Sequence record: OQ885479
Strand: one strand, 5' to 3'
Source: Escherichia phage SUT_E1520
Length of the DNA: 64,000 nucleotides
Part shown: piece after piece, positions 1-64,000 of the stretch
Numbering within the stretch: the stretch's first letter is position 1
Layout: the number at the start of each line of letters is the position of its first letter
Program-made: the position numbers and the translations under genes
Notes under the pieces: generated by a model
The model's database searches: none
What the model was told of the DNA's origin: nothing
The model's input: only the letters and a program-made list of their open reading frames with translations

Positions 1-876
1 ACGTAGGCGACATGCGTCTAACTCATCCTGGATACGCGCAGTAGTTACACCAGCGATCGCAGTCTGAAGTTCACAGCAACATTCAGCGATCTGACGTTCC
101 AGAGAGTTCTGGTTAGCACACATCTGAGCCTGAACAGCGGCAAACTGGTTATTAGTTTGTAAAGTCTGCTGGAAAGCGATCTGTGCAGAATCAAACTTAT
201 CTTGTGCACGAGCTATCTGGTTAGCTGCGAAAGATTGATCAATCTGGCGAGAAAGATCGAACTGACCCTGAATAACGTTGCGAGTTTCCTGGCAGATCTG
301 ATTAGACAGATTAGCACCTGTACCGTAGATCGTAGTTAGTACAGACTGAGTATCACGGCTCTGGTTTTGGGTTGTCTGGCTAAAACCATTGTTAACTGCG
401 CTTAAAACAGCTCCAGTACCCTGGTTAGCCTCTGTACGAGTAGTGTTGATAGCTGCTAGAATACTAGCGGTATCTTGGTTCTGAAGTACTGCATCAACTG
501 CGGTACCTTCACCAACTACACCACGTCCACCGAATCCACCGAAACCACCGAATCCGCCGGTTAATAGAGCACCGATTAGGATAGCTCCGAATAGTCCCAT
601 ACCTTCACCACCGAAAGCACCTGCGTTTGCTGGGTAACCACCCAGTAGGCCAGGGAAGCCACTAGTGAATACGTTTACTGGTTCTTGCATTTTATGTTTT
701 CCATATTTATGACAATGTTCATCATCGTCATCTTCTTCTTCATCATCGTGTTCACGATGTTTTTCTTCGTAGGCTCTGACCTTCTCCCACTTTTTCTTAT
801 CTGATTCCTCGTGACGGTGCAGTTCTGCTGCAACGCTAGCGACGGTCTCAGGACTCTTAGCTACTTCTTCTGTCAT
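1..876 (-). CDS. hypothetical protein, N-terminal part (gene runs past the window start); acidic stretch and Gly-rich GGFGGFGGFGG segment
   Basis: Open minus-strand frame from ATG at 874-876 (SD GGAGGTG upstream) to position 1 with no stop; not in the ORF track because it is truncated. Confidence 0.5.
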   Translation of the reverse strand, partial: MTEEVAKSPETVASVAAELHRHEESDKKKWEKVRAYEEKHREHDDEEEDDDDEHCHKYGKHKMQEPVNVFTSGFPGLLGGYPANAGAFGGEGMGLFGAILIGALLTGGFGGFGGFGGRGVVGEGTAVDAVLQNQDTASILAAINTTRTEANQGTGAVLSAVNNGFSQTTQNQSRDTQSVLTTIYGTGANLSNQICQETRNVIQGQFDLSRQIDQSFAANQIARAQDKFDSAQIAFQQTLQTNNQFAAVQAQMCANQNSLERQIAECCCELQTAIAGVTTARIQDELDACRLR

Positions 877-1142
877 ATTTTGACACCTCCTAGTATATAG
901 AAAATGTGTGTCTCTTTGATCACTCATCCATAACATATACTTTACACTACCCCAGCGAAAATGTCAAGGGGTCTTTAAAAATTGCCCCCGGATTTTTAGT
1001 GGGGTCACAAATTTTGGTCCTCCCCACTTATCTGCTACCCTTAAGTGCCCTATGATTTTCCTCTAAAAAGTTAAAAAATTTGATTGCTTGAATGCTAAAT
1101 TCTCTGTATAATATATCTATAAATTTGAGAGAGGAACCAAAT

Positions 1143-1661
1143 ATGAATGTTGATGAGCTAACACAGCACCTCTTATCCAGAGGATTTGATACAGATAAAT
1201 ATCATTGCTGGTTAAGTCCGGAAGGATGGCTAACAGTCCCGTTGTATGACTTCTCCGGGATGTTGCGAGGCTATCAGACGTATAATCCTTCTGCTCCAAA
1301 AGGTCATGGTAAGTGTCCCTTTGAAGCTAAATATTTTACTTATTCTACTACCCAGTGTGTATGGGGACTAGAAACTCTCAATGGAGATGAAAAAGTAGTA
1401 TTGATCGCTGAATCTGTATTTAAGGCAGTTGCGCTACATAACGCTGGTTATCCAGCCCTGGCAATGTTAGGTTCTTCTCCAGGAAAAGCGTTATTAAAGC
1501 AACTGAAATTATTACCTTTTAAATTGGTAGCTGTCGGAGACAACGATCCTGCGGGTGAAAAATTTGCTAGAAAATTAAACGGCTTTGTTTCTCCCGTAGA
1601 TGTGGATGAGATGTCTACCGAAAACTTGAAAAATTTTCTTGCTATGAAGCTAAATTTCTAA
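1143..1661 (+). CDS. Toprim-domain protein (primase-like or RNase M5-like fold)
   Basis: ORF track 1092..1661, start moved to the ATG after the conserved early leader GAGAGAGGAACCAAAT; Toprim signature VVLIAES...VAVGDNDPAGEKFARKL. Confidence 0.6.
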   Translation: MNVDELTQHLLSRGFDTDKYHCWLSPEGWLTVPLYDFSGMLRGYQTYNPSAPKGHGKCPFEAKYFTYSTTQCVWGLETLNGDEKVVLIAESVFKAVALHNAGYPALAMLGSSPGKALLKQLKLLPFKLVAVGDNDPAGEKFARKLNGFVSPVDVDEMSTENLKNFLAMKLNF

Positions 1662-1682
1662 TATAATATATCTTATAAATTC

Positions 1683-1771
1683 GGAAGAATAGCATAACGG
1701 TATTGCAGCAGATTGCTAATCTGTCGGTTTGAAATATAGCCTTGTGGGTTCGATTCCCACTTCTTCCGCCA
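1683..1771 (+). tRNA. tRNA-Ser (anticodon GCU), class II with long variable arm
   Basis: Manual fold: acceptor GGAAGAA/TTCTTCC, anticodon loop TTGCTAA, T-loop GGTTCGATTCC, 3-prime CCA encoded. Confidence 0.7.
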
Positions 1772-1777
1772 AATTCT

Positions 1778-1855
1778 GGTTCTCAAGCTCATATGGTATG
1801 AGCACCCGGCTCATAACCGGAAGGTACGTAGGTTCGAATCCTCGGGGAGCCACCA
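1778..1855 (+). tRNA. tRNA with CAU anticodon (Met or Ile2 type)
   Basis: Manual fold: acceptor with two G-U pairs, D-arm GCTCATATGGTATGAGC, anticodon loop CTCATAA, T-loop GGTTCGAATCC, CCA. Confidence 0.55.
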
Positions 1856-2073
1856 ACTTAATTAGGGGATTACAAGTGGAATTATACATAGTTTATGTTG
1901 TATTTATTCAAGATAGAGAATACCCGGATGAATATAAAAAAGGATATAGGTTAGCCAGAGCTACCTCTGAGGCCCAAGCTATGGATAAAGTGGCAGATTA
2001 TATGATTATGGTAGAAAACGTATACTATATCGACTCCCTTGAAGCCTCAAAAGTAATTGACTAAGGAGACTAT

Positions 2074-2259
2074 ATGTCCAAGTTTCAAGAACTCAAGCAA
2101 GAGCTAGAAGAATGTGCCTGCCCTGAGTGTAGGGGAATTGGTGAAAGTTCTGATGCAGAAGCAGGAGATACTTTTTGCAATATCTGGATTTGTTCAAATT
2201 GCAACGGTACAGGTATTAATCCTAACTGCGGTGTTTCCCTAGATATTGAACGAGGATAA
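2074..2259 (+). CDS. small Cys-rich protein (zinc-ribbon-like CPEC...CSNC)
   Basis: ORF track; SD AAGGAGA upstream; two CxxC pairs. Confidence 0.5.
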   Translation: MSKFQELKQELEECACPECRGIGESSDAEAGDTFCNIWICSNCNGTGINPNCGVSLDIERG

Positions 2260-2360
2260 TACCTGTGAAACTAAAAGATTATTATATTGGTTGGTTTGTG
2301 GGACTAGTAGTAGGATTTTCACTAGGCTATAATATGTATCAACTAATAAACTGATTACAT

Positions 2361-2437
2361 GGGGGTGTAATCGAATTGGTATAGGTACTGGACTTAAAAT
2401 TCAGGTTTTGTGGGTTCGAATCCCACCACCCCTACCA
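2361..2437 (+). tRNA. tRNA with UAA anticodon (Leu type) on a short-variable-loop scaffold; atypical
   Basis: Manual fold: acceptor GGGGGTG/CACCCCT, anticodon stem CTGGA/TTCAG, loop CTTAAAA, T-arm GTGGGTTCGAATCCCAC, CCA. Confidence 0.5.
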
Positions 2438-2452
2438 ACTTAAGGAAATAAG

Positions 2453-2620
2453 ATGTATAGACATCCACCTCCGCCAACACGTCGTTCTAGAGAAGTTATC
2501 CTCATGGAATTGACGAAAAACTTCAAGGCAACTCTTGAAGATAGAGATCTAGGCACAGATGAAGACATTGATTTTATTTGTAGACTATTAAACATGAAAC
2601 TGGAGAAACAACATGGCTAA
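2453..2620 (+). CDS. hypothetical small protein (55 aa)
   Basis: ATG after SD AAGGAAATAAG directly downstream of the tRNA; stop overlaps the next gene start; below the track length cutoff. Confidence 0.35.
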   Translation: MYRHPPPPTRRSREVILMELTKNFKATLEDRDLGTDEDIDFICRLLNMKLEKQHG

Positions 2621-2819
2621 TCCCGAAATTACCGCACAACGTTTCATGCTTAAAGGCATGATTGCTGAGGCAGGTATGACTCAAGAGGTTGCAGACTTTC
2701 ATAAGCAATTTCTTGATATTATAACCCTAGCTAAAGAGACAGGAGAAAGAGAACACGGAGCAGCAATTATGGCTATATCTCTTATTAGCCTAGACTTAGC
2801 TGAAGAATCTGGAGTTTAG
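2613..2819 (+). CDS. hypothetical protein
   Basis: ORF track; SD GGAGAAACAAC upstream. Confidence 0.5.
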   Translation: MANPEITAQRFMLKGMIAEAGMTQEVADFHKQFLDIITLAKETGEREHGAAIMAISLISLDLAEESGV

Positions 2820-2849
2820 CTCCTCCAAACAGAATTTTTAAAAATGTAC

Positions 2850-2879
2850 TTGCCTTTTGCTTTAAATTTCTGGTATAAT
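2850..2879 (+). promoter_or_regulatory. T5-type early promoter (-35 TTGCCT, -10 TATAAT, A-rich upstream)
   Basis: Member of a repeated promoter family with conserved leader ATAAATTGATGAAGGAG. Confidence 0.6.
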
Positions 2880-2909
2880 AGTTATATAAATTGATGAAGG
2901 AGTTAACGA

Positions 2910-3185
2910 ATGCAAAATCGTGTTATAGCAACTGGTATTGAAAGTGCAATCTGTAAATCCTGGGAAGGCTGGGAAGGTGAGATTGAATGGCTTTATTTCT
3001 ACGATGTAGAACTTCTGCCGGAAGTTAAAGCTAAATGTATTGAAGCTGGCATGGCTCCAGATGCAAAAGCTGATATTGATATTTCAATGTCTGAACTTAA
3101 AGGTCGTGTAATTACTGTTAGTGATGAGGGCGAAGAAGTTTTCGAACTTCCATTCTCCTTAACTGTCGCTCCTAAGTTCGACTAA
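2910..3185 (+). CDS. hypothetical protein
   Basis: ORF track; promoter and SD upstream. Confidence 0.55.
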   Translation: MQNRVIATGIESAICKSWEGWEGEIEWLYFYDVELLPEVKAKCIEAGMAPDAKADIDISMSELKGRVITVSDEGEEVFELPFSLTVAPKFD

Positions 3186-3221
3186 CTAATACAGCACTGA
3201 GCAAGTTCTTTAAAATTTGAC

Positions 3222-3250
3222 TTGCTCAGTGCCATAAAACTTGATATAAT
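3222..3250 (+). promoter_or_regulatory. T5-type early promoter upstream of the tRNA block; overlaps a 12-bp inverted repeat (3192-3232)
   Basis: TTGCTC-N17-TATAAT; GCACTGAGCAAG / CTTGCTCAGTGC hairpin overlaps the -35. Confidence 0.5.
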
Positions 3251-3313
3251 AGTTATCTAATTTGGAAACATATCTAAAAGTGTTTAAACTAGTATTTGAA
3301 TACTTTTAAATAT

Positions 3314-3404
3314 GTTGGATTAGTATCGTAGAGGTAGCGAAGCAGACTGTAAATCTGCCGACTCGGAAGGGTCTCGGGTGGTTCGACTCCATCATCCAAC
3401 ACCA
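3314..3404 (+). tRNA. tRNA-Tyr (GUA), class II
   Basis: Acceptor GTTGGAT/ATCCAAC, anticodon loop CTGTAAA, long variable arm, T-loop GGTTCGACTCC, CCA. Confidence 0.7.
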
Positions 3405-3411
3405 AATTTAA

Positions 3412-3488
3412 GTCCTGTTAGACAAACTGGTAAAGTCACTACCCTTTCAAGGTAGGATTTGCGGGTTCGATCCCCGCACAGGACGCCA
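3412..3488 (+). tRNA. tRNA-Glu (UUC)
   Basis: Acceptor GTCCTGT/ACAGGAC, anticodon arm CTACC-CTTTCAA-GGTAG, T-arm GCGGGTTCGATCCCCGC, CCA. Confidence 0.75.
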
Positions 3489-3496
3489 ATTCCTGC

Positions 3497-3573
3497 ATTC
3501 CTAGAGTGTTACTGGACAGCATGTCGGTCTCCAAAACCGTACGGTCTAGGTTCGAGTCCTAGTAGGTTTGCCA
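3497..3573 (+). tRNA. tRNA-Trp (CCA); 5-prime boundary uncertain
   Basis: Anticodon loop CTCCAAA, T-arm CTAGGTTCGAGTCCTAG, CCA; acceptor pairing has two mismatches. Confidence 0.5.
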
Positions 3574-3579
3574 AAATTT

Positions 3580-3654
3580 GCACCTTTAGCTGAGATGGAT
3601 TAGCGCTTGCCTGAAGAGCTTGAGAGGTTCGTTCGATACGAACAGGGTGCACCA
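3580..3654 (+). tRNA. tRNA, probable Phe (GAA); unusual T-arm GTTCG-TTCGATA-CGAAC
   Basis: Acceptor GCACCTT/AGGGTGC, loop CTGAAGA, CCA; anticodon stem imperfect. Confidence 0.5.
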
Positions 3655-3656
3655 AA

Positions 3657-3944
3657 TTGAGGGAGCTGCTGATGCATCCTGAAAACTTCTTTATTTACTG
3701 CGCGGATAAGTTGCTGAAACGTAGAATTAACAAAGTCTATCATTATCGTGCTAGTCAACAGCCTTATGTATACGCTTTTGACGGTGATCACATTCCATTA
3801 GAACAATTATCCTGTGATTACATGATATTGAAGAACTTTGACGAGACAAAGATCTCAAGCGTTCATAATCGACAGAATCCCTTAACGTGGAAATATAAGA
3901 AGAAAAAGAAAGGCATCAAATTTTTAAAAAATGTAGTTGCTTAG
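3657..3944 (+). CDS. hypothetical protein (TTG start per track; first ATG at 3672)
   Basis: ORF track; starts immediately after the tRNA. Confidence 0.4.
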   Translation: MRELLMHPENFFIYCADKLLKRRINKVYHYRASQQPYVYAFDGDHIPLEQLSCDYMILKNFDETKISSVHNRQNPLTWKYKKKKKGIKFLKNVVA

Positions 3945-3965
3945 TTTCCAAAAGTTCTGTATAAT
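3937..3965 (+). promoter_or_regulatory. T5-type early promoter
   Basis: TTGCTT-N17-TATAAT followed by the conserved ATAAATTGAACTGGAGAAG leader. Confidence 0.6.
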
Positions 3966-4012
3966 AATTACATAAATTGAACTGGAGAAGCAACATGACA
4001 GAACAAGATAAA

Positions 4013-4088
4013 TCGACCGTTGGCTGAATGGCTTAGGCGAAGGATTGCAAATCCTTTTTATGTGAGTTCAAATCTCATGCGGTCGTCC
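4013..4088 (+). tRNA. tRNA-Cys (GCA)
   Basis: Acceptor CGACCGT/GCGGTCG, anticodon arm AAGGA-TTGCAAA-TCCTT, T-loop GTTCAAATC, CCA. Confidence 0.7.
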
Positions 4089-4230
4089 AATTTGCTGAAA
4101 GAGTTGTTAAATCAATTCAGGCACGCGTAGGAACACTGTCTCCGTAATTGAAAGATGAGGCACGGTTTGGAGAGGTATGCCGCTACACGCTACGGTGCTA
4201 ACTCCGTCTAGGTGAAAATCCTAGTCAGCA
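4089..4230 (+). ncRNA. structured non-coding segment (about 140 nt); T-arm-like hairpin with a non-canonical TGAAAAT loop
   Basis: No ORF; closing helix TTGCTGA / TCAGCAA; CTAGG-TGAAAAT-CCTAG hairpin; does not fold as a standard tRNA. Confidence 0.3.
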
Positions 4231-4241
4231 ATATAAATTTA

Positions 4242-4324
4242 GGGTCGTTAGCCAAGCGGTTTGGCGGTGGACTGTTAATCCATGTCGAAAGACAACGTAG
4301 GTTCGAATCCTACACGGCCCGCCA
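4242..4324 (+). tRNA. tRNA, anticodon GUU (Asn type) with an unusually long 13-nt variable region
   Basis: Acceptor GGGTCGT/ACGGCCC, loop CTGTTAA, T-arm GTAGGTTCGAATCCTAC, CCA. Confidence 0.55.
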
Positions 4325-4426
4325 AATTCTGTGTAGAGTTAAGTAAACCGGTAGCCAACCAGCTATCATTGCTGACATCGAATTCAGTCACAGATACCAT
4401 TTTCATTAATAACTGAGGAAACAAGC

Positions 4427-4612
4427 ATGTCCAAGAATGTAATTGCACAGCTAGAAGTTCATCGTGATAGCACTATCAACAATATTGAAGTTGAGAAGAA
4501 ATACATCGAAGAACTTAAACATGATATACTAGTAAGTCTCAACCGTCTTAATGTACGAAAAAAGTTTCTTAAAGAACTTAATGCAGCTATTGAAAAACTC
4601 AAAGCTGAGTAA
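4427..4612 (+). CDS. hypothetical protein (coiled-coil-like)
   Basis: ORF track; SD GAGGAAACAAGC. Confidence 0.5.
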   Translation: MSKNVIAQLEVHRDSTINNIEVEKKYIEELKHDILVSLNRLNVRKKFLKELNAAIEKLKAE

Positions 4613-4621
4613 ATGAATTAT

Positions 4622-4699
4622 GCGACCGGGGCTGGCTTGGTAATGGTACTCCCCTGTCACGGGAGGGAATGTGGGTTCAAATCCCATCGGTCGCGCCAA
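4622..4699 (+). tRNA. tRNA-Asp (GUC)
   Basis: Acceptor GCGACCG/CGGTCGC, anticodon arm CTCCC-CTGTCAC-GGGAG, T-loop GGTTCAAATCC, CCA. Confidence 0.75.
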
Positions 4700-4724
4700 A
4701 TTAAACTAGTACGAGAAATATGCT

Positions 4725-5072
4725 ATGATTAATGCTAAAGAAGAATTGTTACTTGCCTTAAAGAATATTAATTCTGAAGTTAAGTGTATTAAGATAGAAT
4801 TCGGTTATTATGGGGACAAAGAAGTTTGGGTGTTACCCGTAGGTTATACAGAAAAAGATATTGAAGATTTTCTAAATAATCTAGACTTTAAATATGATTC
4901 TGGTTTCGGTGGGCAATTGCTTTATGGTAACGTGTGGTTTACTGATGGAACTTGGTTAGAACGTGGTGAATACGACGGTTCTGAATGGTGGGAATATAAG
5001 GCTACACCAGCAATCCCAGAAGAATGCCGAACAATTAAGGGTGAAGTAGATAATACTTTACGGTTAAACTAA
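4725..5072 (+). CDS. hypothetical protein
   Basis: ORF track. Confidence 0.55.
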   Translation: MINAKEELLLALKNINSEVKCIKIEFGYYGDKEVWVLPVGYTEKDIEDFLNNLDFKYDSGFGGQLLYGNVWFTDGTWLERGEYDGSEWWEYKATPAIPEECRTIKGEVDNTLRLN

Positions 5073-5079
5073 TAAAATT

Positions 5080-5182
5080 TCAGTGCAGAACACGGAGCTA
5101 GCAATTCGGAAGTGCTGACTCATGATAAGCTGCCTATGTACTTGCGAAGCGGTCGTGTCCAAGACTCGGACTCTTGCACTGA
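5080..5182 (+). ncRNA. structured non-coding element 1 of 3 in tandem (about 100 nt, long closing helix)
   Basis: No ORF; CAGTGCAGA pairs with TCTTGCACTG across about 90 nt. Confidence 0.3.
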
Positions 5183-5203
5183 AAACAATCAAACATTCTA
5201 GCG

Positions 5204-5316
5204 TGGTTGATGGGGAAACCAGCTTGGCGAGGGCAGAAGCTCGTTCGATTCGAGTGAAAGAATGGTTCTCGTAAGTCCGCACAAGTGATAACAGGTTCGA
5301 GTCCTGTCTAGAATGA
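5204..5316 (+). ncRNA. tRNA-like structured element 2 of 3 (about 112 nt): 8-bp acceptor-like helix, D-arm-like and canonical T-arm, no standard anticodon arm
   Basis: CATTCTAG / CTAGAATG closing helix; TGGTT-GATGGGGAA-ACCA; ACAGG-TTCGAGT-CCTGT. Confidence 0.35.
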
Positions 5317-5327
5317 CACTATAAAGT

Positions 5328-5438
5328 TTACTTATTATGTAGGTTCCGATAGATCGGCGGGTCTATTCTGGCACTTAAGAGAGGTCTCGCAAACTTCTTT
5401 GTCAGCCGTGGGGTTGGTAGCCTCCAGGTGGCCTACAC
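5328..5438 (+). ncRNA. structured non-coding element 3 of 3 (about 110 nt)
   Basis: TACTTATTATGTAGG pairs with CCTACACAATAAGTA; no ORF. Confidence 0.3.
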
Positions 5439-5464
5439 AATAAGTAAATTTATTAAAAATTCAT

Positions 5465-5493
5465 TTGCTATTATGCTTAATTCTCTGTATAAT
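5465..5493 (+). promoter_or_regulatory. T5-type early promoter
   Basis: TTGCTA-N17-TATAAT; leader ATAAAGTGTTGAGAAGG. Confidence 0.6.
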
Positions 5494-5525
5494 ATACCTT
5501 ATAAAGTGTTGAGAAGGAAAGCAAA

Positions 5526-5723
5526 ATGAAAAAAGTTTTACTGCTGTCTGTATTCCTACTTACTGGTTGTTTTAAACTTGACTCAACCATTAATAAAGAG
5601 TATGAATTTGCTAAAAATTTCTGTGGCGGAGAGAGTAATATAAAGAATTTCTACATATATAGTACAATTCCTAGTACCGTTTATTGTGTAGACGGACGAA
5701 TTATTAATATTCCTCCACAATAA
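5526..5723 (+). CDS. putative lipoprotein (signal peptide with lipobox LTGC)
   Basis: ORF track; N-terminus MKKVLLLSVFLLTGC. Confidence 0.5.
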   Translation: MKKVLLLSVFLLTGCFKLDSTINKEYEFAKNFCGGESNIKNFYIYSTIPSTVYCVDGRIINIPPQ

Positions 5724-5732
5724 AAGAATTAA

Positions 5733-5808
5733 CAGTGCGTAGCGCAGTTGGTAGCGTGGGAGCCTTGGATGCTTCGGGTCGCAGGTTCGAGTCCTGCCGC
5801 ACTGACCA
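5733..5808 (+). tRNA. tRNA-Pro (UGG)
   Basis: Acceptor CAGTGCG/CGCACTG, D-arm GCGCAGTTGGTAGCGT, loop CTTGGAT, T-arm GCAGGTTCGAGTCCTGC, CCA. Confidence 0.7.
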
Positions 5809-5815
5809 AACAATT

Positions 5816-5892
5816 GCGGGTTAGATCTCTGGTAGAGATCGCTAGTCTCATAAGCTAGAAAGAGGTAGGTTCGATTCCTGCACCCGCTTCCA
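5816..5892 (+). tRNA. tRNA with CAU anticodon (Met or Ile2 type)
   Basis: Anticodon arm CTAGT-CTCATAA-GCTAG, T-loop GGTTCGATTCC, CCA; first acceptor pair imperfect. Confidence 0.55.
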
Positions 5893-5912
5893 TTTTAATA
5901 GAGGATTTCGAA

Positions 5913-6080
5913 ATGAAAGTATTTCGATTAGTAGTAAGTGACAAACGGTTAGGTAAGAATACATCAAAATCCTTACTCGCTCATTATGGTAAAAATTGGG
6001 ATGAAGTAATGGTAGAGTTTAGTACTAATCACCCTTACTTAAAAGTCCACTCTATTAAGGAAGTGTATAATGGTTACTAA
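5913..6080 (+). CDS. hypothetical small protein (55 aa)
   Basis: ATG after SD AGAGGA; below the track cutoff. Confidence 0.35.
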   Translation: MKVFRLVVSDKRLGKNTSKSLLAHYGKNWDEVMVEFSTNHPYLKVHSIKEVYNGY

Positions 6081-6081
6081 T

Positions 6082-6160
6082 AGATCGCTAGCTCAATAGG
6101 TTTAGTAGCATCCGACTTTTAATCGGAAGGTTCTGGGTTCGAGTCCCAGGCGATCTACCA
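6082..6160 (+). tRNA. tRNA-Lys (UUU)
   Basis: Acceptor AGATCGC/GCGATCT, anticodon arm TCCGA-CTTTTAA-TCGGA, T-arm CTGGGTTCGAGTCCCAG, CCA. Confidence 0.7.
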
Positions 6161-6178
6161 ATTTCAAGAAAAACGCAG

Positions 6179-6207
6179 TTGCTTAATGCTTAATTTCTTG
6201 TTATAAT
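6179..6207 (+). promoter_or_regulatory. T5-type early promoter driving a non-coding leader and downstream tRNAs
   Basis: TTGCTT-N17-TATAAT; leader ATAAATTGATGAGGAG but no ORF follows. Confidence 0.6.
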
Positions 6208-6214
6208 ATTTATA

Positions 6215-6445
6215 TAAATTGATGAGGAGAAATCCTCATCATAGTTCACTAAGGTATTAGCTCGACCTAGGACTGGCTGCCAAAAAGCACGATCCCTACG
6301 ATTCGGGAGAAGTTCTAGATTAGTCCACTAGGTTCAGCGGCAACTGAATAGTGTATCGGGTTTGCGAGATGACGCGGTTCCTTCCGCTTGAAGCGAAGGT
6401 GCTGTAGTTACGCCGAGCTAATAGCCTTAGTAAACTAAAGAATTT
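6215..6445 (+). ncRNA. promoter-proximal structured non-coding RNA candidate (about 230 nt) upstream of tRNA-Ala
   Basis: No ORF or tRNA fold; 9-bp long-range helix ATTAGCTCG (6256-6264) with CGAGCTAAT (6414-6422). Confidence 0.35.
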
Positions 6446-6524
6446 GGGGAATGGGTCTGCATGGAGTGGACACCTCGCTTGCACCGAGGACATCAGAACG
6501 GTTCGATTCCGTTATTCTCCACCA
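6446..6524 (+). tRNA. tRNA-Ala (UGC)
   Basis: Acceptor GGGGAAT/ATTCTCC, anticodon arm CCTCG-CTTGCAC-CGAGG, T-arm AACGGTTCGATTCCGTT, CCA. Confidence 0.65.
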
Positions 6525-6529
6525 AACAT

Positions 6530-6606
6530 GCGTGATTGATGGAATTGGCATACATACCGTCCTTAGAAGTCGGGTTTTGAGGGTTCGAATCCCTTGTCAC
6601 GCACCA
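6530..6606 (+). tRNA. tRNA with UAG anticodon (Leu type) on a short-variable-loop scaffold; atypical
   Basis: Acceptor GCGTGAT/GTCACGC, loop CTTAGAA, variable GTTTT, T-arm GAGGGTTCGAATCCCTT, CCA. Confidence 0.5.
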
Positions 6607-6718
6607 AATTTGATGGTCAGAGTAAATTAAACCTACTATCTCGGTTGAGCTGTTTTAATGGGTTCGAATCCCAGCGAGGCGTAACTGCCTGGTGTGATAG
6701 AGGCATCATCTTATTATT
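6607..6718 (+). ncRNA. non-coding segment with an orphan T-arm (GGGTTCGAATCCCAG) and no recognisable acceptor stem
   Basis: Canonical T-loop near 6658-6672 but no complementary 5-prime/3-prime acceptor halves found by hand. Confidence 0.25.
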
Positions 6719-6809
6719 GGAAGAGCAAATCGAATTGGCGACGAAAACCGCTTGGAAAGTGGCTGACTGGTAAAACGGCTTGAGAGTTCAAATCTCTCCT
6801 CTTCCGCCA
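6719..6809 (+). tRNA. tRNA-Ser (GGA), class II
   Basis: Acceptor GGAAGAG/CTCTTCC, loop TTGGAAA, long variable arm, T-arm GAGAGTTCAAATCTCTC, CCA. Confidence 0.6.
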
Positions 6810-6821
6810 AACAATTTATAT

Positions 6822-6916
6822 GGTAGGTCAATCCAATGGCTGGCGCTGGACTCCGACTTGAAATCGGTTGATCGTAGTGATACGGTGTAAGGGTTCGATC
6901 CCCTTACCTACCTCCA
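6822..6916 (+). tRNA. tRNA-Ser (UGA), class II with a very long variable arm (95 nt total)
   Basis: Acceptor GGTAGGT/ACCTACC, anticodon arm CCGA-CTTGAAA-TCGG, T-arm AAGGGTTCGATCCCCTT, CCA. Confidence 0.6.
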
Positions 6917-7062
6917 AATCCTGAAGTATGCCGGAATCGGTAGACGGGGCTGCCTAAAAGGTTTATAGGGAACATCCACTCCCTGCAACATACCTCATAA
7001 AGCGGCTGAGATAAATGGTCTATCTCGTGAAGGTTCAAGTCCTTCTGCTTCTTGATACACCA
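6917..7062 (+). ncRNA. non-coding structured segment containing a T-arm-like hairpin (GAAGG-TTCAAGT-CCTTC); not resolved as a tRNA
   Basis: No ORF; several local hairpins, including GAGATA-AATGGTC-TATCTC. Confidence 0.25.
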
Positions 7063-7282
7063 ATGGCTCAAAGTGTAACGGTGCTATTTGATGCGCTTAG
7101 TAAGACTTCCCCGACATGCGTTCGGGAGTAAGCTGCTAAGACTAGAGTAGAAGAGTTTCTGAGAGCCGCCACAATTGAAAATTCGTACTCGTCTTGAGCT
7201 GCGTGCAATAGGAGATAACTTGATTAGTATTCTAGAACATGCTAATTGAGGAAGGTTTCGCTAACCCTGCGAGTTTTCAATT
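7063..7282 (+). ncRNA. non-coding structured segment with a 13-bp long-range helix
   Basis: CCACAATTGAAAA (7169-7181) pairs with TTTTCAATTGTGG (7273-7285); no ORF, no canonical T-loop. Confidence 0.3.
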
Positions 7283-7359
7283 GTGGCTATATCATAATTG
7301 GTTAATGATCCTGATTGTGAATCAGGCCTATGTGGATTCGAATTCCACTAGCCACCCCA
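7283..7359 (+). tRNA. tRNA-His (GUG)
   Basis: Acceptor GTGGCTA/TAGCCAC, anticodon arm CCTGA-TTGTGAA-TCAGG, T-arm GTGGATTCGAATTCCAC, CCA. Confidence 0.7.
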
Positions 7360-7384
7360 AATTAACTTAAATAGGAAATAAAAT

Positions 7385-7579
7385 ATGGCTGATTTCTGCA
7401 AACAATGCTCCATTGATATGTGGGGTAAAGATACTGGTGATCTTTCTGGTTTGATTACAGAAGCTGAGGTCAAAGAAGGTTATGGTGCAGTTGTGATTTG
7501 CGAAGGATGCGGCGTTATTCGTGTTGATCATGAAGGCAAACGTTTGGAAGAATCTGAGCCAACAACAATTTTTCCGTAG
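7385..7579 (+). CDS. small Cys-containing protein (CxxC...CxxC zinc-finger-like)
   Basis: ORF track; SD AGGAAATAAA. Confidence 0.5.
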   Translation: MADFCKQCSIDMWGKDTGDLSGLITEAEVKEGYGAVVICEGCGVIRVDHEGKRLEESEPTTIFP

Positions 7580-7591
7580 AATAAAAATTAT

Positions 7592-7667
7592 TGGGATGTA
7601 GATCAATTGGCAGATCGTCGGCCTCTGACTCCGAAGGTTCCACGTTCGATCCGTGGCATCCCAGCCA
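7592..7667 (+). tRNA. tRNA-Gln (CUG)
   Basis: Loop CTCTGAC, T-arm CCACGTTCGATCCGTGG, CCA. Confidence 0.55.
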
Positions 7668-7673
7668 AATAAT

Positions 7674-7749
7674 TGGAGAGTAGTGTAACGGTTAGCACAA
7701 CGGCCTTTGACTCCGTTAATGGTAGGTTCGATTCCTCCTTCTCCAGCCA
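7674..7749 (+). tRNA. tRNA-Gln (UUG)
   Basis: Loop CTTTGAC, T-loop GGTTCGATTCC, CCA. Confidence 0.55.
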
Positions 7750-7757
7750 AACAATAA

Positions 7758-7833
7758 GCGGTTAAGCACACGGGTTGTGCCGCAGGCCTTCCAAGCCTCG
7801 CTGAGTAGGGTTCGATTCCCTCTAGCCGCTCCA
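7758..7833 (+). tRNA. tRNA-Gly (UCC)
   Basis: Acceptor GCGGTTA/TAGCCGC, loop CTTCCAA, T-loop GGTTCGATTCC, CCA. Confidence 0.6.
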
Positions 7834-7849
7834 ACTTTAAGGAAACATT

Positions 7850-8101
7850 ATGCACGTTTTTGAGTTTCGTAATAAAAGTACCGAAAAACGAGTTATTGTT
7901 ATTGGAGAAACATACCGAGCATACGAACAAACTGACGGCTCTGTTATCCTGAATGATGAGAAAGGAGGTTTTAGCTTTTATCCAGAAGAACCTTATGAAG
8001 AGTTTCGAAAACAATTTAACCTAGACTGGAGAAAGCATTTAAACACTGTTGCTTCATCTGTAGTATTGCCAACTACCAGTACTGTACTCTCTAATGGCTG
8101 A
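7850..8101 (+). CDS. hypothetical protein
   Basis: ORF track; SD AAGGAAACA. Confidence 0.5.
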   Translation: MHVFEFRNKSTEKRVIVIGETYRAYEQTDGSVILNDEKGGFSFYPEEPYEEFRKQFNLDWRKHLNTVASSVVLPTTSTVLSNG

Positions 8102-8258
8102 TAACCTAAAAGTCAAGATCGATAAACAAAAGAAACGTGTAGAAGTAGAGATTGGTGAAGAACGTGTAGCCTTCACCTTTGAATTTCTACAACAAATGGC
8201 AATGGCGGTTATGACTGATAAGTCTCCTGTTATTGAAAAAGAAATCCCGTTGAAATAA
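8094..8258 (+). CDS. hypothetical small protein (54 aa), start overlaps the upstream stop
   Basis: ATGGCTGA overlap with the preceding gene; below the track cutoff. Confidence 0.35.
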   Translation: MADNLKVKIDKQKKRVEVEIGEERVAFTFEFLQQMAMAVMTDKSPVIEKEIPLK

Positions 8259-8266
8259 CGGGTTCT

Positions 8267-8353
8267 GCTGGGTTGGCAGAATGGTTGAATGCACCTGATT
8301 TGTAATCAGGAGGAGTAATCCCGTTACAGGTTCGAATCCTGTGCCCAGCACCA
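8267..8353 (+). tRNA. tRNA with long variable region; anticodon read as UGU (Thr type) but identity uncertain
   Basis: Acceptor GCTGGGT/GCCCAGC, anticodon arm CCTGA-TTTGTAA-TCAGG, T-arm ACAGGTTCGAATCCTGT, CCA. Confidence 0.5.
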
Positions 8354-8367
8354 ACTTAAGGACTATT

Positions 8368-8535
8368 ATGTTTAAATTATTAGTAGTTATCTGGTATAGT
8401 CAATCAAATAGAGCGAATACCTCCCACGTTATAGACTTTAATACTAAAAATGAAGCTGAAAAAGCATATTCTAATTTAATAGAACGTAATAAAGAATCTC
8501 GTAGTATAGTTTATGAAGTGACTAAACTTTATTAA
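8368..8535 (+). CDS. hypothetical small protein (start moved to the in-frame ATG after the tRNA)
   Basis: Track ORF 8341..8535 begins inside the tRNA; SD AAGGACT precedes the ATG at 8368. Confidence 0.4.
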   Translation: MFKLLVVIWYSQSNRANTSHVIDFNTKNEAEKAYSNLIERNKESRSIVYEVTKLY

Positions 8536-8543
8536 AAATTCAT

Positions 8544-8572
8544 TTGCTTTCTCTCTTATTTATTGTTATAAT
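8544..8572 (+). promoter_or_regulatory. T5-type early promoter
   Basis: TTGCTT-N17-TATAAT; leader ATAAATTAATGAGAGGG. Confidence 0.6.
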
Positions 8573-8602
8573 ATTTATATAAATTAATGAGAGGGAAGCC
8601 AA

Positions 8603-8896
8603 ATGAAACGTTATCTTTCTGTTGTGTTCCAAACTGGTGGTCAACGCTATACCTATGAATTTCCTGGCTCTTGGAAGATCAAAGAAGGTGATCAAGTAGT
8701 AGTGTTAACACCGCGTGAGGGTTTTAAGGTAGTAACGGTTAAGCAAGTATTTCCAAAAGAGCATGAACCAGCTAAAGGCATTCGCTATAAGATGATTCAT
8801 GGTGTAGTTCGTCAAGTACCACGAGCGGAAGTCGAAATCAAAGTAGATAAAGATGGTAAACTTAAATATACCTCTTGCTTAGACGAGTTGCTATAA
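8603..8896 (+). CDS. hypothetical protein
   Basis: ORF track; promoter and SD upstream. Confidence 0.55.
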   Translation: MKRYLSVVFQTGGQRYTYEFPGSWKIKEGDQVVVLTPREGFKVVTVKQVFPKEHEPAKGIRYKMIHGVVRQVPRAEVEIKVDKDGKLKYTSCLDELL

Positions 8897-9102
8897 TGAG
8901 GATTACTTTTACAGAAAAGATCATGAGTAATGGTGTTATGATCATTACCGCATGGGATGGTAATCAGTGGTGTAGTGTTTCAGGTATTAAGCCTGAAGAA
9001 CAAACACTAGAAAATATCTCAAAGATTAAGCGAAGAATGGCAGAACGTGCACGACTTCCAGGTGCACCTAGAAATGGCAAACGTTCTGCTGCAAAATGTT
9101 AA
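8896..9102 (+). CDS. hypothetical protein (start at TAATG overlap)
   Basis: Track ORF 8875..9102; in-frame ATG at 8896 overlaps the upstream stop. Confidence 0.45.
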   Translation: MRITFTEKIMSNGVMIITAWDGNQWCSVSGIKPEEQTLENISKIKRRMAERARLPGAPRNGKRSAAKC

Positions 9103-9103
9103 T

Positions 9104-9180
9104 GCTTCGGTAGCTTAGCGATCTAAAGCACTCGGCTGATAACCGAGAGATCGGGGGTTTAAATCCCTCCCGGAGTACCA
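9104..9180 (+). tRNA. tRNA-Ile (GAU) with a non-canonical T-loop (TTTAAAT)
   Basis: Acceptor GCTTCGG/CCGGAGT with G-U pairs, anticodon arm CTCGG-CTGATAA-CCGAG, CCA. Confidence 0.6.
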
Positions 9181-9194
9181 AATTAAGGTTATGT

Positions 9195-9353
9195 ATGGAA
9201 GATATTGATAAACTTGCAAAAATATTTGCTGAACTTTCTGATATAGAAGTCTCAGAGAACTCTAGAATAGATATGTTTATTGACCAATATAGAGAAGGAC
9301 TTATCAGTAAGAAAGATCTTCTAGATCTAACCTATAAAGAATTAACTAGTTAG
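9195..9353 (+). CDS. hypothetical small protein (52 aa)
   Basis: ATG after SD AAGG; below the track cutoff. Confidence 0.35.
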   Translation: MEDIDKLAKIFAELSDIEVSENSRIDMFIDQYREGLISKKDLLDLTYKELTS

Positions 9354-9423
9354 TTGGCAGAGTGGTTATGCACCTCCTTCATACGGAGCGACTACAGTGG
9401 TTCAAATCCACTACTAACTACCA
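9348..9423 (+). tRNA. tRNA with CAU anticodon (third CAU tRNA; Met or Ile2 type)
   Basis: Acceptor AGTTAGT/ACTAACT, loop TTCATAC, T-arm AGTGGTTCAAATCCACT, CCA. Confidence 0.6.
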
Positions 9424-9460
9424 TTAAAAGAGCTAGAGATAGCTAACTTTAGGAGCAGCT

Positions 9461-9655
9461 ATGTTAACAATTAAAATAATGTCAGCCAAGAATGGGGAAC
9501 AGATTCATACAGGCAAAAGTGTAAGCTTTAATCCTAGAAATAAAAGATTGGCTATAGTTGGAGTAGACCAAGCCATCTTTTTAAAAGAAGATGAAGTAGC
9601 ATATGTCATGAACCAAACTGGTAAGACAGTTTCCGTATACTATGGAAAAGTATAA
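9461..9655 (+). CDS. hypothetical protein
   Basis: ORF track; SD AGGAGCAGCT. Confidence 0.5.
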   Translation: MLTIKIMSAKNGEQIHTGKSVSFNPRNKRLAIVGVDQAIFLKEDEVAYVMNQTGKTVSVYYGKV

Positions 9656-9697
9656 AGAATAAATAGCTGAGCCAAATTCTAACATCGGGGAGATCTA

Positions 9698-10066
9698 ATG
9701 AAAGCATATCAAAATCTTAAATCTGGCGTAATTAACCTTGTTCATGAAAATCAGATTATTCAGCTATACTCCGACAACGGTGAACTTAAACAGAAAGTTC
9801 TAGTTGAAGATCTAGAAGGTATCACACCACAATTCGATCCCGAAGCCTTCCGTGAAGTCAAAGTGGAAGTCGCCCCTCAAATCGAAGGTGGTCAGCACCT
9901 AAATGTCAATGTGTTAAGCTGTGATCAGCTTTTGGATGCGCAGAAACATCCTGAAAAATATCCTCAGTTGACCATCCGTGTCTCTGGCTACGCTGTTCGA
10001 TTTAACGCACTGACTCGTGAACAACAGAACGACGTTATTAGTCGTACATTTACTCAGGCGATGTAA
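9698..10066 (+). CDS. autonomous glycyl-radical cofactor (GrcA/YfiD-like; pyruvate formate-lyase C-terminal domain homolog)
   Basis: C-terminus [31 protein letters not shown] matches the glycyl-radical motif RVSGY of PflB/GrcA. Confidence 0.8.
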
Positions 10067-10147
10067 TGGGGTTTGGGTACGATTTCTCCGAACTACGTGA
10101 GGTAGTCGAGCAAACTCCGTTTATCTCCCAAGTTTTAGGAGAAATGT

Positions 10148-10462
10148 GTGGATCGAGCATTAAGACGCCATCACCGGCAACGTGTGAAGAACAACCGCAA
10201 GAAGTATTGGACAGTCTTTCCACATGAAGAAAGCCCTAAGCGGTTAGGTATTATCACTACTACTCCTTGCATCTGTTCTTGTTGGATGTGCGGGAACCCT
10301 CGCAAATATTATAAGAATAGTAAAGCAGGCATGAAAATTTCGGAGATTAGGAAAATGGAAGCAATGATTATGGGCATCTCAAATGATGAATTTGATGGCT
10401 TTGTAGGATTCGGAGAAGGAATCAGCTCAGGCTATTCCGAAGATGAACGCCCCGATCTGTAA
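10148..10462 (+). CDS. hypothetical basic protein (GTG start per track; a competing 53-aa frame starts at 10066)
   Basis: ORF track; overlapping alternative frame leaves the true gene uncertain. Confidence 0.35.
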   Translation: MDRALRRHHRQRVKNNRKKYWTVFPHEESPKRLGIITTTPCICSCWMCGNPRKYYKNSKAGMKISEIRKMEAMIMGISNDEFDGFVGFGEGISSGYSEDERPDL

Positions 10463-10471
10463 TTAATAACA

Positions 10472-10508
10472 AACCCCAGCTATTGAATAAGTAGTCTGGG
10501 GTTTTTCT
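10472..10508 (+). terminator. rho-independent terminator
   Basis: CCCCAGCT...AGTCTGGGG hairpin followed by TTTTTCT. Confidence 0.6.
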
Positions 10509-10583
10509 GTATAAAGGTACATAATATATGTATAATAAAATTCATCCACATTAGGTTAATTTAAAAGACTTAATGGAGGTAAT

Positions 10584-10931
10584 ATGAGCCGTACTTATCG
10601 TAAACAATCTGGTGATCAGTGGTGGAAGTCTAAAGAACACTTCTCTCAAGAATATTCTTTCTTCAAAGAAAATGGCTACTGGATTCGTGTTATTTATGCC
10701 AAATCCTGGGACGACATCAAAAAAGAAATGAAGGAAGCAACCATTCGTAATGAGAAAAAGGATGGTTATAACTGGAATTCCATTAGTAAGAATGTTAAGT
10801 GGCACTCTAATAAAATGGTTCGTCAAGGGAATCGTCAAGAACTTCACCGCGTGATGAAAGATCCAGAAAATTACGACTATAATCGCGATCATGACATGCG
10901 TAAGCGTGGGTTATGGTGGTGCTATGACTAA
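10584..10931 (+). CDS. hypothetical protein
   Basis: ORF track; SD GGAGGTAAT. Confidence 0.55.
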   Translation: MSRTYRKQSGDQWWKSKEHFSQEYSFFKENGYWIRVIYAKSWDDIKKEMKEATIRNEKKDGYNWNSISKNVKWHSNKMVRQGNRQELHRVMKDPENYDYNRDHDMRKRGLWWCYD

Positions 10932-10948
10932 ATTCTGAAATAATTCAT

Positions 10949-10977
10949 TTGCTAAACCTCTCTTTTCTTGCTATAAT
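10949..10977 (+). promoter_or_regulatory. T5-type early promoter
   Basis: TTGCTA-N17-TATAAT; leader ATAAATTGATGAGAGAGG. Confidence 0.6.
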
Positions 10978-11007
10978 ATGTTTATAAATTGATGAGAGAG
11001 GTTTGAA

Positions 11008-11289
11008 ATGAAAACTCGTCTAGACTGTGCTGTTCATGTTCTTGAGCATGATGTTGCTGGAACCTGTATGTCTTACCACGAAGCAGGTCGTTTAATTAAA
11101 GAACGTGTGGCAGATGTGTGCGGATTGAAGATTACTGCTGAGGAAGCTGATGATCTTTTAGGTCAAGCACTGGAGAAAACCGAAATGTTCCTCTGCGATT
11201 CTTGTTCTTGGTGGTGTGAAGCTCACGAACGTTCTTTCAATGATTATGATGTATGTCGTGATTGTAGTGGGGAGGATGAAGATGAATAA
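11008..11289 (+). CDS. Cys-rich acidic protein (C-terminus CRDCSGEDEDE)
   Basis: ORF track; promoter upstream. Confidence 0.55.
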   Translation: MKTRLDCAVHVLEHDVAGTCMSYHEAGRLIKERVADVCGLKITAEEADDLLGQALEKTEMFLCDSCSWWCEAHERSFNDYDVCRDCSGEDEDE

Positions 11290-11581
11290 GTTTATTATTG
11301 CACTGATGATCTCCGCAGTTAGTTTCGGTTCTCTGGCGTCTACCAAAGTTTCTATGAAAAATGGTAATGTTAAAGTCCAACAGAACGGCATTATTACCGA
11401 GTATGGTAAAGTTCGTGATGTTAAGGAACGTAATGGTAAAGTAGAAATCTATACTAATAAAAACTTCTCTACTCCAGCCATTACTATTAGCAAACGCGGT
11501 GAAATAACCACCCAACGTACTAATAGCTCCAGTTCTTTTACTTGTCGTTATGATTGCGACTTTGAAGGTGAAGATGAATAA
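11276..11581 (+). CDS. secreted protein (signal peptide), C-terminus CRYDCDFEGEDE
   Basis: Track ORF 11216..11581; start moved to the in-frame ATG after SD GGGGAGG. Confidence 0.5.
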   Translation: MKMNKFIIALMISAVSFGSLASTKVSMKNGNVKVQQNGIITEYGKVRDVKERNGKVEIYTNKNFSTPAITISKRGEITTQRTNSSSSFTCRYDCDFEGEDE

Positions 11582-11969
11582 TTTAGACCCTAGAATTAAA
11601 TTTGCAATTACAGAAATCCAAGATCAAATTGATGAGGATTTCACTGTTTGGTCAAGGTCTGGTAATGGAGAATATTGCCAGCTTTATAGTATGAAAATGG
11701 GTATCTCAATTGAGCTTAATATCAACCCTGAAGGTAGAGTAGAAGCCCAACCCATGTTCAGTGTTCCAGGCTTCTCTGGATTTGTTGCAGGCATAAAATT
11801 GTGTCTACCAAATAACCATCTTCATCGAGTTATTTGTCAGCTAGAGACTATTAAGCATTTCTTGCCAGAAGATAACATTAATGACTACTACCACGAAGTT
11901 GTAGCAGCTCATATGATGAAAGAATCTAAACGTCGGAGAGAAGAACGTGAAAAGACTAAACATCAATAG
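11574..11969 (+). CDS. hypothetical protein
   Basis: Track ORF 11550..11969; ATG at 11574 in the same GAAGATGAATAA stop/start overlap as the upstream junction. Confidence 0.5.
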   Translation: MNNLDPRIKFAITEIQDQIDEDFTVWSRSGNGEYCQLYSMKMGISIELNINPEGRVEAQPMFSVPGFSGFVAGIKLCLPNNHLHRVICQLETIKHFLPEDNINDYYHEVVAAHMMKESKRRREEREKTKHQ

Positions 11970-12243
11970 CATAGTGCAGATTCCAGCAACTAAGGATGTT
12001 TTAACATTCCTACGGAGTGAAAACGCTCAGTTTTGGCATGATCATGTTGTAAAGAACGGTAGTACTCCAGATGTAGTTGCCTTTGCTAAAAAACGTATCG
12101 AAGAATATAAAGATCCAGAGATTAAAGATGGGATGATTACTATGCAATTGTGGGTAGCCATGAATACGTTTGGACCTACTATGAGTCTAGGAGTTACTCC
12201 ACTGTTTACTAATATTCTAATTAATGAAAAGGATCTGAAATGA
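11947..12243 (+). CDS. hypothetical protein
   Basis: ORF track. Confidence 0.5.
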   Translation: MKRLNINSIVQIPATKDVLTFLRSENAQFWHDHVVKNGSTPDVVAFAKKRIEEYKDPEIKDGMITMQLWVAMNTFGPTMSLGVTPLFTNILINEKDLK

Positions 12244-12524
12244 TTATCTCTCCATTTGCCCTTTGGTTCGTCATTGGATCTATAGTAGCTATTTACAGCT
12301 TGGTTGATGATCTGTATATTTCTAAGAATAAAGATGTAATATTATACGTTATACATAAAACTCGACCGTTAGATCTGCCTCCTCTTGATGATAAAACATT
12401 ACTCAGATGTGCTAGATCTATGATATTTATTGTGGATATTCTTCTAGGCCCAACATCTGTGTTTTTCTTTTATAGAAAGACTCGTAATATGAAAAAATTT
12501 AAAGCTGAAATGCAGAATACCTAA
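12240..12524 (+). CDS. membrane protein (hypothetical)
   Basis: ORF track; hydrophobic N-terminus. Confidence 0.5.
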   Translation: MIISPFALWFVIGSIVAIYSLVDDLYISKNKDVILYVIHKTRPLDLPPLDDKTLLRCARSMIFIVDILLGPTSVFFFYRKTRNMKKFKAEMQNT

Positions 12525-12634
12525 AGAACTCGCGTAGGACCGAGTTGCGTCACCTGCAACTGTTACGGATAAGGGAGTCGTGCCCCTTAGTGCGGTAAGT
12601 GGTGAGGTGGCTGCTAGCCATAACTGGAGATAAT

Positions 12635-12979
12635 ATGACTATATTACTAATTCTTGTTACAACTTGGTTTTTAATCGGTGCTGGATATGCGATAGCTATT
12701 ATTAGACATTTGGATGAACATTCTGCTGAATGGTTTGTTAAGTATCTACGTATTGATGATCAAGAACAGAAGTTTAAAGATGAAAAGCAGAAAAAAGCAG
12801 TAAATAATATGACAGCCAAAGAATGCTTGTTCTACATGCGTATTGTAGGGTTCTTTGGACTATTAGTTGCTGGCCCAATTGGTTCTACCATTGCTCCATA
12901 TAAAGAAACAGTTGCCGACATCAAATTGTGGAGAAACGCAGGGGTACTACGCAAAGCTAGAGAAACTAATATTACATAA
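12635..12979 (+). CDS. membrane protein (hypothetical)
   Basis: Track ORF 12599..12979; start moved to the ATG after SD GGAGAT; two hydrophobic segments. Confidence 0.5.
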   Translation: MTILLILVTTWFLIGAGYAIAIIRHLDEHSAEWFVKYLRIDDQEQKFKDEKQKKAVNNMTAKECLFYMRIVGFFGLLVAGPIGSTIAPYKETVADIKLWRNAGVLRKARETNIT

Positions 12980-13021
12980 GATTGATACTAAATCAACTTA
13001 CTAGCAAAAGCAAATAATGAC

Positions 13022-13059
13022 AAAGCCCAGCCTGCACTTTTGCGACTGGGCTATTTTTA
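13022..13059 (+). terminator. rho-independent terminator
   Basis: AGCCCAG...CTGGGCT hairpin followed by ATTTTTAT. Confidence 0.55.
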
Positions 13060-13073
13060 TAATAAAATTTTAG

Positions 13074-13102
13074 TTACTTAGATGCCCAAACTTTTGTATA
13101 AT
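13074..13102 (+). promoter_or_regulatory. T5-type early promoter
   Basis: TTACTT-N17-TATAAT. Confidence 0.5.
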
Positions 13103-13133
13103 ATGTTTATAGATTGAGGCAAGAGGATTAAAT

Positions 13134-13832
13134 ATGAGGATTATTTCTAAGTTCGCCGATGTGTATGACTTGCAGAACAGTTTGTTCGACCCAGATCGTG
13201 TTTGGGAACGTAAAACTGAAGAGTTGCTGGTCAAAGTAACCGATGATGCAGAAAAGAACATTGTGCATACTCGCCAGGTATTTCGTGATGGTTCGCTATC
13301 TTTCCGTGGTGATTTCGAATATTTTGTAAACCCACTATTTGTTGCAGGTGAAGTTTACTGGTTACACGAGCTGTACTGCTGGCATCCAGCATTTAGCTTC
13401 AAAACGTTCAACCTCGACACTATGTTCGATAAAATGGAAGAGATGGGATTGCATGCTCGCTCTTATTTAATGGATAAGAGTCGCGGAGATGTTCGTGAAA
13501 CAATGCGTGATTTGCTCGCGGAAGCAAAACCTAAAGCAGAACGTATCTTATCCGAACTGCGTGTACCGATTGCATATGTGAAAGGTATTAAAAAGAACGA
13601 TAACGATGATGTTCGTAACTTCGTGATTCAGACTAACATTCGTTTCCATCAATCAGGTATTCCGTGGCAGGAAATTGAAAGTAACTTATACCGTTTACAC
13701 CAAGTTCTCGAACAGTATATCTTTGGAGTACTAGGAACTGGTGAGCCTGATATGATTAAAGTATCAGATAAAGACAGGTTAGCAGCGCATGGATTTGATA
13801 CAAAAACTTCTTTCAGGAATATGGCACGGTAA
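13134..13832 (+). CDS. hypothetical protein (232 aa)
   Basis: ORF track. Confidence 0.6.
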   Translation: MRIISKFADVYDLQNSLFDPDRVWERKTEELLVKVTDDAEKNIVHTRQVFRDGSLSFRGDFEYFVNPLFVAGEVYWLHELYCWHPAFSFKTFNLDTMFDKMEEMGLHARSYLMDKSRGDVRETMRDLLAEAKPKAERILSELRVPIAYVKGIKKNDNDDVRNFVIQTNIRFHQSGIPWQEIESNLYRLHQVLEQYIFGVLGTGEPDMIKVSDKDRLAAHGFDTKTSFRNMAR

Positions 13833-14238
13833 GTGGTATATCCTGGGAGCAGGTCTAGCGATAGGCATCGGATTCGGTGCTTATCACTTAGTAGATAAAG
13901 TGGAGACTTTAGCGGGAGATCTTGCAGTAGCTACTAAAAAGATCTCTTCTCTAGAGACTTCCCTTAATAAGGTGAAAGCTGAAAGTGAACTTCGTGAGAC
14001 TAGAATGAATCAGTATTTCACGATGAATAATATTTCTCAAGCAGATCTAGACAAAAAGATTAAGCAGCTAGATAAAGCTCTTAGTCGTCAAGATGTTATC
14101 GCTGCAAAACCTGGATTGGTAACATTGATTGCTAAAAAGCAGAATAAAGAGTTCGAGGAAAGATTAGCGTGTTTAACTGGAAACTTGGAGTACTGCTCGC
14201 AGCCACAATCACAATCACAGGCTGTGCAGAAGAAATAA
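13789..14238 (+). CDS. membrane-anchored coiled-coil protein
   Basis: ORF track; TM helix followed by heptad-like sequence. Confidence 0.5.
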   Translation: MDLIQKLLSGIWHGKWYILGAGLAIGIGFGAYHLVDKVETLAGDLAVATKKISSLETSLNKVKAESELRETRMNQYFTMNNISQADLDKKIKQLDKALSRQDVIAAKPGLVTLIAKKQNKEFEERLACLTGNLEYCSQPQSQSQAVQKK

Positions 14239-14522
14239 AACCAGAGCCATCTCATGAGTTAAAGCAAGCTCATGTAGACTGGCCTAAAGGACTTCAACCT
14301 TGTAGCTTTGACTTTAAGTTTGAAAAGAAATTAGCTACAAATGGAGAAGATGGCGTAGTAGTTGTTATACCATACAAAGATTGGAATGCAAAAGCAAAAT
14401 GTGAGGAAGCAGTTTACTCTTACATTTCACGACTGACTGGTATGGTCTGCTTCTATCGTCAAGATTTACAAGAAAAACGTTGCTTAGTTTACTATCCACC
14501 AATTAACAATAGGAAAGATTAA
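14169..14522 (+). CDS. putative lipoprotein (lipobox ITGC)
   Basis: ORF track; signal-peptide-like N-terminus. Confidence 0.5.
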   Translation: MFNWKLGVLLAATITITGCAEEIKPEPSHELKQAHVDWPKGLQPCSFDFKFEKKLATNGEDGVVVVIPYKDWNAKAKCEEAVYSYISRLTGMVCFYRQDLQEKRCLVYYPPINNRKD

Positions 14523-15274
14523 TGTCAGTATTAGTCGGTTTACATGGTGAAGCTGGTTCGGGAAAAGATACCGTTGCAAAATTAATTATCGATTGGTGTA
14601 ATGACACGTATCCAACGTGTTTATCTCGTCGTTATAGTTTTGCTAAGCCCGTTTATGAACTTGCATCCGTAATCCTCGGTGTAACTCCAGAGTTTCTAGG
14701 AGAGCGCAGGGGAAAAGAGATTGACCAATGGTTTACGGTCACACAATCTCAGTTGGAACGAGCCAGGGATGTGTGGTTTAAGTACGGTATCGATAAGTTT
14801 GAAGACTTCTCGTACGTTTGGCCTATTTTTGAGGAAAAATATCTTAATCCTCAACAACTTATATCAGAGAATAAAGAAGACGGTCTTTATAGCTTATTTA
14901 TTTCTCCGAGAAAAATGTTACAGCTCGTAGGGACAGAGCTAGGAAGGCAGCTGGTGCATGAACGCATTTGGCTCATAATTCTGGAGCAATCCATCGCTAA
15001 AGACGACCCAGATGTCGCCGTAATAACAGATGTTAGATTCCCCAATGAAGGAGAGTTACTCAGAGAAACAAACCATTTAGATATGGATTCTTTGATAGTA
15101 AATGTAGTACCCGCTGAGCAGAAGTTCACTATTAAATCAGATCATCCATCTGAAAGTGGTATTCCTGCAAAATATATTACTCACGAATTAGTTAATAAAT
15201 TCGATGGTATCAATAACCTTAAACTAGAAGTTTATAACTTCTGTGACTTAGAGCTAGAACCACTAGTTGGATAA
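14522..15274 (+). CDS. dnk: P-loop nucleotide kinase, probable deoxynucleoside monophosphate kinase
   Basis: Walker A GEAGSGKDT at the N-terminus; 250 aa, matching my recollection of T5 dNMP kinase. Confidence 0.6.
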   Translation: MSVLVGLHGEAGSGKDTVAKLIIDWCNDTYPTCLSRRYSFAKPVYELASVILGVTPEFLGERRGKEIDQWFTVTQSQLERARDVWFKYGIDKFEDFSYVWPIFEEKYLNPQQLISENKEDGLYSLFISPRKMLQLVGTELGRQLVHERIWLIILEQSIAKDDPDVAVITDVRFPNEGELLRETNHLDMDSLIVNVVPAEQKFTIKSDHPSESGIPAKYITHELVNKFDGINNLKLEVYNFCDLELEPLVG

Positions 15275-15286
15275 TCAAGGATCACT

Positions 15287-15886
15287 ATGACTAATAAAAA
15301 AGAAGAAAAGACTAACCTGTTTCACTCCATTCGCCAATCTAATGAGTATACCTTTTTCTTTGATGAAGAATTAGGCCCGCCGGATGAATACCGTGATTTA
15401 TCAATGGTACTTATGCAAGCAAATGAGGACGACGAAATTAATCTGATGATTAATGGCCCTGGTGGTTATGTTGATACTGCTGCACAGTTATCTAACTTAA
15501 TTGCTAATTGCCGTGGAACAGTTATAGGACATCTGGTTGGTCCTAGTGCTTCTGCTTACTGCACAATTTTCCTATCCTGTCATGGGTGGGTAGTACATCC
15601 ACATGCTACGCTAATGGGACACACGTTCTCTGGAGGATTCTGTGAGAAGGGTCAAGAAATCAAGAAAGCCTATGAATCTTACAACAAGTTCGTAGAAGAT
15701 ATGATGCTAGATGTCTACTATCCGTTTTTCTCAATAGACGAAATCGATGAGATGGTAAAAGACAACAAAAATATCTATCTAGATAGCAAAGAAATCCATA
15801 AGCGTATTGAAATCTTGGCAAAATATCGATCTGAGCAGTATAATAAAGCCCAGTTACCTCAATCAGAGGAGCATAAAGAAGAGTAA
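15287..15886 (+). CDS. ClpP-like serine peptidase
   Basis: INGPGGYVDTA and GPSASAY motifs resemble the ClpP INSPGG / GQAASMG segments. Confidence 0.5.
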   Translation: MTNKKEEKTNLFHSIRQSNEYTFFFDEELGPPDEYRDLSMVLMQANEDDEINLMINGPGGYVDTAAQLSNLIANCRGTVIGHLVGPSASAYCTIFLSCHGWVVHPHATLMGHTFSGGFCEKGQEIKKAYESYNKFVEDMMLDVYYPFFSIDEIDEMVKDNKNIYLDSKEIHKRIEILAKYRSEQYNKAQLPQSEEHKEE

Positions 15887-15895
15887 GTAGTTTTA

Positions 15896-15930
15896 AGCCA
15901 GGGTTTAACAACCCTGGCTTTTCTTTTATC
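15896..15930 (+). terminator. rho-independent terminator
   Basis: AAGCCAGGGTT...AACCCTGGCTT hairpin followed by a T-run. Confidence 0.65.
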
Positions 15931-15989
15931 TAAAATTCTTCTTGACAACGACAAAATTTTGTGCTCCAAAGAAAATCTTTAAAAACACA

Positions 15990-16018
15990 TTGTAATTTTC
16001 CTCCAAAATTAGTATAAT
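15990..16018 (+). promoter_or_regulatory. sigma70-type promoter upstream of the lysis genes
   Basis: TTGTAA-N17-TATAAT, followed by SD GAGGAGG. Confidence 0.5.
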
Positions 16019-16042
16019 GGTACTGGTTAGAGGAGGTTACAA

Positions 16043-16699
16043 TTGGAAAAGTTCTTACAATTATTAACGGTACTGCTCCAAGAAGCGAAAGATCCAGCAT
16101 CACTTCTTAAACGTCTGCTAACTATCTTAGTTGCTATCATTATTTTCTTATTTGTTAGTAATACTAGCGAGGTGATGTCATTCTTAAAGACTTTCTCCAC
16201 GTCTGCGGTTCTACAGGATGTTCAAACTCAAAGGATAGATAACTTTCCTAATGTAGCTAGAGAAAAGAGCATGGTACTCTTTTCTCAAACGGGTGCGGAT
16301 GCTGTTTTTGTAGTCAAGTATAAACCCGATGCCATTAATGATTATTCTAACATTATTGCATGGGAAAGCAATGCGCAATTAGATAGGGCTGACTTGGCCG
16401 ATAAAGCAGTAAATAAAACGTCTGAGCTATACAGACGTCACTTAGAGGGCTTTAACTACGCATCGGATTTAAGTGTAAGAGTAAATAAATATACGGGGTT
16501 AAATATACCTGCGTTTAAGAACGTTACTTTTAATTACATATACACTTGTCCATATTTCAATCTAAACAATATCTATGCTGGATATATTGGTATTGCTTGG
16601 AAAGATAATCCTGTAGATGCAGCCGATTCTGAGAAATTTAAGGAATATTTAACAAAGCTCTGTTCCCCACAACAGAGATCTTTAGGTAGATCAATATGA
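16043..16699 (+). CDS. putative holin (membrane N-terminus), immediately upstream of the endolysin
   Basis: ORF track (TTG start); TM segment; position; 218 aa as I recall for T5 holin. Confidence 0.55.
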   Translation: MEKFLQLLTVLLQEAKDPASLLKRLLTILVAIIIFLFVSNTSEVMSFLKTFSTSAVLQDVQTQRIDNFPNVAREKSMVLFSQTGADAVFVVKYKPDAINDYSNIIAWESNAQLDRADLADKAVNKTSELYRRHLEGFNYASDLSVRVNKYTGLNIPAFKNVTFNYIYTCPYFNLNNIYAGYIGIAWKDNPVDAADSEKFKEYLTKLCSPQQRSLGRSI

Positions 16700-17109
16700 G
16701 TTTTAAATTTGGTAAAAATAGCGAAAAACAATTAGCTACCGTTAAGCCAGAGCTACAAAAAGTAGCTCGTAGAGCTTTAGAATTATCTCCATATGATTTC
16801 ACGATCGTACAGGGTATTCGTACAGTAGCACAAAGTGCCCAGAATATTGCTAATGGTACTTCATTTTTAAAAGATCCTAGTAAAAGCAAGCATATTACTG
16901 GGGATGCCCTTGATTTTGCTCCATACATTAATGGCAAAATTGATTGGAATGATTTAGAAGCATTTTGGGCAGTTAAAAAGGCTTTTGAACAAGCGGGTAA
17001 AGAACTAGGCATTAAACTTCGTTTTGGTGCTGATTGGAATGCTTCGGGAGATTATCACGACGAAATAAAACGTGGTACCTATGATGGCGGTCATGTCGAA
17101 CTAGTTTAA
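16696..17109 (+). CDS. endolysin, L-alanyl-D-glutamate peptidase (M15-type zinc peptidase)
   Basis: 137 aa; HITGDALDF and GGHVEL zinc-ligand motifs. Confidence 0.8.
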   Translation: MSFKFGKNSEKQLATVKPELQKVARRALELSPYDFTIVQGIRTVAQSAQNIANGTSFLKDPSKSKHITGDALDFAPYINGKIDWNDLEAFWAVKKAFEQAGKELGIKLRFGADWNASGDYHDEIKRGTYDGGHVELV

Positions 17110-17120
17110 TTAATAACTGA

Positions 17121-17144
17121 GGCGGGAATATTCCCGCCTTTTTA
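17121..17144 (+). terminator. rho-independent terminator
   Basis: GGCGGGAATATTCCCGCC hairpin followed by TTTTT. Confidence 0.65.
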
Positions 17145-17186
17145 GGCAAAGGGGGCTTTAATAATTTTTGAAGATAGGAGAAAGCC

Positions 17187-17603
17187 ATGTTTGCAGAACT
17201 ATTCACTATGATGCTGCTAGGTATCTGGAAAATAAGTCTAGTAGTATTCGTTTTAATGATAGTCTTTACTATCATTGCATTAACTACCCGAAATAGCTTA
17301 TTAATAAAGGTTATTCACGGACTAGAGTATATAATTATGGGTTCATTCGGCGTTTGTAAATGCAATTGCCATAGAGATACGAAATATTGTTGGTTATGGA
17401 TGGAACTAGAGAATCCTATATCCATAGCTTTGGCTGTTTCATTCGGTATGATTCTTATGGCCCTTACTCTAGCATTAATACCTTTGATGTTAGCTGGGGG
17501 AGTTACAGCGTATTTCACCCTTTTCTCCCCGATACTTATGTACTCAATTTACCCAATAACTATGTATCTAGTTAGGAAAAAATTTATACATGCAGTAGAT
17601 TAA
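17187..17603 (+). CDS. multi-pass membrane protein (hypothetical)
   Basis: ORF track; several hydrophobic segments. Confidence 0.55.
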   Translation: MFAELFTMMLLGIWKISLVVFVLMIVFTIIALTTRNSLLIKVIHGLEYIIMGSFGVCKCNCHRDTKYCWLWMELENPISIALAVSFGMILMALTLALIPLMLAGGVTAYFTLFSPILMYSIYPITMYLVRKKFIHAVD

Positions 17604-17616
17604 GATAAAAAAGTAG

Positions 17617-17645
17617 TTGACTTTTAGCCCTAGTTATTATATAAT
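17617..17645 (+). promoter_or_regulatory. T5-type early promoter
   Basis: TTGACT-N17-TATAAT; leader ACATAAATTAGTTAAGAGAGG. Confidence 0.6.
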
Positions 17646-17678
17646 ATATACATAAATTAGTTAAGAGAGGTATATATT

Positions 17679-18110
17679 ATGTCTGATCGTTTCTATACTC
17701 AAATGGCGGAACATTTTCGTATACCACATTACGAGCTAAACATTGCACTCCGTGATCATGACTCTCCTGAGTACAAAAAGCTCGAAAAGAAAGCGGAAAA
17801 ATCTATTGATACAAAGGTAGGTGCATCTATGTCTAAGGGCAAAAAGTTAACTCGTCTTGATCTTAATAAAATTTTAACTGAACTTTTGGGTACTGATATT
17901 GAAGGTGCTAAATTACCGCTTCTTGTACTAGAGACTATGATTAAAAAGGTCAAAAATAAAGAATATAAGAAGGTAGAAGTCCCGGAAGGCAGATTAAAAG
18001 CTCCTTATCAGGAAGCATTAACCGAGTGTTTGGGTGTAAATCTTGATCTGAGCACCGCAACCGTAAAAACTATGAAAAACTTCTTAGAGGCCATTAATAA
18101 CTATGAGTAA
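17679..18110 (+). CDS. hypothetical protein
   Basis: ORF track. Confidence 0.55.
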   Translation: MSDRFYTQMAEHFRIPHYELNIALRDHDSPEYKKLEKKAEKSIDTKVGASMSKGKKLTRLDLNKILTELLGTDIEGAKLPLLVLETMIKKVKNKEYKKVEVPEGRLKAPYQEALTECLGVNLDLSTATVKTMKNFLEAINNYE

Positions 18111-18393
18111 ATTAGTATACCTATTAAAAGGTTCCACTTGCAATCCTTGCAAAATGTTTGAGCCAGTATTTGATAAAGTAGTCAATGACTATAATTTGGA
18201 AATCCATAAAGAGACTGATAATACAGAATTAATGCAGAAATTTGGTGTGCGCCAAGTTCCTGTAGTAGTTCTGGCAGATCGCTTACCTAATGGTCGAGTA
18301 GAAGCTAACCATATTTTGATTGGACGTCAGCTTCGTAAAGAAACTATGCACGAAGCTATTAAAAATTTCCTGGATGATAATCCAGAGGACTAA
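18103..18393 (+). CDS. thioredoxin/glutaredoxin-like protein (CNPC motif)
   Basis: CxxC near the N-terminus in a fold-sized protein. Confidence 0.5.
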   Translation: MSKLVYLLKGSTCNPCKMFEPVFDKVVNDYNLEIHKETDNTELMQKFGVRQVPVVVLADRLPNGRVEANHILIGRQLRKETMHEAIKNFLDDNPED

Positions 18394-18398
18394 TAAAC

Positions 18399-18432
18399 AA
18401 AGCCTGATCTTAGCAGATCAGGCTTTTATTTT
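18399..18432 (+). terminator. rho-independent terminator
   Basis: AGCCTGATCT...AGATCAGGCT hairpin followed by TTTTATTTT. Confidence 0.65.
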
Positions 18433-18434
18433 AC

Positions 18435-18463
18435 TTGCTTTTTGCTAAAAATTTTGGTATAAT
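18435..18463 (+). promoter_or_regulatory. T5-type early promoter
   Basis: TTGCTT-N17-TATAAT; leader ATATAAATTGATAAGAGAG. Confidence 0.55.
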
Positions 18464-18574
18464 ACTTATATAAATTGATAAGAGAGCCATTAATATGCTT
18501 ACGCCACCTATCTTTGCAGGGATTTTAGCCATATTAATGGACATCTTTGCCACTCAAGAAATAGGAGTATTACG

Positions 18575-18823
18575 ATGAACTATGCATATCTAATTATTAA
18601 TAACAATGTAGTTTGTGGTACTCGCGCCGTTGAGATGGGTATTACAGAAGAAAAGTATAAGTCACTTCCAGAAAAGGAACAACAATATTATGTTGAAGAA
18701 GCTGCTTGGGAATATGCTGATGTTTATCCCGAACAGCGTGAAGATCGCGTTACTATTGTTGTCTCTTTGGGGCTGGTTGGCTGTGATACCGAAGTTGATA
18801 CAGACCTAGAGACTTTAGAATAG
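18575..18823 (+). CDS. hypothetical acidic protein
   Basis: ORF track; SD AGGAGT. Confidence 0.5.
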   Translation: MNYAYLIINNNVVCGTRAVEMGITEEKYKSLPEKEQQYYVEEAAWEYADVYPEQREDRVTIVVSLGLVGCDTEVDTDLETLE

Positions 18824-18956
18824 TGGGGAGAATTAGACATTTCAGCTAAAAACTCTTTAATCCGTGAGGCTTTTTGGGAAGCAGTTGACTGCCATGTTGT
18901 CTTTGAGCCTAACGATGAGGAAGCTGAGAAGCATACTAACCACTGGAGATAATTAA

Positions 18957-19202
18957 ATGTTAGCGGAACAAGCAAAACGTTTAGCTAGGATAAATAGAGC
19001 TGCAATTCTTAAGAGCAGAAAGAAACCATATAAGTATGTTAAAAAGAGAATAGTTTCTTCTGTGGAGATTGGAGGTTCTTTTGTACAGTTTAATCGTGAT
19101 GAAATTAGTTATGAAGCTATAAAAGCCCTCTATAAAGAGGGTTATACTCTCCAACTATCTAATGAGTATGGCACAACTATTTTAACTGTTATTTGGGAAT
19201 AA
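18957..19202 (+). CDS. hypothetical protein
   Basis: ORF track. Confidence 0.5.
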   Translation: MLAEQAKRLARINRAAILKSRKKPYKYVKKRIVSSVEIGGSFVQFNRDEISYEAIKALYKEGYTLQLSNEYGTTILTVIWE

Positions 19203-19204
19203 TT

Positions 19205-20068
19205 ATGAAAAAAGAATTTAATGTACATAAAACTCTAGTAGTGCCAGATGATGCCAACTTGTTTTTCGTTGGTGATATTCATGGATGCAATGATTTGCTG
19301 GAAGATGCGTTGAAATTAGCTGGGTATAATAGCAAGAAAGATTGCTTAGTATGTGTTGGTGACTTAATTGACCGAGGCACACAAAACCTACAAGTTTTAG
19401 CCAAATTCCTGTATAATCCACATTTTATCAGTGTCCGTGGTAATCACGACCAATTTATGATTGCAGGAGATTGGGCTAATTGGATGTATAACGGTGGTAT
19501 ATGGGCTATGGAAGAGCTGGATGCAGACACCATTAAAAATATCGCCGAAGATATGGCTGAAAAAATGCCAGTATTCCTAACTGTTAGGCATCGTGGTAAG
19601 AAGTATGGTGTTGTTCATGGTGGTGTACCTTTTACGTACAAAGAATGTGGTAATGAAGTAGAAACCCCAGTATGGGATAATCTTATTGCACAAGTAGAAG
19701 CAGCTAAGGAAGACCCACATGACCATCCTGGATACCATATTGAACCATATTTATGGGATCGAGATGTAATCCAAGAAATAGGCTTCTACTTGTCCAAAAA
19801 TGGTGAGGAACACCCGTATTTCCAGCGTTATTCAGGATTTAAAGAAAAATATATGGTAGAAGTGCCAGAAGTTAAAGGGGTAGATTTCGTGTTTCATGGG
19901 CATACTGGAGTACCTTACCCACTTCTTTATAAAAACCGTGTTTACCTTGATACTGGCGGTGTTTTCAACGGGCAGTTGACGGTTGCGCAAGTTAATGATG
20001 AAACGGGCAAAATCACCACATTTACTACACTCCGGGAAGATAGCTGTGGTGTACAGAGGATTCTTTAA
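19205..20068 (+). CDS. Ser/Thr protein phosphatase (PPP-family metallophosphoesterase)
   Basis: GDIHGC, GDLIDRG and GNHD motifs; track ORF 19193..20068 with start moved to the second in-frame ATG. Confidence 0.75.
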   Translation: MKKEFNVHKTLVVPDDANLFFVGDIHGCNDLLEDALKLAGYNSKKDCLVCVGDLIDRGTQNLQVLAKFLYNPHFISVRGNHDQFMIAGDWANWMYNGGIWAMEELDADTIKNIAEDMAEKMPVFLTVRHRGKKYGVVHGGVPFTYKECGNEVETPVWDNLIAQVEAAKEDPHDHPGYHIEPYLWDRDVIQEIGFYLSKNGEEHPYFQRYSGFKEKYMVEVPEVKGVDFVFHGHTGVPYPLLYKNRVYLDTGGVFNGQLTVAQVNDETGKITTFTTLREDSCGVQRIL

Positions 20069-20367
20069 TGAATGATAGAATGAAAGAAGTACGAGAAGAA
20101 TTACGAGCAATGCGTATTGATGCCCTTCGTTGGAGGGCATTAGTTAATACTTTCGTCAAAGGAGATACGGGGGTAATATATTCTGGGATAGCAGTCAATT
20201 TTTGTTTTAATTCTCCTACTGAAATAGAGGTAGAAACAAGGCTTACTACCTATCTTAATGAGGTAGACCTTAAGGAAGGAGAGACTTCCGAGGAGTTTAA
20301 AACCAAAGTGTTAACCTCTTGGGTTGATAGTTTAATACAGAATAAGGAAAAGAGTAATGAAAGTTAA
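20068..20367 (+). CDS. hypothetical protein
   Basis: ORF track. Confidence 0.5.
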   Translation: MNDRMKEVREELRAMRIDALRWRALVNTFVKGDTGVIYSGIAVNFCFNSPTEIEVETRLTTYLNEVDLKEGETSEEFKTKVLTSWVDSLIQNKEKSNES

Positions 20368-20947
20368 ATTCTGGTCAGACTTGCACCTAGACCACCCTGG
20401 AGCGTTACGTTTCCGTCCGTGGTTTAAGAACATGAAAGAGCACGATGAGTATATTCTAGATACTTTGTCCAAGCATATTGGTAAACGAACAAAACTTATT
20501 TTGCTAGGAGATATTGCAGTAGGTCGTGAAGGTCTAGCTAAATTAAAGTCGGTTATCCACAATGTTCCTAATCAACTGATTATGGGTAATCATGATGCAG
20601 AACGTCAGGGACTGAGCATTAGGGACTTGGCGGAAGTTTATGACGATATTCAGGCTCTAGGTAAACAGACTGGAGGTGGCAAAAAGTTTTGGCTATCTCA
20701 CTGCCCTTTGCACCCTAATGAACTTCGTGGCAAACTAAATATTCACGGACACGTACATACTACTTCTCTACGTGATCCACGTTATATCAATGTCTCATTT
20801 GAAATGAGTAAAACTCCAATTCCACTAGAAGATATTGTGTCTGGTAAGTTTACTAGTTACGATAGAGTAGTTAATTGTACTACCGGCGAGGTATTACAAA
20901 TAGGGGAAGACGTAGCTGCTGTATTGCGTGGTGATATAAATGTCTGA
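20357..20947 (+). CDS. calcineurin-like metallophosphoesterase
   Basis: DLHLDH, GNHD and HGHVH motifs. Confidence 0.7.
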   Translation: MKVKFWSDLHLDHPGALRFRPWFKNMKEHDEYILDTLSKHIGKRTKLILLGDIAVGREGLAKLKSVIHNVPNQLIMGNHDAERQGLSIRDLAEVYDDIQALGKQTGGGKKFWLSHCPLHPNELRGKLNIHGHVHTTSLRDPRYINVSFEMSKTPIPLEDIVSGKFTSYDRVVNCTTGEVLQIGEDVAAVLRGDINV

Positions 20948-21062
20948 GTATATAGCTGAGGCTATTATTAAACGAATTATACAAGCGATAGCAATACTTA
21001 TAATCATTTGTATTGCTATTGGTACAGGATTAGGCATTTTAATTAAAAGTTTTATTTGCTAA
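20940..21062 (+). CDS. small hydrophobic peptide (40 aa)
   Basis: ATGTCTGA overlap with the upstream stop; single TM segment; below the track cutoff. Confidence 0.3.
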   Translation: MSEYIAEAIIKRIIQAIAILIIICIAIGTGLGILIKSFIC

Positions 21063-21084
21063 AATGCCTAAGTTTCTGTATAAT
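21056..21084 (+). promoter_or_regulatory. T5-type early promoter
   Basis: TTGCTA-N17-TATAAT; leader ATAAATTGATGAGAAGG. Confidence 0.55.
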
Positions 21085-21114
21085 TACTTTATAAATTGAT
21101 GAGAAGGAATCAAA

Positions 21115-21546
21115 ATGAACAAAGTTGATAAAGCTCTAGTTTTCGCAGCAGCAGATAAGTTTGAACAAGTTAAGGCAACTTTCCGAACCTTGTTCCAGTC
21201 TTACGTTCAAGATAAGTCTAATCCTATCTCTGAACGTTTGATGGTCTGGGAATGCCATGCTTGCAATGCCCTATTAATTGCGGATTATCGTAGCGATATA
21301 GATAAAGATCTGTGCGAAATTCTTATCGCTGAGGAAGCAGAACGTTATCAGTTAATCTCTTTCCAAGATTTGGCGGAGCATATCATCCCTGATGATCTTT
21401 GGGACAAATACTACGGTGATCCTGAAGATGAAGGAATGACTCCAGAAGCATGTATTGAGCTGATCTGCAAAGATCATCCTGAAATTGCAGAGAAATTTGA
21501 AAAGGTTTTTGCTTCTGAGTTCTCCGGCGTTGTTAACGATTGGTAA
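21115..21546 (+). CDS. hypothetical acidic protein
   Basis: ORF track. Confidence 0.55.
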   Translation: MNKVDKALVFAAADKFEQVKATFRTLFQSYVQDKSNPISERLMVWECHACNALLIADYRSDIDKDLCEILIAEEAERYQLISFQDLAEHIIPDDLWDKYYGDPEDEGMTPEACIELICKDHPEIAEKFEKVFASEFSGVVNDW

Positions 21547-21563
21547 GTAATTAAAAAATTCAG

Positions 21564-21592
21564 TTGCTTTAAGCCTTAAAATTCTGTATAAT
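21564..21592 (+). promoter_or_regulatory. T5-type early promoter
   Basis: TTGCTT-N17-TATAAT; leader ATAAATTAATGAGAGAGG. Confidence 0.6.
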
Positions 21593-21624
21593 AAGTTCAT
21601 AAATTAATGAGAGAGGAAATTCTA

Positions 21625-21876
21625 ATGGAAAACATGACTAAAAATGAAATGGCTAACGTTCTGGCAATTCTCCTCGACATGCAGGGTTTTGAGGGTCAGC
21701 TCATGAAGATGTCTATTCCGGCAATGAAAAAGATGTATGATTCTCTGAATAAGAATGCTATGGCGTTCAACCTCGCAAAACAGGAAGCACGTTTTGCGAA
21801 AGAGCATCAGGCAACTGCCGAACGTCGTGCAGCATCTTTTGAGCGTGAAGTTAAGCAACTGAAAGGTAAGAAATAA
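21625..21876 (+). CDS. hypothetical protein
   Basis: Track ORF 21607..21876; start moved to the ATG after the conserved leader. Confidence 0.5.
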   Translation: MENMTKNEMANVLAILLDMQGFEGQLMKMSIPAMKKMYDSLNKNAMAFNLAKQEARFAKEHQATAERRAASFEREVKQLKGKK

Positions 21877-22301
21877 TGACTAATGGCCAATTTTTCTATA
21901 CTATAGCAGTTAACTCGCTGCTTTCTTTAGCAATATCGATTGGTGTTACCGACTATATACTTAATCAACGTGACGAAGTGAAGGAAGTTGTAATAGAGGA
22001 ACATATCAGTCCAGAAATTAAAGCTAGGGCAGAAAGCAATAAGTTACTATCAAAACATAAAATAATGCTTGCAGAAGTAGACCTTGTGCTCAGGCAAATA
22101 AAACTAGATGAAGCCTTATCTAAAGATTCTGGGGTTGAAGTAGTAGATGCCTACAAAATGGAAGATTCAATTGAGGCCAAACTTCAAATTGAAGAGGGTA
22201 AGAGATTTTGTAGAGCAGTTAACGGATCTTTAGTCAAGATTAAATTCTACGAAACTGTAAGCCCCTACATTAAATGTAGTAATGGAGTAACGGACAAATG
22301 A
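21876..22301 (+). CDS. membrane-anchored protein (hypothetical)
   Basis: ORF track. Confidence 0.5.
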   Translation: MTNGQFFYTIAVNSLLSLAISIGVTDYILNQRDEVKEVVIEEHISPEIKARAESNKLLSKHKIMLAEVDLVLRQIKLDEALSKDSGVEVVDAYKMEDSIEAKLQIEEGKRFCRAVNGSLVKIKFYETVSPYIKCSNGVTDK

Positions 22302-22579
22302 TTATAGAAATTCTTATTGGACTGCTAGTGCTTATGACACTAGCAGCGATTGGTGGGGTTATTGGTATTGTAAGCATACGAAAAAATATGGAGAGTATGC
22401 GTATTACTAATAGTGGACTCCACTGTCGCTTAATAGAACAAGAACAAGATATTGAGCTAACGCAAAGACGCTCAGATATTCTAAAAGAAAAACTAAACAA
22501 TATTGAAGCAATAGCTGGGAATACAAAACTACCTAATAAAGTAATGCGTGCACAGATAATTACGGAGATTAAAAAATGA
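22298..22579 (+). CDS. membrane protein (hypothetical)
   Basis: ORF track. Confidence 0.5.
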   Translation: MIIEILIGLLVLMTLAAIGGVIGIVSIRKNMESMRITNSGLHCRLIEQEQDIELTQRRSDILKEKLNNIEAIAGNTKLPNKVMRAQIITEIKK

Positions 22580-22821
22580 TGATGTTTATTCTCGCATTTT
22601 ATTTAGTTGTGGTTGGTGTACTAGTTACTAAGTACCATACATGGACACCAAAGAATGTAGCTAAGGTAGCATTATTTGTTATTCCAGTACCTTTTATTAT
22701 CTTTTCTATGTTACTGGTAATGCTAATCGGTAAAGTAACAAAAACCGATGTTAAACGTATTGCTGATGAATTGCAACAGTCTTGTGATATGGTAGAGGAT
22801 ATTATTAAAGATGAAGCTTAA
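22576..22821 (+). CDS. membrane protein (hypothetical)
   Basis: ORF track. Confidence 0.5.
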   Translation: MMMFILAFYLVVVGVLVTKYHTWTPKNVAKVALFVIPVPFIIFSMLLVMLIGKVTKTDVKRIADELQQSCDMVEDIIKDEA

Positions 22822-23137
22822 TTTTAATGAATTAAATACCTTACATGAGATATTACAGTTTGTGAATAATAATATTAGTATTCCAGATGATACATTGGAA
22901 GTTCTCATGATAATTGAGAAAAAGGTAGGAATTGAGATTGAGGACTCTTGGAAACCACTTTCTGTATTAACACCACTTAATATGAAAGTGATAGTTAAAA
23001 ATATTGATACTGGTGAAGAGTGTGAAATGATTCGTAAAGAACTAGCTGATAGTTATTCACCAAAGTCTGTAGTAATGTATCATGATGACACACCTAAGAT
23101 CCTACAGACAGCTAATTACGTATGGCGTCTCCCATGA
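22811..23137 (+). CDS. hypothetical protein
   Basis: ORF track. Confidence 0.5.
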   Translation: MKLNFNELNTLHEILQFVNNNISIPDDTLEVLMIIEKKVGIEIEDSWKPLSVLTPLNMKVIVKNIDTGEECEMIRKELADSYSPKSVVMYHDDTPKILQTANYVWRLP

Positions 23138-23280
23138 TTGATTTAGTACCAATTACTGCGGGGCTACTAGCACTATTAGTGCTCGCAGTTTTTATTATTG
23201 TGGAGCAGGCCAAAGTAATAAGGAGACTTAAAAACAATGATAAAACGTCTTGTTTATCAGGCACCAAAGATTGTAACTGA
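23134..23280 (+). CDS. small membrane protein (48 aa)
   Basis: ATGA overlap with the upstream stop; TM segment; below the track cutoff. Confidence 0.3.
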   Translation: MIDLVPITAGLLALLVLAVFIIVEQAKVIRRLKNNDKTSCLSGTKDCN

Positions 23281-23437
23281 GTATTTTGTATTACTGCCTC
23301 AGATTGTATTTCTAACAGCATTATTTAATATACTTTTTCGACATCTAGGAATAACGGAAAATATCTTCTACACTTCTAAACTACTTCCTTTTATGTACGA
23401 AGGCATCATCGTGGCAATTAACGGAGTTCGTAAATGA
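23237..23437 (+). CDS. membrane protein (hypothetical)
   Basis: ORF track. Confidence 0.45.
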   Translation: MIKRLVYQAPKIVTEYFVLLPQIVFLTALFNILFRHLGITENIFYTSKLLPFMYEGIIVAINGVRK

Positions 23438-23895
23438 CAGCACTACAACAACTACAGAATTACTGGTTTGATAACCAATTTAACGATCTCTTTATCCAGT
23501 TATTTGTCGAAACGAACGGACGTTTCAACTACCGATTCTTTAATAAGTTTCACGAAACAAAATTCTCCCATACAGAAATTAATGCAGCTATCCAAGATTT
23601 AACTGGTTCTAAAGTAATTCAATATCGTGAAGTAGATTTTACACCAGATTGTTTTGGGTTTGAATTGTTCAAGAAAGCGTATAAATTTGGTAAGTTTGAG
23701 GATGCTCGTCAATGGGTTCATGATTTCTGGTATAATACCGATATTGTTCCTAGTCGTGTACTGATTCTTAACTGGATTGCTAAACAACATCCACCTAAAG
23801 CTCAATCGGCTTTCTTACCAACTGACACAGGAAACCTCTACCATGACAGAAAAGAAAAATCCATTGCTGGAGCAGATGAAGGAATGGGAGAGTAA
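23434..23895 (+). CDS. hypothetical protein
   Basis: ORF track. Confidence 0.55.
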   Translation: MTALQQLQNYWFDNQFNDLFIQLFVETNGRFNYRFFNKFHETKFSHTEINAAIQDLTGSKVIQYREVDFTPDCFGFELFKKAYKFGKFEDARQWVHDFWYNTDIVPSRVLILNWIAKQHPPKAQSAFLPTDTGNLYHDRKEKSIAGADEGMGE

Positions 23896-24214
23896 TATTG
23901 AATCTGGTCTAGTAGACGGAGAAGATATTGTTAACTCTATGTTGGAAGTAACAATAGATAATATTAACCCTATTTTGGCCAGTGAAACCTCAGATCTTAT
24001 AGGACTTTCTAGTACTTTCGATTCTTTAGCTAAATTAGCTTTAGATAATGAAGAGATAACCAAAGAAGATCTCGCCTCAGCTATGAATATGGCTATTAAC
24101 GCTTACATTGGCAAACGTACCGATGAACTGGACAAACAAATCAAAAAGCGTGATATAACGTTAAATCTTATGGAAACGGCCACTATTTTAAGAAGTGGTA
24201 AACAACTCCACTAA
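23777..24214 (+). CDS. hypothetical protein (true start may be the in-frame ATG at 23843)
   Basis: ORF track; long overlap with the upstream gene suggests a later start. Confidence 0.45.
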   Translation: MLNNIHLKLNRLSYQLTQETSTMTEKKNPLLEQMKEWESNIESGLVDGEDIVNSMLEVTIDNINPILASETSDLIGLSSTFDSLAKLALDNEEITKEDLASAMNMAINAYIGKRTDELDKQIKKRDITLNLMETATILRSGKQLH

Positions 24215-24247
24215 TTCTAGAGGCCAGGACTTAATTGTTCTGACCTT

Positions 24248-24466
24248 TTGTGTTTCAAGGAACTTAGTATGAAAACATTAGATAACTACCTAAAGGCTAG
24301 ATATAGCCCTACGGAAGATCAATCTGCTGTAACCTGTGAAATAAGCAAAAATAAAACAGTACGATTAGCTCAAAAAGGTGGAGGAACATCCCCCAATATT
24401 ATTTGGCTATCCGAAGAACAAGCAAAAGACTTATACTGCAAACTAAATAAGTTATTTAATAAGTAA
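24248..24466 (+). CDS. hypothetical protein
   Basis: ORF track. Confidence 0.5.
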   Translation: MCFKELSMKTLDNYLKARYSPTEDQSAVTCEISKNKTVRLAQKGGGTSPNIIWLSEEQAKDLYCKLNKLFNK

Positions 24467-24467
24467 C

Positions 24468-24914
24468 ATGCGTGATAAAATAAATGAATTATTAATCGAG
24501 GAAGCTAACAACTTCCCAATAAATAGGTTTATCAAATCGGATGGGTCTATTAATAGAACCAAGATTAAGCAGCTACATCCCGACTTTCAACAAGAAGCAC
24601 TAAATATTATATTTATCAAGAAAGCTGTTGCAGTTCATGGAGCTTTCTTTGGATATGAGCATGTAAATTATAAAACAATGCAACAGCAAGTCGAGATCTA
24701 TTGTCCAGATCATGATGGTTATTACTGGCAAACTGCTAGATCTCATTTAGAAGGGCATGGTTGTCGACTGTGCGCACACAAGGTTGTGCAGCGTGTCACG
24801 GATTATGGAACTTATACCGTACCAGCATGTTATCATAAATTTGTAATTGACGATAATCATATAGTTTGGTATAATAAGTTTTCAAAGTTAAGAATGGAGA
24901 TAAATAGTGAGTAG
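24468..24914 (+). CDS. hypothetical protein (Cys/His-rich C-terminal half)
   Basis: ORF track. Confidence 0.55.
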   Translation: MRDKINELLIEEANNFPINRFIKSDGSINRTKIKQLHPDFQQEALNIIFIKKAVAVHGAFFGYEHVNYKTMQQQVEIYCPDHDGYYWQTARSHLEGHGCRLCAHKVVQRVTDYGTYTVPACYHKFVIDDNHIVWYNKFSKLRMEINSE

Positions 24915-25197
24915 CTATATTATATGGTCAAATCCATTAGCAGCACTTAGTAACAAACTATTTAAAACAACATGGGGCTATAATGAAATAGAATTAAGCA
25001 GCCGCCCCATACCAAATACATGCTCTCTAGTCCCAGATCTGTATAAAGTAGTAATAAATAACGTAGAATATTTGGTTGACGAATTTGACAGAAGGTATAT
25101 ACTAGAGTGCATTTATGATAACAATACATCAATGAATGAATTGATAGATCATGCCCAAATGTGTGATAAAAGCTGGATGTTAGTATGGAAATCATAG
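24907..25197 (+). CDS. hypothetical protein
   Basis: ORF track. Confidence 0.5.
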   Translation: MSSYIIWSNPLAALSNKLFKTTWGYNEIELSSRPIPNTCSLVPDLYKVVINNVEYLVDEFDRRYILECIYDNNTSMNELIDHAQMCDKSWMLVWKS

Positions 25198-25418
25198 CAA
25201 TTATTTTAGTAGTTATGTTATTCATCGTAGTACTTGTATCTTTTGCTATTATGCGTAGAGCCAGAGAATTAGCAGAAGATGTAGTAAAATTACGTGGTGA
25301 GGTAGCGGGGCTCAAACTACAACGTGAAGCTCTCAAGCTATTCGTAGCTCAAGGTAGTGTAGAGCATACAGCAGAAGACTTCATCGTATATCTTAAACGT
25401 TACATGGGAATCAAATAA
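25185..25418 (+). CDS. membrane-anchored coiled-coil protein
   Basis: ORF track. Confidence 0.5.
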   Translation: MEIIAIILVVMLFIVVLVSFAIMRRARELAEDVVKLRGEVAGLKLQREALKLFVAQGSVEHTAEDFIVYLKRYMGIK

Positions 25419-25603
25419 TGGAAACTCTTTTTCTTTTAATGCTCGTAGGTTCTCTGTTACTAATACTAGCACTTCTACTAATCTGCAACATTCTTAACAA
25501 CAAGAATCTAGAGTTAAAGTGTGAGAACCAAATCCTTAACCGTGAACTTAAACAATATAATCTAGCAGCCCATAAACTGTTAGACAAACTGGAGAATAAA
25601 TAA
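25418..25603 (+). CDS. small membrane protein
   Basis: ORF track. Confidence 0.45.
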   Translation: METLFLLMLVGSLLLILALLLICNILNNKNLELKCENQILNRELKQYNLAAHKLLDKLENK

Positions 25604-26217
25604 TGTTTACACAACAGCCTATTCAAGTAGTACCAGACCATGAACTGAACACATGGGATTACAGCTTTAAAGATTTAACTGCTACTGTACAATTCAAATC
25701 TATGAAGCTAACATTTGCACACACCGACCTTAAAGCCTGTAAAGATCTTGAGAGTAAGCTCGAAGATGCTCGTAAGATTTTTGGCACGGCTCGCATCCCG
25801 GCTGATAACCTGATTAATGCACTAATAGACGCTGGTTATAAACTCGTGAAGACTGAGGTGAACCGTCCTAGTGCTCCAGTAACTATTCGAGATTCATGGC
25901 CGTCCGGACCAATCGCAATGCTGAATAACTCCGATAAAAGATTAATGTCGGATATGCACAATATTCCTTGTGGGGGTGTGGTAAGTAGTACGCAGTCATA
26001 TAAGTTTGTGGAAGATTACGGCCCATCTGTACAGCTAAAACATACTCAAGAAGCTTTTGAATCTGATATGCGAAGCGTAGCACCTGCGGATGCTGGAGTT
26101 TCTAGGAGTTCTGTTTGTACTATTCATTTTAATAATCCTGGTAAACATGGAAGTTTAGAGGATGCTATTATGGAGGCGTTGGGAGCTGCTATTAATGAAG
26201 ATAAGAGAGGTAGCTAA
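25603..26217 (+). CDS. hypothetical protein
   Basis: ORF track. Confidence 0.55.
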   Translation: MFTQQPIQVVPDHELNTWDYSFKDLTATVQFKSMKLTFAHTDLKACKDLESKLEDARKIFGTARIPADNLINALIDAGYKLVKTEVNRPSAPVTIRDSWPSGPIAMLNNSDKRLMSDMHNIPCGGVVSSTQSYKFVEDYGPSVQLKHTQEAFESDMRSVAPADAGVSRSSVCTIHFNNPGKHGSLEDAIMEALGAAINEDKRGS

Positions 26218-26294
26218 TCCTCTAATACATGAGCCTCTACGGAGGCTCTAAAATAAAAAGAAGGTCATCCAGACCTTAAAAATGGGAGATAATA

Positions 26295-27179
26295 ATGTAT
26301 AACTTTAAAGATAAACTAAGACAAAACGCTGGTAAAACAAAACCTAAGAAAAATAATAGTGTTCCTGATGCTAAAGTACTTCCATTTCCTGAACTAACCC
26401 AGGAAGAAAAAGATAAACTAGCATTTATGTTCGATGCACTTATAGGATTAAGTGGACGACTGTACTCCACCCTTAGTATTAATGAGAAACGTCTAGTAGA
26501 GATGTTTTGTAAACGTTACCAAGTTACTTCAAAAGGCAACGCCCATAAAGAAGGTGAAAAAGCATTCACAGTCTTAAAAATCAGTGCATATGCACATCGT
26601 TTCTTAGTTTATGGGTTACAGATGGAATACTTCACCATTCCACCATTTAAGTCATTTCACATCTTTGAAGATGAACGAATGAATATTGATGATCTCTATG
26701 GAGATACATACAAGTACTCAGGAAGTCCATTCCATGATGCATTAAGAAGCTATCCTACTAGTTATTTACCAGTTAGGGCATCACAGGGTAAAGCTAGCAT
26801 CTTTGCGGTATACTCAGGATCTAAAGCATCGGATCTAGAAACTTATATATTTAAAGAGCGTAAATCTGTGCTTCCAGATGAAGCATTATATAATAATCCA
26901 TTGCTTCCAGAAAAAGAACCCGAGAAAATTGATGTAACCCCACCAACCCCATCTGATTCTCAATATTTAATCTACGAAAAACAAGTTAAGCTATCTCTAG
27001 AGATTGGTTTAGTCACACCGCTTGCTGCAGCATTCATCAATAGATACCTAGAAATTCCTAACGAGTTCCACACACGTTATAATACGAACATTCAGATAAC
27101 AGATGAACTAATTGCACTAGCAAAAGATACACCTACTGACACTGAGGCGTACCAAAAAGCATACCAAGAGTTACTGTAA
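26295..27179 (+). CDS. hypothetical protein (294 aa)
   Basis: ORF track; SD GGGAGATAATA. Confidence 0.6.
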   Translation: MYNFKDKLRQNAGKTKPKKNNSVPDAKVLPFPELTQEEKDKLAFMFDALIGLSGRLYSTLSINEKRLVEMFCKRYQVTSKGNAHKEGEKAFTVLKISAYAHRFLVYGLQMEYFTIPPFKSFHIFEDERMNIDDLYGDTYKYSGSPFHDALRSYPTSYLPVRASQGKASIFAVYSGSKASDLETYIFKERKSVLPDEALYNNPLLPEKEPEKIDVTPPTPSDSQYLIYEKQVKLSLEIGLVTPLAAAFINRYLEIPNEFHTRYNTNIQITDELIALAKDTPTDTEAYQKAYQELL

Positions 27180-27235
27180 GATCCTGCATGTCTCGGTGCA
27201 CAATACCTGTACCGAGACTCAAATACAAACTCTCG

Positions 27236-27264
27236 TTGACAGATAGCTAAATGTATGTTATCAT
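27236..27264 (+). promoter_or_regulatory. near-consensus sigma70 promoter firing into the repeat-rich non-coding region
   Basis: TTGACA-N17-TATCAT; no ORF for more than 1.5 kb downstream. Confidence 0.45.
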
Positions 27265-27600
27265 AACTCTATGAGTTAATAGAATTAACCATTTAGAGTT
27301 GCCACACAGAAGGTGTGGTGGTTCAGTAATTTAAAATTACTAACTTGTAGCGGAGGATACGGAGCGACAGGACAAGTTAATAAGTAATTTAATATAAATT
27401 GCTAGAAACATCACGAGACCTTCTGGCGGGGGCAAAGCTCTATATGAGAACCCTGGGGGATCTTATATTTAAAATAAAAGTAAAACTTTTGACCACATAA
27501 TTTACATTCAAGATGATACACCTGTTGCCGCTCATCTGCTAGGATGGCACAACACTTTCCTAGAAACTCCAGAGTTCTCACGAAATACTCACTCTTTCTA

Positions 27601-27672
27601 GGGCGGTTCTCCTAAGTTTCTAGGAACATATACTAGGCGGTTTAATACAGGGCGGTTATGGGGAGGGCGGTT
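27601..27672 (+). repeat. four copies of GGGCGGTT interleaved with repeated TTTCTAGGAACATATA units
   Basis: Direct repeats seen in the sequence. Confidence 0.6.
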
Positions 27673-27715
27673 ATTTCTAGGAGACATTTTTTGAAAACAC
27701 ATTTCCAGAAATTAC

Positions 27716-28316
27716 TGTCGGATTTGCACATTGTGTTTCTAGAAATTTATGGTCGGATTTGCACAATTGCCTAAGTTTTTAGGAACATATAATCTCTTGA
27801 AAATGGCAGCATTATTTCGGGCCGAAGGCCCATGATTGCCTGAGTTTTTAGAGCCACAGAAACTTTCACTTGTCAAGCTATTTTGCCCCATTTAGCTAAT
27901 AAGATTTTACTTTATCTGCACTAATCTCAAATTAACCCAAATCTTCTCAACTCTTCCCCAAAATCCCCGCAAATCAGGTGCTACGCACCAAACATGCGCC
28001 CCTCTCGCAGTTCCCTCAAATTTTTCTCGATCTCTCAACTTCTCCCCAAACTCTTACAATCACACACTCTCCAATCGAAGTCACAAAAATCTTGTCGGAT
28101 TCGCACAAATAAACCCATGTCGGATTTGCACATATTCTAGTTAATTCCACAGGATTGATGCGCAGCATCGGATTGCTGGAGTTTTTAGGAAAATTCATTG
28201 TCGGATCCGCACATTATAAAAATTTTTCGGGTCGGATTTGCACACTACCAAAAATTGTCGGATTCGCACATACACGCCCACGCGTAATCCATGGGGGCAA
28301 ATGTCGGATTTGCACA
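27716..28316 (+). repeat. iteron-like array: eight copies of the 15-mer TGTCGGATYYGCACA
   Basis: Copies near 27716, 27751, 28093, 28118, 28199, 28230, 28256 and 28302, irregularly spaced. Confidence 0.7.
27880..28080 (+). other. G-depleted, C/A-rich tract of about 200 bp on the plus strand
   Basis: Strong strand compositional asymmetry, almost no G. Confidence 0.6.
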
Positions 28317-28349
28317 AAAGCGCAGGGCAATTGCCCTGCTTGCCTGAAT

Positions 28350-28545
28350 ACGAATGATAATGAGAATCATTCTCATTTAAAAAGCGGAATGTGAATGATA
28401 ATAATTCGCATTTAAGAATGGAAGTGAGAATTATTCAGGAAGTGAAACGATTCTCATTTAAAAAGTGGAATGATTATTAGTTAGATAGTGAAATGCGAAT
28501 GATACTGATTCGTATTTAAGAATGGAAGTGAGAAACACTATTATT
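28350..28545 (+). repeat. tandem degenerate repeats carrying a Fur-box-like 19-bp perfect palindrome AATGAGAATCATTCTCATT
   Basis: Palindrome at 28359-28377; repeated GAATGATAAT... and ATTCGCATTTAAGAATGGAAGTGAGAA units. Confidence 0.6.
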
Positions 28546-28660
28546 TAAGTTATCCACAGACTTATCAACAGCACGATTTGACTTGACAAAATCCTAGCCA
28601 TTTTGAGGCGTTATCAACAGACTTATCAACAGCTTATCCTACTGTATAAATATACAGTAT
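28541..28660 (+). repeat. left arm of an imperfect inverted repeat of about 110 bp, with DnaA box TTATCCACA and LexA-like box CTGTATAAATATACAG
   Basis: Reverse complement of 32386-32500 aligns along most of its length; DnaA box at 28550-28558, LexA-like box at 28642-28657. Confidence 0.6.
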
Positions 28661-28854
28661 TCCTATGCAGTGAATAATTCTAATATACAGCTAAAACGCT
28701 CTCAAACGCATTCTAACGCGTTTAATTTTGTTGGGGATACTAAAACACGGGTAAAATTGGAGGAGGCTTAGAAATTAGTTAGCGAGCTAACGATCACACA
28801 AGGCGACACGTAACACCCTAATCATTAGCAGGCTAACCATCGCGGGCGCGGTTA

Positions 28855-28873
28855 AATGAGAATCATTCTCATT
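28855..28873 (+). promoter_or_regulatory. second copy of the 19-bp palindrome AATGAGAATCATTCTCATT (Fur-box-like)
   Basis: Exact repeat of the palindrome at 28359-28377. Confidence 0.5.
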
Positions 28874-28915
28874 TGAAAATTGGGGGCACTCCCTGATAGT
28901 TGCGCCCCGTGATTA

Positions 28916-29110
28916 TTAGTCTGGTAGTCGATGCGTGATTTTTTCCTCCTCCCCGTAGGAATCCACCAAATACTGATAATAACCATCGTGATCATAAATC
29001 ACTTTATCATATTCGCCACGCTCGACCGCTTGCCGATTCTCCGGCGTATCTGGCACGTAAAAAACATCAACCATTGTACTGATCTTGGTTACAACTATTT
29101 TATTACTCAT
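28916..29110 (-). CDS. hypothetical protein (64 aa), last gene of the minus-strand operon
   Basis: ORF track; SD-like sequence upstream on the minus strand. Confidence 0.45.
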   Translation of the reverse strand: MSNKIVVTKISTMVDVFYVPDTPENRQAVERGEYDKVIYDHDGYYQYLVDSYGEEEKITHRLPD

Positions 29111-29211
29111 AATAACTCCCTAGTAAATATATTTTTGCCAATAGTGGCGAATGTTATCGCCACCAGCGGAATCATTAGCGGCCTTACTATTACCAACGAA
29201 AATATATAATC

Positions 29212-29571
29212 TCATTGCGCCACCTTTCGAAACGCTGTTTCAATACTATCCGCAGTGGATTGAATATATGCGCCTTTCATTATCAGGCGCTCGGTACATA
29301 CCTTGCGGAAAATATTAATAAAATCATCTTCATTTTCTGCAATTAATGCTTCACCCATAACCTGAACGTCACAAGATGCAAAGGTCAAAAATTGAAACGC
29401 TAGTTCACGGGCAACGACCGCATTAATTTTATAATGTGCCTTGCCCTCATAAATATTAATAACGCCCTTATAAGCTGGGGAAAGCTGATTTAAATAGTTT
29501 GCTAATAATGCTGGGCGGCAATTAGCAACAAAACGATTGCCTTCATAAATTATCATTTGCATAGCTCCCAA
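29212..29571 (-). CDS. hypothetical protein (TTG start per track; first ATG at 29562)
   Basis: ORF track. Confidence 0.5.
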   Translation of the reverse strand: MGAMQMIIYEGNRFVANCRPALLANYLNQLSPAYKGVINIYEGKAHYKINAVVARELAFQFLTFASCDVQVMGEALIAENEDDFINIFRKVCTERLIMKGAYIQSTADSIETAFRKVAQ

Positions 29572-29675
29572 ATAGTTCCGCCGATGATCATTAGCTGACT
29601 AATAATTATCAGAATAAAACCAATTGAAGGCAGGACGCCCCAAAAACGAAAAGCCGTTTTAATTTGCTGAATCAT
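29553..29675 (-). CDS. small membrane peptide (40 aa)
   Basis: Overlapping-coupled with its neighbours; single TM segment; below the track cutoff. Confidence 0.3.
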   Translation of the reverse strand: MIQQIKTAFRFWGVLPSIGFILIIISQLMIIGGTIWELCK

Positions 29676-29802
29676 TTGTTAGCCTCCCGATTAGATAGCC
29701 AGATAAAAGCATAAAGATCCCCAATGAAATGGGGTCATTTTTAAATAAGGTGGCGATAAAACCGCCAGCCATTGCAAGGATAATAACAATAACGCTTTTC
29801 AT
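29659..29802 (-). CDS. small membrane peptide (47 aa)
   Basis: ATGA overlap with the upstream stop; TM segment; below the track cutoff. Confidence 0.3.
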   Translation of the reverse strand: MKSVIVIILAMAGGFIATLFKNDPISLGIFMLLSGYLIGRLTNDSAN

Positions 29803-30011
29803 AGTACCCCACGAAACGCAGCGTAAAAGGTGGCAAAGTGTTTAACTGTTTCAGCTATCACGTTGCCGCGCTTATCAAATTTTTTCTCGGTAACACGAAA
29901 GGCATTTTTGTTACGTGCTACATATTCGATTTTACAATCTTCCCGCTCGAACGTGTTAACATCCACCAGCTTAAAGCCTTTCGAACGTGCAAGGGAAACG
30001 TTGCGGATCAT
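29799..30011 (-). CDS. hypothetical protein (70 aa)
   Basis: ORF track; SD AAGGAGA upstream. Confidence 0.45.
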   Translation of the reverse strand: MIRNVSLARSKGFKLVDVNTFEREDCKIEYVARNKNAFRVTEKKFDKRGNVIAETVKHFATFYAAFRGVL

Positions 30012-30013
30012 TT

Positions 30014-30163
30014 TTATTCTCCTTTACTAGTCATGCAGCCCAGCAGATAAGAAAACGCAGCAATGCCAGCGCCAATAATAACGGCGTGAACGCCAAAAGC
30101 TATTGCAAACAACGATAAAATAGCGCCCAAGATACCCGCCAGAATAGCTCGAAAAATAACCAT
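30014..30163 (-). CDS. small membrane peptide (49 aa)
   Basis: SD GGAGAAT upstream; TM segment; below the track cutoff. Confidence 0.3.
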   Translation of the reverse strand: MVIFRAILAGILGAILSLFAIAFGVHAVIIGAGIAAFSYLLGCMTSKGE

Positions 30164-30213
30164 TTTTTTTTATTCTCCTAGTCAGTGAGGGATATAATAT
30201 CCCCCGTTACTAA

Positions 30214-30444
30214 TTACATTAAAACAATTTTTGCAGCTTGTTTTTTAGTACAGTGTTCCGCTTTCAGCGTGTCCAGCAAAAAGCCCGCCGTTTGCTGATC
30301 GATTTTATCGGCGTTGTATAGTTCTTGGATGGTGTTATAAGTTTTAGCAATGCCGAACTCCTGCACCATTTCATGAATAATGGCGCGGTTAGATACCCAG
30401 CCTTGAGCGGTGAACAGATGAGTAGCAGAAGAGTAAGCAACCAT
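30214..30444 (-). CDS. hypothetical protein (76 aa)
   Basis: ORF track. Confidence 0.45.
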   Translation of the reverse strand: MVAYSSATHLFTAQGWVSNRAIIHEMVQEFGIAKTYNTIQELYNADKIDQQTAGFLLDTLKAEHCTKKQAAKIVLM

Positions 30445-30548
30445 TTTAAGCCTCCAAATTTTTGGGAAATTTTTAATCCACCGTTTTGGTGTAAAAGCAT
30501 TATAACAAAAAAGGCCACCATAAAAGGCGACCTTTACAAAACTTTACA

Positions 30549-31043
30549 TTAAACTACCTGTAAGGATTCAACATTGAAACATCGTTTTAATTCATCATGT
30601 AAAACAGCGTATTCCTCCCATCGGGTATTATCAGGAATATAAACAAGCTGTTTTAATCGATTTGCGTATATTACCGCTTTATTATCAATTATTTCGACGC
30701 CACCATATTTAATAATTAATTTCATGACGGAATTAATAGGATCGCCGCCGTTTACATATGTGCCGGATTTACTTAATTGATAATGATAAAGGCCAGCATA
30801 TACGTTTTCATTTTCATACCATTCGCCAGTTTCTTCGTCTTCATAGCCATCGCTACCAAAACGAGAAGCATTATCAATAGCCATTTCATGAGCGAAAGCG
30901 TCCAGATCCGTACCAGCAGGAACAAAGTATTCCTCGGTATTCCCTTCCCCGCAATAGCCAGTATGACAATCGACTAAAATGATCATATCATGTTTAGCCG
31001 TGCTCACTTCCCCTAGCGAGAAGCCGTATTTTTCCTCAGCCAT
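30549..31043 (-). CDS. hypothetical protein (164 aa)
   Basis: ORF track; SD AGGAGG upstream. Confidence 0.55.
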   Translation of the reverse strand: MAEEKYGFSLGEVSTAKHDMIILVDCHTGYCGEGNTEEYFVPAGTDLDAFAHEMAIDNASRFGSDGYEDEETGEWYENENVYAGLYHYQLSKSGTYVNGGDPINSVMKLIIKYGGVEIIDNKAVIYANRLKQLVYIPDNTRWEEYAVLHDELKRCFNVESLQVV

Positions 31044-31108
31044 TTATTAGCCTCCTATTAATTAACAAGGGAGTAGTAAAGCGGGGAAATAATCCCCGCT
31101 AAATATTA

Positions 31109-32119
31109 TTACTCGCTTTCGGTGTTAGTGGTAAAAGTAGAAATATCAATACCTTTCACCATTTCATCAATCATTTCAGCGATGTTAAAACTTTGCACCA
31201 TTTCCAGCATTGCCGCTTCCATAGCCGCCCCCGCTACCGCTTTCGCCTTTTGGTTAGTCGGTGCGTACTGGTCAACCGCTACACTCAGCAGGTTAGCGAT
31301 CACTACACGACCAATAGGTGTATCGATATAACCTTTGATCATGAATGGTGCTTTTTTAGCCGCTACTTTCGTAATTTGAGTTAATGCAATTTTACCCGCC
31401 TCCAGTTTTGCAGCATTTACAACAGCGGATTTATTGGCGGCAACGATGTTAGCAATCTTGGTCATGGTGTTTTTTCCTTTGTTTTCAGTAGTTTGAGTGT
31501 TAACGCTTTGAGTGTTAGAATTTACAGCATGGTTTTCTACGCTGTCAATAATCTGATCTTCATCTTTCCAGAAAGAAAAACCAGCGCTTTCTATATCCCC
31601 ATCATAAATATATGGGTATAGCTCCCGTGGTAACAAAAAATTACCGTCGCCATCAAAAGCCATTATACCGGTATATTGAGATCCGTCGTTATCCGGCTTA
31701 TGCCATCCAGCGGGTAAATACTTCCAGATAACATCTAAAAATCCCTCAATGCTAGAAAGTCCATTTATCAGATCAAGTCCAATAAGCTCAAAACTATTTA
31801 TATTAAATGATTGACGGCCTGAATTGCTATGATACGCAACAATATTATTACCCTGCGCAACAATAAAATCGGTATCCGGCCCCGCTCCCCTGCCTGTAAA
31901 GATATGGCAATCCCGATTATATAAAACTAGCGTTGCCCCTTGTCTATATAAGGGTAGAAAACTATCCATATCATAAGCGTCATAATCATCAAAAAAGTTT
32001 TGATGAATAGTTTCAATCTTGTTAATAAAATGTTTAATGCTGGTTGACTTGCTACCGTCTAGCAGGTTGCGCAATGCACCCTTTAATACGGTGGCATTAT
32101 CAGGTTTATACAGCCTCAT
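31109..32119 (-). CDS. hypothetical protein (336 aa), first gene of the minus-strand operon
   Basis: ORF track; SD GAGGAGG upstream. Confidence 0.6.
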   Translation of the reverse strand: MRLYKPDNATVLKGALRNLLDGSKSTSIKHFINKIETIHQNFFDDYDAYDMDSFLPLYRQGATLVLYNRDCHIFTGRGAGPDTDFIVAQGNNIVAYHSNSGRQSFNINSFELIGLDLINGLSSIEGFLDVIWKYLPAGWHKPDNDGSQYTGIMAFDGDGNFLLPRELYPYIYDGDIESAGFSFWKDEDQIIDSVENHAVNSNTQSVNTQTTENKGKNTMTKIANIVAANKSAVVNAAKLEAGKIALTQITKVAAKKAPFMIKGYIDTPIGRVVIANLLSVAVDQYAPTNQKAKAVAGAAMEAAMLEMVQSFNIAEMIDEMVKGIDISTFTTNTESE

Positions 32120-32385
32120 TTGTTAGGCCTCCTCGTTAATCGGTGAGTGAATGATAAAGGTAAATTTCTAGCATAGGCAAATATTATTTTACCTTTTTAT
32201 TTTCCTTGCCTAGCGCCTATTTTTATGATAACCGCGCAGCGGTGCAATAAAGAGCAAACCACGGCGAAGCCACCAGGCCGACGCATTGAGGCTTTACTTT
32301 AATATTACCTTACAGCGTTTAGCTCGTTAGAATGCGATTTAAGCCGCTTAAAATTGATTGCAGTTGTTAACACTACCTTTTTACC

Positions 32386-32500
32386 CTGTATAAATATACA
32401 GTAGGATAACCTGTGGATAAGTCTGTGTAAAAGTCCTTATATCGCCGCCTATCGTGTCAAGTCAAAAAGTGCTGTGGATAACTTTGTGTATAACTTAAAT
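32386..32500 (+). repeat. right arm of the inverted repeat, with LexA-like box and two TGTGGATAA DnaA boxes
   Basis: LexA-like box at 32386-32401; DnaA boxes at 32412-32420 and 32473-32481. Confidence 0.6.
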
Positions 32501-32830
32501 GATAGTGGTTCTCACTTAGCTAGATGATTTCTTATAGTTATTATTTCTCATTAATTTATATGTATATTATATATCATGAAATAGTTAGTTGGCTAATGAG
32601 ATTTTTCCGTGATTAATAGTCTGCTAATAATTCAGGTCGTTACAATCCACCAGCATGATTATCATTCTAGCAATTATTAGTCTGCTATCTTTCCGATGCA
32701 TACTAACAAATAAAAGTCAATTAATTTATTTCATAAAATAAGTAGTTATCCACTGGAAAATAAAAGTCAAGTGGATAACTAGGAAAATTTCATTTTTGCT
32801 TTTGGGGATAAGTTATCAACAAGGCTAGAA
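32500..32830 (+). other. AT-rich region with further DnaA-box-like 9-mers; origin-like or host-factor binding region
   Basis: TTATCCACT near 32746, GTGGATAAC near 32771, TTATCAACA near 32813; very AT-rich 32520-32720. Confidence 0.4.
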
Positions 32831-33225
32831 TGCGCCTAAAACGCTCCAGAACGCAATAAAGTTTTTAGCCATCCCATCATAAGGGGATAAGCCGTTTATC
32901 GTTACCACGAGCTTTTTAGATTTTGTCAAGTAGGGCAAAGCAAATATAAATGAAAAAATTACTTGCCTATTTGCTTTATTTTGTGGTATTCGCGCGCCCG
33001 TTTCTTTTAATTTTAGGCCGTCGCCGCACGGTGTCCGGTGAGTTTTACCTTTACATTTCTTTACAAAAATAAGGTTGCGCCATTTTCGGGAATCCCCTAT
33101 TATTTATCTCGTAGGGCGGCAATGACGAACTACACGGCGGGAAGTTTACCGCCACGCTCTTTAAAAATTGGGTACATCTTAAAGCCTATCGGCGGTAAAC
33201 TTATTCATTATAAGGAATCGACGAT

Positions 33226-33429
33226 ATGAAACAAACGCTTTTGATCACTGGCAAGCCTATTAAGGCACTAGATAGCAAAACAAAAAATTTGTTGACAGTA
33301 GCTCAAAGATCAGTAAGATATAGATTCACGCAGTACAAGAAAGGTCGCCAGCAAGGTCTGGAAATGATCTGGCGAAATATTATGATTGACCTAAAAGAAA
33401 ATCATAAAAAATTGCAAAAAATTGTTTGA
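33226..33429 (+). CDS. hypothetical basic protein (67 aa), flanked by a 25-bp inverted repeat
   Basis: ORF track; inverted repeat arms at 33169-33193 and 33437-33461. Confidence 0.3.
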   Translation: MKQTLLITGKPIKALDSKTKNLLTVAQRSVRYRFTQYKKGRQQGLEMIWRNIMIDLKENHKKLQKIV

Positions 33430-33659
33430 CAACCTAGCCGATAGGTTTTAAGATGTACCCAGTTCGATAAGAGCGATAACTTGATAAAATTTGACGGTCG
33501 GTGCTTACCATAATGCATCCCGCCCCCTAACGGGATATAGCGGCCTACGTGGAGTTCTTTAAAATTGATTATATTGGCGAGCGGATTGTTACTTATTACC
33601 TGCTGTTACTTTCTAGCAGGTAATGCGGAACAATCCCCAAATAACTAGGAGTTTATATT

Positions 33660-33911
33660 ATGCAAAACGTTATTACCGCGCCGAAAGTTGGTCAATCCGT
33701 CTTCATTCCTTTCGTTACTAAAACGGATGAATTAACCGGAAAGGCCGAACGTATTAAAGGTGCGGCGCTTATGCCGTTCGATACAATCGACGCGGTATAC
33801 GCTGAAAATGAACGTAGTAACAACGGCAAGCCCGTTTTTAGCGTTCGCGTTAAATCCGGCGATGTTGTAAAGGTTGTTCAACGCAACGAAAAATGGGAAG
33901 CTGTATTGTAA
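33660..33911 (+). CDS. pre-early protein (hypothetical)
   Basis: ORF track; SD TAGGAG; 10-bp-stem hairpin upstream at 33595-33624. Confidence 0.5.
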   Translation: MQNVITAPKVGQSVFIPFVTKTDELTGKAERIKGAALMPFDTIDAVYAENERSNNGKPVFSVRVKSGDVVKVVQRNEKWEAVL

Positions 33912-34007
33912 ATTAGTGTTAACTTTATATCCCCTTATTTCAGGGGGATATAACGATTAACATTAAGTTAATCTAATCCCTTAAATTAAACTAATAGGAG
34001 TTACATC

Positions 34008-34415
34008 ATGACTAACGCTAAAACCGCAAAATTCGCATGGAATGAAGAAAACACTCAGAAAGCTGTTTCCATGTATCAACAGTTAATTAATGAAAACGGT
34101 TTAGATTTCGCAAATAGCGACGGTTTAAAAGAGATTGCAAAAGCAGTGGGCGCGGCTTCTCCCGTATCCGTTCGGTCAAAATTGACCAGCGCAAAAGCAT
34201 ATCAAAAAAGCGATAAGCCTCGCAAAGTTGGCGGCGGTAGTTCAATCCGCAAAGCTCATTATGTACGCGTTATTGCAAAACACGCTATCGATTCCGGCAT
34301 TATCAAAGATGCCGATGATCTGGCAAGCCTTGAAAGTGCAAAACTTGAAACGCTGGACGCAGTAGCGCAATTGTTAGGCGTTGCCGATGAAGTAAAACAA
34401 GCCGCAGGCGAATAA
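34008..34415 (+). CDS. A2-like pre-early protein (putative DNA-binding)
   Basis: 135 aa, immediately upstream of A1; assignment by position and size only. Confidence 0.4.
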   Translation: MTNAKTAKFAWNEENTQKAVSMYQQLINENGLDFANSDGLKEIAKAVGAASPVSVRSKLTSAKAYQKSDKPRKVGGGSSIRKAHYVRVIAKHAIDSGIIKDADDLASLESAKLETLDAVAQLLGVADEVKQAAGE

Positions 34416-34507
34416 TAGTTATACCTTGCCCCCTTTTTTAGTGAGGGGGCAATAATATAACTGTTTAGCGATAGTTATTTTCTTCCCTTAAATCAGGAGT
34501 TTTTAAA

Positions 34508-34705
34508 ATGATCTTTTATCCTACTGAATCATTAATTCTAGGCTTGTTTATTATGGCGGCCTCGTTATTGTTCGCTTATTTTCAAAATGATTTAGATTCG
34601 TATTATTTTAAACGTAAATCTAAGTTAGCAAAGCGTTTAGGTCTTATTTGTTTTATTGCCGCCGTTGCTTGTGGTGTTAGTTCTAGCCTTATGCCTTTAA
34701 ATTAA
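34508..34705 (+). CDS. small membrane protein
   Basis: ORF track; two hydrophobic segments. Confidence 0.45.
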   Translation: MIFYPTESLILGLFIMAASLLFAYFQNDLDSYYFKRKSKLAKRLGLICFIAAVACGVSSSLMPLN

Positions 34706-34795
34706 TGTTGCAAATTATAACGCCTATTATTCGAGGCGTTATATTTGGCAATATTGCCGTTATTAATCTAATCCCTTTAATGGAGTTTTATTATC

Positions 34796-36460
34796 ATGAT
34801 TATTTCCGCAGAAAAACAAACCGTTATCCTGAAAATGGCCGCTGACTTTAATTTCTATGGTAAACGTCTGCGCGCTACTAAACTGGAAGTCTGCGACGAT
34901 ATATCAAAAGCGGTCTACGATACAACGAAACACTCCACCGCCATTTGTGATTGGTTGGAAGCAAATAAACCAGCGAAACCGAAAGCGGCGAAAGTAGCAA
35001 AAGCCATTAAAAACGACGAGCGCCCAGAAGCGGCGGGGGTTGTTTCTAGCACGGTTGAACAGTGGGAAGTAAAACAAGGCAAACGCTTTATTATTACATC
35101 GATTCAGAATAATACTTTCCCGCATAAAAACTTTTTGGCCTCACTTGAACAATATGCCAAATTTATCGGCGCTGATTTGCTCGTTTCTAAGTATATTTAT
35201 AATAAAAACGGTTTTCAAAATGGGGAAGGTGCGGATGGAATCAAATATGATTCCGCGTTTGATAAATATATTTGCAGCAAAAACGTGTTTTTAAATAACC
35301 GCCGTTTCGCTTTCATGGCTGAAATTAATGTTTTGCCAACCGCAGATTATCCGCTTTCTGGATTCGCAGAAACTGCAACGGCTTTAAATATTGAAGGTCT
35401 GGCAATTGGTCACGCTAAAATCACCGCTGAAAGTGTGCCAGCTTTAAAAGGTGAAGTAGTGCGCCGTATGTATTCAACCGGAACGGCAACGCTCAAAAAC
35501 TACATTCAGCAGAAAGCAGGACAAAAGGCCGAGGCGCTGCATAACTTCGGTGCGCTTATTGTTGAGTTCGACGACGACGGGGAATTTTTTGTACGCCAGC
35601 TTGAAACGATGGACGAAAGCGGGGTGTTTTATGATCTGAACGTTTGCGCTACTCCTGCCGGATGCTATGAAACATCGGGGCATGTTTTAGGCTTGCAGTA
35701 TGGCGATATTCACGCCGAAAAATTAGATGATGATTGTGCCGTTGCGTCATGGGCTGGCGAGAATAGTTTGCTTGATATTCTTAAACCAAAATATCAGCTT
35801 ATTCATGACGTGCATGATTTTACATCGCGCAATCATCATAACCGTGCATCCGGTGTATTCCTAGCGAAACAGTATGCCGCCGGACGTGATAAAGTTCTGG
35901 ATGATCTTATCGATACGGGGCGCGTGCTGGAATCAATGGAACGTGATTTTAGTCAAACAATCATCGTAGAATCGAATCACGATTTGGCGCTATCCCGCTG
36001 GCTTGATGATCGTAATGCTAACATTAAAGACGATCCCGCCAACGCCGAACTATATCACCGCCTAAATGCTGCAATTTACGCGGCAATCGGTGAGCATGAC
36101 GATACTTTCAACGTGCTAGATTATGCGTTGCGCAAGGTTGCAGGTTGTGAGTTTAACGCCATTTTCCTAACCACTGACCAATCTTTCAAGATTGCAGGTA
36201 TTGAATGCGGCGTACACGGTCACAACGGCATTAACGGCAGCCGTGGCAACCCGAAACAATTTAAGAAATTGGGCAAGTTAAACACGGGGCATACGCATAC
36301 CGCCAGCATTTACGGCGGCGTATACACCGCTGGCGTAGCTGGTAGTCTGGATATGGGTTACAACGTTGGCGCGTCAAGCTGGACGCAGACGCATTTAATT
36401 ACCTATGCAAACGGTCAGCGCACTTTGATTGACTTTAAAAACGGTAAATTCTTTGCGTAA
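34796..36460 (+). CDS. A1: A1-like pre-early protein, calcineurin/Mre11-like metallophosphoesterase (probable DNase)
   Basis: 554 aa; motifs GDIHAE, HDFTSRNHHN and GHTHTAS. Confidence 0.7.
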   Translation: MIISAEKQTVILKMAADFNFYGKRLRATKLEVCDDISKAVYDTTKHSTAICDWLEANKPAKPKAAKVAKAIKNDERPEAAGVVSSTVEQWEVKQGKRFIITSIQNNTFPHKNFLASLEQYAKFIGADLLVSKYIYNKNGFQNGEGADGIKYDSAFDKYICSKNVFLNNRRFAFMAEINVLPTADYPLSGFAETATALNIEGLAIGHAKITAESVPALKGEVVRRMYSTGTATLKNYIQQKAGQKAEALHNFGALIVEFDDDGEFFVRQLETMDESGVFYDLNVCATPAGCYETSGHVLGLQYGDIHAEKLDDDCAVASWAGENSLLDILKPKYQLIHDVHDFTSRNHHNRASGVFLAKQYAAGRDKVLDDLIDTGRVLESMERDFSQTIIVESNHDLALSRWLDDRNANIKDDPANAELYHRLNAAIYAAIGEHDDTFNVLDYALRKVAGCEFNAIFLTTDQSFKIAGIECGVHGHNGINGSRGNPKQFKKLGKLNTGHTHTASIYGGVYTAGVAGSLDMGYNVGASSWTQTHLITYANGQRTLIDFKNGKFFA

Positions 36461-36515
36461 TTAAATTATTTCCCTAGCGGCTTGAAATATAGCCGCTATT
36501 TCAGGAGTCACAAAA

Positions 36516-36773
36516 ATGAAAGTTACATTACCCAAAACACTGGACGAAAAAGTATTCATTTCACCGGATGAAATGGAATCTGATAAAGTTTACAGCTTCG
36601 GGCCTATCCTAGCCGCTAAAACTAATACTGATGGCGTTATTTCCGTAGATTACCGTGATAATGATGTTGTTCCTTTTGATGACGATAGCGCTTTTTATGA
36701 GTGGCTAAGTGATAATAATCTACCCGTAAACGGTGAATTAACGCCGTACCAGATGCAGATTATTATCAAATAA
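36516..36773 (+). CDS. pre-early protein (hypothetical)
   Basis: ORF track. Confidence 0.5.
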   Translation: MKVTLPKTLDEKVFISPDEMESDKVYSFGPILAAKTNTDGVISVDYRDNDVVPFDDDSAFYEWLSDNNLPVNGELTPYQMQIIIK

Positions 36774-36811
36774 TTTAAATCCATTATTAAACTAATTGGG
36801 GTTTTATAAAT

Positions 36812-37204
36812 ATGAAAAAGCAAAATATTCCATTCGATCGCGCTCAGTCTTCCATTGTTCTGGTTTATTCTAATGGTGAACGTTATCACGTCGAGGCGTG
36901 GCACGTTATTGATGAATTGTTAGATTTCAATGATGCGATGCAGGTTACAACATTTGCATATATGCAAGGCAAACTAACAAGCCATATTAAAGCAAAAGGC
37001 GTTTATATTGACACGGTGAAACAAGAAACGATTATCATCGACGCAGTAAAATCCGGCCTAGCCTTTGCAGTTGTCGCGCCTTGCCTCGCTTGCCTTGATG
37101 ATCAGCTAGCGAGCGCAAAGGTATATACCTGCGCGGGTATTCGTTCCCATGTATCAGGTGAGGATATTAGTTTTATTGCTGATGCGTTGGCTTATGGTCT
37201 TTAA
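36812..37204 (+). CDS. pre-early protein (hypothetical)
   Basis: ORF track. Confidence 0.5.
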   Translation: MKKQNIPFDRAQSSIVLVYSNGERYHVEAWHVIDELLDFNDAMQVTTFAYMQGKLTSHIKAKGVYIDTVKQETIIIDAVKSGLAFAVVAPCLACLDDQLASAKVYTCAGIRSHVSGEDISFIADALAYGL

Positions 37205-37283
37205 TAGTTGATTTATTATTACCCGCTTATAAATAGCGGGTAATGCTGGATAAACTAAATCCCTTTAATGGAGAACGTAACAA

Positions 37284-38018
37284 ATGAATAAAGCTATTAT
37301 GAATATTTCCCGTAATTTCCCGCATATTTCCCGCGTCATGATTTGGGATTTAGACGGCACTATCATTAATTCTTTCCATCGTGTAGCGCCTTGCTTTGAT
37401 AGTGAGGGCAATTTAGATTTAAATAAGTATAAAAATGAAGCCTGCAAACATCATTTAATAATGCAAGATACTTTATTGCCATTGGTTGAATATATGCGCC
37501 AATGTATGAATGATGCAAATACTTTAAACATTATTTGCACCGCTCGACTAATGAGCAAGTCGGACTATTATTATTTGCGTAAACAAGGGTTGCGCGGTCG
37601 TGGTGATAGTAATATCCGTGTATTTTCCCGCGATACACTACACAAATATTTTGAAGCTGATAAAGTTAGCGAGATATACCACAGCAAAGACGCCATTTAT
37701 AAATCGTATTATTTTGAATTATTTAAACAATTATATCCAAACGCTGACTTTACAATGATTGACGATCATAAAGGCGTGCTATCAGCGGCGGCATCATACG
37801 GATTTAAAACGCTGGACGCGCAAGCCATTAACGATATTCTATCAATCGGCGTTGCATTGATAGGTGAAACCTTTATCGATGAATCTCTCGATGATGATAA
37901 TGATTATCAGTTCCTAGCTGATCGTTTGAAATTATGTTGGGAAAGTATGACCGAGGAAGAACGCGCAGAATATAGTTGCAGCCCGCAACAATATATTGAG
38001 AAATTAAAAGTTGCGTAA
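37284..38018 (+). CDS. dmp: 5-prime-deoxyribonucleotidase, HAD-superfamily phosphatase
   Basis: 244 aa; HAD motif I DLDGT near the N-terminus and a later DD motif. Confidence 0.7.
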   Translation: MNKAIMNISRNFPHISRVMIWDLDGTIINSFHRVAPCFDSEGNLDLNKYKNEACKHHLIMQDTLLPLVEYMRQCMNDANTLNIICTARLMSKSDYYYLRKQGLRGRGDSNIRVFSRDTLHKYFEADKVSEIYHSKDAIYKSYYFELFKQLYPNADFTMIDDHKGVLSAAASYGFKTLDAQAINDILSIGVALIGETFIDESLDDDNDYQFLADRLKLCWESMTEEERAEYSCSPQQYIEKLKVA

Positions 38019-38032
38019 TAATTAAAGTTGAA

Positions 38033-38069
38033 ATAGTCACGGTGTGTAATGATAACATGCCGTGACTAT
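38033..38069 (+). terminator. stem-loop after dmp (terminator-like)
   Basis: ATAGTCACGG...CCGTGACTAT hairpin. Confidence 0.45.
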
Positions 38070-38082
38070 TAGCTTGCTAAGT

Positions 38083-38100
38083 ACCGGGCGGTAATGAGAC
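38083..38100 (+). promoter_or_regulatory. third copy (one mismatch) of the Fur-box-like palindrome
   Basis: AATGAGACTCATTCTCAT between dmp and the small-membrane-protein operon. Confidence 0.45.
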
Positions 38101-38169
38101 TCATTCTCATCTGGGGAGCCACTGGACACACCTCCATGTGTAATCTTATGAAATTTGACAAAAGTCGAA

Positions 38170-38415
38170 TTAGCGCATAGAAGGGTCATCAAACCTGTGT
38201 TCTGGTCTGAACTCCCGGAATCTCTTCCGCGACGCCCGAGATCCATCCGACCACTCTCGCTCAAACTCCGCACGTTTCTCGTCAAACTTCCGCTCCCTTT
38301 CCGCAATCTCCCGCGTCACTCCCGCAATATATTCCCGATGCTTATTGATTGCCGCAGTCGTCCCGAAAACTCCCGCGAGTATCCCGATAATAAAAGCAAT
38401 TATAATACTAAACAT
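38170..38415 (-). CDS. small membrane protein with a charged C-terminal tail (81 aa)
   Basis: ORF track; last gene of a translationally coupled minus-strand operon. Confidence 0.45.
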   Translation of the reverse strand: MFSIIIAFIIGILAGVFGTTAAINKHREYIAGVTREIAERERKFDEKRAEFEREWSDGSRASRKRFREFRPEHRFDDPSMR

Positions 38416-38602
38416 CTAATTCCCTCTCAATTTGCAGAATACGGGTGCTATCACAACGTTGCAGTAGTACTAGCTTTTCTAGAATAACTTGTTGTTGTTT
38501 TACCTGGGCTTCTAGAGTTTTTAGGCGGAGATACACGATACGAGAGACAATGAGGATTACCCAGACTAATATTACCATTAGTGTAATTGCCACTTCCATC
38601 AT
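38408..38602 (-). CDS. small single-pass membrane protein, paralog family member (64 aa)
   Basis: ORF track; TM helix and C-terminal RILQIERELD-like motif. Confidence 0.45.
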   Translation of the reverse strand: MMEVAITLMVILVWVILIVSRIVYLRLKTLEAQVKQQQVILEKLVLLQRCDSTRILQIERELDV

Positions 38603-38706
38603 TTATGTTTCTCCGATAGTAAGGTTTCGATTCTAGCTAAGTGATTATCTAAGATACATTGCCCAATAATCACAATCCCCAGTAGTGCAATAATTACCCA
38701 TTCCAT
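38599..38706 (-). CDS. small single-pass membrane protein, paralog family member (35 aa)
   Basis: MEWVIIALLG...RIETLLSEKHK; TAATG and ATGATG overlaps with neighbours; below the track cutoff. Confidence 0.35.
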   Translation of the reverse strand: MEWVIIALLGIVIIGQCILDNHLARIETLLSEKHK

Positions 38707-38861
38707 TATTTACGCTCCTCTAATAAAGTTTCAATTCTAGATAATCTATTGCTCAACTGCATTAATTTAATCTCTGTTTGGGTTACAGAGGTATCTATTA
38801 CACGTAAGCCTGCAAAGAGAAGTATCAATAAGACGAATATGCCAATAATTACCCATTCCAT
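38706..38861 (-). CDS. small single-pass membrane protein, paralog family member (51 aa)
   Basis: Track ORF 38706..38891; start moved to the ATG at 38861 (MEWVIIGIF...RIETLLEERK). Confidence 0.45.
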   Translation of the reverse strand: MEWVIIGIFVLLILLFAGLRVIDTSVTQTEIKLMQLSNRLSRIETLLEERK

Positions 38862-38998
38862 TATAGCCACCCCGCCATAGCTGCTAACCAAAAACCTACG
38901 AAGATTAAGAATAATACAAAACCAAATCCGTAAATATTAACCCACGCTTCGTACACTTCTCCACGTCTGTTCTTTCTTTTATTTGACATATCTTTCAT
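38861..38998 (-). CDS. small membrane protein (45 aa), first gene of the operon downstream of llp
   Basis: SD AGGAGC upstream; basic N-terminus then TM helix; below the track cutoff. Confidence 0.4.
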   Translation of the reverse strand: MKDMSNKRKNRRGEVYEAWVNIYGFGFVLFLIFVGFWLAAMAGWL

Positions 38999-39152
38999 GC
39001 TCCTATGAGTATGGTATTTGGAATACCCTAGCAATTGCAGTGATTAGTATAAATATTCTTATTATACCTTCCCTAGTGTCTTGTGTGGCATCCTGGACTA
39101 ATTCTGCGCTAGGATTATCTTAAGTGGTGATAGTTACTAAGGTCGTTTTTAC

Positions 39153-39386
39153 TTAGAAAACTCCCTCACATGTATTCCCCTCAGTAAAGTAGCTTACGGG
39201 AGCCCAAAAAGACCCATAGGCCATAATTGGTGACACCAAAAACATATCCCCTTTCCTATCAAAAACATTAGCCTTATATTTCACATGATCTTGTACATAG
39301 TAGGCCTCACATTTAATATCTTTAGGACCAAAAGTAGAGCAAGCCGAAAGAAGTACCACTGCCATAGCTAAAAATAATTTTTTCAT
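39153..39386 (-). CDS. llp: Llp lipoprotein (FhuA-blocking superinfection-exclusion lipoprotein)
   Basis: 77 aa; signal peptide with lipobox LLSAC; divergent from and adjacent to the pb5 gene as in T5. Confidence 0.75.
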   Translation of the reverse strand: MKKLFLAMAVVLLSACSTFGPKDIKCEAYYVQDHVKYKANVFDRKGDMFLVSPIMAYGSFWAPVSYFTEGNTCEGVF

Positions 39387-39465
39387 TTACATTCTCCTAT
39401 GTTTAATTTATAATACTATTATACAGAATTATAGCAATATAGGCAATTAAATTTTTGGAGAACTT

Positions 39466-41388
39466 ATGAGTTTTTTCGCTGGCAAGCTAAATAATAAATC
39501 TATACTCTCTCTGCGCAGGGGTAGTGGCGGAGATACTAATCAACATATTAATCCTGACTCTCAGACCATATTCCATTCAGATATGCCCCATGTTATCATA
39601 ACAGAAACTCACTCCACAGGGTTAAGGCTAGATCAAGGTGCTGGAGATTACTACTGGTCTGATATGCCTAGCAGAATTACCCAGTTACATAATAATGATC
39701 CTAATAGAGTTGTGCTGACGGAGATTGAGTTCTCAGATGGCTCTAGACATATGTTATCCGGTATGTCTATGGGGGTAGGTGCTAAGGCGTACGGAATTAT
39801 AAATCCACAGGTCATGTCCCAGGGTGGCTTAAAAACACAAATAACAGCTAGTGCTGATCTATCCCTTGATGTAGGTTATTTTAACAGTGGAACTAGTGGA
39901 ACTATTCCCCAGAAGCTTAGAGATGGTACTGGATGTCAGCATATGTTTGGCGCCTTTAGTGGGCGTAGAGGATTTGCATCTAGTGCAATGTACTTAGGTG
40001 GTGCCGCTCTTTATAAGTCTGCCTGGGATGGTTCAGGATATATTGTGCCCAGCTCAGGATCCATAACTATCCCTAGCGACTACGTTAGGCATCCCGGAGC
40101 TAGAAACTTTGGATTTAACGCCATATATGTTCGTGGTAGATCTTGCAATAGAGTTCTTTACGGTATGGAAGGGCCTAACTATACCACTGCTGGAGCTGTG
40201 CACGGTGCTTCTAGTTCTGGGGCTCTTAACTTTATAGATAACCCTAGCAATCCCTCGGCTCCTAAGTACTCTGTAGGTTTCGCACGTGCTGATCCCACTA
40301 ACTATGCTTATTGGGAAAGTATGGGTGATCCGAATGATGCTGCTAATGGGCCTATAGGTATATATAGTGAGCACCTCGGTATTTATCCATCTAAAATTAC
40401 TTGGTATGTTACCAATCTAGTATACAATGGCTCAGGATACAGTATTGATAGTGGGCTATTTACTGGCAATGATATTAAACTTAGCCCAAGAGAGTTTATT
40501 ATTAAAGGGGTTAATGTTAATAATACGTCATGGAAGTTTATTAACTTTGTTGAGAAAAACTTTAATGTAGGTAGCAGAGCTGATTTTCGTGATGTTGGGT
40601 GTAACTTGAGTATGGGTGCCCCCTCTACTGGAGTTTCTGGCATAGCAACATTTGGGCTGCCCACTACGGAAAGCAATAACGCACCAAGTATTAAAGGTGG
40701 TAACGTTGGTGGTTTAAATACTAATGTAGTTAGTATTTATAACTTTTTACCTTCAGCATCTTGGTATGTTTCTAGTAATCCTCCAAAAATAGGCAGCAAT
40801 TATGGAGATGTTTGGAGTGAGAATCTTTTACCTTTAAGACTTCTAGGTGGTAGCGGAAGTACTGTACTATCTGGTAACATAGTATTTCAGGGTAATGGTT
40901 CCGTGCATGTTGGCACCGTGGGACTAGATCTTAATAGTAGTAGAAATGGCGCAATTGTATGTACTATGGAGTTCCTGGATGACACATGGTTGTCTGCAGG
41001 AGGTATTGGCTGCTTTAATCCTACGGAAATGCTATCTAAAGGCGCCGAATATGGAGATAGTAGGTTCAGAATGGGTGGCAATACTATCGATAAAAAACTT
41101 CACCAAATATTGTCCCTACCTGCAGGAGAATATGTACCATTTTTTACTATTAAAGGTACTGTAGTAAATGCTTGTAAATTACAGGCTGCTGGGTATACTC
41201 CAACTCCGTACTGGGTATCTGGGTTGCCGGGATCAGTAGGTCAAACGGGTTACTATACTCTAACATATTATATGAGAAATGATGGAAATAATAATATCTC
41301 TATTTGGTTAGAATCCTCTATGAGCAATATAATTGGCATGAAAGCATGCTTACCAAATATTAAACTTATAATTCAACGCCTTACCTAA
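39466..41388 (+). CDS. oad: receptor-binding protein pb5 (Oad)
   Basis: 640 aa, matching T5 pb5 length; position next to llp. Confidence 0.75.
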
Positions 41389-41398
41389 AGGAGGAAAT

Positions 41399-41881
41399 AT
41401 GGCAAATGATGTATTAGTACCAGATCTTATGTCCCCTGAAGGGATGGATGTAATTGAAGCGTATTTACAGTGCGGCAGCGATGTGCCTTCTGCCGCACGT
41501 AGTCTTGGGATGTCCGAAATTGCTTTCCGAGATATTATGAATCGTAGTGAAGTTAAGAATTACTTAAACGATATTTTTATGGAGAGTGGATTCCGTAACA
41601 GAGATCGTTTATTTGGTGTTCTAGATGAGGTTATCAAGCGTAAACTAGAGGAACTGGAAGAAACTGGCATGGGTTCTGACCAAGATATTATGGATATTCT
41701 CTGGAAAGCACATAAAATGAAAATGGAAGAAATGAAAATGATGGTAGAATTGGAGAAAGTGAAGGCAGCAGCCCGTACTCCAGCTAACCAGACCAACATC
41801 CAGAATAATATTATTGCTGGAGCTGGGGATCAAAACTACATGGACTTAATTACTTCCCTAGCTACTGGAGGTAAGAAGTAA
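41399..41881 (+). CDS. putative terminase small subunit
   Basis: 160 aa directly upstream of the large terminase with stop/start overlap; helix-turn-helix-like N-terminus. Confidence 0.5.
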
Positions 41882-43197
41882 TGGAAGTATCAAGACCCTA
41901 CGTTAACACAGTAGATGTTATTGATTTCGGAATAGACAAACGTTTCTTTCGTTTACCTGTTTCGGGAATACTAGCACAAGAAGGTATTACACCTAATGGT
42001 CCTCAAATAGCAATCATCAATGCTTTAGAGGACCCTAGACATCGTTTTGTAACGGCGTGTGTATCACGCCGTGTAGGTAAATCCTTCATCGCATACACAC
42101 TTGGGTTCCTAAAATTGTTGGAACCTAATGTGAAAGTGTTAGTAGTTGCCCCTAACTACTCACTAGCCAACATCGGATGGTCTCAGATTCGGGGTCTTAT
42201 TAAAAAATATGGCCTACAAACCGAACGTGAGAATGCTAAAGATAAAGAGATTGAGCTGGCAAACGGCTCACTGTTTAAACTAGCTTCTGCAGCTCAGGCT
42301 GACTCCGCAGTTGGACGTTCATATGACTTTATCATCTTTGATGAGGCGGCAATTTCCGATGTGGGTGGTGATGCCTTTAGAGTTCAGTTGCGTCCTACCC
42401 TAGATAAACCAAACTCTAAGGCTCTATTTATCTCTACTCCTCGTGGTGGTAACTGGTTTAAAGAGTTTTATGCCTACGGATTTGATGATACATTACCTAA
42501 CTGGGTATCTATTCATGGTACATATCGTGATAACCCACGTGCTGATCTGAATGATATCGAAGAAGCACGTCGTACAGTTAGTAAAAACTACTTTCGCCAA
42601 GAATACGAGGCTGACTTCTCTGTATTCGAAGGTCAGATCTTCGATACCTTTAATGCTATAGACCATGTTAAAGACCTTAAAGGTATGCGTCACTTCTTTA
42701 AAGATGATGAAGCATTCGAAACATTGCTTGGTATTGACGTTGGTTATCGTGATCCTACAGCAGTTCTTACTATTAAATATCATTACGATACGGATACTTA
42801 CTATGTATTAGAAGAGTACCAGCAGGCGGAGAAAACCACAGCTCAGCATGCTACGTATATTCAGCACTGTATAGATCGTTATAAAGTTGATCGTGTTTTT
42901 GTTGACTCTGCCGCAGCTCAGTTCCGTCAGGACTTAGCTTATGAACATGAAATTGCATCGGCTCCAGCTAAAAAATCTGTCCTAGATGGATTAGCATGTT
43001 TACAAGCACTATTCCAACAAGGCAAGATTATTGTGGATGCTTCATGTTCCTCATTAATTCACGCATTGCAGAATTACAAGTGGGATTTCCAAGAAGGTGA
43101 AGAAAAATTATCACGTGAAAAACCACGTCATGATGCTAACTCTCACCTCTGTGATGCTCTGCGCTATGGAATTTACTCTATTTCCCGTGGTAAATAA
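41881..43197 (+). CDS. terminase large subunit
   Basis: 438 aa; Walker A-like RRVGKS; DxD-rich C-terminal nuclease-like region. Confidence 0.8.
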   Translation: MEVSRPYVNTVDVIDFGIDKRFFRLPVSGILAQEGITPNGPQIAIINALEDPRHRFVTACVSRRVGKSFIAYTLGFLKLLEPNVKVLVVAPNYSLANIGWSQIRGLIKKYGLQTERENAKDKEIELANGSLFKLASAAQADSAVGRSYDFIIFDEAAISDVGGDAFRVQLRPTLDKPNSKALFISTPRGGNWFKEFYAYGFDDTLPNWVSIHGTYRDNPRADLNDIEEARRTVSKNYFRQEYEADFSVFEGQIFDTFNAIDHVKDLKGMRHFFKDDEAFETLLGIDVGYRDPTAVLTIKYHYDTDTYYVLEEYQQAEKTTAQHATYIQHCIDRYKVDRVFVDSAAAQFRQDLAYEHEIASAPAKKSVLDGLACLQALFQQGKIIVDASCSSLIHALQNYKWDFQEGEEKLSREKPRHDANSHLCDALRYGIYSISRGK

Positions 43198-43311
43198 ATA
43201 AGTATAGGAAGGGATACTACTCAGTTGGTATCCCATTCCTGCATTTTAAAATCCCCTTTACAAATTCGATACGATTATGTATACTATATTCATACAGTTG
43301 AGGAGAACACT

Positions 43312-43749
43312 ATGGCAAGCAATATAAAATATAAACGCGATGCTATATCCCTTATGAGAGACGGAATAAAAAGTCAATATAAAAAAGACTCTCAATGTGC
43401 TATCTGCGGTTGTGCTGAAGAATTAGAGCTTCATCATTACCATACGGTGTCTCTACTAGTTAAAAAATTTGCTAAAGAACTCCAATTGGATTTCACTGAC
43501 GAAGAAATAGTCCTTTCAAATAGGACGGCATTCTATGATCGATATAGGCATGAGCTAGTAGAAGACACTGTTACCCTTTGTGTACACCATCACCAATTAT
43601 TACATAAGGTTTACACAAAAGAACCTCCTTTATTTTCTGCTAATAAGCAAAAAGTGTGGGTTCAAAAGCAGAAAGACAAATTACAGAATCCTCAAGAAAA
43701 GACACAAGTCAAGACTGAAACAAAATCAGGATTCGCAAGGTTCTTATAA
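43312..43749 (+). CDS. putative HNH endonuclease
   Basis: Track ORF 43225..43749, start moved to the ATG after SD GAGGAGA; CAICGC...HHYH...CVHHHQLLH motif. Confidence 0.5.
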   Translation: MASNIKYKRDAISLMRDGIKSQYKKDSQCAICGCAEELELHHYHTVSLLVKKFAKELQLDFTDEEIVLSNRTAFYDRYRHELVEDTVTLCVHHHQLLHKVYTKEPPLFSANKQKVWVQKQKDKLQNPQEKTQVKTETKSGFARFL

Positions 43750-44966
43750 TGGGTTTTAAAAGCTGGATTACTGAAAAGCTAAATCCGGGTCAACGTATTA
43801 TAAGAGACATGGAACCAGTTAGTCATCGCACTAACCGTAAGCCTTTTACCACTGGACAAGCCTACAGTAAAATTGAGATTCTCAATAGAACTGCTAATAT
43901 GGTTATAGATAGTGCGGCGGAGTGTTCTTATACTGTCGGAGATAAATATAATATTGTCACGTATGCCAATGGCATCAAGGCAAAGACTCTAGACACTCTC
44001 TTAAATGTACGACCTAATCCATTCATGGATATAAGCACATTCCGTAGACTTGTAGTCACTGACCTACTTTTTGAAGGTTGTGCATACATCTATTGGGATG
44101 GCACAGCACTTTACCATGTCCCTGCTGCATTAATGCAAGTAGAGGCAGATGCCAATAAGTTTATCAAAAAATTTATATTTAATAACCAGATAGACTATCG
44201 CGTAGATGAGATTATCTTTATAAAGGATAACAGTTACGTGTGTGGCACAAATTCTCAAATTTCTGGACAATCTCGTGTTGCTACTGTTATTGACTCTCTT
44301 GAGAAGCGTTCTAAGATGCTTAACTTTAAAGAGAAATTCCTCGATAATGGAACTGTGATTGGTCTTATTCTTGAGACGGATGAAATCCTGAACAAGAAAT
44401 TGCGTGAGCGTAAACAAGAAGAATTACAACTAGATTATAATCCTAGTACTGGTCAGTCCTCTGTCCTGATTCTAGATGGTGGTATGAAAGCTAAACCGTA
44501 CTCCCAAATATCCTCTTTTAAAGACCTAGACTTCAAGGAAGACATTGAAGGATTTAATAAATCTATCTGTCTAGCCTTTGGTGTTCCGCAAGTACTGCTT
44601 GATGGTGGTAATAATGCGAACATTCGACCAAATATCGAACTGTTCTATTATATGACTATCATTCCTATGCTGAACAAACTGACTAGTTCTCTTACTTTCT
44701 TTTTTGGTTATAAGATTACTCCTAATACTAAGGAAGTAGCTGCATTAACACCAGATAAAGAAGCTGAGGCTAAACATTTAACCTCATTGGTTAATAATGG
44801 TATTATGACTGGTAACGAAGCTCGTTTAGAGCTGAACCTTGAACCTTTAGATGATGAGCAGATGGATAAGATTCGTATTCCTGCTAACGTTGCTGGTTCT
44901 GTAACAGGTGTATCTGGTCAAGAAGGTGGCAGACCTCAAGGTTCCACCGAGGGAGATAAAGAATGA
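43749..44966 (+). CDS. portal protein
   Basis: 405 aa between terminase and protease; typical position and size. Confidence 0.75.
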   Translation: MGFKSWITEKLNPGQRIIRDMEPVSHRTNRKPFTTGQAYSKIEILNRTANMVIDSAAECSYTVGDKYNIVTYANGIKAKTLDTLLNVRPNPFMDISTFRRLVVTDLLFEGCAYIYWDGTALYHVPAALMQVEADANKFIKKFIFNNQIDYRVDEIIFIKDNSYVCGTNSQISGQSRVATVIDSLEKRSKMLNFKEKFLDNGTVIGLILETDEILNKKLRERKQEELQLDYNPSTGQSSVLILDGGMKAKPYSQISSFKDLDFKEDIEGFNKSICLAFGVPQVLLDGGNNANIRPNIELFYYMTIIPMLNKLTSSLTFFFGYKITPNTKEVAALTPDKEAEAKHLTSLVNNGIMTGNEARLELNLEPLDDEQMDKIRIPANVAGSVTGVSGQEGGRPQGSTEGDKE

Positions 44967-45445
44967 TTGATTATAATGGTCTAAAGACCATTTTTGGTGA
45001 AAAACTACCAGAATCTCATATCTTCTTTGCTACGGTTGCTGCGCATAAATATGTTCCTAGCTATGCTTTTCTGCGTAGAGAACTAGGACTTTCATCTGCG
45101 CATACTAACCGTAAAGTATGGAAGAAATTTGTAGAGGCTTATGGTAAAGCAGTTCCTCCTGCTCCACCATTAACTCTTTCTAAAGATTTAACTGCTAGTA
45201 TGTCTATTACAGAAGGTACAGCATTAACACTTTCTGTTACTGCAACCGGCGGAACTGGTCCTTATACTTATGCATGGACTAAAGATGGTTCTCCTATTCC
45301 AGATGCTTCAGGAGCTACCTATACTAAGCCTGCAGCAGCTACTGATGATTCGGGAGTCTATAAAGTAACGGTTACAGATAGCAAGAAAGTTAGTAAACCT
45401 TCTACTGCATGCACAGTAACGGTTAATCCCGGTGTTGGAGGCTAA
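44963..45445 (+). CDS. capsid decoration protein (pb10-like) with Ig-like domain
   Basis: 160 aa; Ig-like segment TGGTGPYTYAWTKDGSPIPDASGATYTKP...GVYKVTVTD. Confidence 0.6.
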   Translation: MIDYNGLKTIFGEKLPESHIFFATVAAHKYVPSYAFLRRELGLSSAHTNRKVWKKFVEAYGKAVPPAPPLTLSKDLTASMSITEGTALTLSVTATGGTGPYTYAWTKDGSPIPDASGATYTKPAAATDDSGVYKVTVTDSKKVSKPSTACTVTVNPGVGG

Positions 45446-45448
45446 TAA

Positions 45449-46081
45449 ATGACACAAGCTGCTATTGACTATAACAAGTTAAAATCAGCACCGGTTCATT
45501 TAGATGCTTATATTAAATCTATTGATAGCGAATCCAAAGAGGGTGTTGTAAAAATCCGTGGATTCGCTAATACAATTAGTAAAGATCGCGCTGGTGATGT
45601 AATTCCTGCCTCTGCATGGAAAACATCTAATGCACTTGCTAACTACATGAAAAACCCGATTATTCTTTTCGGACACGACCATCGTCGTCCAATCGGCAAG
45701 TGTATTGATCTTAATCCTACTGAAATGGGTCTCGAAATCGAATGTGAGATCTATGAAAGTTCTGACCCGGCTATCTTTTCGCTAATTAAAAACGGTGTAC
45801 TGAAAACTTTTAGTATCGGATTCCGCTGCCTAGATGCAGAGTGGGATGAAGCTACTGATATATTTATTATTAAAGATTTAGAACTATACGAAGTTTCGGT
45901 AGTTTCTGTACCTTGTAATCAGGACTCAACATTCAATCTCGCTAAGAGTATGAATGGTCATGATTATACTGAATGGCGTAAATCTTTTACTGCAATAAGT
46001 TCTAAAGCTGTCCCAGCTCAAGAACGTAATCTTTCTGAACTAGAAAAACTTGCGATAGCTTTAGGCTACGTTAAAGAATAA
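45449..46081 (+). CDS. prohead protease
   Basis: 210 aa immediately upstream of the major capsid protein gene. Confidence 0.65.
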   Translation: MTQAAIDYNKLKSAPVHLDAYIKSIDSESKEGVVKIRGFANTISKDRAGDVIPASAWKTSNALANYMKNPIILFGHDHRRPIGKCIDLNPTEMGLEIECEIYESSDPAIFSLIKNGVLKTFSIGFRCLDAEWDEATDIFIIKDLELYEVSVVSVPCNQDSTFNLAKSMNGHDYTEWRKSFTAISSKAVPAQERNLSELEKLAIALGYVKE

Positions 46082-46098
46082 CGGAGAATTATTTAAAA

Positions 46099-47475
46099 AT
46101 GACTATTGATATTAATAAGCTGAAAGAAGAACTTGGTCTGGGTGATCTGGCTAAATCTCTGGAAGGTCTGACCGCTGCTCAGAAAGCTGCTGAAGCTGAA
46201 CGTATGCGTAAAGAGCAGGAAGAAAAAGAACTGGCTCGTATGAATGACCTGGTTTCTAAAGCAGTTGGCGAAGATCGTCAGAAGCTAGAAGAAGCTCTGG
46301 AACTGGTTAAATCCCTGGATGAGAAATCTAAGAAGAGCGCAGAACTGTTTGCACAGACTGTAGAAAAACAGCAGGAAACTATTGTTGGTCTTCAGGACGA
46401 AATCAAATCTCTGCTAGCAGCTCGTGAAGGTCGTTCCTTCGTTGGTGATAGCGTAGCTAAAGCACTGTACGGTACTCAGGAAAACTTTGAAGATGAAGTT
46501 GAAAAACTGGTTCTTCTGTCTTACGTGATGGAAAAAGGTGTATTTGATACCGAACATGGCCAGAGACACCTGAAAACTGTAAACCAGTCCTCTTCAGTAG
46601 AAGTTTCTAGTGAAAGCTACGAAACTATTTTCTCCCAGCGTATTATTCGTGACCTGCAGAAAGAACTAGTAGTTGGTGCTCTGTTTGAAGAACTGCCAAT
46701 GTCCAGCAAAATTCTTACTATGCTGGTTGAACCAGATGCTGGTAAAGCTACTTGGGTAGATGCTAGCGCATATGGTACTGATGCTACTACTGGTGACGAA
46801 GTTAAAGGTGCTCTGACTGAAATTCAGTTCAAAACCTATAAACTGGCTGCTAAGTCCTTCATTACTGATGAAACTGAAGAAGATGCAATCTTCTCCCTGC
46901 TACCGCTGCTGCGTAAGCGTCTGATTGAAGCACACGCTGTTTCTATCGAAGAAGCTTTCATGACTGGTGACGGTACTGGTAAGCCTAAGGGTCTGCTGAA
47001 ACTGGCTGAAGGCGATAGTGCTAAAGTTATTACTGAAGCTAAAGCTGATGGTTCTGTTCTGGTAACTGCTAAAACTATCTCTAAACTGCGCCGTAAACTG
47101 GGCCGTCATGGTCTGAAACTGAGCAAACTGGTACTGATTGTATCTATGGATGCTTATTACGATCTGCTGGAAGATGAAGAATGGCAGGATGTTGCCCAAG
47201 TTGGTAATGATGCTGTTAAACTGCAAGGTCAGGTTGGTCGTATTTACGGTCTGCCGGTTGTAGTTTCTGAGTTCTTCCCGGCTAAAGCTAACTCTGCAGA
47301 GTTCGCAGTTATTGTTTATAAAGATAACTTCGTAATGCCGCGTCAGCGTGCTGTTACTGTTGAACGTGAGCGCCAAGCTGGTAAACAGCGTGATGCGTAC
47401 TACGTTACTCAGCGTGTTAACCTGCAACGTTACTTTAATAACGGCGTTGTATCTGGTGCTTACGCTGCATCTTAA
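46099..47475 (+). CDS. major capsid protein precursor (coiled-coil N-terminal scaffold domain)
   Basis: 458 aa; N-terminal coiled-coil delta-like domain; position. Confidence 0.8.
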   Translation: MTIDINKLKEELGLGDLAKSLEGLTAAQKAAEAERMRKEQEEKELARMNDLVSKAVGEDRQKLEEALELVKSLDEKSKKSAELFAQTVEKQQETIVGLQDEIKSLLAAREGRSFVGDSVAKALYGTQENFEDEVEKLVLLSYVMEKGVFDTEHGQRHLKTVNQSSSVEVSSESYETIFSQRIIRDLQKELVVGALFEELPMSSKILTMLVEPDAGKATWVDASAYGTDATTGDEVKGALTEIQFKTYKLAAKSFITDETEEDAIFSLLPLLRKRLIEAHAVSIEEAFMTGDGTGKPKGLLKLAEGDSAKVITEAKADGSVLVTAKTISKLRRKLGRHGLKLSKLVLIVSMDAYYDLLEDEEWQDVAQVGNDAVKLQGQVGRIYGLPVVVSEFFPAKANSAEFAVIVYKDNFVMPRQRAVTVERERQAGKQRDAYYVTQRVNLQRYFNNGVVSGAYAAS

Positions 47476-47492
47476 TACAGGCTTTTCAGCCG

Positions 47493-47522
47493 ATAAGGAG
47501 AGCTTCGGCTCTCCTTTTTTAT
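47493..47522 (+). terminator. rho-independent terminator after the capsid gene
   Basis: AGGAGAGCTTCGGCTCTCCT hairpin followed by TTTTTT. Confidence 0.7.
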
Positions 47523-47535
47523 TGGGGAAAAATAA

Positions 47536-48048
47536 ATGCAAATCATTACAGCCGAAGATTATAGATTATATGGTAGCTTAAAGCGACCTGAACTAGAATC
47601 CGGTGTAGAAATGATGATTACTGCTGCCAATGCGCTGATTACGAGCCTTCTAGGCATGGATGATGCTGATGCGGTAGACCAGTTAATCAATACAAAACCT
47701 ACACGTAGGAAATATTTTCTGAGTTCACCATCTGCTACCTCCGTAACTAAAGTGACGATTAATGATAATGAGATTGACCCAGAGCAGTATAAACTATACT
47801 CTGACGGTATTATCCTTCTCAAATTTAATCCTCCAGAAGGTTATATGGACGTAGCGTATACACAAGGTGGATTTAACCCAGTGCCTGAAGATCTTAAGTT
47901 AGCAGCGTGTATGCTAGTAGATCATTGGCATAAACAAGATTATCGCCAAGCTAAAACAATTGGTGGTGAAACAGTAACCTTCAATAGCACTAAGTCTGGT
48001 ATTCCAGAGCATATTCGTACTATTATTGAAGTATACAGGAGAGTATAA
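47536..48048 (+). CDS. head-tail interface protein (putative, by position)
   Basis: ORF track; preceded by the TTTATTGGGGAAAAATAAA motif. Confidence 0.5.
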   Translation: MQIITAEDYRLYGSLKRPELESGVEMMITAANALITSLLGMDDADAVDQLINTKPTRRKYFLSSPSATSVTKVTINDNEIDPEQYKLYSDGIILLKFNPPEGYMDVAYTQGGFNPVPEDLKLAACMLVDHWHKQDYRQAKTIGGETVTFNSTKSGIPEHIRTIIEVYRRV

Positions 48049-48815
48049 TGTCTCTTTCCGATCTAGCTAAACAAATTATTAAAGAGCAGCTAGATACTGC
48101 AGGACGATCTGAAAATAATAAGAATACTGTTGTGTACTCTGTTGAGACAGGGTTAAAAGATCCTACCAGAGATGGTACTGTTGCTCAAGTATCTTTTAAG
48201 TTTTCAAAACCCGTATCACAAGATCTTCTTGATGTTAGAACAGCCTCTATACTAAAAGCGGTATCCTCTAGTTTAGATCTTTCGGGAGATTTAGGTGCTC
48301 TAGAGAACTTAATACAAGCAACCGCTGGTAAAAAATCTGCTGTAGGTAAAAAACGTTCTACAGGTAGAGTACAGGTAAACTTCGGTGATCCTAGAGATGT
48401 GGAAGATGGTTATTCTGGTGCAGTAACAGGTGCTTCCGGTCGTTTTGTATCAAATAGTAATATGCGTACTATTCTTGAAATAGTTGCTAAGGAATATTTG
48501 ATAAAAGATATGAAAAAGGCAGGAGCGCCATTAAAGTTTAGAACTGGTAGATTTGCAAATTCTCTAAAAATTAAAGATGTTATGCTTAGGGATGCAGAGA
48601 CTAGTAAAGGTGCCCCCGAACTAAACGTGACGTATAATTATATGGTACGTCCATATTCTGTATTTAATCCAGCAGTATCTACATATAGAAGATTATCTTT
48701 ACGACCCTACCCAGGTGCTAGAAACCCACAAAAACTTATTGGTGAGGCTATAGCAAAAGCTGCAAGAGACCTGATTCACTCTAGATATAAAATCAAGGTT
48801 AATCAAGGAACCTAA
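48048..48815 (+). CDS. structural / morphogenesis protein (putative)
   Basis: ORF track; translationally coupled. Confidence 0.5.
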   Translation: MSLSDLAKQIIKEQLDTAGRSENNKNTVVYSVETGLKDPTRDGTVAQVSFKFSKPVSQDLLDVRTASILKAVSSSLDLSGDLGALENLIQATAGKKSAVGKKRSTGRVQVNFGDPRDVEDGYSGAVTGASGRFVSNSNMRTILEIVAKEYLIKDMKKAGAPLKFRTGRFANSLKIKDVMLRDAETSKGAPELNVTYNYMVRPYSVFNPAVSTYRRLSLRPYPGARNPQKLIGEAIAKAARDLIHSRYKIKVNQGT

Positions 48816-48818
48816 TAA

Positions 48819-49304
48819 ATGGATCATAGAACAAGTATTGCACAAGCTCTGGTTGACCGTATATCTAAACAGTTGGACGGTTCTCAACCTGACGAATATT
48901 TTAATAACCTATATGGAAACGTTTCTCGTCAAACTTATAAATTTGAGGAAATACGAGAGTTTCCTTATGTGGCAGTTCATATCGGAACTGAAACTGGGCA
49001 GTATCTTCCTTCAGGCCAACAGTGGATGTTTTTAGAACTTCCAATCCTGGTGTACGATAAAGAGAAAACAGACATTCAAGAGCAACTTGAAAAACTCGTA
49101 GCGGATATAAAAACCGTTATTGACACAGGTGGAAATTTAGAATATACTGTTAGTAAACCTAATGGATCGACCTTCCCATGTGAGGCAACTGATATGATCA
49201 TTACATCAGTTAGTACAGATGAGGGTCTACTGGCCCCATATGGTTTAGCAGAAATAAATGTAACAGTGAGGTATCAGCCTCCACGTAGGTCACTTCGCAG
49301 ATAA
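48819..49304 (+). CDS. structural / morphogenesis protein (putative tail completion)
   Basis: ORF track. Confidence 0.5.
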   Translation: MDHRTSIAQALVDRISKQLDGSQPDEYFNNLYGNVSRQTYKFEEIREFPYVAVHIGTETGQYLPSGQQWMFLELPILVYDKEKTDIQEQLEKLVADIKTVIDTGGNLEYTVSKPNGSTFPCEATDMIITSVSTDEGLLAPYGLAEINVTVRYQPPRRSLRR

Positions 49305-49330
49305 GTTACAGATTAGGAGAAAATAATTAA

Positions 49331-50737
49331 ATGTCTTTACAACTATTACGTAATACTCGAATCTTCGTGTCTACGGTTAAGACTGGTCATAATAAGACCA
49401 ACACGCAAGAGATTCTAGTTCAGGATGATATTTCTTGGGGTCAGGACAGTAACTCAACAGATATTACTGTTAATGAAGCTGGTCCGCGTCCAACTCGTGG
49501 TTCTAAACGTTTTAATGACTCTTTAAACGCGGCTGAGTGGAGTTTCTCTACTTATATCCTTCCGTATAAAGATAAAACTACTAACAAACAGATTGTTCCT
49601 GACTATATGTTATGGCACGCTCTTTCTAGTGGTAAAGCTCTTAACCTAGAAGGTGACACAGGAGCACATAATAACGAAACCAATTTTATGGTTAACTTTA
49701 AAGATAACGCGTACCACGAACTGGCAATGCTGCATATCTACATCCTGACTGACAAAGCATGGAGTTACATCGACTCTTGCCAGATCAACCAGGCAGAAGT
49801 TAACGTTGATATTGAGGATATTGGTCGTGTAACTTGGTCAGGTAATGGTAACCAGCTTATTCCTTTGGATGAGCAACCATTTGATCCTGATACTGTAGGT
49901 ATTGATGATGAAACTTATATGACTATTCAGAGTTCTTATATTAAGAACAAACTGACTATCCTGAAAATTAAGGATATGGATTCTGATAAGGCATATGATA
50001 TCCCTATTACTGGTGGTACTTTCACCATTAATAACAACATCACGTACCTAACCCCGAATATTATGTCCCGTGTAAATATTCCGATCGGTTCATTTACTGG
50101 TGCATTTGAATTAACTGGTTCACTAACTGCCTATCTAAATGATAAATCTCTTGGTTCTATGGAACTGTACAAAGATCTTATCAAAACCTTGAAGGTAGTT
50201 AACAAGTTTGAAATCGCACTTATCCTTGGTGGTGAATACGATGATGAACGTCCGGCAGCTGTGCTGGTTGCTAAACAGGCTCACGTTAACATTCCTACTA
50301 TTGAGACTGATGATGTACTTGGTACTTCAGTAGAGTTTAAAGCTATCCCTACAGATTTGGATACTGGTGATGAAGGTTATCTTGGTTTCTCTAACAAGTA
50401 TACTAAAACCACTGTGGCTAATCTGATTGCTACAGGAGATGGAGCTAAAACTCCACCAAAACTAGTTGAATCAATCACAGTTAAATCTGTTGGTAATGCT
50501 ACTTCAGTACAGAACAGTAATACTCTACAGATGTCTGTTGAAGTAACTCCGCCAGATGCTACTAATAGTGCTGTAACTTGGTCTATTTCTAGTGGTGATG
50601 CAGCTACAATTGATCCAGAATCTGGTTTATTAACTGCGGACACTACTAAGACAGGTTCTGTTACTGTCAAAGCTGTAGCTAAAGACGGTTCTGGTGTAGA
50701 AGGTACTAAGAGCATTACAGTTACTGCTGGTGGCTAA
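49331..50737 (+). CDS. tail tube protein (pb6-like) with C-terminal Ig-like (Big_2) domain
   Basis: 468 aa; C-terminal segment ITVKSVGNATSV...TWSISSGDAATID...VTVKAVAKDGSG. Confidence 0.75.
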   Translation: MSLQLLRNTRIFVSTVKTGHNKTNTQEILVQDDISWGQDSNSTDITVNEAGPRPTRGSKRFNDSLNAAEWSFSTYILPYKDKTTNKQIVPDYMLWHALSSGKALNLEGDTGAHNNETNFMVNFKDNAYHELAMLHIYILTDKAWSYIDSCQINQAEVNVDIEDIGRVTWSGNGNQLIPLDEQPFDPDTVGIDDETYMTIQSSYIKNKLTILKIKDMDSDKAYDIPITGGTFTINNNITYLTPNIMSRVNIPIGSFTGAFELTGSLTAYLNDKSLGSMELYKDLIKTLKVVNKFEIALILGGEYDDERPAAVLVAKQAHVNIPTIETDDVLGTSVEFKAIPTDLDTGDEGYLGFSNKYTKTTVANLIATGDGAKTPPKLVESITVKSVGNATSVQNSNTLQMSVEVTPPDATNSAVTWSISSGDAATIDPESGLLTADTTKTGSVTVKAVAKDGSGVEGTKSITVTAGG

Positions 50738-50741
50738 TTAA

Positions 50742-51641
50742 ATGTACTACTCTCTAATGAGAGAGTCAAAAGTTATAGTTGAGTATGATGGTAGGGCATT
50801 TCATTTTGATGCCCTATCAAACTATGATATACAGACTTCCTACGAGGAATTCAAGACTCTTCGTAGGACTGTTCATCGTAGAACTAACTATGCAGACTCT
50901 ATTATAAATGCTCAAACCCCCTCTTCTATCTCTCTAGCAGTAAATTTCAGTAATACTCTTACTGAGGCTAACTTCTTTGAATGGTTAGGTTTTGATAGAA
51001 AAGGTAATACTTTCTTACTCCCACTATATAGTAATAATATTGAACCTATTATGTTCAATATCTATATAGTAAATAAAGATAATAACTGTGTATATTTTGA
51101 AAACTGTTATGTATCTACGGTAGATTTTTCTTTAGATAAGAACATACCAATTCTTAATGTTGGTATTGAATCGGGGAAATTTTCCGAAGTATCTACATAT
51201 AGAGAAGCAGGTTCTATTATACAGGGTGAAGTAATGTCTTATAGCCCAGTAATAGCTTCTACTAATGGTAGCGTCTTACCAGGTCTTATCTCTGCCTCTT
51301 TATCTTTCCAGCAGCAGTGCTCTTGGAGAGAAGATAAGAGTGTTTTTGATATAAATAAAATCTATAATAATAAAAGAGCTTATGTAAATGAAATGAATGC
51401 TTCGGCAACTATTTCTCTATATTACTTAAAACGTTTTGCAGGAGATATGGTTTACAATGTCGAACCAGAGGTAGATGTACCTTTAAATATAAGAAATAAT
51501 AATATTTCTATAGATTTTCCTTCAGCACGTATTACAAAACGCCTAGATTTCTCAGATGTGTATAGAGTTGAGTGGGATATTATACCTACTGCTTCTTCAG
51601 ACCCAGTGAGAATAGATTTCTTTGGAGAAATTAAAAAATGA
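50742..51641 (+). CDS. tail-associated protein (hypothetical)
   Basis: ORF track; position between tail tube and tape measure. Confidence 0.5.
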   Translation: MYYSLMRESKVIVEYDGRAFHFDALSNYDIQTSYEEFKTLRRTVHRRTNYADSIINAQTPSSISLAVNFSNTLTEANFFEWLGFDRKGNTFLLPLYSNNIEPIMFNIYIVNKDNNCVYFENCYVSTVDFSLDKNIPILNVGIESGKFSEVSTYREAGSIIQGEVMSYSPVIASTNGSVLPGLISASLSFQQQCSWREDKSVFDINKIYNNKRAYVNEMNASATISLYYLKRFAGDMVYNVEPEVDVPLNIRNNNISIDFPSARITKRLDFSDVYRVEWDIIPTASSDPVRIDFFGEIKK

Positions 51642-52042
51642 TTAATTTAAAAGATATTACTCTTGATACTCGTACTATTACTCTTTCCTACCCAGGTATG
51701 CCAAACTTTAAACTAGAACTTAACTATATGTCTCGCGCTACCTCTAAACGTGTTATTTCTTCTGCTAAACGTGACGAATGGGTTAATGGTACACTGATAC
51801 AAGTGCAGGATGATGATAAGTTCATTGAAGCATTTGTTGACGCAGCTATTAAAGGTTGGACTGGTTTGACTGTAGGTGACGTTGAAAAACTGATGCTGAT
51901 TGAAACAGATGCTGATCCCGCTACTGAAGTTCCTTTTAGCCGCGATAATGCTGTAATGCTTATGCAGAACTCTGCTGCGTTTGATTCTTGGATCAACCAA
52001 ACAGTGTTCCACTTAGACACTTTTCGTAGCCCAAAAGCGTAA
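51638..52042 (+). CDS. putative tail assembly chaperone
   Basis: Acidic small protein upstream of the tape measure gene; positional. Confidence 0.45.
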   Translation: MINLKDITLDTRTITLSYPGMPNFKLELNYMSRATSKRVISSAKRDEWVNGTLIQVQDDDKFIEAFVDAAIKGWTGLTVGDVEKLMLIETDADPATEVPFSRDNAVMLMQNSAAFDSWINQTVFHLDTFRSPKA

Positions 52043-52103
52043 AGAACTCCTAGATGCTGTTGCTGATTTTGCAGACAAATGTATTAAAAGCTCAGCATCT
52101 AAA

Positions 52104-52472
52104 ATGACTAAACAACAATATTTAATACTTTGCGAGTCAATGGGTATAGAGCCTGATCCTAAGGCTATGCCCGTTGAACTCGAAGATTTTCCACCTATTG
52201 TATCTATTAGTATGAATATTTATAACAGTCTAATTGACTGTTTCATACCGGGTGACTTCCCTATTTTTATAGGTAAGGATAAGGCTGCATTAGGTGTTTT
52301 ATTTGATATTTATGGGATTACTGATCCTATAGAAAAAGAATTCGTTCTACACATTATCAATATATTTGATGCTAAAGCTGTAGATGCTGCACGTAAGCGT
52401 GCTGAGCAGCATAAACCGCAAAACGGAAGGATTCCTAACGTTAAGCCACATGCTAGATCTCGTGCACGGTAA
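52104..52472 (+). CDS. putative tail assembly protein
   Basis: ORF track; positional. Confidence 0.45.
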   Translation: MTKQQYLILCESMGIEPDPKAMPVELEDFPPIVSISMNIYNSLIDCFIPGDFPIFIGKDKAALGVLFDIYGITDPIEKEFVLHIINIFDAKAVDAARKRAEQHKPQNGRIPNVKPHARSRAR

Positions 52473-52506
52473 AAGTTTCCTCCAATGGGCGTTCCACGAT
52501 GAGGCT

Positions 52507-52537
52507 TGGCTCTGGGTGATTTGCCCAGAGCCTTTTT
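52507..52537 (+). terminator. rho-independent terminator, followed by the TTTATTGGGAAAAATAAA motif
   Basis: GGCTCTGGGTGATTTGCCCAGAGCC hairpin followed by TTTTTT. Confidence 0.7.
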
Positions 52538-52555
52538 TATTGGGAAAAATAAAAC

Positions 52556-55500
52556 ATGACTGATAAGCTAATACGAGAATTACTAATAGACGTTAAACAG
52601 AAGGGGGCAACTCGTACTGCAAAGTCTATTGAAAACGTATCTGATGCGTTGGAAAATGCTGCTGCTGCTTCCGAACTGACAAATGAGCAGTTAGGTAAAA
52701 TGCCCAGAACTCTTTATTCCATTGAGAGGGCAGCAGACAGAGCAGCGAAAAGTCTTACTAAAATGCAAGCTAGTAGGGGTATGGCTGGTATTACTAAATC
52801 CATTGATGGTATTGGTGATAAGCTAGATTACCTGGCTATCCAACTTATTGAAGTAACAGATAAACTAGAAATTGGATTTGATGGAGTTTCTAGATCTGTT
52901 AAAACAATGGGTAATGATGTTGCAGCTGCAACAGAAAAAGTCCAGGATAGATTATACGATACTAATAGAGCATTAGGTGGTACAGCTAGAGGTTTTAACG
53001 ACACTGCTGGTGCCGCTGGTAGAGCTTCTAGAGCTATTGGTAATACCTCTGGTTCAGCACGTGGTGCAACTCGTGATTTTGCGGCAATGGCTAAGATCGG
53101 TGGTAGTCTACCTATTATGTACGCAGCTCTTGCTTCCAACATCTTCGTTTTGCAATCAGCATTTGAACAACTTAAACTAGGTGATCAGCTAAATCGTCTA
53201 GAAAAATTTGGTGTTATAGTAGGTACTCAGACAGGTACTCCTGTTCAGACCCTTGCTAGATCACTACAAGAAGCTGCTGGATATGCTATTTCTTTTGAGG
53301 AAGCAATGAGACAGGCATCTTCAGCATCTGCTTATGGATTTGATGCTGAACAACTTAATAAATTTGGTTTAGTAGCTCGTCGTGCGGCTGCTGTTCTTGG
53401 CGTTGATATGACTGATGCACTTAACCGTGTAATTAAGGGCGTATCTAAACAAGAAATCGAACTTCTGGATGAACTTGGTGTCACTATCCGTCTTAATGAC
53501 GCATACGCTGATTATGTTAAACAGTTAAATGCTGCAAACACAGGTATAACATATAATGTTAATAGTCTTACCACTTTCCAGAAGCAACAAGCATATGCTA
53601 ATGCAGTAATTGCTGAATCTACTAAACGGTTTGGCTATCTAGATGAAGTACTACGTGCAACTCCATGGGAGCAATTTGCTGCTAATGCAGATGCTGCACT
53701 AAGAAAAATACAACAAGCTGCTGCTAAGTATTTAGGGCCAGTAATTGATGCTATCAACACAGTATTTTATACATCTCAGGCTTCTATATCTGCTGAGGCA
53801 GCTAGAGCTCAAGAAAAAACTAATAGACAGATAGACCCTACCAACGTTGGTGCTGTTGCTTTAAGTTTAGCTGCTTCTGAAGAAGGCTATAATAAAGCTC
53901 TAGATATGTATAAGGAATCTCTTGATAAGCGTAATAAGCTAAAATCTGAGTTCGATAAACGAATGGAACAAGCAGATTTCTATACAAAACTAGCTATACG
54001 TCAAGTTGGTGAAGGTATTCCTGTTGGTATTGCAGCCGCGGGTGCTTCCGAAGCTAATAAAAAGTTTGTAGAAGAAACCGCAGCTATGGGTCTACAAGTA
54101 ACTAGACTCGGTAAGGAAGTAGAGGATTCTACAGAGAACCTCAATGCTTGGAAATCAGCTTATCAGGCTGCTGGAGCTGCTGCTGCAAAAGCTAATCCAG
54201 AGTTTCAGAAACAGATTAATCTACAGAGAGATACTACTGATCCTGATGCTGTATACGATTTTAACTCTACTGTATTAAAAGGACTAACTGAACAACAAAA
54301 GGCATATAATCAGACTAAGAAAACTGCTAGTGACTTAGCTAATGATATACAGAACGTTGCTCAGAATACAGATACTGCTGCTAAGACTAGTGCTACTTTA
54401 GCAGATGCTATAAAAAATATAGAATCACTATCTCAAGGTACTGGTAAAAGTGCAGACGAGTATGTTAAAAACCTTAACCTAGGCTATAATACTCTGTCTG
54501 AAATGAAAACTGCGTCTCAGGCCTTATCTGAGTACGTTAAACTAACCGGTAATGAGACTAAGAACCAGTTAGCAGTTCAACAGAAGATAGCTGACGTATA
54601 CAACCAAACTAAAGATAAAGAAAAAGCACAGGAAGCCGGTAGGCGTTTAGAACTCCAACAGTTAGAAGAGCAAGAGGCTGCTTTACGCCGTGTACTTCAA
54701 ACTAATCAGGGAAATAAAGCTGTTGAGAAAGAGATTGAAAAAATTCAGCTGGAGAAACTTAAGCTTACCAATCAGGGTATGGAAGCTCAGAAGAAAGTTA
54801 AGGATTATACAGATAAAATTCTGGGTGTAGACCGTGAGATAGCTCTCTTAAATAACCGTACTATGACAGATACTCAGTATCGTTTAGCACAGTTAAATCT
54901 TGAATTGACCATTGAAAAAGAGAAGTACGAATGGTATACAAAACAAGCTGATAAACAGAAAGAGGCGGAACAGTCTAGACGTGCTCAAGCCCAAATTGAA
55001 CGTGAAATCTGGAAATTCCGCCAAGATCAGATTGCTTCAATGGCTGCTGGTAGAGAGGAAGAACAGCAAAGACAATTTACTGCTAAACCATTAATGGGAA
55101 ATGCGGAGCGCTTACAGGAACAGCTAAAATTATATGAAGACTTAAAGCAGAAAACATTAGGTAATGCTGCGGCACAAGCGGAATATAATAAAAAGATAGC
55201 TGAAACTAGGGCACAACTAGCAGGTTTAAGGGCACAGAGAAATGCGGAGATGCAAGCTTCTGTTGGATCTTCTTTAGGTGCTGTGTACACTCCTACAACT
55301 GGACTATCTGGAGAAGATAAAGATTTTGCTGATATGGGAAATAGAATGGCTTCTTATGATCAGGCAATTTCTAAACTATCTGAGTTAAATTCCGAAGCAA
55401 CTGCTGTAGCTCAAAGCATGGGTAATTTAACCAATGCTATGATTCAGTTCTCTATGGGGTCTTTAGACACTACTTCCACGATCGCAGCAGGTATGCAGAC

Positions 55501-56236
55501 TGTGGCCTCTATGATTCAATATAGTACTAGTCAACAGGTTAGTGCAATTGATCAGGCTATTGCAGCAGAGCAGAAACGTGATGGTAAATCAGAAGCATCT
55601 AAAGCTAAGTTGAAGAAACTAGAAGCTGAAAAGTTGAAGATTCAACAAGACGCAGCTAAGAAGCAGATCATCATCCAAACTGCAGTAGCTGTAATGCAAG
55701 CGGCGACAGCTGTACCGTACCCGTTCTCTATTCCTTTGATGGTGGCGGCAGGTTTGGCAGGTGCCTTAGCTCTTGCTCAAGCATCTTCTGCATCTGGTAT
55801 GTCAAGTATTGCAGATTCTGGAGCGGATACAACTAGTTACCTAACCTTAGGAGAACGTCAGAAGAATATAGATGTGTCCATGTCTGCTAATGCAGGTGAA
55901 CTGTCTTATATTCGTGGCGATCAAGGTATAGGTAGCGCTAACTCTTTCGTTCCTCGTGCTGAGGGTGGTAATATGTACCCTGGGGTTAGCTATCAAATGG
56001 GTGAGCATGGTACAGAAGTAGTTACCCCTATGATTCCTATGAAAGCTACACCTAATGATGAGCTAAAAACTTCATCTAACTCAACTTCAGGAAGACCTAT
56101 CATCTTGAATATTAGTGCTATGGATGCTGCAAGTTTTAGAGAGTTTGCTTCTAGTAATAGTAGTGCTCTAAGAGACGCAGTAGAATTAGCTCTGAATGAG
56201 AACGGTGCTAGTCTGAAAACATTAGGAAATTCTTAA
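52556..56236 (+). CDS. tape measure protein (pb2-like)
   Basis: 1226 aa; Ala/Gln-rich helical repeats, hydrophobic segments and a C-terminal region. Confidence 0.85.
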   Translation: MTDKLIRELLIDVKQKGATRTAKSIENVSDALENAAAASELTNEQLGKMPRTLYSIERAADRAAKSLTKMQASRGMAGITKSIDGIGDKLDYLAIQLIEVTDKLEIGFDGVSRSVKTMGNDVAAATEKVQDRLYDTNRALGGTARGFNDTAGAAGRASRAIGNTSGSARGATRDFAAMAKIGGSLPIMYAALASNIFVLQSAFEQLKLGDQLNRLEKFGVIVGTQTGTPVQTLARSLQEAAGYAISFEEAMRQASSASAYGFDAEQLNKFGLVARRAAAVLGVDMTDALNRVIKGVSKQEIELLDELGVTIRLNDAYADYVKQLNAANTGITYNVNSLTTFQKQQAYANAVIAESTKRFGYLDEVLRATPWEQFAANADAALRKIQQAAAKYLGPVIDAINTVFYTSQASISAEAARAQEKTNRQIDPTNVGAVALSLAASEEGYNKALDMYKESLDKRNKLKSEFDKRMEQADFYTKLAIRQVGEGIPVGIAAAGASEANKKFVEETAAMGLQVTRLGKEVEDSTENLNAWKSAYQAAGAAAAKANPEFQKQINLQRDTTDPDAVYDFNSTVLKGLTEQQKAYNQTKKTASDLANDIQNVAQNTDTAAKTSATLADAIKNIESLSQGTGKSADEYVKNLNLGYNTLSEMKTASQALSEYVKLTGNETKNQLAVQQKIADVYNQTKDKEKAQEAGRRLELQQLEEQEAALRRVLQTNQGNKAVEKEIEKIQLEKLKLTNQGMEAQKKVKDYTDKILGVDREIALLNNRTMTDTQYRLAQLNLELTIEKEKYEWYTKQADKQKEAEQSRRAQAQIEREIWKFRQDQIASMAAGREEEQQRQFTAKPLMGNAERLQEQLKLYEDLKQKTLGNAAAQAEYNKKIAETRAQLAGLRAQRNAEMQASVGSSLGAVYTPTTGLSGEDKDFADMGNRMASYDQAISKLSELNSEATAVAQSMGNLTNAMIQFSMGSLDTTSTIAAGMQTVASMIQYSTSQQVSAIDQAIAAEQKRDGKSEASKAKLKKLEAEKLKIQQDAAKKQIIIQTAVAVMQAATAVPYPFSIPLMVAAGLAGALALAQASSASGMSSIADSGADTTSYLTLGERQKNIDVSMSANAGELSYIRGDQGIGSANSFVPRAEGGNMYPGVSYQMGEHGTEVVTPMIPMKATPNDELKTSSNSTSGRPIILNISAMDAASFREFASSNSSALRDAVELALNENGASLKTLGNS

Positions 56237-56240
56237 AACT

Positions 56241-56268
56241 GGAGGAGGACTTTGAGTCCTCCTTTTCT
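56241..56268 (+). terminator. rho-independent terminator after the tape measure gene
   Basis: GGAGGAGGACTTTGAGTCCTCC hairpin followed by TTTTCTTT. Confidence 0.65.
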
Positions 56269-56289
56269 TTATGGAAAAATAAAAATTTC

Positions 56290-56319
56290 TTGATAAAATT
56301 TTCTAATACTATTATAATA
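56290..56319 (+). promoter_or_regulatory. sigma70-like promoter ahead of the baseplate genes
   Basis: TTGATA-N18-TATAAT, then SD AGAGGAG. Confidence 0.4.
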
Positions 56320-56345
56320 TTGTTATTAAAGAGGAGAAATTAACT

Positions 56346-56960
56346 ATGAGATTACCAGACCCATACACGAATCCAGAACTTTCAGGCTTAGGATTCGAAA
56401 GTGTTAACCTGATTGATAATGACCCAGTAATTCGTGATGAGTTACCAAATGGTAAAGTTAACGAAGTTAAGGTATCTGCTCAATACTGGGGTATAAATAT
56501 TTCTTATCCAGAATTATTTCCAGATGAATATAGTGTTCTAGATGCTTTTATTCTAGAATACAAAAGGACTGGTGGTTATATAGATGTTATATTACCCCAA
56601 TACGAAGCTTTTAGAGTTAGAGGTAATACTAGTCTAGTAAATATACCTGCTGGACAGAAGGGTTCTAATATAACTATGGATACAAAAGGGTTTCTTACAG
56701 GTACCCCAAAACCGGGGGATCTATTTAAGCTGTCTAACCACCCAAAAGTATATAAAATAACATCATTTAACAAATCAGGTAATACATGGTCTATAAACTT
56801 ATACCCTGATTTATTTATAACTACTACTGGAGCGGAGAAGCCAGTATTTAATGGAATCCTATTTAGAACAAAACTCATGAATGGTGATGCTTTTGGATCT
56901 ACACTAAATAATAACGGAACATACTCCAACATCTCACTAAATTTACGGGAAAGTCTATGA
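56346..56960 (+). CDS. distal tail protein (pb9-like, Dit)
   Basis: 204 aa directly after the tape measure gene. Confidence 0.65.
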   Translation: MRLPDPYTNPELSGLGFESVNLIDNDPVIRDELPNGKVNEVKVSAQYWGINISYPELFPDEYSVLDAFILEYKRTGGYIDVILPQYEAFRVRGNTSLVNIPAGQKGSNITMDTKGFLTGTPKPGDLFKLSNHPKVYKITSFNKSGNTWSINLYPDLFITTTGAEKPVFNGILFRTKLMNGDAFGSTLNNNGTYSNISLNLRESL

Positions 56961-59806
56961 AAAAAATATTAGATAGTGCTAGAAACTACTTAAAAAATAA
57001 TAGCAGAATAAAAACTGCTAGTCTAATTTCTCTAGAATTACCCGGCTCTACAGGTACTAGTACTGCTTTTATTTACTTAACTGACTATTTTAGAGATGTA
57101 CTATATAATGGTATTTTGTACCAGGCCGGTAAAGTTAAGTCTATTAGCACACATAAACAAAATAGAGATTTATCTATTGGCAGCCTATCTTTTACTATTA
57201 CAGGTACAGCACAGGATGAAGTACTGAAATTAGTGCAGAATGGTGTATCCTTTTTAGATAGACTAGTATCAATCCACCAAGCAATTATTACAGAGGATGG
57301 TTCTATTTTACCTGTAGACCCAGACACAAATGGCCCTTTATTATACTTTAGAGGGAGAATTACTGGTGGAGGTATTAAGGACAACATTAGTACTTCTGGG
57401 GTTGGAACCTCTACAATTACTTGGAATTGTTCTAACCAATTCTATGATTTTGATAGGGTTAACGGTAGGTTTACTGATGATGCTTCTCATAGAGGGCTTG
57501 AGGTTGTAGCAGGACAATTAGTTCCATCTAACGGGGCTAAAAGACTTGAATACCAGGAAGATTATGGGTTCTTTCATGCCAATAAAAGTATCTCTATTCT
57601 AGCAAAGTATCAGGTACAGGAAGAAAGATACAAGCTAAAGTCTAAGAAAAAGCTATTTGGACTATCTAGAAGTTATAGTCTTAAAAAGTATTATGAGACT
57701 GTTACTAAAGAAGTAGATATAGATTTTAACCTTGCTGCTAAGTATATACCAGTAGTTTATGGTGTACAGAAAATACCGGGAATACCTATTTTTGCGGATA
57801 CGGAATTACACAATCCTAATATAGTTTACGTAGTATACGCTTTTGCTGAAGGAGAGATAGACGGTTTTCTTGACTTTTCCTTTGGGGATAACCCTATGAT
57901 TTGTATGGACTCTAATGATAGCTCTGCTAGAACCTGTTTCGGTGTTAAAAAAGTAGCAGGAGACACCATGCAAAGAATAGCATCAGGAATATCTTCTAGT
58001 AGTCCTTCTGTGCACGGTCAGGAATATAAATATAATGATGGTAATGGTGATATAAGGATTTGGACTTATCATGGAAAAGCTGATCAAACGGCTTCTGAAG
58101 TATTAGTAAATATAGCGAAGGAACGTGGGTTCTATCTCCAAAATATGAACGGTAATGGGCCTGAGTACTGGGATACTAGATATAAATTATTAGATACTGC
58201 ATACGCGGTAGTACGCTTTACTATTAATGAAAATAGAACTGAGATTCCAGAAGTTAGTGCTGAGATTCAGGGTAAGAAGATAAAAATCTATCATCCTGAT
58301 GGTAGAGTAACTGCTAATAGTACTAGTTTAAATGGTATTTGGCAAACACTTGACTACTTAACTTCAGATAGGTATGGTGCAAACATTGCTATTGATCAGT
58401 TCCCCCTACAACAATTGGTACAAGAAGCTGCTATCTTAGATATTATAGATGAATCTTACCAAGTATCCTGGCAGCCATACTGGAGATATGTTGGGTGGAC
58501 TGATCCATTAGCAGAAAATAGACAAATAGTACAAATGAATACTATTCTAGATACATCTGAATCAGTATTTAAAAATGTGCAAGGTTTACTAGAATCCTAC
58601 GGTGGGGCTATTAACAACTTATCTGGTCAATATAGGATTACTGTAGAAAAATATTCTAATACTCCATTAGAGATTAATTTTCTGGATACTTATGGTGATT
58701 TAGAGCTATCAGATACTACTGGTAGAAATAAATTCAACTCAGTTCAAGCATCCATAGTAGACCCAGCTCTTAGCTGGAAAACTAACTCTATTACCTTTTA
58801 TAACTCTAAATATAAAGAGCAGGATAAAAATTTAGATAAAAAATTACAATTATCTTTTGCAAATATAACTAACTACTATACTGCTAGAAGTTTTGCAGAC
58901 AGAGAACTTAAGAAATCTAGGTATTCTAGAACCCTCTCATTTTCTTTACCATATCAATTCATTGGTATTGAGCCTAACGATGCTATTGCATTTACATACG
59001 ACCGTTACGGATGGGATAAGAAGTACTTTTTAGTAGATGAAGTCGAAAACTCTAGAGAAGGAAAGATAAATGTTACTCTACAGGAGTATGGGGAAGATGT
59101 ATTTATCAACTCTGATCAAGTAGATAATAGTGGTAATGATATACCAGATATTAGTAACAACGTTCTTCCTCCTAGAGATTTTAAATATACTCCTACACCC
59201 GGTGGTTTAGTTGGTTCTATAGGAAAAAATGGTGAGTTATCTTGGCTTCCAAGCTTAACTAATAACGTAGTTTATTACTCTATCGTGCATTCCGGGCATG
59301 CTGAGCCTTATATTGTGCAGCAACTAGAAACAAATCCCAATGAACGCATGATCCAAGAGATAATTGGAGAGCCTGCAGGCTTAGCGATATTTGAAATAAG
59401 GGCTGTGGATATAAATGGTAGAAGAAGTTCTCCAGTAACCTTATCTATAGAACTTAACTCTGCTAAAAACCTAAGTGTAGTATCTAATTTTAGGGTAACT
59501 AATACGGCTTCTGGGGATGTAACTGAATTTGTAGGCCCAGATGTAAAACTAGCTTGGGATAGGATACCAGAAGAAGATATAATAGAAAGTATATTCTATA
59601 CTCTGGAAATCTATGACTCCCAGAATAGAATGCTAAGAAGTGTACGTATTGAAAATCAGTATACTTATGACTATTTATTAATGTATAATAAGGCAGATTT
59701 TGCTCTTCATAACAGTGATGCTCTAGGAATAAATAGAAAACTATATTTTCGTATTAGAGCAGAAGGAGATGATGGAGAACAGTCTGTGGAGTGGGCATCC
59801 ATTTAA
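56957..59806 (+). CDS. baseplate hub protein (pb3-like)
   Basis: 949 aa, matching T5 pb3 length; position. Confidence 0.75.
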   Translation: MKKILDSARNYLKNNSRIKTASLISLELPGSTGTSTAFIYLTDYFRDVLYNGILYQAGKVKSISTHKQNRDLSIGSLSFTITGTAQDEVLKLVQNGVSFLDRLVSIHQAIITEDGSILPVDPDTNGPLLYFRGRITGGGIKDNISTSGVGTSTITWNCSNQFYDFDRVNGRFTDDASHRGLEVVAGQLVPSNGAKRLEYQEDYGFFHANKSISILAKYQVQEERYKLKSKKKLFGLSRSYSLKKYYETVTKEVDIDFNLAAKYIPVVYGVQKIPGIPIFADTELHNPNIVYVVYAFAEGEIDGFLDFSFGDNPMICMDSNDSSARTCFGVKKVAGDTMQRIASGISSSSPSVHGQEYKYNDGNGDIRIWTYHGKADQTASEVLVNIAKERGFYLQNMNGNGPEYWDTRYKLLDTAYAVVRFTINENRTEIPEVSAEIQGKKIKIYHPDGRVTANSTSLNGIWQTLDYLTSDRYGANIAIDQFPLQQLVQEAAILDIIDESYQVSWQPYWRYVGWTDPLAENRQIVQMNTILDTSESVFKNVQGLLESYGGAINNLSGQYRITVEKYSNTPLEINFLDTYGDLELSDTTGRNKFNSVQASIVDPALSWKTNSITFYNSKYKEQDKNLDKKLQLSFANITNYYTARSFADRELKKSRYSRTLSFSLPYQFIGIEPNDAIAFTYDRYGWDKKYFLVDEVENSREGKINVTLQEYGEDVFINSDQVDNSGNDIPDISNNVLPPRDFKYTPTPGGLVGSIGKNGELSWLPSLTNNVVYYSIVHSGHAEPYIVQQLETNPNERMIQEIIGEPAGLAIFEIRAVDINGRRSSPVTLSIELNSAKNLSVVSNFRVTNTASGDVTEFVGPDVKLAWDRIPEEDIIESIFYTLEIYDSQNRMLRSVRIENQYTYDYLLMYNKADFALHNSDALGINRKLYFRIRAEGDDGEQSVEWASI

Positions 59807-61863
59807 TGATTTCGAATAATGCACCAGCCAAAATGGTCTTAAATAGTATAATGACTGGATATACAATGGCATATGTCCAGCACTCTATATATACTGACTA
59901 TGACGTTATTGGTAGATCTTTTTGGTTAAAGACAGGAGAAAGTATAGATAGACGTGATTATACTGGTATAGATACTTTCTTCATAATGATTAATAACCTG
60001 ACCCCTTCAACCTCTTACGAGATTCAAGGGGCTTTCTACGACTCTATTATTGATTCTGAACTGCTAGAGGCTAAGATTGGTATCAATCTCTCTAATGAGA
60101 CTAACTTTAGGACAAAAGAGAAGCCAATAATTGTTGCAGCAAGATCTGAATCAGAACCTGTGGATGTTGGGGTAGGTGCACCGATAGTTGTCGTAGAAAC
60201 AACTGGTGAAGCAAGCTACTGTACTATTGAGTTAAAAAGTACAGCTACTGAAGACAGTCCTTGGACTAAGTATTACATTGGGGCTTTAGGTTCTACTATT
60301 AAATTTGGTGGAGTTCCTATCGGAGATTATAAGATCAGAATATCTGGTCAAGTAACTATGCCTGATGGTGTTACAGTTGATTCTTCTGGGTACTATGAAT
60401 TCCCTAATATTTTAACAGTAGCTTATAATTTTGTTCCTCCTACTGCACCTATCAATATTGTTTTTAAAGCTGCACGAATTGCTGATGGTAAAGAACGATA
60501 TGATGTTAGAATTGAGTGGGATTGGGAACGCGGTGGTGGTGCTAATGTTCGTGAGTTCTTGGTTACATATATAAATTCTGAAGAATACGCTAAGACTGGC
60601 TGGGCTAAAGCTCAAAAGATAAACGTTGGTGCTGCCAGAGCTGCAACAATTATATCATTCCCATGGAAAGTTGAACATACCTTTAAGGTATCATCAATTG
60701 CCTGGGGACCAAATAAACAAGATATAACAGAATCAGCTCCTGTAACATTTATATTGAATGAAGATACTCCTCTAGATAACAGCTTTGTCAATGAGACTGG
60801 TATTGATGTTAACTATGCCTTTATTAAGGGCAGCATGAAAGATGGAGAAATCTGGAGACAGACATTCTTAATCGATGCAGCTACTGGTGCTATTAACATT
60901 GGTCTGCTAGATGAAGAGGGAAAAGCACCTATTTCTTTTGATCCTATAAACCGTGTTGTTAACGTTGATGGTAAAGTAATTACTAGAGATATTAATGCTG
61001 CGAATTTTATCATGACTAACTTATCCGGTAAGGATAATCCAGCAATTTACACTCAAGGTAAATCTTGGGGGGATAATAACTCCGGTATTTGGATGGGCAT
61101 GGATAATACCTCTGCCAAAGCTAAGTTAGACATTGGTAATGCCACACAGTGGATTCGTTATGATGGTGATGTACTACGTATTTCTAGTGGAGTAGTAATT
61201 GGAACACCAAATGGCGATGTAGATATCCAAACAGGTATACAGGGCAAGCAAACAGTATTTGTTTATAAGATATCAACTGCACTTCCAGCAAAGCCACTAG
61301 AACAAGATTATCCGCCTCCTGGTTGGTCAAAAACTCCACCTAATCGTACAGATATGACACAAAATATCTATGCGACTACGGGTACACTTGACCCAGTTAC
61401 TAATAAGCTACTTGCAGGTACTAGCTGGTCTGATGTAGTTCAGTGGAGTGGTACTGAAGGTACTATAGGACATGATGGACAACGTGGTCCTGGAATGTAT
61501 TCCTTAGGTATTCCTGGTCTTGGTGGTTGGGATGATGGGCAGGCTAATGCCTTCTTCCAGAATAACTTTGGTAGTCCTCCAGTTAGATATGATGTATTGA
61601 CAGAGTTTAATAGTAATGCTCCGCAATCTGCATTTACTCGTCAATGGAATGGTTCCGGTTGGGTTAACCCAGCAATGGTACTGCATGGCGATATGATAGT
61701 TAATGGTACGGTAACCGCCAGTAAGATTGTAGCAAATAATGCCTTCTTATCTCAGATCGGTGTTAACGTTATTTATGATAGAAACGCTGCATTATCTGAT
61801 AATCCGGAAGCCTATTACAGAATGAAGATAGACCTGCAAAACGGGTACATCCATATAAGGTAA
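59791..61863 (+). CDS. central straight fibre protein (pb4-like)
   Basis: 690 aa; position after pb3. Confidence 0.7.
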   Translation: MGIHLMISNNAPAKMVLNSIMTGYTMAYVQHSIYTDYDVIGRSFWLKTGESIDRRDYTGIDTFFIMINNLTPSTSYEIQGAFYDSIIDSELLEAKIGINLSNETNFRTKEKPIIVAARSESEPVDVGVGAPIVVVETTGEASYCTIELKSTATEDSPWTKYYIGALGSTIKFGGVPIGDYKIRISGQVTMPDGVTVDSSGYYEFPNILTVAYNFVPPTAPINIVFKAARIADGKERYDVRIEWDWERGGGANVREFLVTYINSEEYAKTGWAKAQKINVGAARAATIISFPWKVEHTFKVSSIAWGPNKQDITESAPVTFILNEDTPLDNSFVNETGIDVNYAFIKGSMKDGEIWRQTFLIDAATGAINIGLLDEEGKAPISFDPINRVVNVDGKVITRDINAANFIMTNLSGKDNPAIYTQGKSWGDNNSGIWMGMDNTSAKAKLDIGNATQWIRYDGDVLRISSGVVIGTPNGDVDIQTGIQGKQTVFVYKISTALPAKPLEQDYPPPGWSKTPPNRTDMTQNIYATTGTLDPVTNKLLAGTSWSDVVQWSGTEGTIGHDGQRGPGMYSLGIPGLGGWDDGQANAFFQNNFGSPPVRYDVLTEFNSNAPQSAFTRQWNGSGWVNPAMVLHGDMIVNGTVTASKIVANNAFLSQIGVNVIYDRNAALSDNPEAYYRMKIDLQNGYIHIR

Positions 61864-61866
61864 ATA

Positions 61867-62289
61867 ATGAGTACTGAAAATAGAGTTATAGATTTAGTAA
61901 TAGATGAGAAAGTACCATATGGTTTAATGATGCAGTTCTTAGATGTTGATGATAGTACTTATCCACCTACAAATACCCCCGTTAACTTAACCGGGTATTC
62001 TCTAAGGGGTACTATAAAAAATAGCCTAGATGAGAATGCGGAGATATTAGCATCCTTTACTACTAATATTATTGATGCTGCTCAAGGGGCTGTAGCTATA
62101 AGTTTGCCAGTAGAATCTGTGGAAAATATAGGGGCTAGAGCATCTAAAGATAGAGATAAATATAACCCTCGTCAGCGATTCGCAGGATACTATGATATAA
62201 TTATGACTAGAGATGTTATAGGATCTGCAATTAGCTCCTTTCGTATAATGGAGGGTAAAGTATTTATCAGTGATGGGGTAACTAAATAA
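61867..62289 (+). CDS. collar / tail protein (p132-like)
   Basis: 140 aa between pb4 and the tail fibre gene. Confidence 0.55.
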
Positions 62290-64000
62290 TGGCAGTAACT
62301 ACTAAAATTATTGTACAACAAATATTAAATATTGATGATACTAAAGCTACTGCTAGTAAGTTTCCTAGATATACAGTAACTCTAGGTAATTCTATTAGCT
62401 CTATTACTGCAAGTGAGTTAGTATCTTCTATTGAGGCTGCAGCTAAGTCTGCTGCAGCTGCAAAAGATTCTGAGATAGCGGCTAAAACTTCGGAGCTTAA
62501 TGCTAAGAACTCTGAACAGGAAGCTGCTATTTCTGCTGGAGCTTCTGAAGCCTCTGCCACTCAGTCCGCTACATCTGCTACTCAATCTGCTGCATCAGCT
62601 ACTAAATCGGAGGAATCAGCAGCTGCAGCTAAAATATCTGAGACTAATGCTAAAACTAGCGAAGATAAGGCAAAGGCTAGTGAAACTAATGCAAAAACTA
62701 GTGAGACTAACGCAAAAACTAGTGAGACTAATGCAAAGGCTAGCGAAGATAAGGCAAAGGCTAGTGAAACTAATGCTGCTGCTTCTGCTATTGCAGCAAA
62801 GACTAGTGAAGATAAGGCAAAGGCTAGTGAAACTAATGCTGCTGCTTCTGCTTCGGATTCTAAAGGCTATAGAGATGGGGCAGAAATATTCTCTGCACAA
62901 GCCGCCGCATCAGCATCCGCTGCAAAAACCTCGGAAACTAATGCAAAAGCTAGTGAAACCAATGCAAAAACTAGTGAAACCAATGCAAAAACTAGTGAAA
63001 CCAATGCAGCCCATTCCGCAGCCTCAGCTAGCCAATCAGTAACTACTATTCAAGGCTTAAAATCAGATGTTGAACAGCTAAAAATAGATACACAAGGTAT
63101 TAAGGATACTGCAGTAGCAGAGACAGTAGCTTTAAAATCAGACGTTGAGCAGCTAAAAATAGACACACAGGGAATTAAGGACGCTGCTGTGTCCGAAACT
63201 ACCACGCTAAAAGATGCTGCTGCTGCTTCCGCTGCACAAGCAAGCAATAGCGCTATCGAAGCAGGACAACAAGCTAGCAATGCTGCTGGTAGCGCACAAA
63301 GCGCATCTACAGACGCTGGGCGCGCGGAAGTGGCTGCTGGAAAAGCTGAAGGTATCATTAGTAAATCGTTATTAAAAGAAAATAATCTTTCAGATCTGTT
63401 GGATATCAATGCTTCTCGTCAGACACTCCTTATAGACTCACTTGTGCAAGATGGGGTTCATACTTTTTTATATTCACATAATAGATTATATAGATTTGTT
63501 ATTAGAGATGATGGTCTTATTGTACTTCAGAGAAATGCAACAGGTGACGGAATTTCATGGGAAACTCTTCCATTATCAACTGCGGCTGGGGGTACAGGAG
63601 CAGATACTCCTGAAGGTGCTAGATATAATTTAGGAGTTGATAGGCTGTTTCAGAATTCTGTAGAAACAGTTTTATATTCTCCAAATAAAAACAAGTATCT
63701 AACCATTCCAGCTGACGGGGATCATTGGGGCGTTTATGATGCTACCACCGATCAATGGCTACCACTAGGTATTCAATTTGGTGGTACAGGTGCTAAGGAT
63801 GCGAATGGTATCAGAAATAATATAGGGCTTGGTGAGAAACATGCGCCAAAGTTCCTTAGTCTTAATGTTGAAAATGAAACGGAAAATGCAGTTACTGCAA
63901 ACGCAGGTATATACCATTCAAAACTAAAGAATACCCAAGGCGAAGATATTGGTTCTTCTCAGTCGTATTTTGAGACTCAAGTAGGCGTAGGAAAGCATAC
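62289..64000 (+). CDS. L-shaped tail fibre protein (pb1-like), N-terminal part; gene runs past the window end
   Basis: Open frame from ATG 62289 to the window end, missed by the track because truncated; Ala/Ser-rich with SETNAKT and SEDKAKASETNA peptide repeats. Confidence 0.75.
   Translation, partial: MAVTTKIIVQQILNIDDTKATASKFPRYTVTLGNSISSITASELVSSIEAAAKSAAAAKDSEIAAKTSELNAKNSEQEAAISAGASEASATQSATSATQSAASATKSEESAAAAKISETNAKTSEDKAKASETNAKTSETNAKTSETNAKASEDKAKASETNAAASAIAAKTSEDKAKASETNAAASASDSKGYRDGAEIFSAQAAASASAAKTSETNAKASETNAKTSETNAKTSETNAAHSAASASQSVTTIQGLKSDVEQLKIDTQGIKDTAVAETVALKSDVEQLKIDTQGIKDAAVSETTTLKDAAAASAAQASNSAIEAGQQASNAAGSAQSASTDAGRAEVAAGKAEGIISKSLLKENNLSDLLDINASRQTLLIDSLVQDGVHTFLYSHNRLYRFVIRDDGLIVLQRNATGDGISWETLPLSTAAGGTGADTPEGARYNLGVDRLFQNSVETVLYSPNKNKYLTIPADGDHWGVYDATTDQWLPLGIQFGGTGAKDANGIRNNIGLGEKHAPKFLSLNVENETENAVTANAGIYHSKLKNTQGEDIGSSQSYFETQVGVGKH
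62640..63190 (+). repeat. tandem in-frame repeats inside the tail fibre gene
   Basis: Repeated 21-nt AAAACTAGTGARACYAATGCA units; about 57-bp direct repeat at 63055-63110 and 63112-63167. Confidence 0.65.

What the first reader, a model, noticed from the sequence alone, without database searches (positions are those of the whole stretch)
9698..10066. Phage-encoded GrcA-like glycyl-radical cofactor
The C-terminal 30 residues are nearly identical to the glycyl-radical domain of E. coli PflB/GrcA ([10 protein letters not shown]...). GrcA rescues oxygen-damaged pyruvate formate-lyase, so the phage may be sustaining host anaerobic metabolism during infection.
Basis: partly seen in the sequence, partly recalled or inferred. 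Interest (0 to 1): 0.45.

Follow-up and report, generated by a model that had tools for sequence, protein, structure and literature searches.

The report
T5 phage GrcA-like glycyl-radical spare part
This is the T5-family phage copy of a small "spare part" protein that can replace the oxygen-broken radical tip of the host's pyruvate formate-lyase; the gene is real and conserved, and it is already annotated in identical published phage genomes, with a relative in phage T4 tested biochemically in 2001.

Summary
The ORF at 9698-10066 (+) is real: 122 aa, good Shine-Dalgarno site, coordinates exact. Its C-terminal 60 residues form a glycyl-radical domain: Pfam PF01228 E=4e-17; E. coli GrcA structure 6OWR E=1.6e-29; PflB E=6e-26. 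Identity is 47/60 to PflB and GrcA and 50/60 to TdcE. The Gly loop RVSGYAV is exact.

The window is a T5-like phage (Tequintavirus), 100% identical here to phages SUT_E520 and T5_ev212. T5_ev212 annotates the gene as "putative autonomous glycyl radical cofactor GrcA". It corresponds to T5.056/T5p055, annotated as PFL-related since the T5 genome papers. About 435 T5-like records carry it, under strong purifying selection (dN/dS 0.07).

The T4 homologue Y06I (vs.6) was shown in 2001 to be activated by host PFL-activase and to rescue oxygen-cleaved PFL.

Modest extras:
- T5 residues 1-35 have diverged beyond detectable homology to GrcA/Y06I.
- No phage activase was found, so activation must depend on host PflA.
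- In two other phage lineages the gene sits inside the nrdD-nrdG operon. This suggests the pay-off may be formate for the phage's anaerobic ribonucleotide reductase.
- No experiment exists for the T5 protein itself.

The parts
9698..10066 (+). CDS of the GrcA-like protein (122 aa plus stop); orthologue of T5.056 / T5p055
   Evidence: ORF list. 100% identical region in phages SUT_E520 and T5_ev212, annotated GrcA in the latter. T5 reference and st0 annotations.
9687..9692 (+). Shine-Dalgarno GGGGAG, 5 nt before the ATG
   Evidence: Read directly from the sequence.
9698..9883 (+). N-terminal module (residues 1-62). Residues 36-62 are homologous to other phage GrcA-likes; residues 1-35 are lineage-specific and predicted as a four-strand beta-meander.
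   Evidence: hhalign of N-terminal halves. AF2 model with pLDDT about 83 for residues 1-40. dN/dS 0.11.
9884..10063 (+). Glycyl-radical domain (residues 63-122), equivalent to PflB 700-759 and GrcA 68-127
   Evidence: Pfam, NCBIfam and PDB matches. Alignment with 40 invariant columns. Foldseek top hits are 6OWR and 2PFL. dN/dS 0.019.
9977..9997 (+). Gly loop RVSGYAV. G97 (codon 9986-9988) aligns with the radical site G734 of PflB and G102 of GrcA.
   Evidence: Alignments. This 7-mer is the peptide that PFL-AE activates, whereas RVCGYLG is not activated (PMC13450708).
8544..8572 (+). Probable early promoter of the transcription unit (TTGCTT, 17 nt spacer, TGtTATAAT); counterpart of T5 promoter P11
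   Evidence: Sequence compared with the annotated P11 of T5. The simple consensus scan missed it.
10474..10506 (+). Rho-independent terminator closing the unit (CCCCAG...CTGGGG followed by TTTTT)
   Evidence: Sequence, nearly identical to the terminator annotated in T5 at 27219-27251. The consensus scan missed it because the loop is long.
9104..9180 (+). tRNA-Ile(GAU), co-oriented and upstream in the same unit
   Evidence: ARAGORN; Rfam.
9348..9423 (+). tRNA-Met(CAU), co-oriented and upstream in the same unit
   Evidence: ARAGORN; Rfam.

Best explanation
[quoted passage not shown] It is transcribed with the T5 early genes from a P11-like promoter. The 122-aa protein is recognised by the host pyruvate formate-lyase activating enzyme PflA through its exact RVSGYAV loop. 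PflA uses S-adenosylmethionine to abstract a hydrogen from G97. The radical-bearing C-terminal domain (residues 63-122) then docks into host PflB, and probably TdcE, whose own C-terminal radical domain has been cleaved at G734 by oxygen. There it passes the radical to Cys419 and restores conversion of pyruvate to acetyl-CoA plus formate. Established knowledge holds that T5 degrades host DNA early in infection, so the infected cell could no longer make new PflB or GrcA. Under that premise the phage brings its own spare part to keep fermentative acetyl-CoA, ATP and formate production going in micro-oxic, gut-like conditions. What is shown here: the domain identity, the Gly loop, conservation and purifying selection, the absence of a phage activase, and the position in the early-gene region. 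What is inferred: activation by PflA, docking into PflB/TdcE, and the benefit to the phage.
For: Glycyl-radical domain matches: Pfam E=4e-17; GrcA NCBIfam models E=6e-35 and 3e-33; PDB 6OWR E=1.6e-29 and PflB E=6e-26, with G97 aligned to G734. 36-40 invariant columns, including E63 G64 G65 and T92-N103, across phage and bacterial GrcAs. The AF2 model places G97 at the tip of a beta-hairpin between two helices, and its best structural matches are YfiD and PFL. PFL-AE activates the RVSGYAV 7-mer but not the class III RNR loop RVCGYLG, and it also activates TdcE, which has the same loop (PMC13450708). T4 Y06I was validated as a spare part for cleaved PFL (PMC8683613); it aligns with the T5 protein over the full length (52% identity, E=1e-37) and both fall in PHROG 1209 (E=1e-46). 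Purifying selection across 29 alleles: dN/dS 0.069 overall, 0.019 in the radical domain and 0.11 in the N-terminal half. About 435 T5-like records carry the gene at 80% or higher amino-acid identity. No PflA or NrdG homologue was found in the window or in T5 1-75 kb, nor within 10 kb of any phage GrcA-like gene. The promoter and terminator correspond to annotated T5 early signals.
Against: No experiment on the T5 protein was found. The curated GrcA equivalog threshold is not reached (120 vs 170 bits) and only residues 50-122 match. Residues 1-35 show no detectable homology to the N-terminal half of GrcA/Y06I, and in YfiD that half is needed for binding cleaved PFL and for efficient activation (PMC8683613). 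Partner recognition could therefore differ. This window's allele has Cys75 where every other T5-like allele has Arg; the effect is unknown. T5 75-85 kb was not screened for an activase.
Confidence: 0.8

Rival explanations
1. Same chemistry, different purpose. The main selective benefit is to keep PFL producing formate, the reductant of the phage's own anaerobic (class III) ribonucleotide reductase NrdD. On this reading the GrcA-like protein is an accessory of anaerobic dNTP synthesis rather than of energy metabolism. This refines the best explanation and does not exclude it.
For: T5 encodes NrdD (T5.099), 51% identical to the E. coli enzyme. Class III RNRs of the E. coli/T4 type take both reducing equivalents from formate (PMC4493059). 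In Aeromonas phage Ah1 the gene order is nrdD-nrdG-vs.6-nrdC-nrdH; in Klebsiella jumbo phage Muenster it is nrdD-grcA-nrdA.1-nrdG. Five non-T5 phage loci have the GrcA-like gene within 1.5 kb of nrdD/nrdG. The Gly loop remains PFL-type in those operons.
Against: In T5-like and T4-like phages the gene is not near nrdD: about 26 kb away in T5 and more than 10 kb away in all T4-like loci. Adjacency was seen in only two lineages. I found no paper proposing or testing this link. Whole-genome co-occurrence was not computed.
Confidence: 0.3
2. The physiological partner is TdcE (2-ketobutyrate/pyruvate formate-lyase 4) rather than PflB.
For: The radical domain is slightly closer to TdcE: 50/60 vs 47/60, with 28/30 vs 25/30 over the last 30 residues (TdcE figure counted by hand). 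Several depositors label the gene 2-ketobutyrate formate-lyase. PFL-AE also activates TdcE.
Against: The difference is 3 residues in 60. Nucleotide identity to tdcE is only 74%, no higher than to pflB at 77%. As established background, PflB is by far the more abundant enzyme and TdcE is expressed only under tdc-operon induction. T4 Y06I and GrcA were validated on PflB.
Confidence: 0.1
3. It is a decoy: it soaks up PflA activity or blocks the PFL active site, shutting down host fermentation instead of sustaining it.
For: The N-terminal 35 residues differ from GrcA, so behaviour toward intact PFL could differ. GrcA can also act on full-length inactive PflB in vivo (PMC12338860), so binding is not restricted to cleaved enzyme.
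Against: All residues conserved across functional GrcAs, including the radical Gly and the C-terminal helix, are retained under very strong purifying selection (dN/dS 0.019). A decoy would not need them all. The T4 homologue restores rather than inhibits activity.
Confidence: 0.05
4. It is a spare radical domain for the phage's own NrdD, activated by host NrdG.
For: T5 has nrdD but no nrdG (PMC3653736). The gene sits in nrdDG operons in other phages.
Against: There is no significant similarity to the T5 NrdD C-terminus (blastp E=5). The NrdD loop is RVCGYLG and is followed by a different tail. PFL-AE discriminates between these two Gly-loop sequences, which suggests loop-dependent activase specificity. 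The domain is 77-82% identical to PflB/TdcE.
Confidence: 0.03

Closest known systems
Bacteriophage T4 Y06I (gene vs.6, NP_049730)
   Same: A stand-alone phage protein of about 120 aa, starting MKAYQ, with a C-terminal glycyl-radical domain and an RVSGYAV loop. It falls in the same PHROG (1209) and aligns over the full length at 52% identity. Y06I was biochemically shown to be activated by PFL-AE and to rescue cleaved PFL.
   Different: The radical domain of Y06I is 59/60 aa and 98% nucleotide identical to E. coli grcA, indicating a recent swap from the host. The T5 domain is an old, separate lineage: 72-77% nucleotide identity to host genes and about 50% identity at third codon positions. The N-terminal half of Y06I is clearly homologous to bacterial GrcA (hhalign 98.5%); T5 residues 1-35 are not. 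The genomic settings also differ (vs region in T4, tRNA region in T5).
E. coli GrcA / YfiD (P68066; PDB 6OWR)
   Same: Size class, domain order, radical domain (47/60 identical), Gly loop and predicted fold.
   Different: Only residues 50-122 align. The protein scores below the NCBIfam equivalog cutoff. [quoted passage not shown] It is encoded by a virulent phage under an early phage promoter rather than under host regulation.
C-terminal glycyl-radical domain of E. coli PflB (698-759) and TdcE
   Same: 77% identity to PflB and 82% to TdcE over about 61 residues. The Gly loop and C-terminal helix are the same.
   Different: The 690-residue catalytic barrel with Cys418/Cys419 is absent, so it cannot be a formate acetyltransferase on its own. 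The database labels 'pyruvate formate-lyase', '2-ketobutyrate formate-lyase' and 'acetyltransferase-related protein' are misnomers.
GrcA-like genes of jumbo Klebsiella/Salmonella phages (K64-1, Muenster) and Aeromonas T4-like phages (Ah1, Aeh1)
   Same: Small phage GrcA-likes with RVSGYAV; 46-70% identical to the T5 protein.
   Different: They lie inside the nrdD-nrdG operon, and their N-terminal halves are of the GrcA/Y06I type.

Membership tests
GrcA/YfiD autonomous glycyl radical cofactor (TIGR04365, IPR011140, COG3445) | Stand-alone protein of about 115-130 aa, not fused to a GRE catalytic barrel | tested here: met
   122-aa ORF with only 5 open codons upstream.
GrcA/YfiD autonomous glycyl radical cofactor (TIGR04365, IPR011140, COG3445) | C-terminal domain of about 60 aa homologous to PflB residues 698-759, with a PFL-type Gly loop RVSGYAV and the radical glycine | tested here: met
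   PF01228 E=4e-17. PflB alignment places G97 at G734. 47/60 identity to GrcA and PflB. Invariant columns.
GrcA/YfiD autonomous glycyl radical cofactor (TIGR04365, IPR011140, COG3445) | Full-length match above the curated equivalog score | tested here: not met
   TIGR04365 scores 120.2 bits against a cutoff of 170, covering residues 50-122 only. The GrcA2 and GrcA3 models are also below cutoff.
GrcA/YfiD autonomous glycyl radical cofactor (TIGR04365, IPR011140, COG3445) | N-terminal region of about 60 aa homologous to that of GrcA (needed in YfiD for binding cleaved PFL) | tested here: inconclusive
   hhalign: T5 residues 50-62 align to bacterial GrcA (43% probability) and residues 36-62 align to other phage GrcA-likes (94.5%). 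Residues 1-35 give no match. The T5 profile is shallow, with 10 near-identical sequences.
GrcA/YfiD autonomous glycyl radical cofactor (TIGR04365, IPR011140, COG3445) | Glycyl radical installed by PFL-activating enzyme | not testable with these tools
   Only inferred, from the exact RVSGYAV loop and published peptide specificity.
GrcA/YfiD autonomous glycyl radical cofactor (TIGR04365, IPR011140, COG3445) | Restores activity to oxygen-cleaved PFL | not testable with these tools
   Shown for YfiD and T4 Y06I only.
Phage Vs.6/Y06I family (PHROG 1209) | Full-length profile match | tested here: met
   E=1.3e-46, residues 1-122 against profile positions 1-121 of 121.
Formate C-acetyltransferase (PflB/TdcE, TIGR01255), as many records label it | Catalytic barrel of about 760 aa with Cys418/Cys419 | tested here: not met
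   Only the last 62 profile positions match: 83 bits against a cutoff of 994. The protein is 122 aa.
Class III RNR (NrdD) glycyl-radical tail | RVCGYLG loop preceded by a Zn-ribbon (CxxC...CxxC) | tested here: not met
   The T5 NrdD tail has CGKCG...CPICG...RRVCGYLG. The GrcA-like protein has neither feature, and blastp between the two gives E=5.

The most novel reading that the evidence does not exclude
Phage GrcA-like proteins may exist mainly to secure formate for the phage-encoded anaerobic ribonucleotide reductase. The proposed PFL-to-formate-to-NrdD coupling is suggested by the gene sitting inside nrdD-nrdG operons in two unrelated phage lineages. The T5 lineage may also have evolved a distinct N-terminal recognition module (residues 1-35) that changes which host enzyme state it engages (PflB or TdcE, cleaved or intact).
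Probability: 0.3. Interest if true: 0.45.

Novelty: already known. Interest (0 to 1): 0.15.

Why it matters
It is a clean example of a virulent phage carrying a repair part for a host enzyme, not the enzyme itself, which fits phages that replicate in the oxygen-fluctuating gut. That idea dates from the 2001 T4 Y06I work, and the T5 gene has been annotated as PFL/YfiD-related since the T5 genome papers. This window therefore adds nothing new in kind.

The useful residue is practical:
- Many database labels for this gene are wrong ("pyruvate formate-lyase", "2-ketobutyrate formate-lyase", "acetyltransferase-related", "ribonucleotide reductase subunit").
- The T5 protein itself is untested.
- Its N-terminal 35 residues differ from the characterised proteins.
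- The operon link to nrdDG in other phages gives a testable hypothesis about formate supply for anaerobic dNTP synthesis.

Tried and rejected
- **Relic or chance ORF:** rejected. dN/dS is 0.07 over 29 alleles and about 435 records carry the gene.
- **Derivation from the phage's own NrdD tail:** rejected. blastp gives E=5 and the Gly loops differ.
- **Phage-encoded activase:** tblastn with E. coli PflA and NrdG against the window and T5 1-75 kb found nothing better than E=5. No PflA was found within 10 kb of 80 phage loci.
- **Recent capture from the host, as in T4:** rejected for T5. Nucleotide identity to E. coli pflB, tdcE and grcA is 72-77%, with third-position identity of 48-58%.
- **Consensus promoter/terminator scan:** uninformative. 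The count equalled the shuffled expectation, and the scan missed both signals that are annotated in T5; I located them by comparison with the T5 record instead.
- **Neighbouring small ORFs:** Pfam and PHROG searches gave only unknown-function families.
- **Rfam on 8000-11500:** found only the three tRNAs.
- **Literature:** searches for any study of the T5 gene, or of a phage GrcA-formate-NrdD link, found nothing. The T4 omics paper does not mention vs.6.
- **Fold of the N-terminal module:** the Foldseek PDB search gave no significant match.

Full report
**1. The observation**

The + strand carries an ATG-to-TAA ORF at exactly 9698-10066, encoding 122 aa. Only five open codons lie upstream of the ATG. 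A GGGGAG Shine-Dalgarno site sits 5 nt before it. Opposite-strand ORFs in the interval are 33-36 aa with no support. Rfam finds only the flanking tRNAs.

The protein ends ...[31 protein letters not shown]. Database matches:
- Pfam Gly_radical: E=4.1e-17, 63 bits against a cutoff of 22.
- NCBIfam GrcA models: E=6e-35, 3e-33 and 3e-25.
- PDB 6OWR (E. coli YfiD/GrcA): E=1.6e-29.
- PflB structures: E=6e-26, with query 61-122 aligned to PflB 698-759, so G97 corresponds to the radical site G734.

Identity counts against the E. coli K-12 genes fetched here:

| Stretch | PflB | GrcA | TdcE |
|---|---|---|---|
| Last 30 residues | 25/30 | 23/30 | 28/30 (counted by hand from the printed C-termini) |
| Last 60 residues | 47/60 | 47/60 | 50/60 |

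**2. Where the window comes from**

The 2-kb region around the gene is 100% identical to Escherichia phages SUT_E520 and T5_ev212 (Tequintavirus, Demerecviridae), and 442 phage records match it. T5_ev212 annotates the ORF as "gcrA putative autonomous glycyl radical cofactor GrcA".

In the T5 reference genome the orthologue is T5.056, annotated "putative acetyltransferase-related protein, IPR001150". In the T5 st0 record it is T5p055, [quoted passage not shown]. The gene and its YfiD-like nature are therefore already in the public record.

The rest of the window fits a T5-like genome assembled with the terminal repeat collapsed: a tRNA cluster of 20 tRNAs in 1-9423, then dnk, lysis genes, the pre-early A1/dmp region and late structural genes.

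**3. Anatomy and expression**

The gene lies at the downstream end of the tRNA region, co-oriented with tRNA-Ile (9104-9180) and tRNA-Met (9348-9423) and with small ORFs of unknown function.

Comparison with annotated T5 signals gives two boundaries:
- A promoter equivalent to P11 at 8544-8572 (TTGCTT, 17 nt, TGtTATAAT).
- The annotated rho-independent terminator at 10474-10506.

The generic consensus scan missed both and was otherwise at the shuffled background level. The gene is therefore probably part of an early transcription unit read by host RNA polymerase. This is an inference from T5 annotation, not something shown here.

**4. Conservation**

A tblastn search finds the protein in 1582 phage records:
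- About 435 T5-like records at 80% identity or higher.
- Roughly 1000 T4-like records at about 52% identity (gene vs.6).
- Jumbo Klebsiella, Salmonella and Yersinia phages, Vibrio phages and Aeromonas phages.

Among 29 distinct T5-like alleles there are no indels or stops. dN/dS is 0.069 overall, 0.019 for the radical domain and 0.11 for the N-terminal half. Both halves are therefore functional.

Across phage and bacterial GrcAs, 36-40 columns are invariant, including E63-G65, H67-N69 and nearly all of P89-N103.

An AF2 model (68-sequence alignment, mean pLDDT 73.6) has these elements:
- A helix at 75-83.
- A beta-hairpin at 92-101 with G97 at its tip.
- A C-terminal helix at 107-118.

Its best PDB matches are YfiD (6OWR) and PFL (2PFL, rmsd 2.5 A over 51 columns).

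**5. Mechanism**

Published work describes the following:
- YfiD and T4 Y06I receive a glycyl radical from PFL-AE and form a complex with oxygen-cleaved PFL, restoring activity. These are the only two validated spare-part proteins (PMC8683613).
- The N-terminal 60 residues of YfiD aid binding and activation but are not needed for catalysis.
- GrcA also rescues full-length PflB(G734A) in vivo (PMC12338860).
- PFL-AE activates the 7-mer RVSGYAV but not the class III RNR loop RVCGYLG, and it also activates TdcE, which has the same loop (PMC13450708).

The T5 protein carries RVSGYAV exactly. T5's own NrdD carries RVCGYLG, and the two proteins are otherwise unrelated (blastp E=5).

Neither PflA nor NrdG homologues occur in the window or in T5 1-75 kb. 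None occurs within 10 kb of any of 80 phage loci. T5 is also listed among phages with nrdD but no nrdG (PMC3653736).

The most likely mechanism is this: host PflA installs the radical on G97, and residues 63-122 replace the damaged C-terminal domain of host PflB and/or TdcE. Established knowledge holds that T5 destroys host DNA early in infection. The rationale that the phage must supply its own GrcA follows from that; it is my inference and was not tested here.

**6. How it differs from the characterised proteins**

(a) *N-terminus.* The N-terminal halves of T4-like and jumbo-phage proteins are clearly homologous to bacterial GrcA (hhalign 98.5%, 59 columns). For the T5 protein, only residues 36-62 align to those phage proteins and only residues 50-62 align to GrcA. 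Residues 1-35 give nothing beyond the shared MKAYQ start. AF2 predicts a four-strand beta-meander for 2-36 at pLDDT about 83, whereas the N-terminus of YfiD is disordered by NMR. This explains why the NCBIfam equivalog cutoff is missed. The caveat is that the T5 profile is shallow.

(b) *Origin.* The last 185 nt of T4 vs.6 (from IEGG to the stop) are 98% identical to E. coli grcA, with sharp borders. That indicates a very recent host-derived domain swap. The T5 domain is only 72-77% identical at the nucleotide level to pflB, tdcE and grcA, with third-position identity of 48-58%. It is an old lineage held in place by protein-level constraint. Vibrio phage KIT04 (Demerecviridae, Ermolyevavirinae) also has a GrcA gene in its tRNA region, so the gene is probably old in the family.

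(c) *This allele.* The window's protein has Cys75 where every other T5-like allele has Arg. The position is variable across the wider family (R, H, Q or K).

**7. A lead beyond the finding**

In Aeromonas phage Ah1 the gene order is nrdD-nrdG-vs.6-nrdC-nrdH. In Klebsiella jumbo phage Muenster it is nrdD-grcA-nrdA.1-nrdG. Five phage loci have the gene within 1.5 kb of nrdD/nrdG, and in those operons the Gly loop stays PFL-type.

Class III RNRs of the E. coli/T4 type use formate as reductant (PMC4493059). T5 NrdD is 51% identical to E. coli NrdD. A plausible refinement is that keeping PFL alive secures formate for phage anaerobic dNTP synthesis. I found no paper stating this. It rests on gene neighbourhood in two lineages and is not supported by synteny in T5 or T4 themselves. 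I rate it about 0.3.

**8. Verdict**

The feature is already known and already annotated in identical genomes. Interest is low (0.15). The only open points are the absence of any direct test of the T5 protein, its divergent N-terminal 35 residues, and the possible formate-NrdD connection.

Noticed in passing
L005:7558-7920 (phage T4 vs.6) compared with L041:2067-2450 (E. coli grcA): The last 185 nt of T4 vs.6 (from the IEGG codons to the stop) are 98% identical to E. coli K-12 grcA. Identity stops abruptly at both ends, and the N-terminal half is unrelated at the DNA level. This looks like a very recent host-to-phage domain swap or gene conversion.
   Followed up: partly
L044:2367-5947 (Aeromonas phage Ah1); L046:3104-6070 (Klebsiella phage Muenster); also L075-L077, L106, L126: GrcA-like genes are embedded in the anaerobic ribonucleotide reductase operon (nrdD-nrdG) in jumbo Klebsiella-type phages and Aeromonas T4-like phages, yet they keep the PFL-type RVSGYAV loop. 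This suggests a functional link, possibly formate supply for NrdD.
   Followed up: partly
window 9920-9922 (codon 75 of the ORF): This allele has Cys75 (TGT) where all 28 other distinct T5-like alleles examined have Arg (CGT). The position aligns with Arg712 of PflB by the register. The same change is present in SUT_E520 and T5_ev212, which are 100% identical at the nucleotide level.
   Followed up: partly
window 9461-9655 (+): A 64-aa ORF (PHROG 3909, unknown function) lies between tRNA-Met and the GrcA-like gene. It is absent from the T5 reference, where the tRNA-Met gene directly abuts T5.056. This probably explains the 92% coverage in two pieces seen in many T5-like hits.
   Followed up: partly
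window 10066-10227 (+) and 10148-10462 (+): Two overlapping downstream ORFs in different frames are each annotated in different genomes. One is 53 aa (PHROG 31464) and starts at the TAATG overlap with the GrcA-like stop codon. The other is 104 aa (PHROG 4499/6828) and equals T5.055. Which one is translated is unclear.
   Followed up: no
P0034 (67 aa, Citrobacter phage YZU-L1 and 7 others); hit H42 (Salmonella phage KKP_3822, match in 2 pieces): Some T5-like genomes carry, or are annotated with, only the radical-domain part of the gene (MEVVPQVEGG...) or a frameshifted copy. These are either natural N-terminal truncations or sequencing and annotation artefacts. The gene is labelled 'ribonucleotide reductase subunit' there.
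   Followed up: no
L059 and L070 (both from IMGVR_UViG_2974601769_000001, 110,901 bp): One viral contig carries two different alleles of the gene (95% and 89% identity to the query), one near each end. This suggests a chimeric or concatenated assembly of two related T5-like phages.
   Followed up: no
window 1-9423 and 34796-41388: Twenty tRNA genes are packed in the first 9.4 kb. The pre-early genes (A1-like 554 aa, dmp-like 244 aa) run directly into the late region (640-aa receptor-binding-protein-like ORF). This indicates an assembly with the roughly 10-kb terminal repeat collapsed or circularly permuted.
   Followed up: partly
L101, L102, L105, L108, L110-L113, L116, L118 (IMG/VR 'viral' contigs): Ten 'viral contig' hits are full-length or partial host pflB genes, 94-100% identical to E. 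coli PflB, and not phage GrcA-likes. These contigs are probably prophage flanks or misclassified bacterial DNA.
   Followed up: no

What the first reader, a model, noticed from the sequence alone, without database searches (positions are those of the whole stretch)
27716..28316. Iteron-like array of eight 15-mers TGTCGGATYYGCACA
Eight near-identical copies in about 600 bp, irregularly spaced at 25-35 bp within clusters, with no coding potential, is typical of a multi-site protein-binding array such as replication, partition or injection-control sites. It lies near where one boundary of the terminal repeat should be if the repeat is about 10 kb as in T5, in the region where an injection stop signal has been described for T5. 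It is not a CRISPR array.
Basis: partly seen in the sequence, partly recalled or inferred. Interest (0 to 1): 0.6.

Follow-up and report, generated by a model that had tools for sequence, protein, structure and literature searches.

The report
T5 "DRD" repeats at terminal-repeat boundary
The eight 15-mers are real and are the already catalogued "direct repeat D" elements of phage T5's injection-stop / terminal-repeat-boundary region: a deeply conserved, one-directional set of probable protein-binding sites whose reader and job have never been determined.

Summary
Observation confirmed: eight copies of TGTCGGATYYGCACA (at most 1 mismatch), all on the + strand, at 27716-28316, plus a ninth at 25946; 0.26 expected by chance. 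The window is a Tequintavirus (100% to phage SUT_E420). The copies map one-to-one onto "direct repeat D" copies 1-8 and 10 of T5 record AY587007, beside the annotated injection stop signal, the 7.9% nick and the left-terminal-repeat end. So the feature is already known (Davison 2020 lists "nine DRD repeats"), but no function or binding protein has been assigned.

New here:
- The core TCGGATTTGCAC recurs in one orientation in Klebsiella, Pectobacterium and Vibrio T5-like phages whose surrounding DNA is unalignable.
- In every lineage with an annotated repeat end except Sugarland (a probable mis-call), that end lies inside or at the edge of the array.
- The motif drifts or is replaced (Proteus, Aeromonas) while neighbouring DnaA and LexA-type boxes stay at consensus, arguing for a phage-encoded reader.
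- A2 is predicted to have a GcrA/Myb-like DNA-binding domain.

Best guess (about 0.38): recognition array for terminus formation and packaging initiation. Main rival (about 0.3): A2 binding sites that restart DNA transfer. Replication iterons, DnaA boxes and CRISPR are rejected.

The parts
28302..28316 (+). DRD copy 1 (TGTCGGATTTGCACA); ends 3 nt before the nick-1 homologue
28256..28270 (+). DRD copy 2 (TGTCGGATTCGCACA)
28230..28244 (+). DRD copy 3 (GGTCGGATTTGCACA)
28199..28213 (+). DRD copy 4 (TGTCGGATCCGCACA)
28166..28179 (+). Possible degenerate copy (CATCGGATT-GCTGG) inside the conserved 81-bp gap, fused to a GAGTTTTTAGG element
   Evidence: read; repeat family D6
28118..28132 (+). DRD copy 5 (TGTCGGATTTGCACA)
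28093..28107 (+). DRD copy 6 (TGTCGGATTCGCACA); last copy inside the terminal repeat
27845..27925 (.). Most conserved block of the non-coding region. The inner (T5 'right') end of the terminal repeat falls at about 27850/27851 (cctgagttttta|GAGCCACAG). The repeat runs from here to about 38133.
27751..27765 (+). DRD copy 7 (GGTCGGATTTGCACA); outside the terminal repeat
27716..27730 (+). DRD copy 8 (TGTCGGATTTGCACA); outside the terminal repeat
25946..25960 (+). DRD copy 10 (TGTCGGATATGCACA) inside ORF 25603-26217; synonymous sites are frozen
28320..28339 (+). Nick-1 consensus GCGCAGGG (T5 7.9% nick) overlapping palindrome J, a terminator-like hairpin for minus-strand pre-early transcripts
34008..34415 (+). 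Gene A2 (candidate reader under the rival explanation); predicted GcrA/Myb-like DNA-binding domain
41399..41881 (+). Small terminase subunit gene (candidate reader under the best explanation)

Best explanation
The 15-mers are an oriented array of binding sites for a sequence-specific, most probably phage-encoded, DNA-binding protein. They bracket the inner end of the long terminal repeat.

My preferred mechanism: they are the recognition array for making that genome end. The T5 left end enters the cell first, so it should be packaged last. Packaging should therefore start at the right end of the right terminal repeat, which in the replicating concatemer is this very boundary. The small terminase subunit (window 41399-41881) would load on copies on both sides of the cut site, and the large subunit would cut in the conserved block at about 27851. 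The six copies inside the repeat would then sit in the first few hundred base pairs to be packaged, as lambda cosB R sites or SPP1 pacL/pacR do.

Shown: the motif, its one-strand orientation, its deep conservation, and its position around annotated repeat ends. Inferred: that a protein binds it, which protein that is, the direction of packaging, and the role in cutting.

Confidence that this is a selected cis-acting protein-binding array is about 0.85. Confidence in the terminus/packaging role specifically is about 0.38.
For: 1. Selection on the motif itself. Klebsiella phage L013 shares only about 76 bp of BLAST-detectable DNA with this region, yet has 9-10 copies on one strand. The same core is present in Sugarland and My1, Vibrio GRLPWR and Vibrio phi 3. 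Across 15 loci there are 146 sites on the + strand against 3 on the - strand. Synonymous sites inside DRD10 are frozen.
2. Link to the repeat end. T5, Sw2 (PhageTerm) and My1 ends coincide within 2 alignment columns, between an outside cluster (86-246 bp away) and an inside cluster (178-353 bp away). The GRLPWR duplicated end starts 1 nt after a copy. The phi 3 end falls inside a copy (tcagtttt|GCACC), and the T5-type boundary element TGAGTTTTTA|GAGCCAC resembles that variant.
3. Most copies lie inside the repeat, so they are duplicated at the physical right end of the virion DNA.
4. The motif drifts or is replaced in Aeromonas, Vibrio and Proteus phages while DnaA and LexA-type boxes in the same loci stay at consensus. 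That fits a co-evolving phage reader.
5. Paired motifs occur only on T5-like contigs among 2.9 million viral contigs.
6. Established knowledge: terminase recognition sites are typically short repeats next to the cut, and the last DNA packaged is the first ejected.
Against: - No experiment links these repeats to packaging, and T5 packaging direction is inferred, not measured.
- The putative recognition part of TerS (the N-terminal HTH) differs as much between T5 and the Vibrio phage (same motif) as between T5 and the Proteus phage (different motif).
- DRD10 is conserved 1.9 kb away on the side that would not be packaged.
- Some relatives tolerate a homing-endonuclease gene inserted inside the array.
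- The conserved 75-bp block could be the whole terminase signal, leaving the 15-mers another role.
- Annotated repeat ends can be off: Kenya-K38 differs by 28 nt, and the Sugarland end is probably a nick.
- The array also lies just beyond the first-step-transfer stop point, so position alone cannot separate this from the A2 rival.
Confidence: 0.38

Rival explanations
1. Sites for the pre-early protein A2 (alone or with A1). After the first 8% of the DNA has entered and A2 has been made, A2 binds the copies as they emerge just beyond the stop point. It thereby restarts or ratchets second-step transfer, or targets A1 to this place.
For: - The array starts about 50 bp beyond the estimated shear point and nick at 7.9%.
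- A2 is an essential DNA-binding protein required for second-step transfer, with no known target (10.64898/2026.04.02.716235).
- The GcrA optimum is TGATTCG (PMC4647560). The DRD centre is GGATTCG or GGATTTG.
- DRD10 is conserved further along the direction of entry.
- A2 and the motif are both confined to T5-like phages.
Against: - Proteus and Aeromonas phages keep A2 with the same predicted recognition helix (VR[STQ]KL) but lack or replace the motif.
- An apparent co-variation (VYQK / RK.HYVR) collapsed when more Vibrio phages were added.
- This reading gives no reason for the repeat end to sit inside the array in every lineage, or for most copies to be duplicated at the right end.
- There is no precedent for dedicated ratchet sites.
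- The GcrA-site resemblance is post hoc (roughly 2-3% by chance).
Confidence: 0.3
2. Sites for a conserved host protein. This could be weak DnaA boxes extending the neighbouring DnaA-box cluster (the Davison membrane-anchor model) or another host factor.
For: - DRD positions 7-15 (ATTTGCACA) match 8 of 9 positions of TTWTNCACA.
- The array sits beside consensus DnaA boxes, a LexA-type box and a Fur-like box.
- The core is 12/12 identical between coliphage and Vibrio phage although phage proteins are only 32-46% identical.
Against: - The invariant positions TCGGAT lie outside the DnaA box.
- The variable positions 9-10 and 15 are box positions that matter; the last base is A, T or C depending on lineage.
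- In Proteus, Aeromonas and some Vibrio phages the motif changes while true DnaA and LexA boxes stay at consensus.
- I could not match the motif to any host factor consensus (from memory only).
- Paired motifs were found only in T5-like contigs.
Confidence: 0.1
3. Replication or recombination element. Examples: iterons of an origin, or a polar barrier or processing signal that defines where terminal-repeat duplication or repeat-repeat recombination stops.
For: - Repeated oriented sites next to DnaA boxes look superficially origin-like.
- All copies read on the nicked strand, and nick 1 lies 3 nt after copy 1.
- A2-like Myb folds include Reb1, which makes polar fork barriers.
Against: - No initiator gene adjoins the array.
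- Spacing is irregular, with no 22-bp-type regularity.
- T5 origins are reported near mid-genome (10.1101/866236).
- Nicks 2 and 3 have no DRD beside them.
- No data at all bear on barrier activity.
Confidence: 0.1

Closest known systems
T5 'direct repeat D' (DRD), Repeat Region 3 / injection-stop-signal region (GenBank AY587007, AY543070; Davison 2020 bioRxiv 10.1101/866236)
   Same: Same sequence, order, orientation and neighbours (nick 1, palindrome J, DRC/DRE repeats, DnaA boxes, left-terminal-repeat end). The alignment is one-to-one.
   Different: Copy 9 of T5 has degenerated in this phage, and the Y-Y variants sit in different copies. Otherwise nothing differs: this is the same element.
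Terminase recognition arrays: lambda cosB R sites, SPP1 pacL/pacR
   Same: Short repeated sites within a few hundred bp of the terminase cut, on one or both sides, on the end packaged first. (Established knowledge, recalled from memory.)
   Different: Binding by T5 TerS is untested. There are more copies (8-12), spread over a wider span (about 600 bp), all in one orientation, plus one conserved copy 1.9 kb away.
T7 SRL/SRR short-repeat arrays flanking the terminal repetition (Dunn and Studier 1983; recalled from memory)
   Same: Arrays of short direct repeats abutting a direct terminal repeat, long known, with unsettled function.
   Different: In T7 the arrays are heptamers on both outer flanks of a 160-bp repeat. 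Here 15-mers bracket only the inner end of a 10-kb repeat.
Plasmid/phage replication iterons and oriC DnaA-box arrays
   Same: Multiple oriented copies of a 12-20 bp site in non-coding DNA, with DnaA boxes nearby.
   Different: There is no adjacent initiator gene, no regular spacing and no mapped origin here. The motif is not a DnaA box.
GcrA-type sites (YGAKTCK, PMC4647560)
   Same: The DRD centre GGATT(C/T)G resembles the GcrA optimum TGATTCG, and the candidate reader A2 has a GcrA-like DNA-binding domain.
   Different: GcrA reads N6-methylated GANTC and acts as a sigma-70 cofactor at promoters. Nothing suggests methylation or promoters here, and most copies are GATTT, not GANTC.

Membership tests
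T5 DRD repeats (Repeat Region 3 / iss region) | Consensus TGTCGGATTTGCACA, about 9-10 copies, all in one orientation | tested here: met
   8 + 1 copies in the window versus 10 annotated in T5, with the same sequences
T5 DRD repeats (Repeat Region 3 / iss region) | Position: between nick 1 / palindrome J and the first early genes, straddling the left-terminal-repeat end | tested here: met
   one-to-one alignment; the repeat end maps to window 27851, between copies 6 and 7
T5 DRD repeats (Repeat Region 3 / iss region) | Conserved among T5-like phages | tested here: met
   (458-514 records)
Terminase recognition site (cosB / pac type) | Lies next to the site where the mature genome end is cut | tested here: met
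   annotated ends of T5, Sw2, My1, GRLPWR and phi 3 lie in or at the edge of the array
Terminase recognition site (cosB / pac type) | Bound by the small terminase subunit and required for packaging initiation | not testable with these tools
   needs EMSA or footprinting and packaging assays; the TerS gene is identified at 41399-41881
Terminase recognition site (cosB / pac type) | Site specificity co-varies with TerS | tested here: inconclusive
   the TerS HTH is variable in all lineages, with no pattern matching motif class; few sequences
Replication iterons | Adjacent gene for the cognate initiator (Rep) | tested here: not met
   flanking ORFs have no Pfam match and are not conserved in other motif-bearing phages
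Replication iterons | Regular spacing in helical phase, at a mapped origin | tested here: not met
   spacings of 15-81 bp, modal 27 bp; origins are reported mid-genome (10.1101/866236)
DnaA-box cluster | 9-mer TTWTNCACA is the conserved unit | tested here: not met
   the conserved unit is TCGGAT..GCAC; box positions 3, 4 and 9 vary; true TTATCCACA boxes lie separately at 28550-28631
CRISPR array | Repeats of 23-47 bp with regularly sized unique spacers, and usually cas genes | tested here: not met
   15-nt repeats with spacers of 10-327 bp; the spacer sequence is conserved in relatives; the cas-gene part of the feature was not tested
Partition site (parS / centromere) | Adjacent parA/parB-type genes | tested here: inconclusive
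   none is annotated or detected in the flanking genes; the whole genome was not scanned
Known RNA family | Match to an Rfam covariance model | tested here: not met
   no match at E of 1 or better in 27000-29400

The most novel reading that the evidence does not exclude
The DRD array is the missing cis-element of one of T5's two unexplained DNA transactions. Either it is the terminase recognition array that defines the inner end of the 10-kb terminal repeat, or it is the target through which the GcrA/Myb-like protein A2 restarts DNA transfer after the 8% pause. Possibly one array serves both, which would explain why the stop point and the repeat end have stayed adjacent from coliphages to vibriophages.
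Probability: 0.3. Interest if true: 0.7.

Novelty: already known. Interest (0 to 1): 0.38.

Why it matters
Two-step DNA injection by T5 has been unexplained since the 1960s. How T5-like phages cut and duplicate their 8-13-kb terminal repeats is also unknown. These repeats are the most conspicuous conserved cis-element at the place where both events happen, and no protein has been assigned to them.

This analysis shows that the core motif is kept across several subfamilies and genera, that it always brackets the repeat end, and that it behaves like the target of a phage protein rather than a host one. That narrows the experiments to two candidate readers, TerS and A2, and makes the question directly testable.

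In practice, the motif and the adjacent conserved block give a sequence-based way to place terminal-repeat ends in T5-like genome assemblies and to spot mis-called ends.

Tried and rejected
1. Nickase element. Nick 1 lies 3 nt after copy 1, but T5 nicks 2 and 3 share only GCGCAGGG and have no DRD beside them. Rejected as a general link.
2. Flanking genes as readers. The ORF018/ORF019 homologues have no Pfam match and no homologues next to the arrays of Klebsiella, My1 or Vibrio phages. Rejected.
3. A2 co-variation. With seven phages, VYQK and RK.HYVR tracked the motif. Further Vibrio loci showed a continuum of left-half variants and put D124 in the same class, so I withdrew the signal as inconclusive.
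4. TerS co-variation. No pattern.
5. DnaA-box reading. Rejected on the logo.
6. Host-factor identification by recalled consensus (CRP, IHF, Fis, FadR, NtrC, sigma-54, marbox, PhoB, LexA). No convincing match; these were memory-based comparisons, not tests.
7. Shared cut-site motif between the two ends of the repeat (AGCCAC at both ends in this phage). Not conserved in T5. Dropped.
8. Helical phasing. Spacings cluster near half-integral turns (modal 27 bp), but the copies are not phylogenetically independent. I drew no conclusion.
9. Davison's 2015 paper could not be retrieved.
10. A wider A2-anchored scan of IMG/VR was biased by its own search patterns and added few new lineages.

Full report
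**1.
A pattern search for TGTCGGATYYGCACA finds eight copies with at most one mismatch at 27716, 27751, 28093, 28118, 28199, 28230, 28256 and 28302. A ninth copy lies at 25946. All nine are on the + strand, against 0.26 expected from shuffles. They form two clusters, of two and six copies, separated by 342 bp. Spacings within clusters are 35 and 25/81/31/26/46 bp. Only short ORFs of 79 aa or less overlap the region, the closest records annotate no gene there, and Rfam finds nothing.

**2. What the window is, and what the repeats are called.**
The region is 100% identical to Escherichia phage SUT_E420 and 91% identical to T5. The window's + strand is the reverse complement of the T5 convention.

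- T5 record AY587007 annotates "direct repeat D copy 1-10", the 7.9% nick, palindrome J, direct repeats C, B and A, and the end of the left terminal repeat at 10139.
- T5 record AY543070 annotates an "injection stop signal (iss)" over the adjoining stretch.
- A pairwise alignment maps the eight copies one-to-one onto T5 copies 8, 7, 6, 5, 4, 3, 2 and 1, and the ninth onto copy 10. Copy 9 has decayed in this phage.
- The T5 repeat end maps to window 27851, in the gap between copies 7 and 6. The T5 left end maps to about 38133. The terminal repeat therefore occupies about 27851-38133 of the window.

[quoted passage not shown] The feature is therefore already known and catalogued. Its function is not known.

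**3. How deep the conservation goes.**
BLAST finds the region in 458-514 phage records. More telling is what happens where the surrounding DNA no longer aligns.

| Phage (locus) | Relationship | Array |
|---|---|---|
| Klebsiella vB_Kpn9-P3 (L013) | aligns with the window over only about 76 bp | 9-10 copies of the same 15-mer, all on one strand, on both sides of that 76-bp segment |
| Sugarland | Sugarlandvirus | core TCGGATTTGCAC present |
| Pectobacterium My1 | another subfamily | core TCGGATTTGCAC present |
| Vibrio GRLPWR | A1 only 32% identical | same core present |
| Vibrio cholerae phi 3 | Jesfedecavirus | twelve copies |

- Over 15 loci there are 146 sites on the array strand and 3 on the other. 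Positions 3-8 (TCGGAT) and 11-14 (GCAC) are nearly invariant. Positions 1-2, 9-10 and 15 vary, and an A-tract sits 4-6 nt upstream. The scan itself required the core, so only the free positions are unbiased.
- A scan of 2.9 million viral contigs for two copies within 35 bp returned only T5-sized contigs and a few fragments.
- Copy 10 lies inside a gene. All five of its third-codon positions are invariant in 11 loci, although 69% of third positions in that gene vary and the flanking codons change amino acids (about 0.003 if positions are independent). The DNA sequence itself is constrained there.

**4. Phage reader or host reader?**
Immediately beyond the array lie host-type boxes:

- TTATCCACA / TTATCAACA DnaA boxes at 28550-28631;
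- a perfect LexA-type box, CTGTATAAATATACAG, at 28642;
- a Fur-like box at 28356 (17 of 19 positions).

In Aeromonas, Vibrio and Proteus T5-like phages these DnaA and LexA-type boxes remain at consensus, but the DRD-type motif drifts:

- T[CA][GA][GA][AT]TTTGCACC in Thalassavirus-like phages;
- TTGAATTCGCACA in D124;
- TCGRWTTAGTAC in Aeromonas;
- replaced in Proteus phage 1 by a dense ATTCTATTAYTC array at the equivalent place.

That behaviour fits a co-evolving phage protein better than a universal host factor. The partial resemblance of DRD positions 7-15 to a DnaA box fails on the logo. The invariant half lies outside the box, and box positions 3, 4 and 9 are the variable ones.

**5. The repeat end always sits in the array.**

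| Phage | Basis of the end | Position relative to the array |
|---|---|---|
| T5, Sw2 | curated annotation; PhageTerm | both fall at cctgagttttta\|GAGCCACAG |
| My1 | annotated left repeat | within two alignment columns of the T5/Sw2 position |
| GRLPWR | start of the duplicated terminal region | 1 nt after a copy |
| phi 3 | annotated left repeat (7769) | inside a copy, tcagtttt\|GCACC |

- For T5, Sw2 and My1, the end sits at the edge of the most conserved block of the whole non-coding region. Copies lie 86-246 bp outside it and 178-353 bp inside it.
- The T5-type boundary element TGAGTTTTTA|GAGCCAC resembles the phi 3 variant.
- Sugarland is the exception. Its PhageTerm end (10138) is cacataa|GCGCAGG, exactly homologous to T5 nick 1 (CACAAAA|GCGCAGGG). 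The homologue of the T5 boundary lies about 350 bp further on. I think a nick was mistaken for a terminus.

**6. Candidate readers.**
- *The flanking early genes* are not conserved with the motif.
- *TerS* (41399-41881; PHROG 3802) is 46% identical to the Vibrio protein and 52% identical to the Proteus protein, with a variable N-terminal HTH.
- *A2* (34008-34415; PHROG 1725 "DNA binding protein") is 40% identical to the Vibrio protein and 43-44% identical to the Proteus protein. An apparent A2/motif co-variation disappeared with more phages.
- *GcrA's preferred site* is TGATTCG (PMC4647560), and the DRD centre is GGATT(C/T)G. This resemblance is suggestive, but I noticed it after the fact.
- *Distribution.* A2 homologues were found only in T5-like phages. 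A1 is also found in Flavobacterium, Caulobacter and Rhizobium phages.

**7. Mechanism.**
I am fairly confident (about 0.85) that this is a selected, oriented array of protein-binding sites. Two roles compete.

*(a) Terminus formation and packaging initiation (about 0.38).* The left end of T5 DNA enters first, so by the last-in, first-out rule of tailed phages the right end should be packaged first. In concatemers, that end is cut at this boundary. Repeated TerS sites on one or both sides of the cut are the norm (lambda cosB, SPP1 pacL/pacR). This reading explains why the end lies in the array in all lineages and why most copies are inside the repeat, and hence present at the physical right end.

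*(b) A2 sites that restart DNA transfer (about 0.30).* The array begins about 50 bp beyond the shear point. A2 is essential for the second step, binds DNA and has a suitable fold. Copy 10 lies further along the direction of entry.

The Proteus and Aeromonas phages are equally awkward for both readings. A host-factor role and a replication/recombination role get about 0.1 each.

**8. Verdict.**
It is a known element of unknown function, so novelty is low. The comparative results here do sharpen a testable question, but none of them is experimental evidence:

- conservation across several subfamilies and genera;
- a constant association with the repeat end;
- the pattern expected of a phage-encoded reader;
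- the GcrA-like fold predicted for A2;
- a probable mis-called terminus in Sugarland;
- LexA-type and Fur-type boxes that I did not find mentioned in the literature.

Noticed in passing
window 28642-28657 and 32386-32401: Two perfect LexA/SOS-type boxes (CTGTATAAATATACAG), out of only three CTGT-N8-ACAG in the 64 kb. Each lies next to a pair of DnaA boxes (T5 'palindrome D' / the IRD' and IRC-IRD regions). The same box beside TTATCCACA recurs in Klebsiella, Sugarland, Proteus, Vibrio and Aeromonas T5-like phages. Davison 2020 does not mention it, and a literature search found nothing.
   Followed up: partly
window 28356-28374 (family at 28347-28534 and 28852-28879): GATAATGAGAATCATTCTC matches the 19-bp Fur-box consensus (consensus recalled from memory) at 17 of 19 positions. 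It belongs to the T5 'direct repeat C' / palindrome E-I family. This is notable for a phage whose type member uses the Fur-regulated receptor FhuA.
   Followed up: no
window 27845-27925: This block of about 75 bp, starting at the terminal-repeat end, is the only part of the non-coding region still BLAST-detectable in Klebsiella T5-like phages. It aligns with My1. It is a candidate for the actual terminase cut or recognition signal.
   Followed up: partly
L018 (Klebsiella phage Sugarland MG459987.2) 10138: The 'repeat region predicted by PhageTerm' ends at CACATAA|GCGCAGG. This is the exact homologue of the T5 7.9% nick, 3 nt after a DRD copy. The homologue of the T5/Sw2/My1 repeat end lies near 10488. 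The annotated end is probably a nick mistaken for a terminus.
   Followed up: partly
window 27607-27629, 27766-27788, 27835-27857, 28172-28194; L023 and L024 (T5 nicks 2 and 3): A second repeat family (CCTRAGTTTYTAGGA) is interleaved with the 15-mers, and one member contains the repeat end. T5 nicks 2 and 3 (GCGCAGGG) are flanked by the same kind of element, CCAGAGTTTCTAGGAGA|GCGC. Nicking and end cutting may therefore share a recognition element.
   Followed up: partly
window 25946-25960 in ORF 25603-26217: DRD copy 10 is embedded in a coding sequence. Its synonymous positions are frozen while the flanking codons change amino acids.
   Followed up: yes
window 34008-34415: A2 has no match in the local Pfam copy, though the database lists PF26822 for its homologues. 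It is predicted to have a GcrA-like DNA-binding domain plus a second helical domain. I did not find this reported in the papers read.
   Followed up: partly
L020 4951-5138 (Proteus phage 1, MT679223): At the position equivalent to the DRD array, this Novosibvirus has ten or more tightly packed copies of a different motif (CCACCATTCTATTATTC, 15-18 bp period) and no DRD.
   Followed up: partly
relatives of window 28132-28199 (hits H87 and H88; L005 and L007): Some Salmonella phages carry an HNH/homing-endonuclease gene, or an insertion of about 460 bp, inside the inner DRD cluster. The array therefore tolerates being split.
   Followed up: no
window 28118 to 28199, and the equivalent gaps in L013, L114, L014 and L125: An 81-bp spacing between two particular copies recurs in coliphage, Salmonella, Klebsiella and even one Vibrio phage array.
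   Followed up: no

What the first reader, a model, noticed from the sequence alone, without database searches (positions are those of the whole stretch)
27880..28080. About 200 bp of G-depleted, C/A-rich sequence
The plus strand here is almost devoid of G, a strong local strand asymmetry in an otherwise AT-balanced region. C-rich, G-poor RNA is the classic Rho utilisation (rut) signature, so a transcript from the consensus promoter at 27236 would be subject to Rho-dependent termination. Such a tract could also mark a strand-specific protein-binding site or structural signal near the repeat boundary.
Basis: seen in the sequence. Interest (0 to 1): 0.45.

Follow-up and report, generated by a model that had tools for sequence, protein, structure and literature searches.

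The report
G-poor tract at T5 terminal-repeat end
A 200-bp non-coding stretch almost lacking G on one strand is real, lies 29 bp inside the right end of the long terminal repeat of a T5-like phage, keeps its composition across the phage family, and by sequence criteria looks like a loading site for the transcription terminator Rho, though its role is untested.

Summary
Window 27880-28080 has 16 G against 69 C. It has the lowest GC skew in the 64 kb and the two longest G-free runs.

The window is a T5-like phage (Tequintavirus) in reverse orientation. The tract corresponds to T5 9908-10110, inside the non-coding "Repeat Region 3 / injection stop signal" region. It starts 29 bp inside the right end of the long terminal repeat (window 27851). 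T5 and three other phage records place that end at the same homologous base.

The tract is non-coding and variable in sequence. Even so, all 30 distinct homologues stay G-poor, with 250 C-runs against 4 G-runs. Equivalent tracts occur in Klebsiella and Vibrio relatives.

It lies about 600 nt downstream of a family-conserved sigma-70 promoter that first specifies a long-hairpin RNA. It is the largest C>G bubble on either strand of the window, is predicted unstructured, and is followed by a covarying hairpin. A Rho-dependent terminator is therefore the best-supported reading.

It also shows ~10-bp phasing, shorter than the Rho subunit spacing. That suggests an additional duplex-DNA role at the repeat end, in packaging or injection stop. 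No transcript or functional data exist.

The parts
27880..28080 (+). G-depleted, C-rich non-coding tract, equal to T5 AY587007 10110-9908. It has two G-free halves (27919-27968 and 28030-28076) around a small hairpin, and it contains T5 'direct repeat A' copies 2 and 3.
   Evidence: Composition and ranking. Mapping to T5. Conservation of composition. Non-coding status. ~10-bp phasing.
27977..27989 (+). Central hairpin GGTGC-tac-GCACC, which holds most of the tract's G residues.
   Evidence: The stem is conserved while the loop varies from 3 to 5 nt, and phiR2-01 has a compensatory GGCG/CGCC version. It is also predicted by the single-sequence fold.
27236..27264 (+). Sigma-70 promoter-like site, TTGACA-17-TATCAT with TG upstream of the -10, pointing toward the tract.
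   Evidence: It matches 11 of 12 consensus positions. The core is invariant in a 7-sequence, 3-genus alignment. A homologous promoter sits ~330 nt outside the terminal repeat in Vibrio phage Pontus.
27271..27480 (+). Candidate long-hairpin RNA, the 5' part of the presumed transcript.
   Evidence: MFE is -64.4 kcal/mol with z = -6.5. The same architecture appears in unalignable homologues, including Klebsiella and Vibrio phages, with z from -2.0 to -6.8, and the + strand is always the more stable.
27819..27832 (.). GC hairpin GGGCC-gaa-GGCCC, 19 bp outside the terminal repeat.
   Evidence: It is conserved, and Klebsiella phages carry a different stem (CACGGTG-tgt-CACCGTG) at the same position.
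27844..27859 (.). Terminus motif GTTTTTAG|AGCCACAG. The right end of the long terminal repeat falls at 27851, and the repeat interior lies at higher coordinates.
   Evidence: T5 position 10139 maps to window 27851. The Sw2 PhageTerm end, the phiR2-01 repeat end and the start of the SIY1lw record all fall on the same homologous base. The motif is conserved in Klebsiella phages.
27851..38128 (.). Inferred terminal repeat of this phage (one collapsed copy), carrying the pre-early genes A2 (34008-34415), A1 (34796-36460) and dmp (37284-38018).
   Evidence: The extent is inferred by homology to the T5 repeat ends.
27711..27765 (+). Two copies of the 15-bp DRD repeat (GTCGGATTTGCACA core), outside the terminal repeat.
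   Evidence: Found. They correspond to the T5 annotation 'direct repeat D' copies 7 and 8.
28088..28316 (+). Array of six DRD repeats inside the terminal repeat, directly after the tract.
   Evidence: Found. They correspond to T5 'direct repeat D' copies 1-6.
28155..28171 (+). Covarying 7-bp hairpin with a GCA loop, ~75 nt downstream of the tract, followed by GGATTGCTGGAGTTTTTAGG.
   Evidence: Four of six pairs show both-sided compensatory changes in 5-7 of 14 sequences. The variants are listed, where the non-Watson-Crick positions are T.G on the + strand.
28319..28323 (+). Site homologous to the T5 major single-chain interruption (7.9 % / 99.6 % nick), CACAAAA|GCGC, on the same strand as the G-poor sequence.
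   Evidence: Annotated in AY587007 and AY543070 and mapped here. The BF23 paper places the nicks on the minus strand.

Best explanation
The tract is a conserved non-coding element of T5-like phages (Demerecviridae). It occupies base pairs ~30-230 inside the right end of the long terminal repeat, within what the T5 literature calls Repeat Region 3 or the injection-stop-signal region.

Its defining property is strand-specific: the strand that reads 5'->3' from the repeat end inward avoids G and is rich in C-runs. The most likely mechanism is at the RNA level. A family-conserved sigma-70 promoter (window 27236) lies just outside the repeat and fires into it. It first produces a long-hairpin RNA (27271-27480). 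Any polymerase that continues then synthesises ~200 nt of untranslated, unstructured, C-rich, G-poor RNA. That RNA is an ideal loading site for host Rho.

Rho would release the transcript in or just after the tract, near the conserved hairpin at 28155-28171. Release would come before the polymerase crosses the DRD array, the nick site and the DnaA boxes, and before it runs antisense into the convergent pre-early genes.

What is shown: the composition, its conservation, the promoter consensus and its conservation, the lack of ORF and of RNA structure, and the position relative to the repeat end. What is inferred: that the promoter is active, that transcripts reach the tract, that Rho acts there, and that this is what selection maintains. 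The additional ~10-bp phasing of C-rich and A/T-rich segments is not accounted for by Rho. It probably reflects a second, duplex-DNA role at the repeat end.
For: The tract is the largest-area C>G bubble on either strand of the 64 kb (length 304, area 5937 %.bp). In Nadiras et al. 2018, all templates tested above 78 bp or 700 %.bp terminated with Rho in vitro.

The tract holds the #1 and #3 C-minus-G 78-nt windows. YC density is 0.235 against 0.084, and (YC)N9-13 chains up to n = 6 are present.

The RNA is predicted unstructured: MFE -15 kcal/mol over 201 nt, and RNAalifold leaves the tract unpaired in 14 homologues.

The tract is non-coding: variation shows no 3-nt periodicity and indels are 1-2 nt.

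The constraint is strand-specific: 250 C>=3 runs against 4 G>=3 runs in 30 distinct tracts. G stays at 14-20 per 200 nt although 159 of 201 columns vary, and substitutions are asymmetric.

The promoter is conserved and co-oriented across four genera, and the order promoter -> repeat end -> C-rich tract recurs even in Vibrio phage Pontus, whose A1 protein is only 31 % identical.

The structured RNA directly after the promoter, more stable on the + strand in every lineage, argues that the promoter makes a real transcript.

The covarying hairpin ~75 nt downstream has its wobble positions on the + strand.

The layout, C-rich / hairpin / C-rich, is the same as lambda tR1 rutA-boxB-rutB.
Against: There is no transcript, 3'-end or Rho-inhibition evidence, and none was found in the T5 papers read.

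The hairpin RNA has a weak terminator-like tail at about 27440-27480, so read-through to the tract may be low.

The ~10-bp phasing ranks #1 of all windows for C and is conserved as far as Vibrio phages. It is shorter than the 11-15-nt YC spacing suited to Rho, so it points to a duplex-DNA property.

In the right-hand copy of the repeat the tract sits at the physical DNA end with no promoter upstream, so any function there cannot be transcriptional.

Any C-rich untranslated sequence scores as rut-like, so competence does not prove function.
Confidence: 0.4

Rival explanations
1. Duplex-DNA architectural element at the terminal-repeat end. The phased C-run / A-T alternation makes the 200 bp next to the cut site intrinsically bent or easy to wrap. 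Together with the flanking DRD binding-site arrays, it would help assemble a nucleoprotein complex. That complex could be terminase recognising and cutting the repeat end and starting packaging, or the complex that halts DNA transfer after the first step.
For: The tract starts 29 bp from a cut site conserved to the base in four phages. It lies between DRD arrays on both sides of the cut. A 9.75-10.0-bp periodicity is the top spectral peak in window, T5, Sw2, phiR2-01, two Klebsiella phages and Vibrio phage Pontus, and ranks #1 for C and #3 for A/T among all windows of the 64 kb. No tandem sequence unit exists, so the phasing is in composition or shape. Part of the tract falls within the 'injection stop signal' feature of AY543070. 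From general knowledge, bent DNA plus repeated small-terminase sites is typical of pac and cos sites such as lambda cosB and SPP1 pacL.
Against: Bending does not require all C-runs to be on one strand, yet the count is 250 against 4. In Pontus the tract is ~195 bp from the annotated repeat end, not adjacent to it. No protein binding, bending or packaging data exist for this region. The literature's candidates for the injection stop signal are the DnaA-box inverted repeats and DRE repeats further inside.
Confidence: 0.3
2. Single-stranded-DNA role. In virion DNA the G-poor strand is the nicked strand. In the right-hand repeat copy, a ~469-nt fragment runs from the terminus to the 99.6 % nick and begins with this tract. 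Loss or resection of that fragment would expose a G-rich, C-poor 3' tail. Because each strand is essentially a three-letter sequence, neither can fold on itself. That would favour annealing or strand invasion between repeat copies during circle or concatemer formation and recombination-primed replication.
For: The nick lies on the same strand, 240 nt downstream of the tract. The DRD-plus-GCGCAGG nick motif is conserved as far as Klebsiella and Vibrio phages. The C-rich strand has very little predicted structure. The constraint is strand-specific.
Against: From my recollection of the older T5 literature, which I did not check here, nick-less T5 mutants are viable. The G-rich strand still folds moderately (-41 kcal/mol, z = -1.6). 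This reading explains neither the 10-bp phasing nor the conserved promoter. It has no direct evidence.
Confidence: 0.12
3. G-quadruplex or i-motif forming element on the G-rich strand at the genome end, resembling a telomere.
For: Klebsiella phages carry a canonical motif, CCCCCTGCCCCCATCATCCCCGAATTGCCCC, with a G4Hunter score of -2.24. The G-rich strand runs 5'->3' toward the physical right end.
Against: There is no canonical four-run motif in the window phage, in T5 or in Pontus. G4Hunter scores are only -1.44, -1.2 and -1.3, and 113 windows in the 64 kb reach |1.2|. Quadruplex potential is therefore not the conserved property.
Confidence: 0.04
4. No selected function: a decayed direct-repeat array, or a mutational strand bias such as deamination of a frequently single-stranded end.
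For: The tract contains a degenerate 88-bp internal repeat (family D12). The sequence itself is poorly conserved, with 79 % of columns variable.
Against: The composition is held within narrow limits (G 14-20, C 69-78) despite sequence turnover. It recurs in sequences that no longer align, in Klebsiella and Vibrio phages. Deamination would lower G and raise A on this strand, but it cannot enrich C to 34 % or create the 10-bp phasing. The adjacent DRD array and terminus block show symmetric substitution patterns.
Confidence: 0.08

Closest known systems
[quoted passage not shown] 1987; Wang et al. 2005 annotation in AY587007; Davison bioRxiv 10.1101/866236)
   Same: It is the same locus by homology. 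The tract equals AY587007 9908-10110. It lies between direct repeat D copies 6 and 7, contains direct repeat A copies 2 and 3, and overlaps the iss feature of AY543070.
   Different: The descriptions I could read catalogue repeats, palindromes and DnaA boxes. They do not mention the strand asymmetry, the 10-bp phasing, the promoter or the hairpin RNA, and the text contains no hit for 'G-rich' or 'C-rich'. The literature's iss candidates are the DnaA-box inverted repeats and DRE repeats 400-700 bp further inside the repeat.
Rho utilisation sites, e.g. lambda tR1 (rutA - boxB hairpin - rutB)
   Same: Both are untranslated, C-rich, G-poor and unstructured RNA downstream of a promoter. Both have two C-rich halves around a small hairpin. 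They share words, such as TCAAATTAACCCA against TCAAATTAAACCA, and CTCTTACA. The C>G bubble lies far above the experimental thresholds.
   Different: They are not homologous: the local alignment is not significant (p = 0.056). The tract is much longer, at 200 nt against about 55 nt. It has a 10-nt phasing not known for rut sites. Termination has not been demonstrated.
Phage T7 concatemer-junction flank (CCTAAAG short-repeat array, ATCTGTT pause signal, leftward E. coli promoter A0)
   Same: T7 also has a strand-asymmetric, C/A-rich, G-poor tract directly at a terminal-repeat boundary: nt 161-260 have 9 G and 35 C, skew -0.59. It also has a host-type promoter just outside the repeat pointing into it. 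From general knowledge, T7 needs a transcription pause signal at this junction for concatemer processing.
   Different: T7 belongs to an unrelated family and there is no sequence similarity. The T7 tract lies outside the repeat and has a 13-bp period rather than 10 bp. Its relevant polymerase is the phage enzyme, which is not subject to Rho.
Terminase recognition regions (lambda cosB, SPP1 pacL/pacR)
   Same: Both combine a sequence-specific cut site, arrays of short repeats on both sides, and a helically phased (bent) segment next to the cut.
   Different: This is a resemblance from general knowledge only. No terminase binding data exist for T5-like phages, and strict one-strand C bias is not a known feature of cos or pac sites.

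Membership tests
Rho-dependent terminator / rut site | An uninterrupted C>G bubble of at least ~78 nt in the transcript (non-template strand) | tested here: met
   The bubble spans window starts 27801-28104, with area 5937 %.bp and maximum %C-%G of 38.5. It is the largest on either strand of the window. The criteria come from PMC6144790.
Rho-dependent terminator / rut site | Richness in YC dimers with spacing suitable for Rho subunits, (YC)N9-13 | tested here: met
   YC frequency is 0.235 against 0.084 window-wide, and chains up to n = 6 are present. The dominant periodicity, however, is ~10 nt rather than 11-15 nt.
Rho-dependent terminator / rut site | Little RNA secondary structure | tested here: met
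   MFE is -15.2 kcal/mol over 201 nt, with only the small central hairpin. The consensus fold of 14 homologues leaves the tract unpaired.
Rho-dependent terminator / rut site | Transcribed but not translated | tested here: inconclusive
   Untranslated status is supported: there is no conserved ORF, no 3-nt periodicity of variation, and indels are 1-2 nt. Transcription is only inferred, from a conserved consensus promoter 600 nt upstream with no canonical intrinsic terminator in between.
Rho-dependent terminator / rut site | 3' ends downstream that depend on Rho (bicyclomycin-sensitive, or Rho-dependent in vitro) | not testable with these tools
   This needs Term-seq with and without bicyclomycin, or in vitro transcription with purified Rho.
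T5 injection stop signal (iss) | Location in the non-coding right part of the left terminal repeat, at about 8 % of the genome | tested here: met
   The tract equals T5 9908-10110, which is 8.1-8.3 % of 121,752 bp, and it overlaps the iss feature 9140-10149 of AY543070.
T5 injection stop signal (iss) | A cis-acting site at which first-step DNA transfer halts | not testable with these tools
   This is a functional definition. The shear point is usually estimated at about 9618, which is 300-500 bp to the left of the tract in T5 orientation, so the tract may lie beyond the stop point.
Terminase recognition (pac/cos-type) site | Immediate proximity to a sequence-specific genome end | tested here: met
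   The repeat end falls at window 27851 and is the same homologous base in T5, Sw2 (PhageTerm), phiR2-01 and SIY1lw. The tract starts 29 bp inside it.
Terminase recognition (pac/cos-type) site | Helically phased or bent DNA and repeated binding sites flanking the cut | tested here: met
   A ~10-bp phasing is present with p<=0.014 in each lineage and is top-ranked in the window. DRD arrays lie on both sides of the cut. Protein binding itself was not tested.
Terminase recognition (pac/cos-type) site | Required in cis for cutting and packaging; bound by small terminase | not testable with these tools
   This needs genetics or biochemistry.
G-quadruplex / i-motif element | Four or more runs of at least 3 G (or C) separated by short loops, conserved among relatives | tested here: not met
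   There is no canonical motif in the window phage, T5 or Pontus, only in Klebsiella phages. G4Hunter scores are -1.44, -1.2, -1.3 and -2.24.
Known RNA families (Rfam 15) | A match to a curated covariance model | tested here: not met
   There were no matches at E<=1 in window 26000-30000, on either strand.

The most novel reading that the evidence does not exclude
The tract may be one part of a family-wide, transcription-coupled module at the terminal-repeat boundary of T5-like phages. The order is: host-type promoter, long-hairpin RNA, sequence-specific repeat end, phased one-strand C-run tract, DRD array, site-specific nick, DnaA boxes. In this reading, RNA polymerase arriving from outside and being stopped (by Rho) on a bent, protein-wrapped segment right at the repeat end marks or opens the site for terminal-repeat cutting and duplication, or for resumption of DNA transfer. 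The precedent is the pause signal that T7 needs at its concatemer junction. If true, it would give a concrete cis-element to test for two old problems: how 10-kb terminal repeats are generated, and how T5's two-step injection is controlled.
Probability: 0.15. Interest if true: 0.8.

Novelty: new member of a known kind. Interest (0 to 1): 0.5.

Why it matters
T5's two-step DNA injection and the way its ~10-kb terminal repeats are cut and duplicated have been unexplained for decades. The non-coding region involved is usually described only as a thicket of repeats and palindromes.

This analysis picks out a sharply bounded element next to the exact repeat end. It has two measurable, family-wide properties: one-strand G avoidance and 10-bp phasing. 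It is linked to a conserved promoter and a candidate structured RNA.

These properties can be separated by design. One can recode the composition while keeping the phasing, or invert the element. That gives direct experiments to decide whether transcription termination, DNA shape, or both matter at the repeat end. If the tract is merely a Rho terminator, it is an ordinary element in an interesting place.

Tried and rejected
Rfam search of 26000-30000 at E<=1 found nothing.

Coding potential was rejected. Variation shows no 3-nt periodicity, indels are 1-2 nt, and the ATG of the 48-aa + strand ORF is not conserved in T5.

G-quadruplex as the conserved feature was rejected, because only Klebsiella phages have a canonical motif.

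A tandem-repeat origin of the 10-bp signal was rejected, because TRF finds no array.

I first suspected that the second cluster of negative skew at 38.2-39.4 kb marked the other repeat end. It lies over minus-strand genes (ORF148-151 and llp homologues), and the periodic signal at 38171 lies in the ORF151 homologue. Both are ordinary coding effects.

Homology to lambda rut was not significant (p = 0.056).

RNAalifold on the post-promoter hairpin failed because the sequences are too divergent to align. I replaced it with single-sequence folds with shuffles.

Davison's 2015 review could not be retrieved.

A literature search on T5 terminase and packaging signals found nothing specific.

A replication-origin reading (DnaA boxes plus iteron-like repeats) was not pursued. 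According to Davison's preprint, T5 origins map near the genome centre, and the tract is C-rich rather than an AT-rich unwinding element.

Full report
**1. The observation**

Window 27880-28080 contains 57 A, 69 C, 16 G and 59 T. The minimum 200-nt GC skew of the whole 64 kb lies here: -0.65 at 27886, against a mean of +0.07 and sd of 0.13. The next lowest value is -0.47. The two longest G-free runs in the window, 50 nt at 27919 and 47 nt at 28030, are the two halves of the tract.

**2. Where it is**

The tract lies in an ORF-poor stretch (27180-28900) between convergent genes. The stretch is dense in repeats. It is 100 % identical to Escherichia phage SUT_E420 and 99.9 % identical to T5_ev212 and EC148, and more than 500 T5-like phages match it.

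The window is in reverse orientation relative to the T5 reference. A global alignment to AY587007 (88 % identity) maps the tract to T5 10110-9908. Using the detailed T5 annotation, the mapped features are:
- The tract lies between 'direct repeat D' (DRD) copy 6 and copy 7 and contains 'direct repeat A' copies 2 and 3.
- The annotated end of the left terminal repeat (T5 10139) corresponds to window 27851.
- The 7.9 % major nick corresponds to window 28320-28327.

The Moscow record AY543070 labels 9140-10149 as 'injection stop signal' and places the nick on the T5 minus strand. That is the window + strand, between 28319 and 28320 (CACAAAA|GCGC). The G-poor strand is therefore the nicked strand, in line with the BF23 paper.

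The repeat end is precise. The Sw2 end determined by PhageTerm, the phiR2-01 repeat end and the first base of the SIY1lw record all fall on the base homologous to window 27851, inside GTTTTTAG|AGCCACAG. One record, chee130_1, annotates a different end inside the tract. The left end of the repeat maps to window 38128. The tract thus occupies bases ~30-230 from the right end of a ~10.3-kb terminal repeat. In the right-hand copy of virion DNA, that is ~30-230 bases from the physical end of the genome.

**3. Conservation**

The tract region alone matches 442 phage records at 74-100 % identity. A scan of viral contigs with the terminus motif gave 24 genuine T5-like loci, all with skew -0.54 to -0.78 in the following 200 nt. 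The 46 chance matches that could be scored ranged from -0.25 to +0.45.

Among 23 distinct sequences, 159 of 201 tract columns vary. Yet every sequence has 14-20 G and 69-78 C. Substitutions are asymmetric (T>C 0.55 per T against A>G 0.35 per A; A>C 20 against T>G 9). The neighbouring DRD array and terminus block show no such asymmetry. Across 30 distinct tracts there are 250 runs of C>=3 and only 4 of G>=3.

The architecture extends to lineages where the tract no longer aligns:
- Klebsiella Sugarlandvirus phages, whose flanking protein is 40 % identical, have the same order of elements. The terminus motif is followed by a still more extreme C-run tract with skew -0.56.
- Vibrio phage Pontus, whose A1 protein is 31 % identical, has a homologous promoter ~330 nt outside its 8.6-kb repeat. 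A 100-nt tract with 6 G and 33 C lies 200-300 nt inside, flanked by DRD-like repeats. It is followed by a DRD-plus-GCGCAGG motif and DnaA boxes.

The composition, rather than the sequence, is what is maintained.

**4. Anatomy**

The tract is non-coding: variation shows no 3-nt periodicity and indels are mostly 1-2 nt. It consists of two G-free halves around a small hairpin (27977-27989). The hairpin's stem is conserved while its loop varies from 3 to 5 nt, with one compensatory change in phiR2-01.

As RNA, the + strand is almost unstructured (-15 kcal/mol over 201 nt). RNAalifold on 14 diverse homologues leaves the tract unpaired. About 75 nt downstream lies a 7-bp hairpin (28155-28171). Four of its six predicted pairs show both-sided compensatory changes in 5-7 of 14 sequences. 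Its non-Watson-Crick positions are T.G on the + strand.

Upstream, the promoter at 27236 matches 11 of 12 consensus positions with an extended -10, and its core is invariant across three genera. No canonical intrinsic terminator is predicted on the + strand between promoter and tract.

Directly after the promoter, 27271-27480 folds into a long hairpin (-64.4 kcal/mol, z = -6.5). Homologous positions in mutually unalignable lineages, including Klebsiella and Vibrio phages, fold the same way (z from -2.0 to -6.8). The + strand is always more stable than its complement. The promoter's transcript therefore looks real, and its first product is a structured RNA.

**5. Rho criteria**

Nadiras et al. 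2018 identify three main descriptors: uninterrupted C>G bubbles (78-nt window), low structure, and YC dimers with 9-13-nt linkers. In their experiments, all templates with bubbles over 78 bp or over 700 %.bp terminated with Rho in vitro.

The tract is the largest-area bubble on either strand of the window: 304 window starts, 5937 %.bp, maximum 38.5. It holds the #1 and #3 C-minus-G 78-nt windows. Its YC density is 0.235 against 0.084 window-wide, and it contains (YC)N9-13 chains up to six.

Its layout, C-rich / hairpin / C-rich, is that of lambda tR1 rutA-boxB-rutB. The shared words are not statistically significant (p = 0.056). If the tract is transcribed in E. coli, Rho-dependent termination is the expected outcome.

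**6. A second signal**

The tract shows a 9.75-10.0-bp periodicity of A/T against C. This is the top spectral peak in the window phage, T5, Sw2, phiR2-01, two Klebsiella phages and Pontus, with p<=0.014 against shuffles in each. Among all 220-nt windows of the 64 kb, the tract ranks #1 for C periodicity and #3 for A/T.

TRF finds no tandem unit, so this is compositional phasing. The period is shorter than the 11-15-nt spacing suited to Rho subunits, and it equals the DNA helical repeat. Together with the position next to a base-exact cut site and between DRD arrays, this suggests a duplex-DNA role, such as bending or wrapping in a terminase or injection-stop complex.

Bending alone, however, would not force all C-runs onto one strand. 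Neither reading alone explains both signals.

**7. Rejected or weak readings**

- G-quadruplex potential is canonical only in Klebsiella phages.
- Mutational bias cannot enrich C or create the phasing.
- Negative skew and periodicity at 38.2-39.4 kb are coding effects in minus-strand genes.
- Rfam has no match.

**8. Comparison with known systems**

The locus is the known T5 Repeat Region 3 / iss region. The papers I could read describe repeats, palindromes and DnaA boxes. They do not mention the strand asymmetry, the phasing, the promoter or the hairpin RNA.

T7 offers a parallel. Directly next to its terminal repeat, nt 161-260 have 9 G and 35 C, and a leftward E. coli promoter (A0) points into the repeat. 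But that tract lies outside the repeat, has a 13-bp period, and belongs to an unrelated family.

**9. Verdict**

The feature is real, conserved and under strand-specific constraint. The best-supported mechanism is a Rho-loading site terminating the transcript of the conserved promoter (confidence ~0.4). A duplex-DNA architectural role at the repeat end is a serious rival or partner (~0.3). Nothing here is demonstrated experimentally. The decisive experiments are listed in the next-steps section.

Noticed in passing
window 27271-27480 (+): A candidate long-hairpin non-coding RNA lies directly after the conserved promoter (MFE -64.4 kcal/mol, z = -6.5). The same ~130-150-nt hairpin architecture occurs at the homologous position in unalignable T5-like lineages, Klebsiella phages and Vibrio phage Pontus, and is always more stable on the + strand. 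There is no Rfam match, and the papers read do not mention it.
   Followed up: partly
window 28155-28171 (+): A 7-bp hairpin with a GCA loop has its stem wholly replaced between phages (GATGC/GCATC, CGAAC/GTTCG, CGTGC/GCACG) while pairing is kept. Four of six pairs are compensatory in 5-7 of 14 sequences.
   Followed up: partly
window 27819-27851 and 28155-28188: The module 'hairpin + ATTGCYKGAGTTTTTAG' occurs twice. The first copy contains the terminal-repeat cut site and the second lies 330 bp inside the repeat. RNAalifold also pairs the second copy with the 3' part of the tract (CCCCAAACTC...CAATC), but with weak covariation.
   Followed up: partly
window 28352-28551: This stretch has the lowest C count of the whole window (15 C in 200 nt, skew +0.47), in the DRC/DRE repeat region 270 bp from the tract. 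The asymmetry is the opposite way round, so minus-strand (pre-early direction) RNA would be C-rich here. That suggests a possible two-sided termination zone between convergent units. The polarity is not conserved in Vibrio phage Pontus.
   Followed up: partly
L085 (Klebsiella phage Sugarland MG459987.2) record position 10138: The 'repeat region predicted by PhageTerm' ends exactly at CCTGCGC|TTATGTGCGAATCCGACA, which is the motif homologous to the T5 nick site. That is 350 bp inside the conserved T5-type terminus motif (equivalent to record position 10488). The software may have called the nick rather than the true end.
   Followed up: partly
L086 (Vibrio phage Pontus) 480-505; L009 5681-5705; window 28301-28327: A DRD repeat immediately followed by (A)GCGCAGG, the T5 7.9 % nick sequence, is conserved from T5 to Klebsiella and Vibrio phages. 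Site-specific nicking at this spot may therefore be family-wide.
   Followed up: no
window 38171-38415 (-): The strongest ~10-bp A/T periodicity of the window, together with high GC (0.54) and skew -0.39, lies in the 81-aa ORF151 homologue just outside the left end of the repeat (38128). This is probably a coding effect, such as an amphipathic helix or repeated 'tcccg' words, and was not examined further.
   Followed up: partly
L008 (chee130_1, MF431736.1) record position 8717: The annotated left-terminal-repeat end lies inside the tract, ~210 bp from the position found in T5, Sw2, phiR2-01 and SIY1lw. It is likely an imprecise annotation.
   Followed up: no
window 27510-27560 (+): The block caagatgatacacctgttgccgctcatctgctaggatggcacaacactttc is almost invariant in Tequintavirus and Epseptimavirus, while its surroundings are highly variable. 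It contains a 9-codon ATG...TAG ORF without an obvious ribosome-binding site.
   Followed up: no
L009 4850-5050 (Klebsiella phage Boggle_ER46): Klebsiella phages carry a second C-rich, G-poor tract (skew -0.5) outside the repeat, between the GGGCGGTTAT repeats and the outer DRD array. It has its own internal repeats but no 10-bp phasing.
   Followed up: partly
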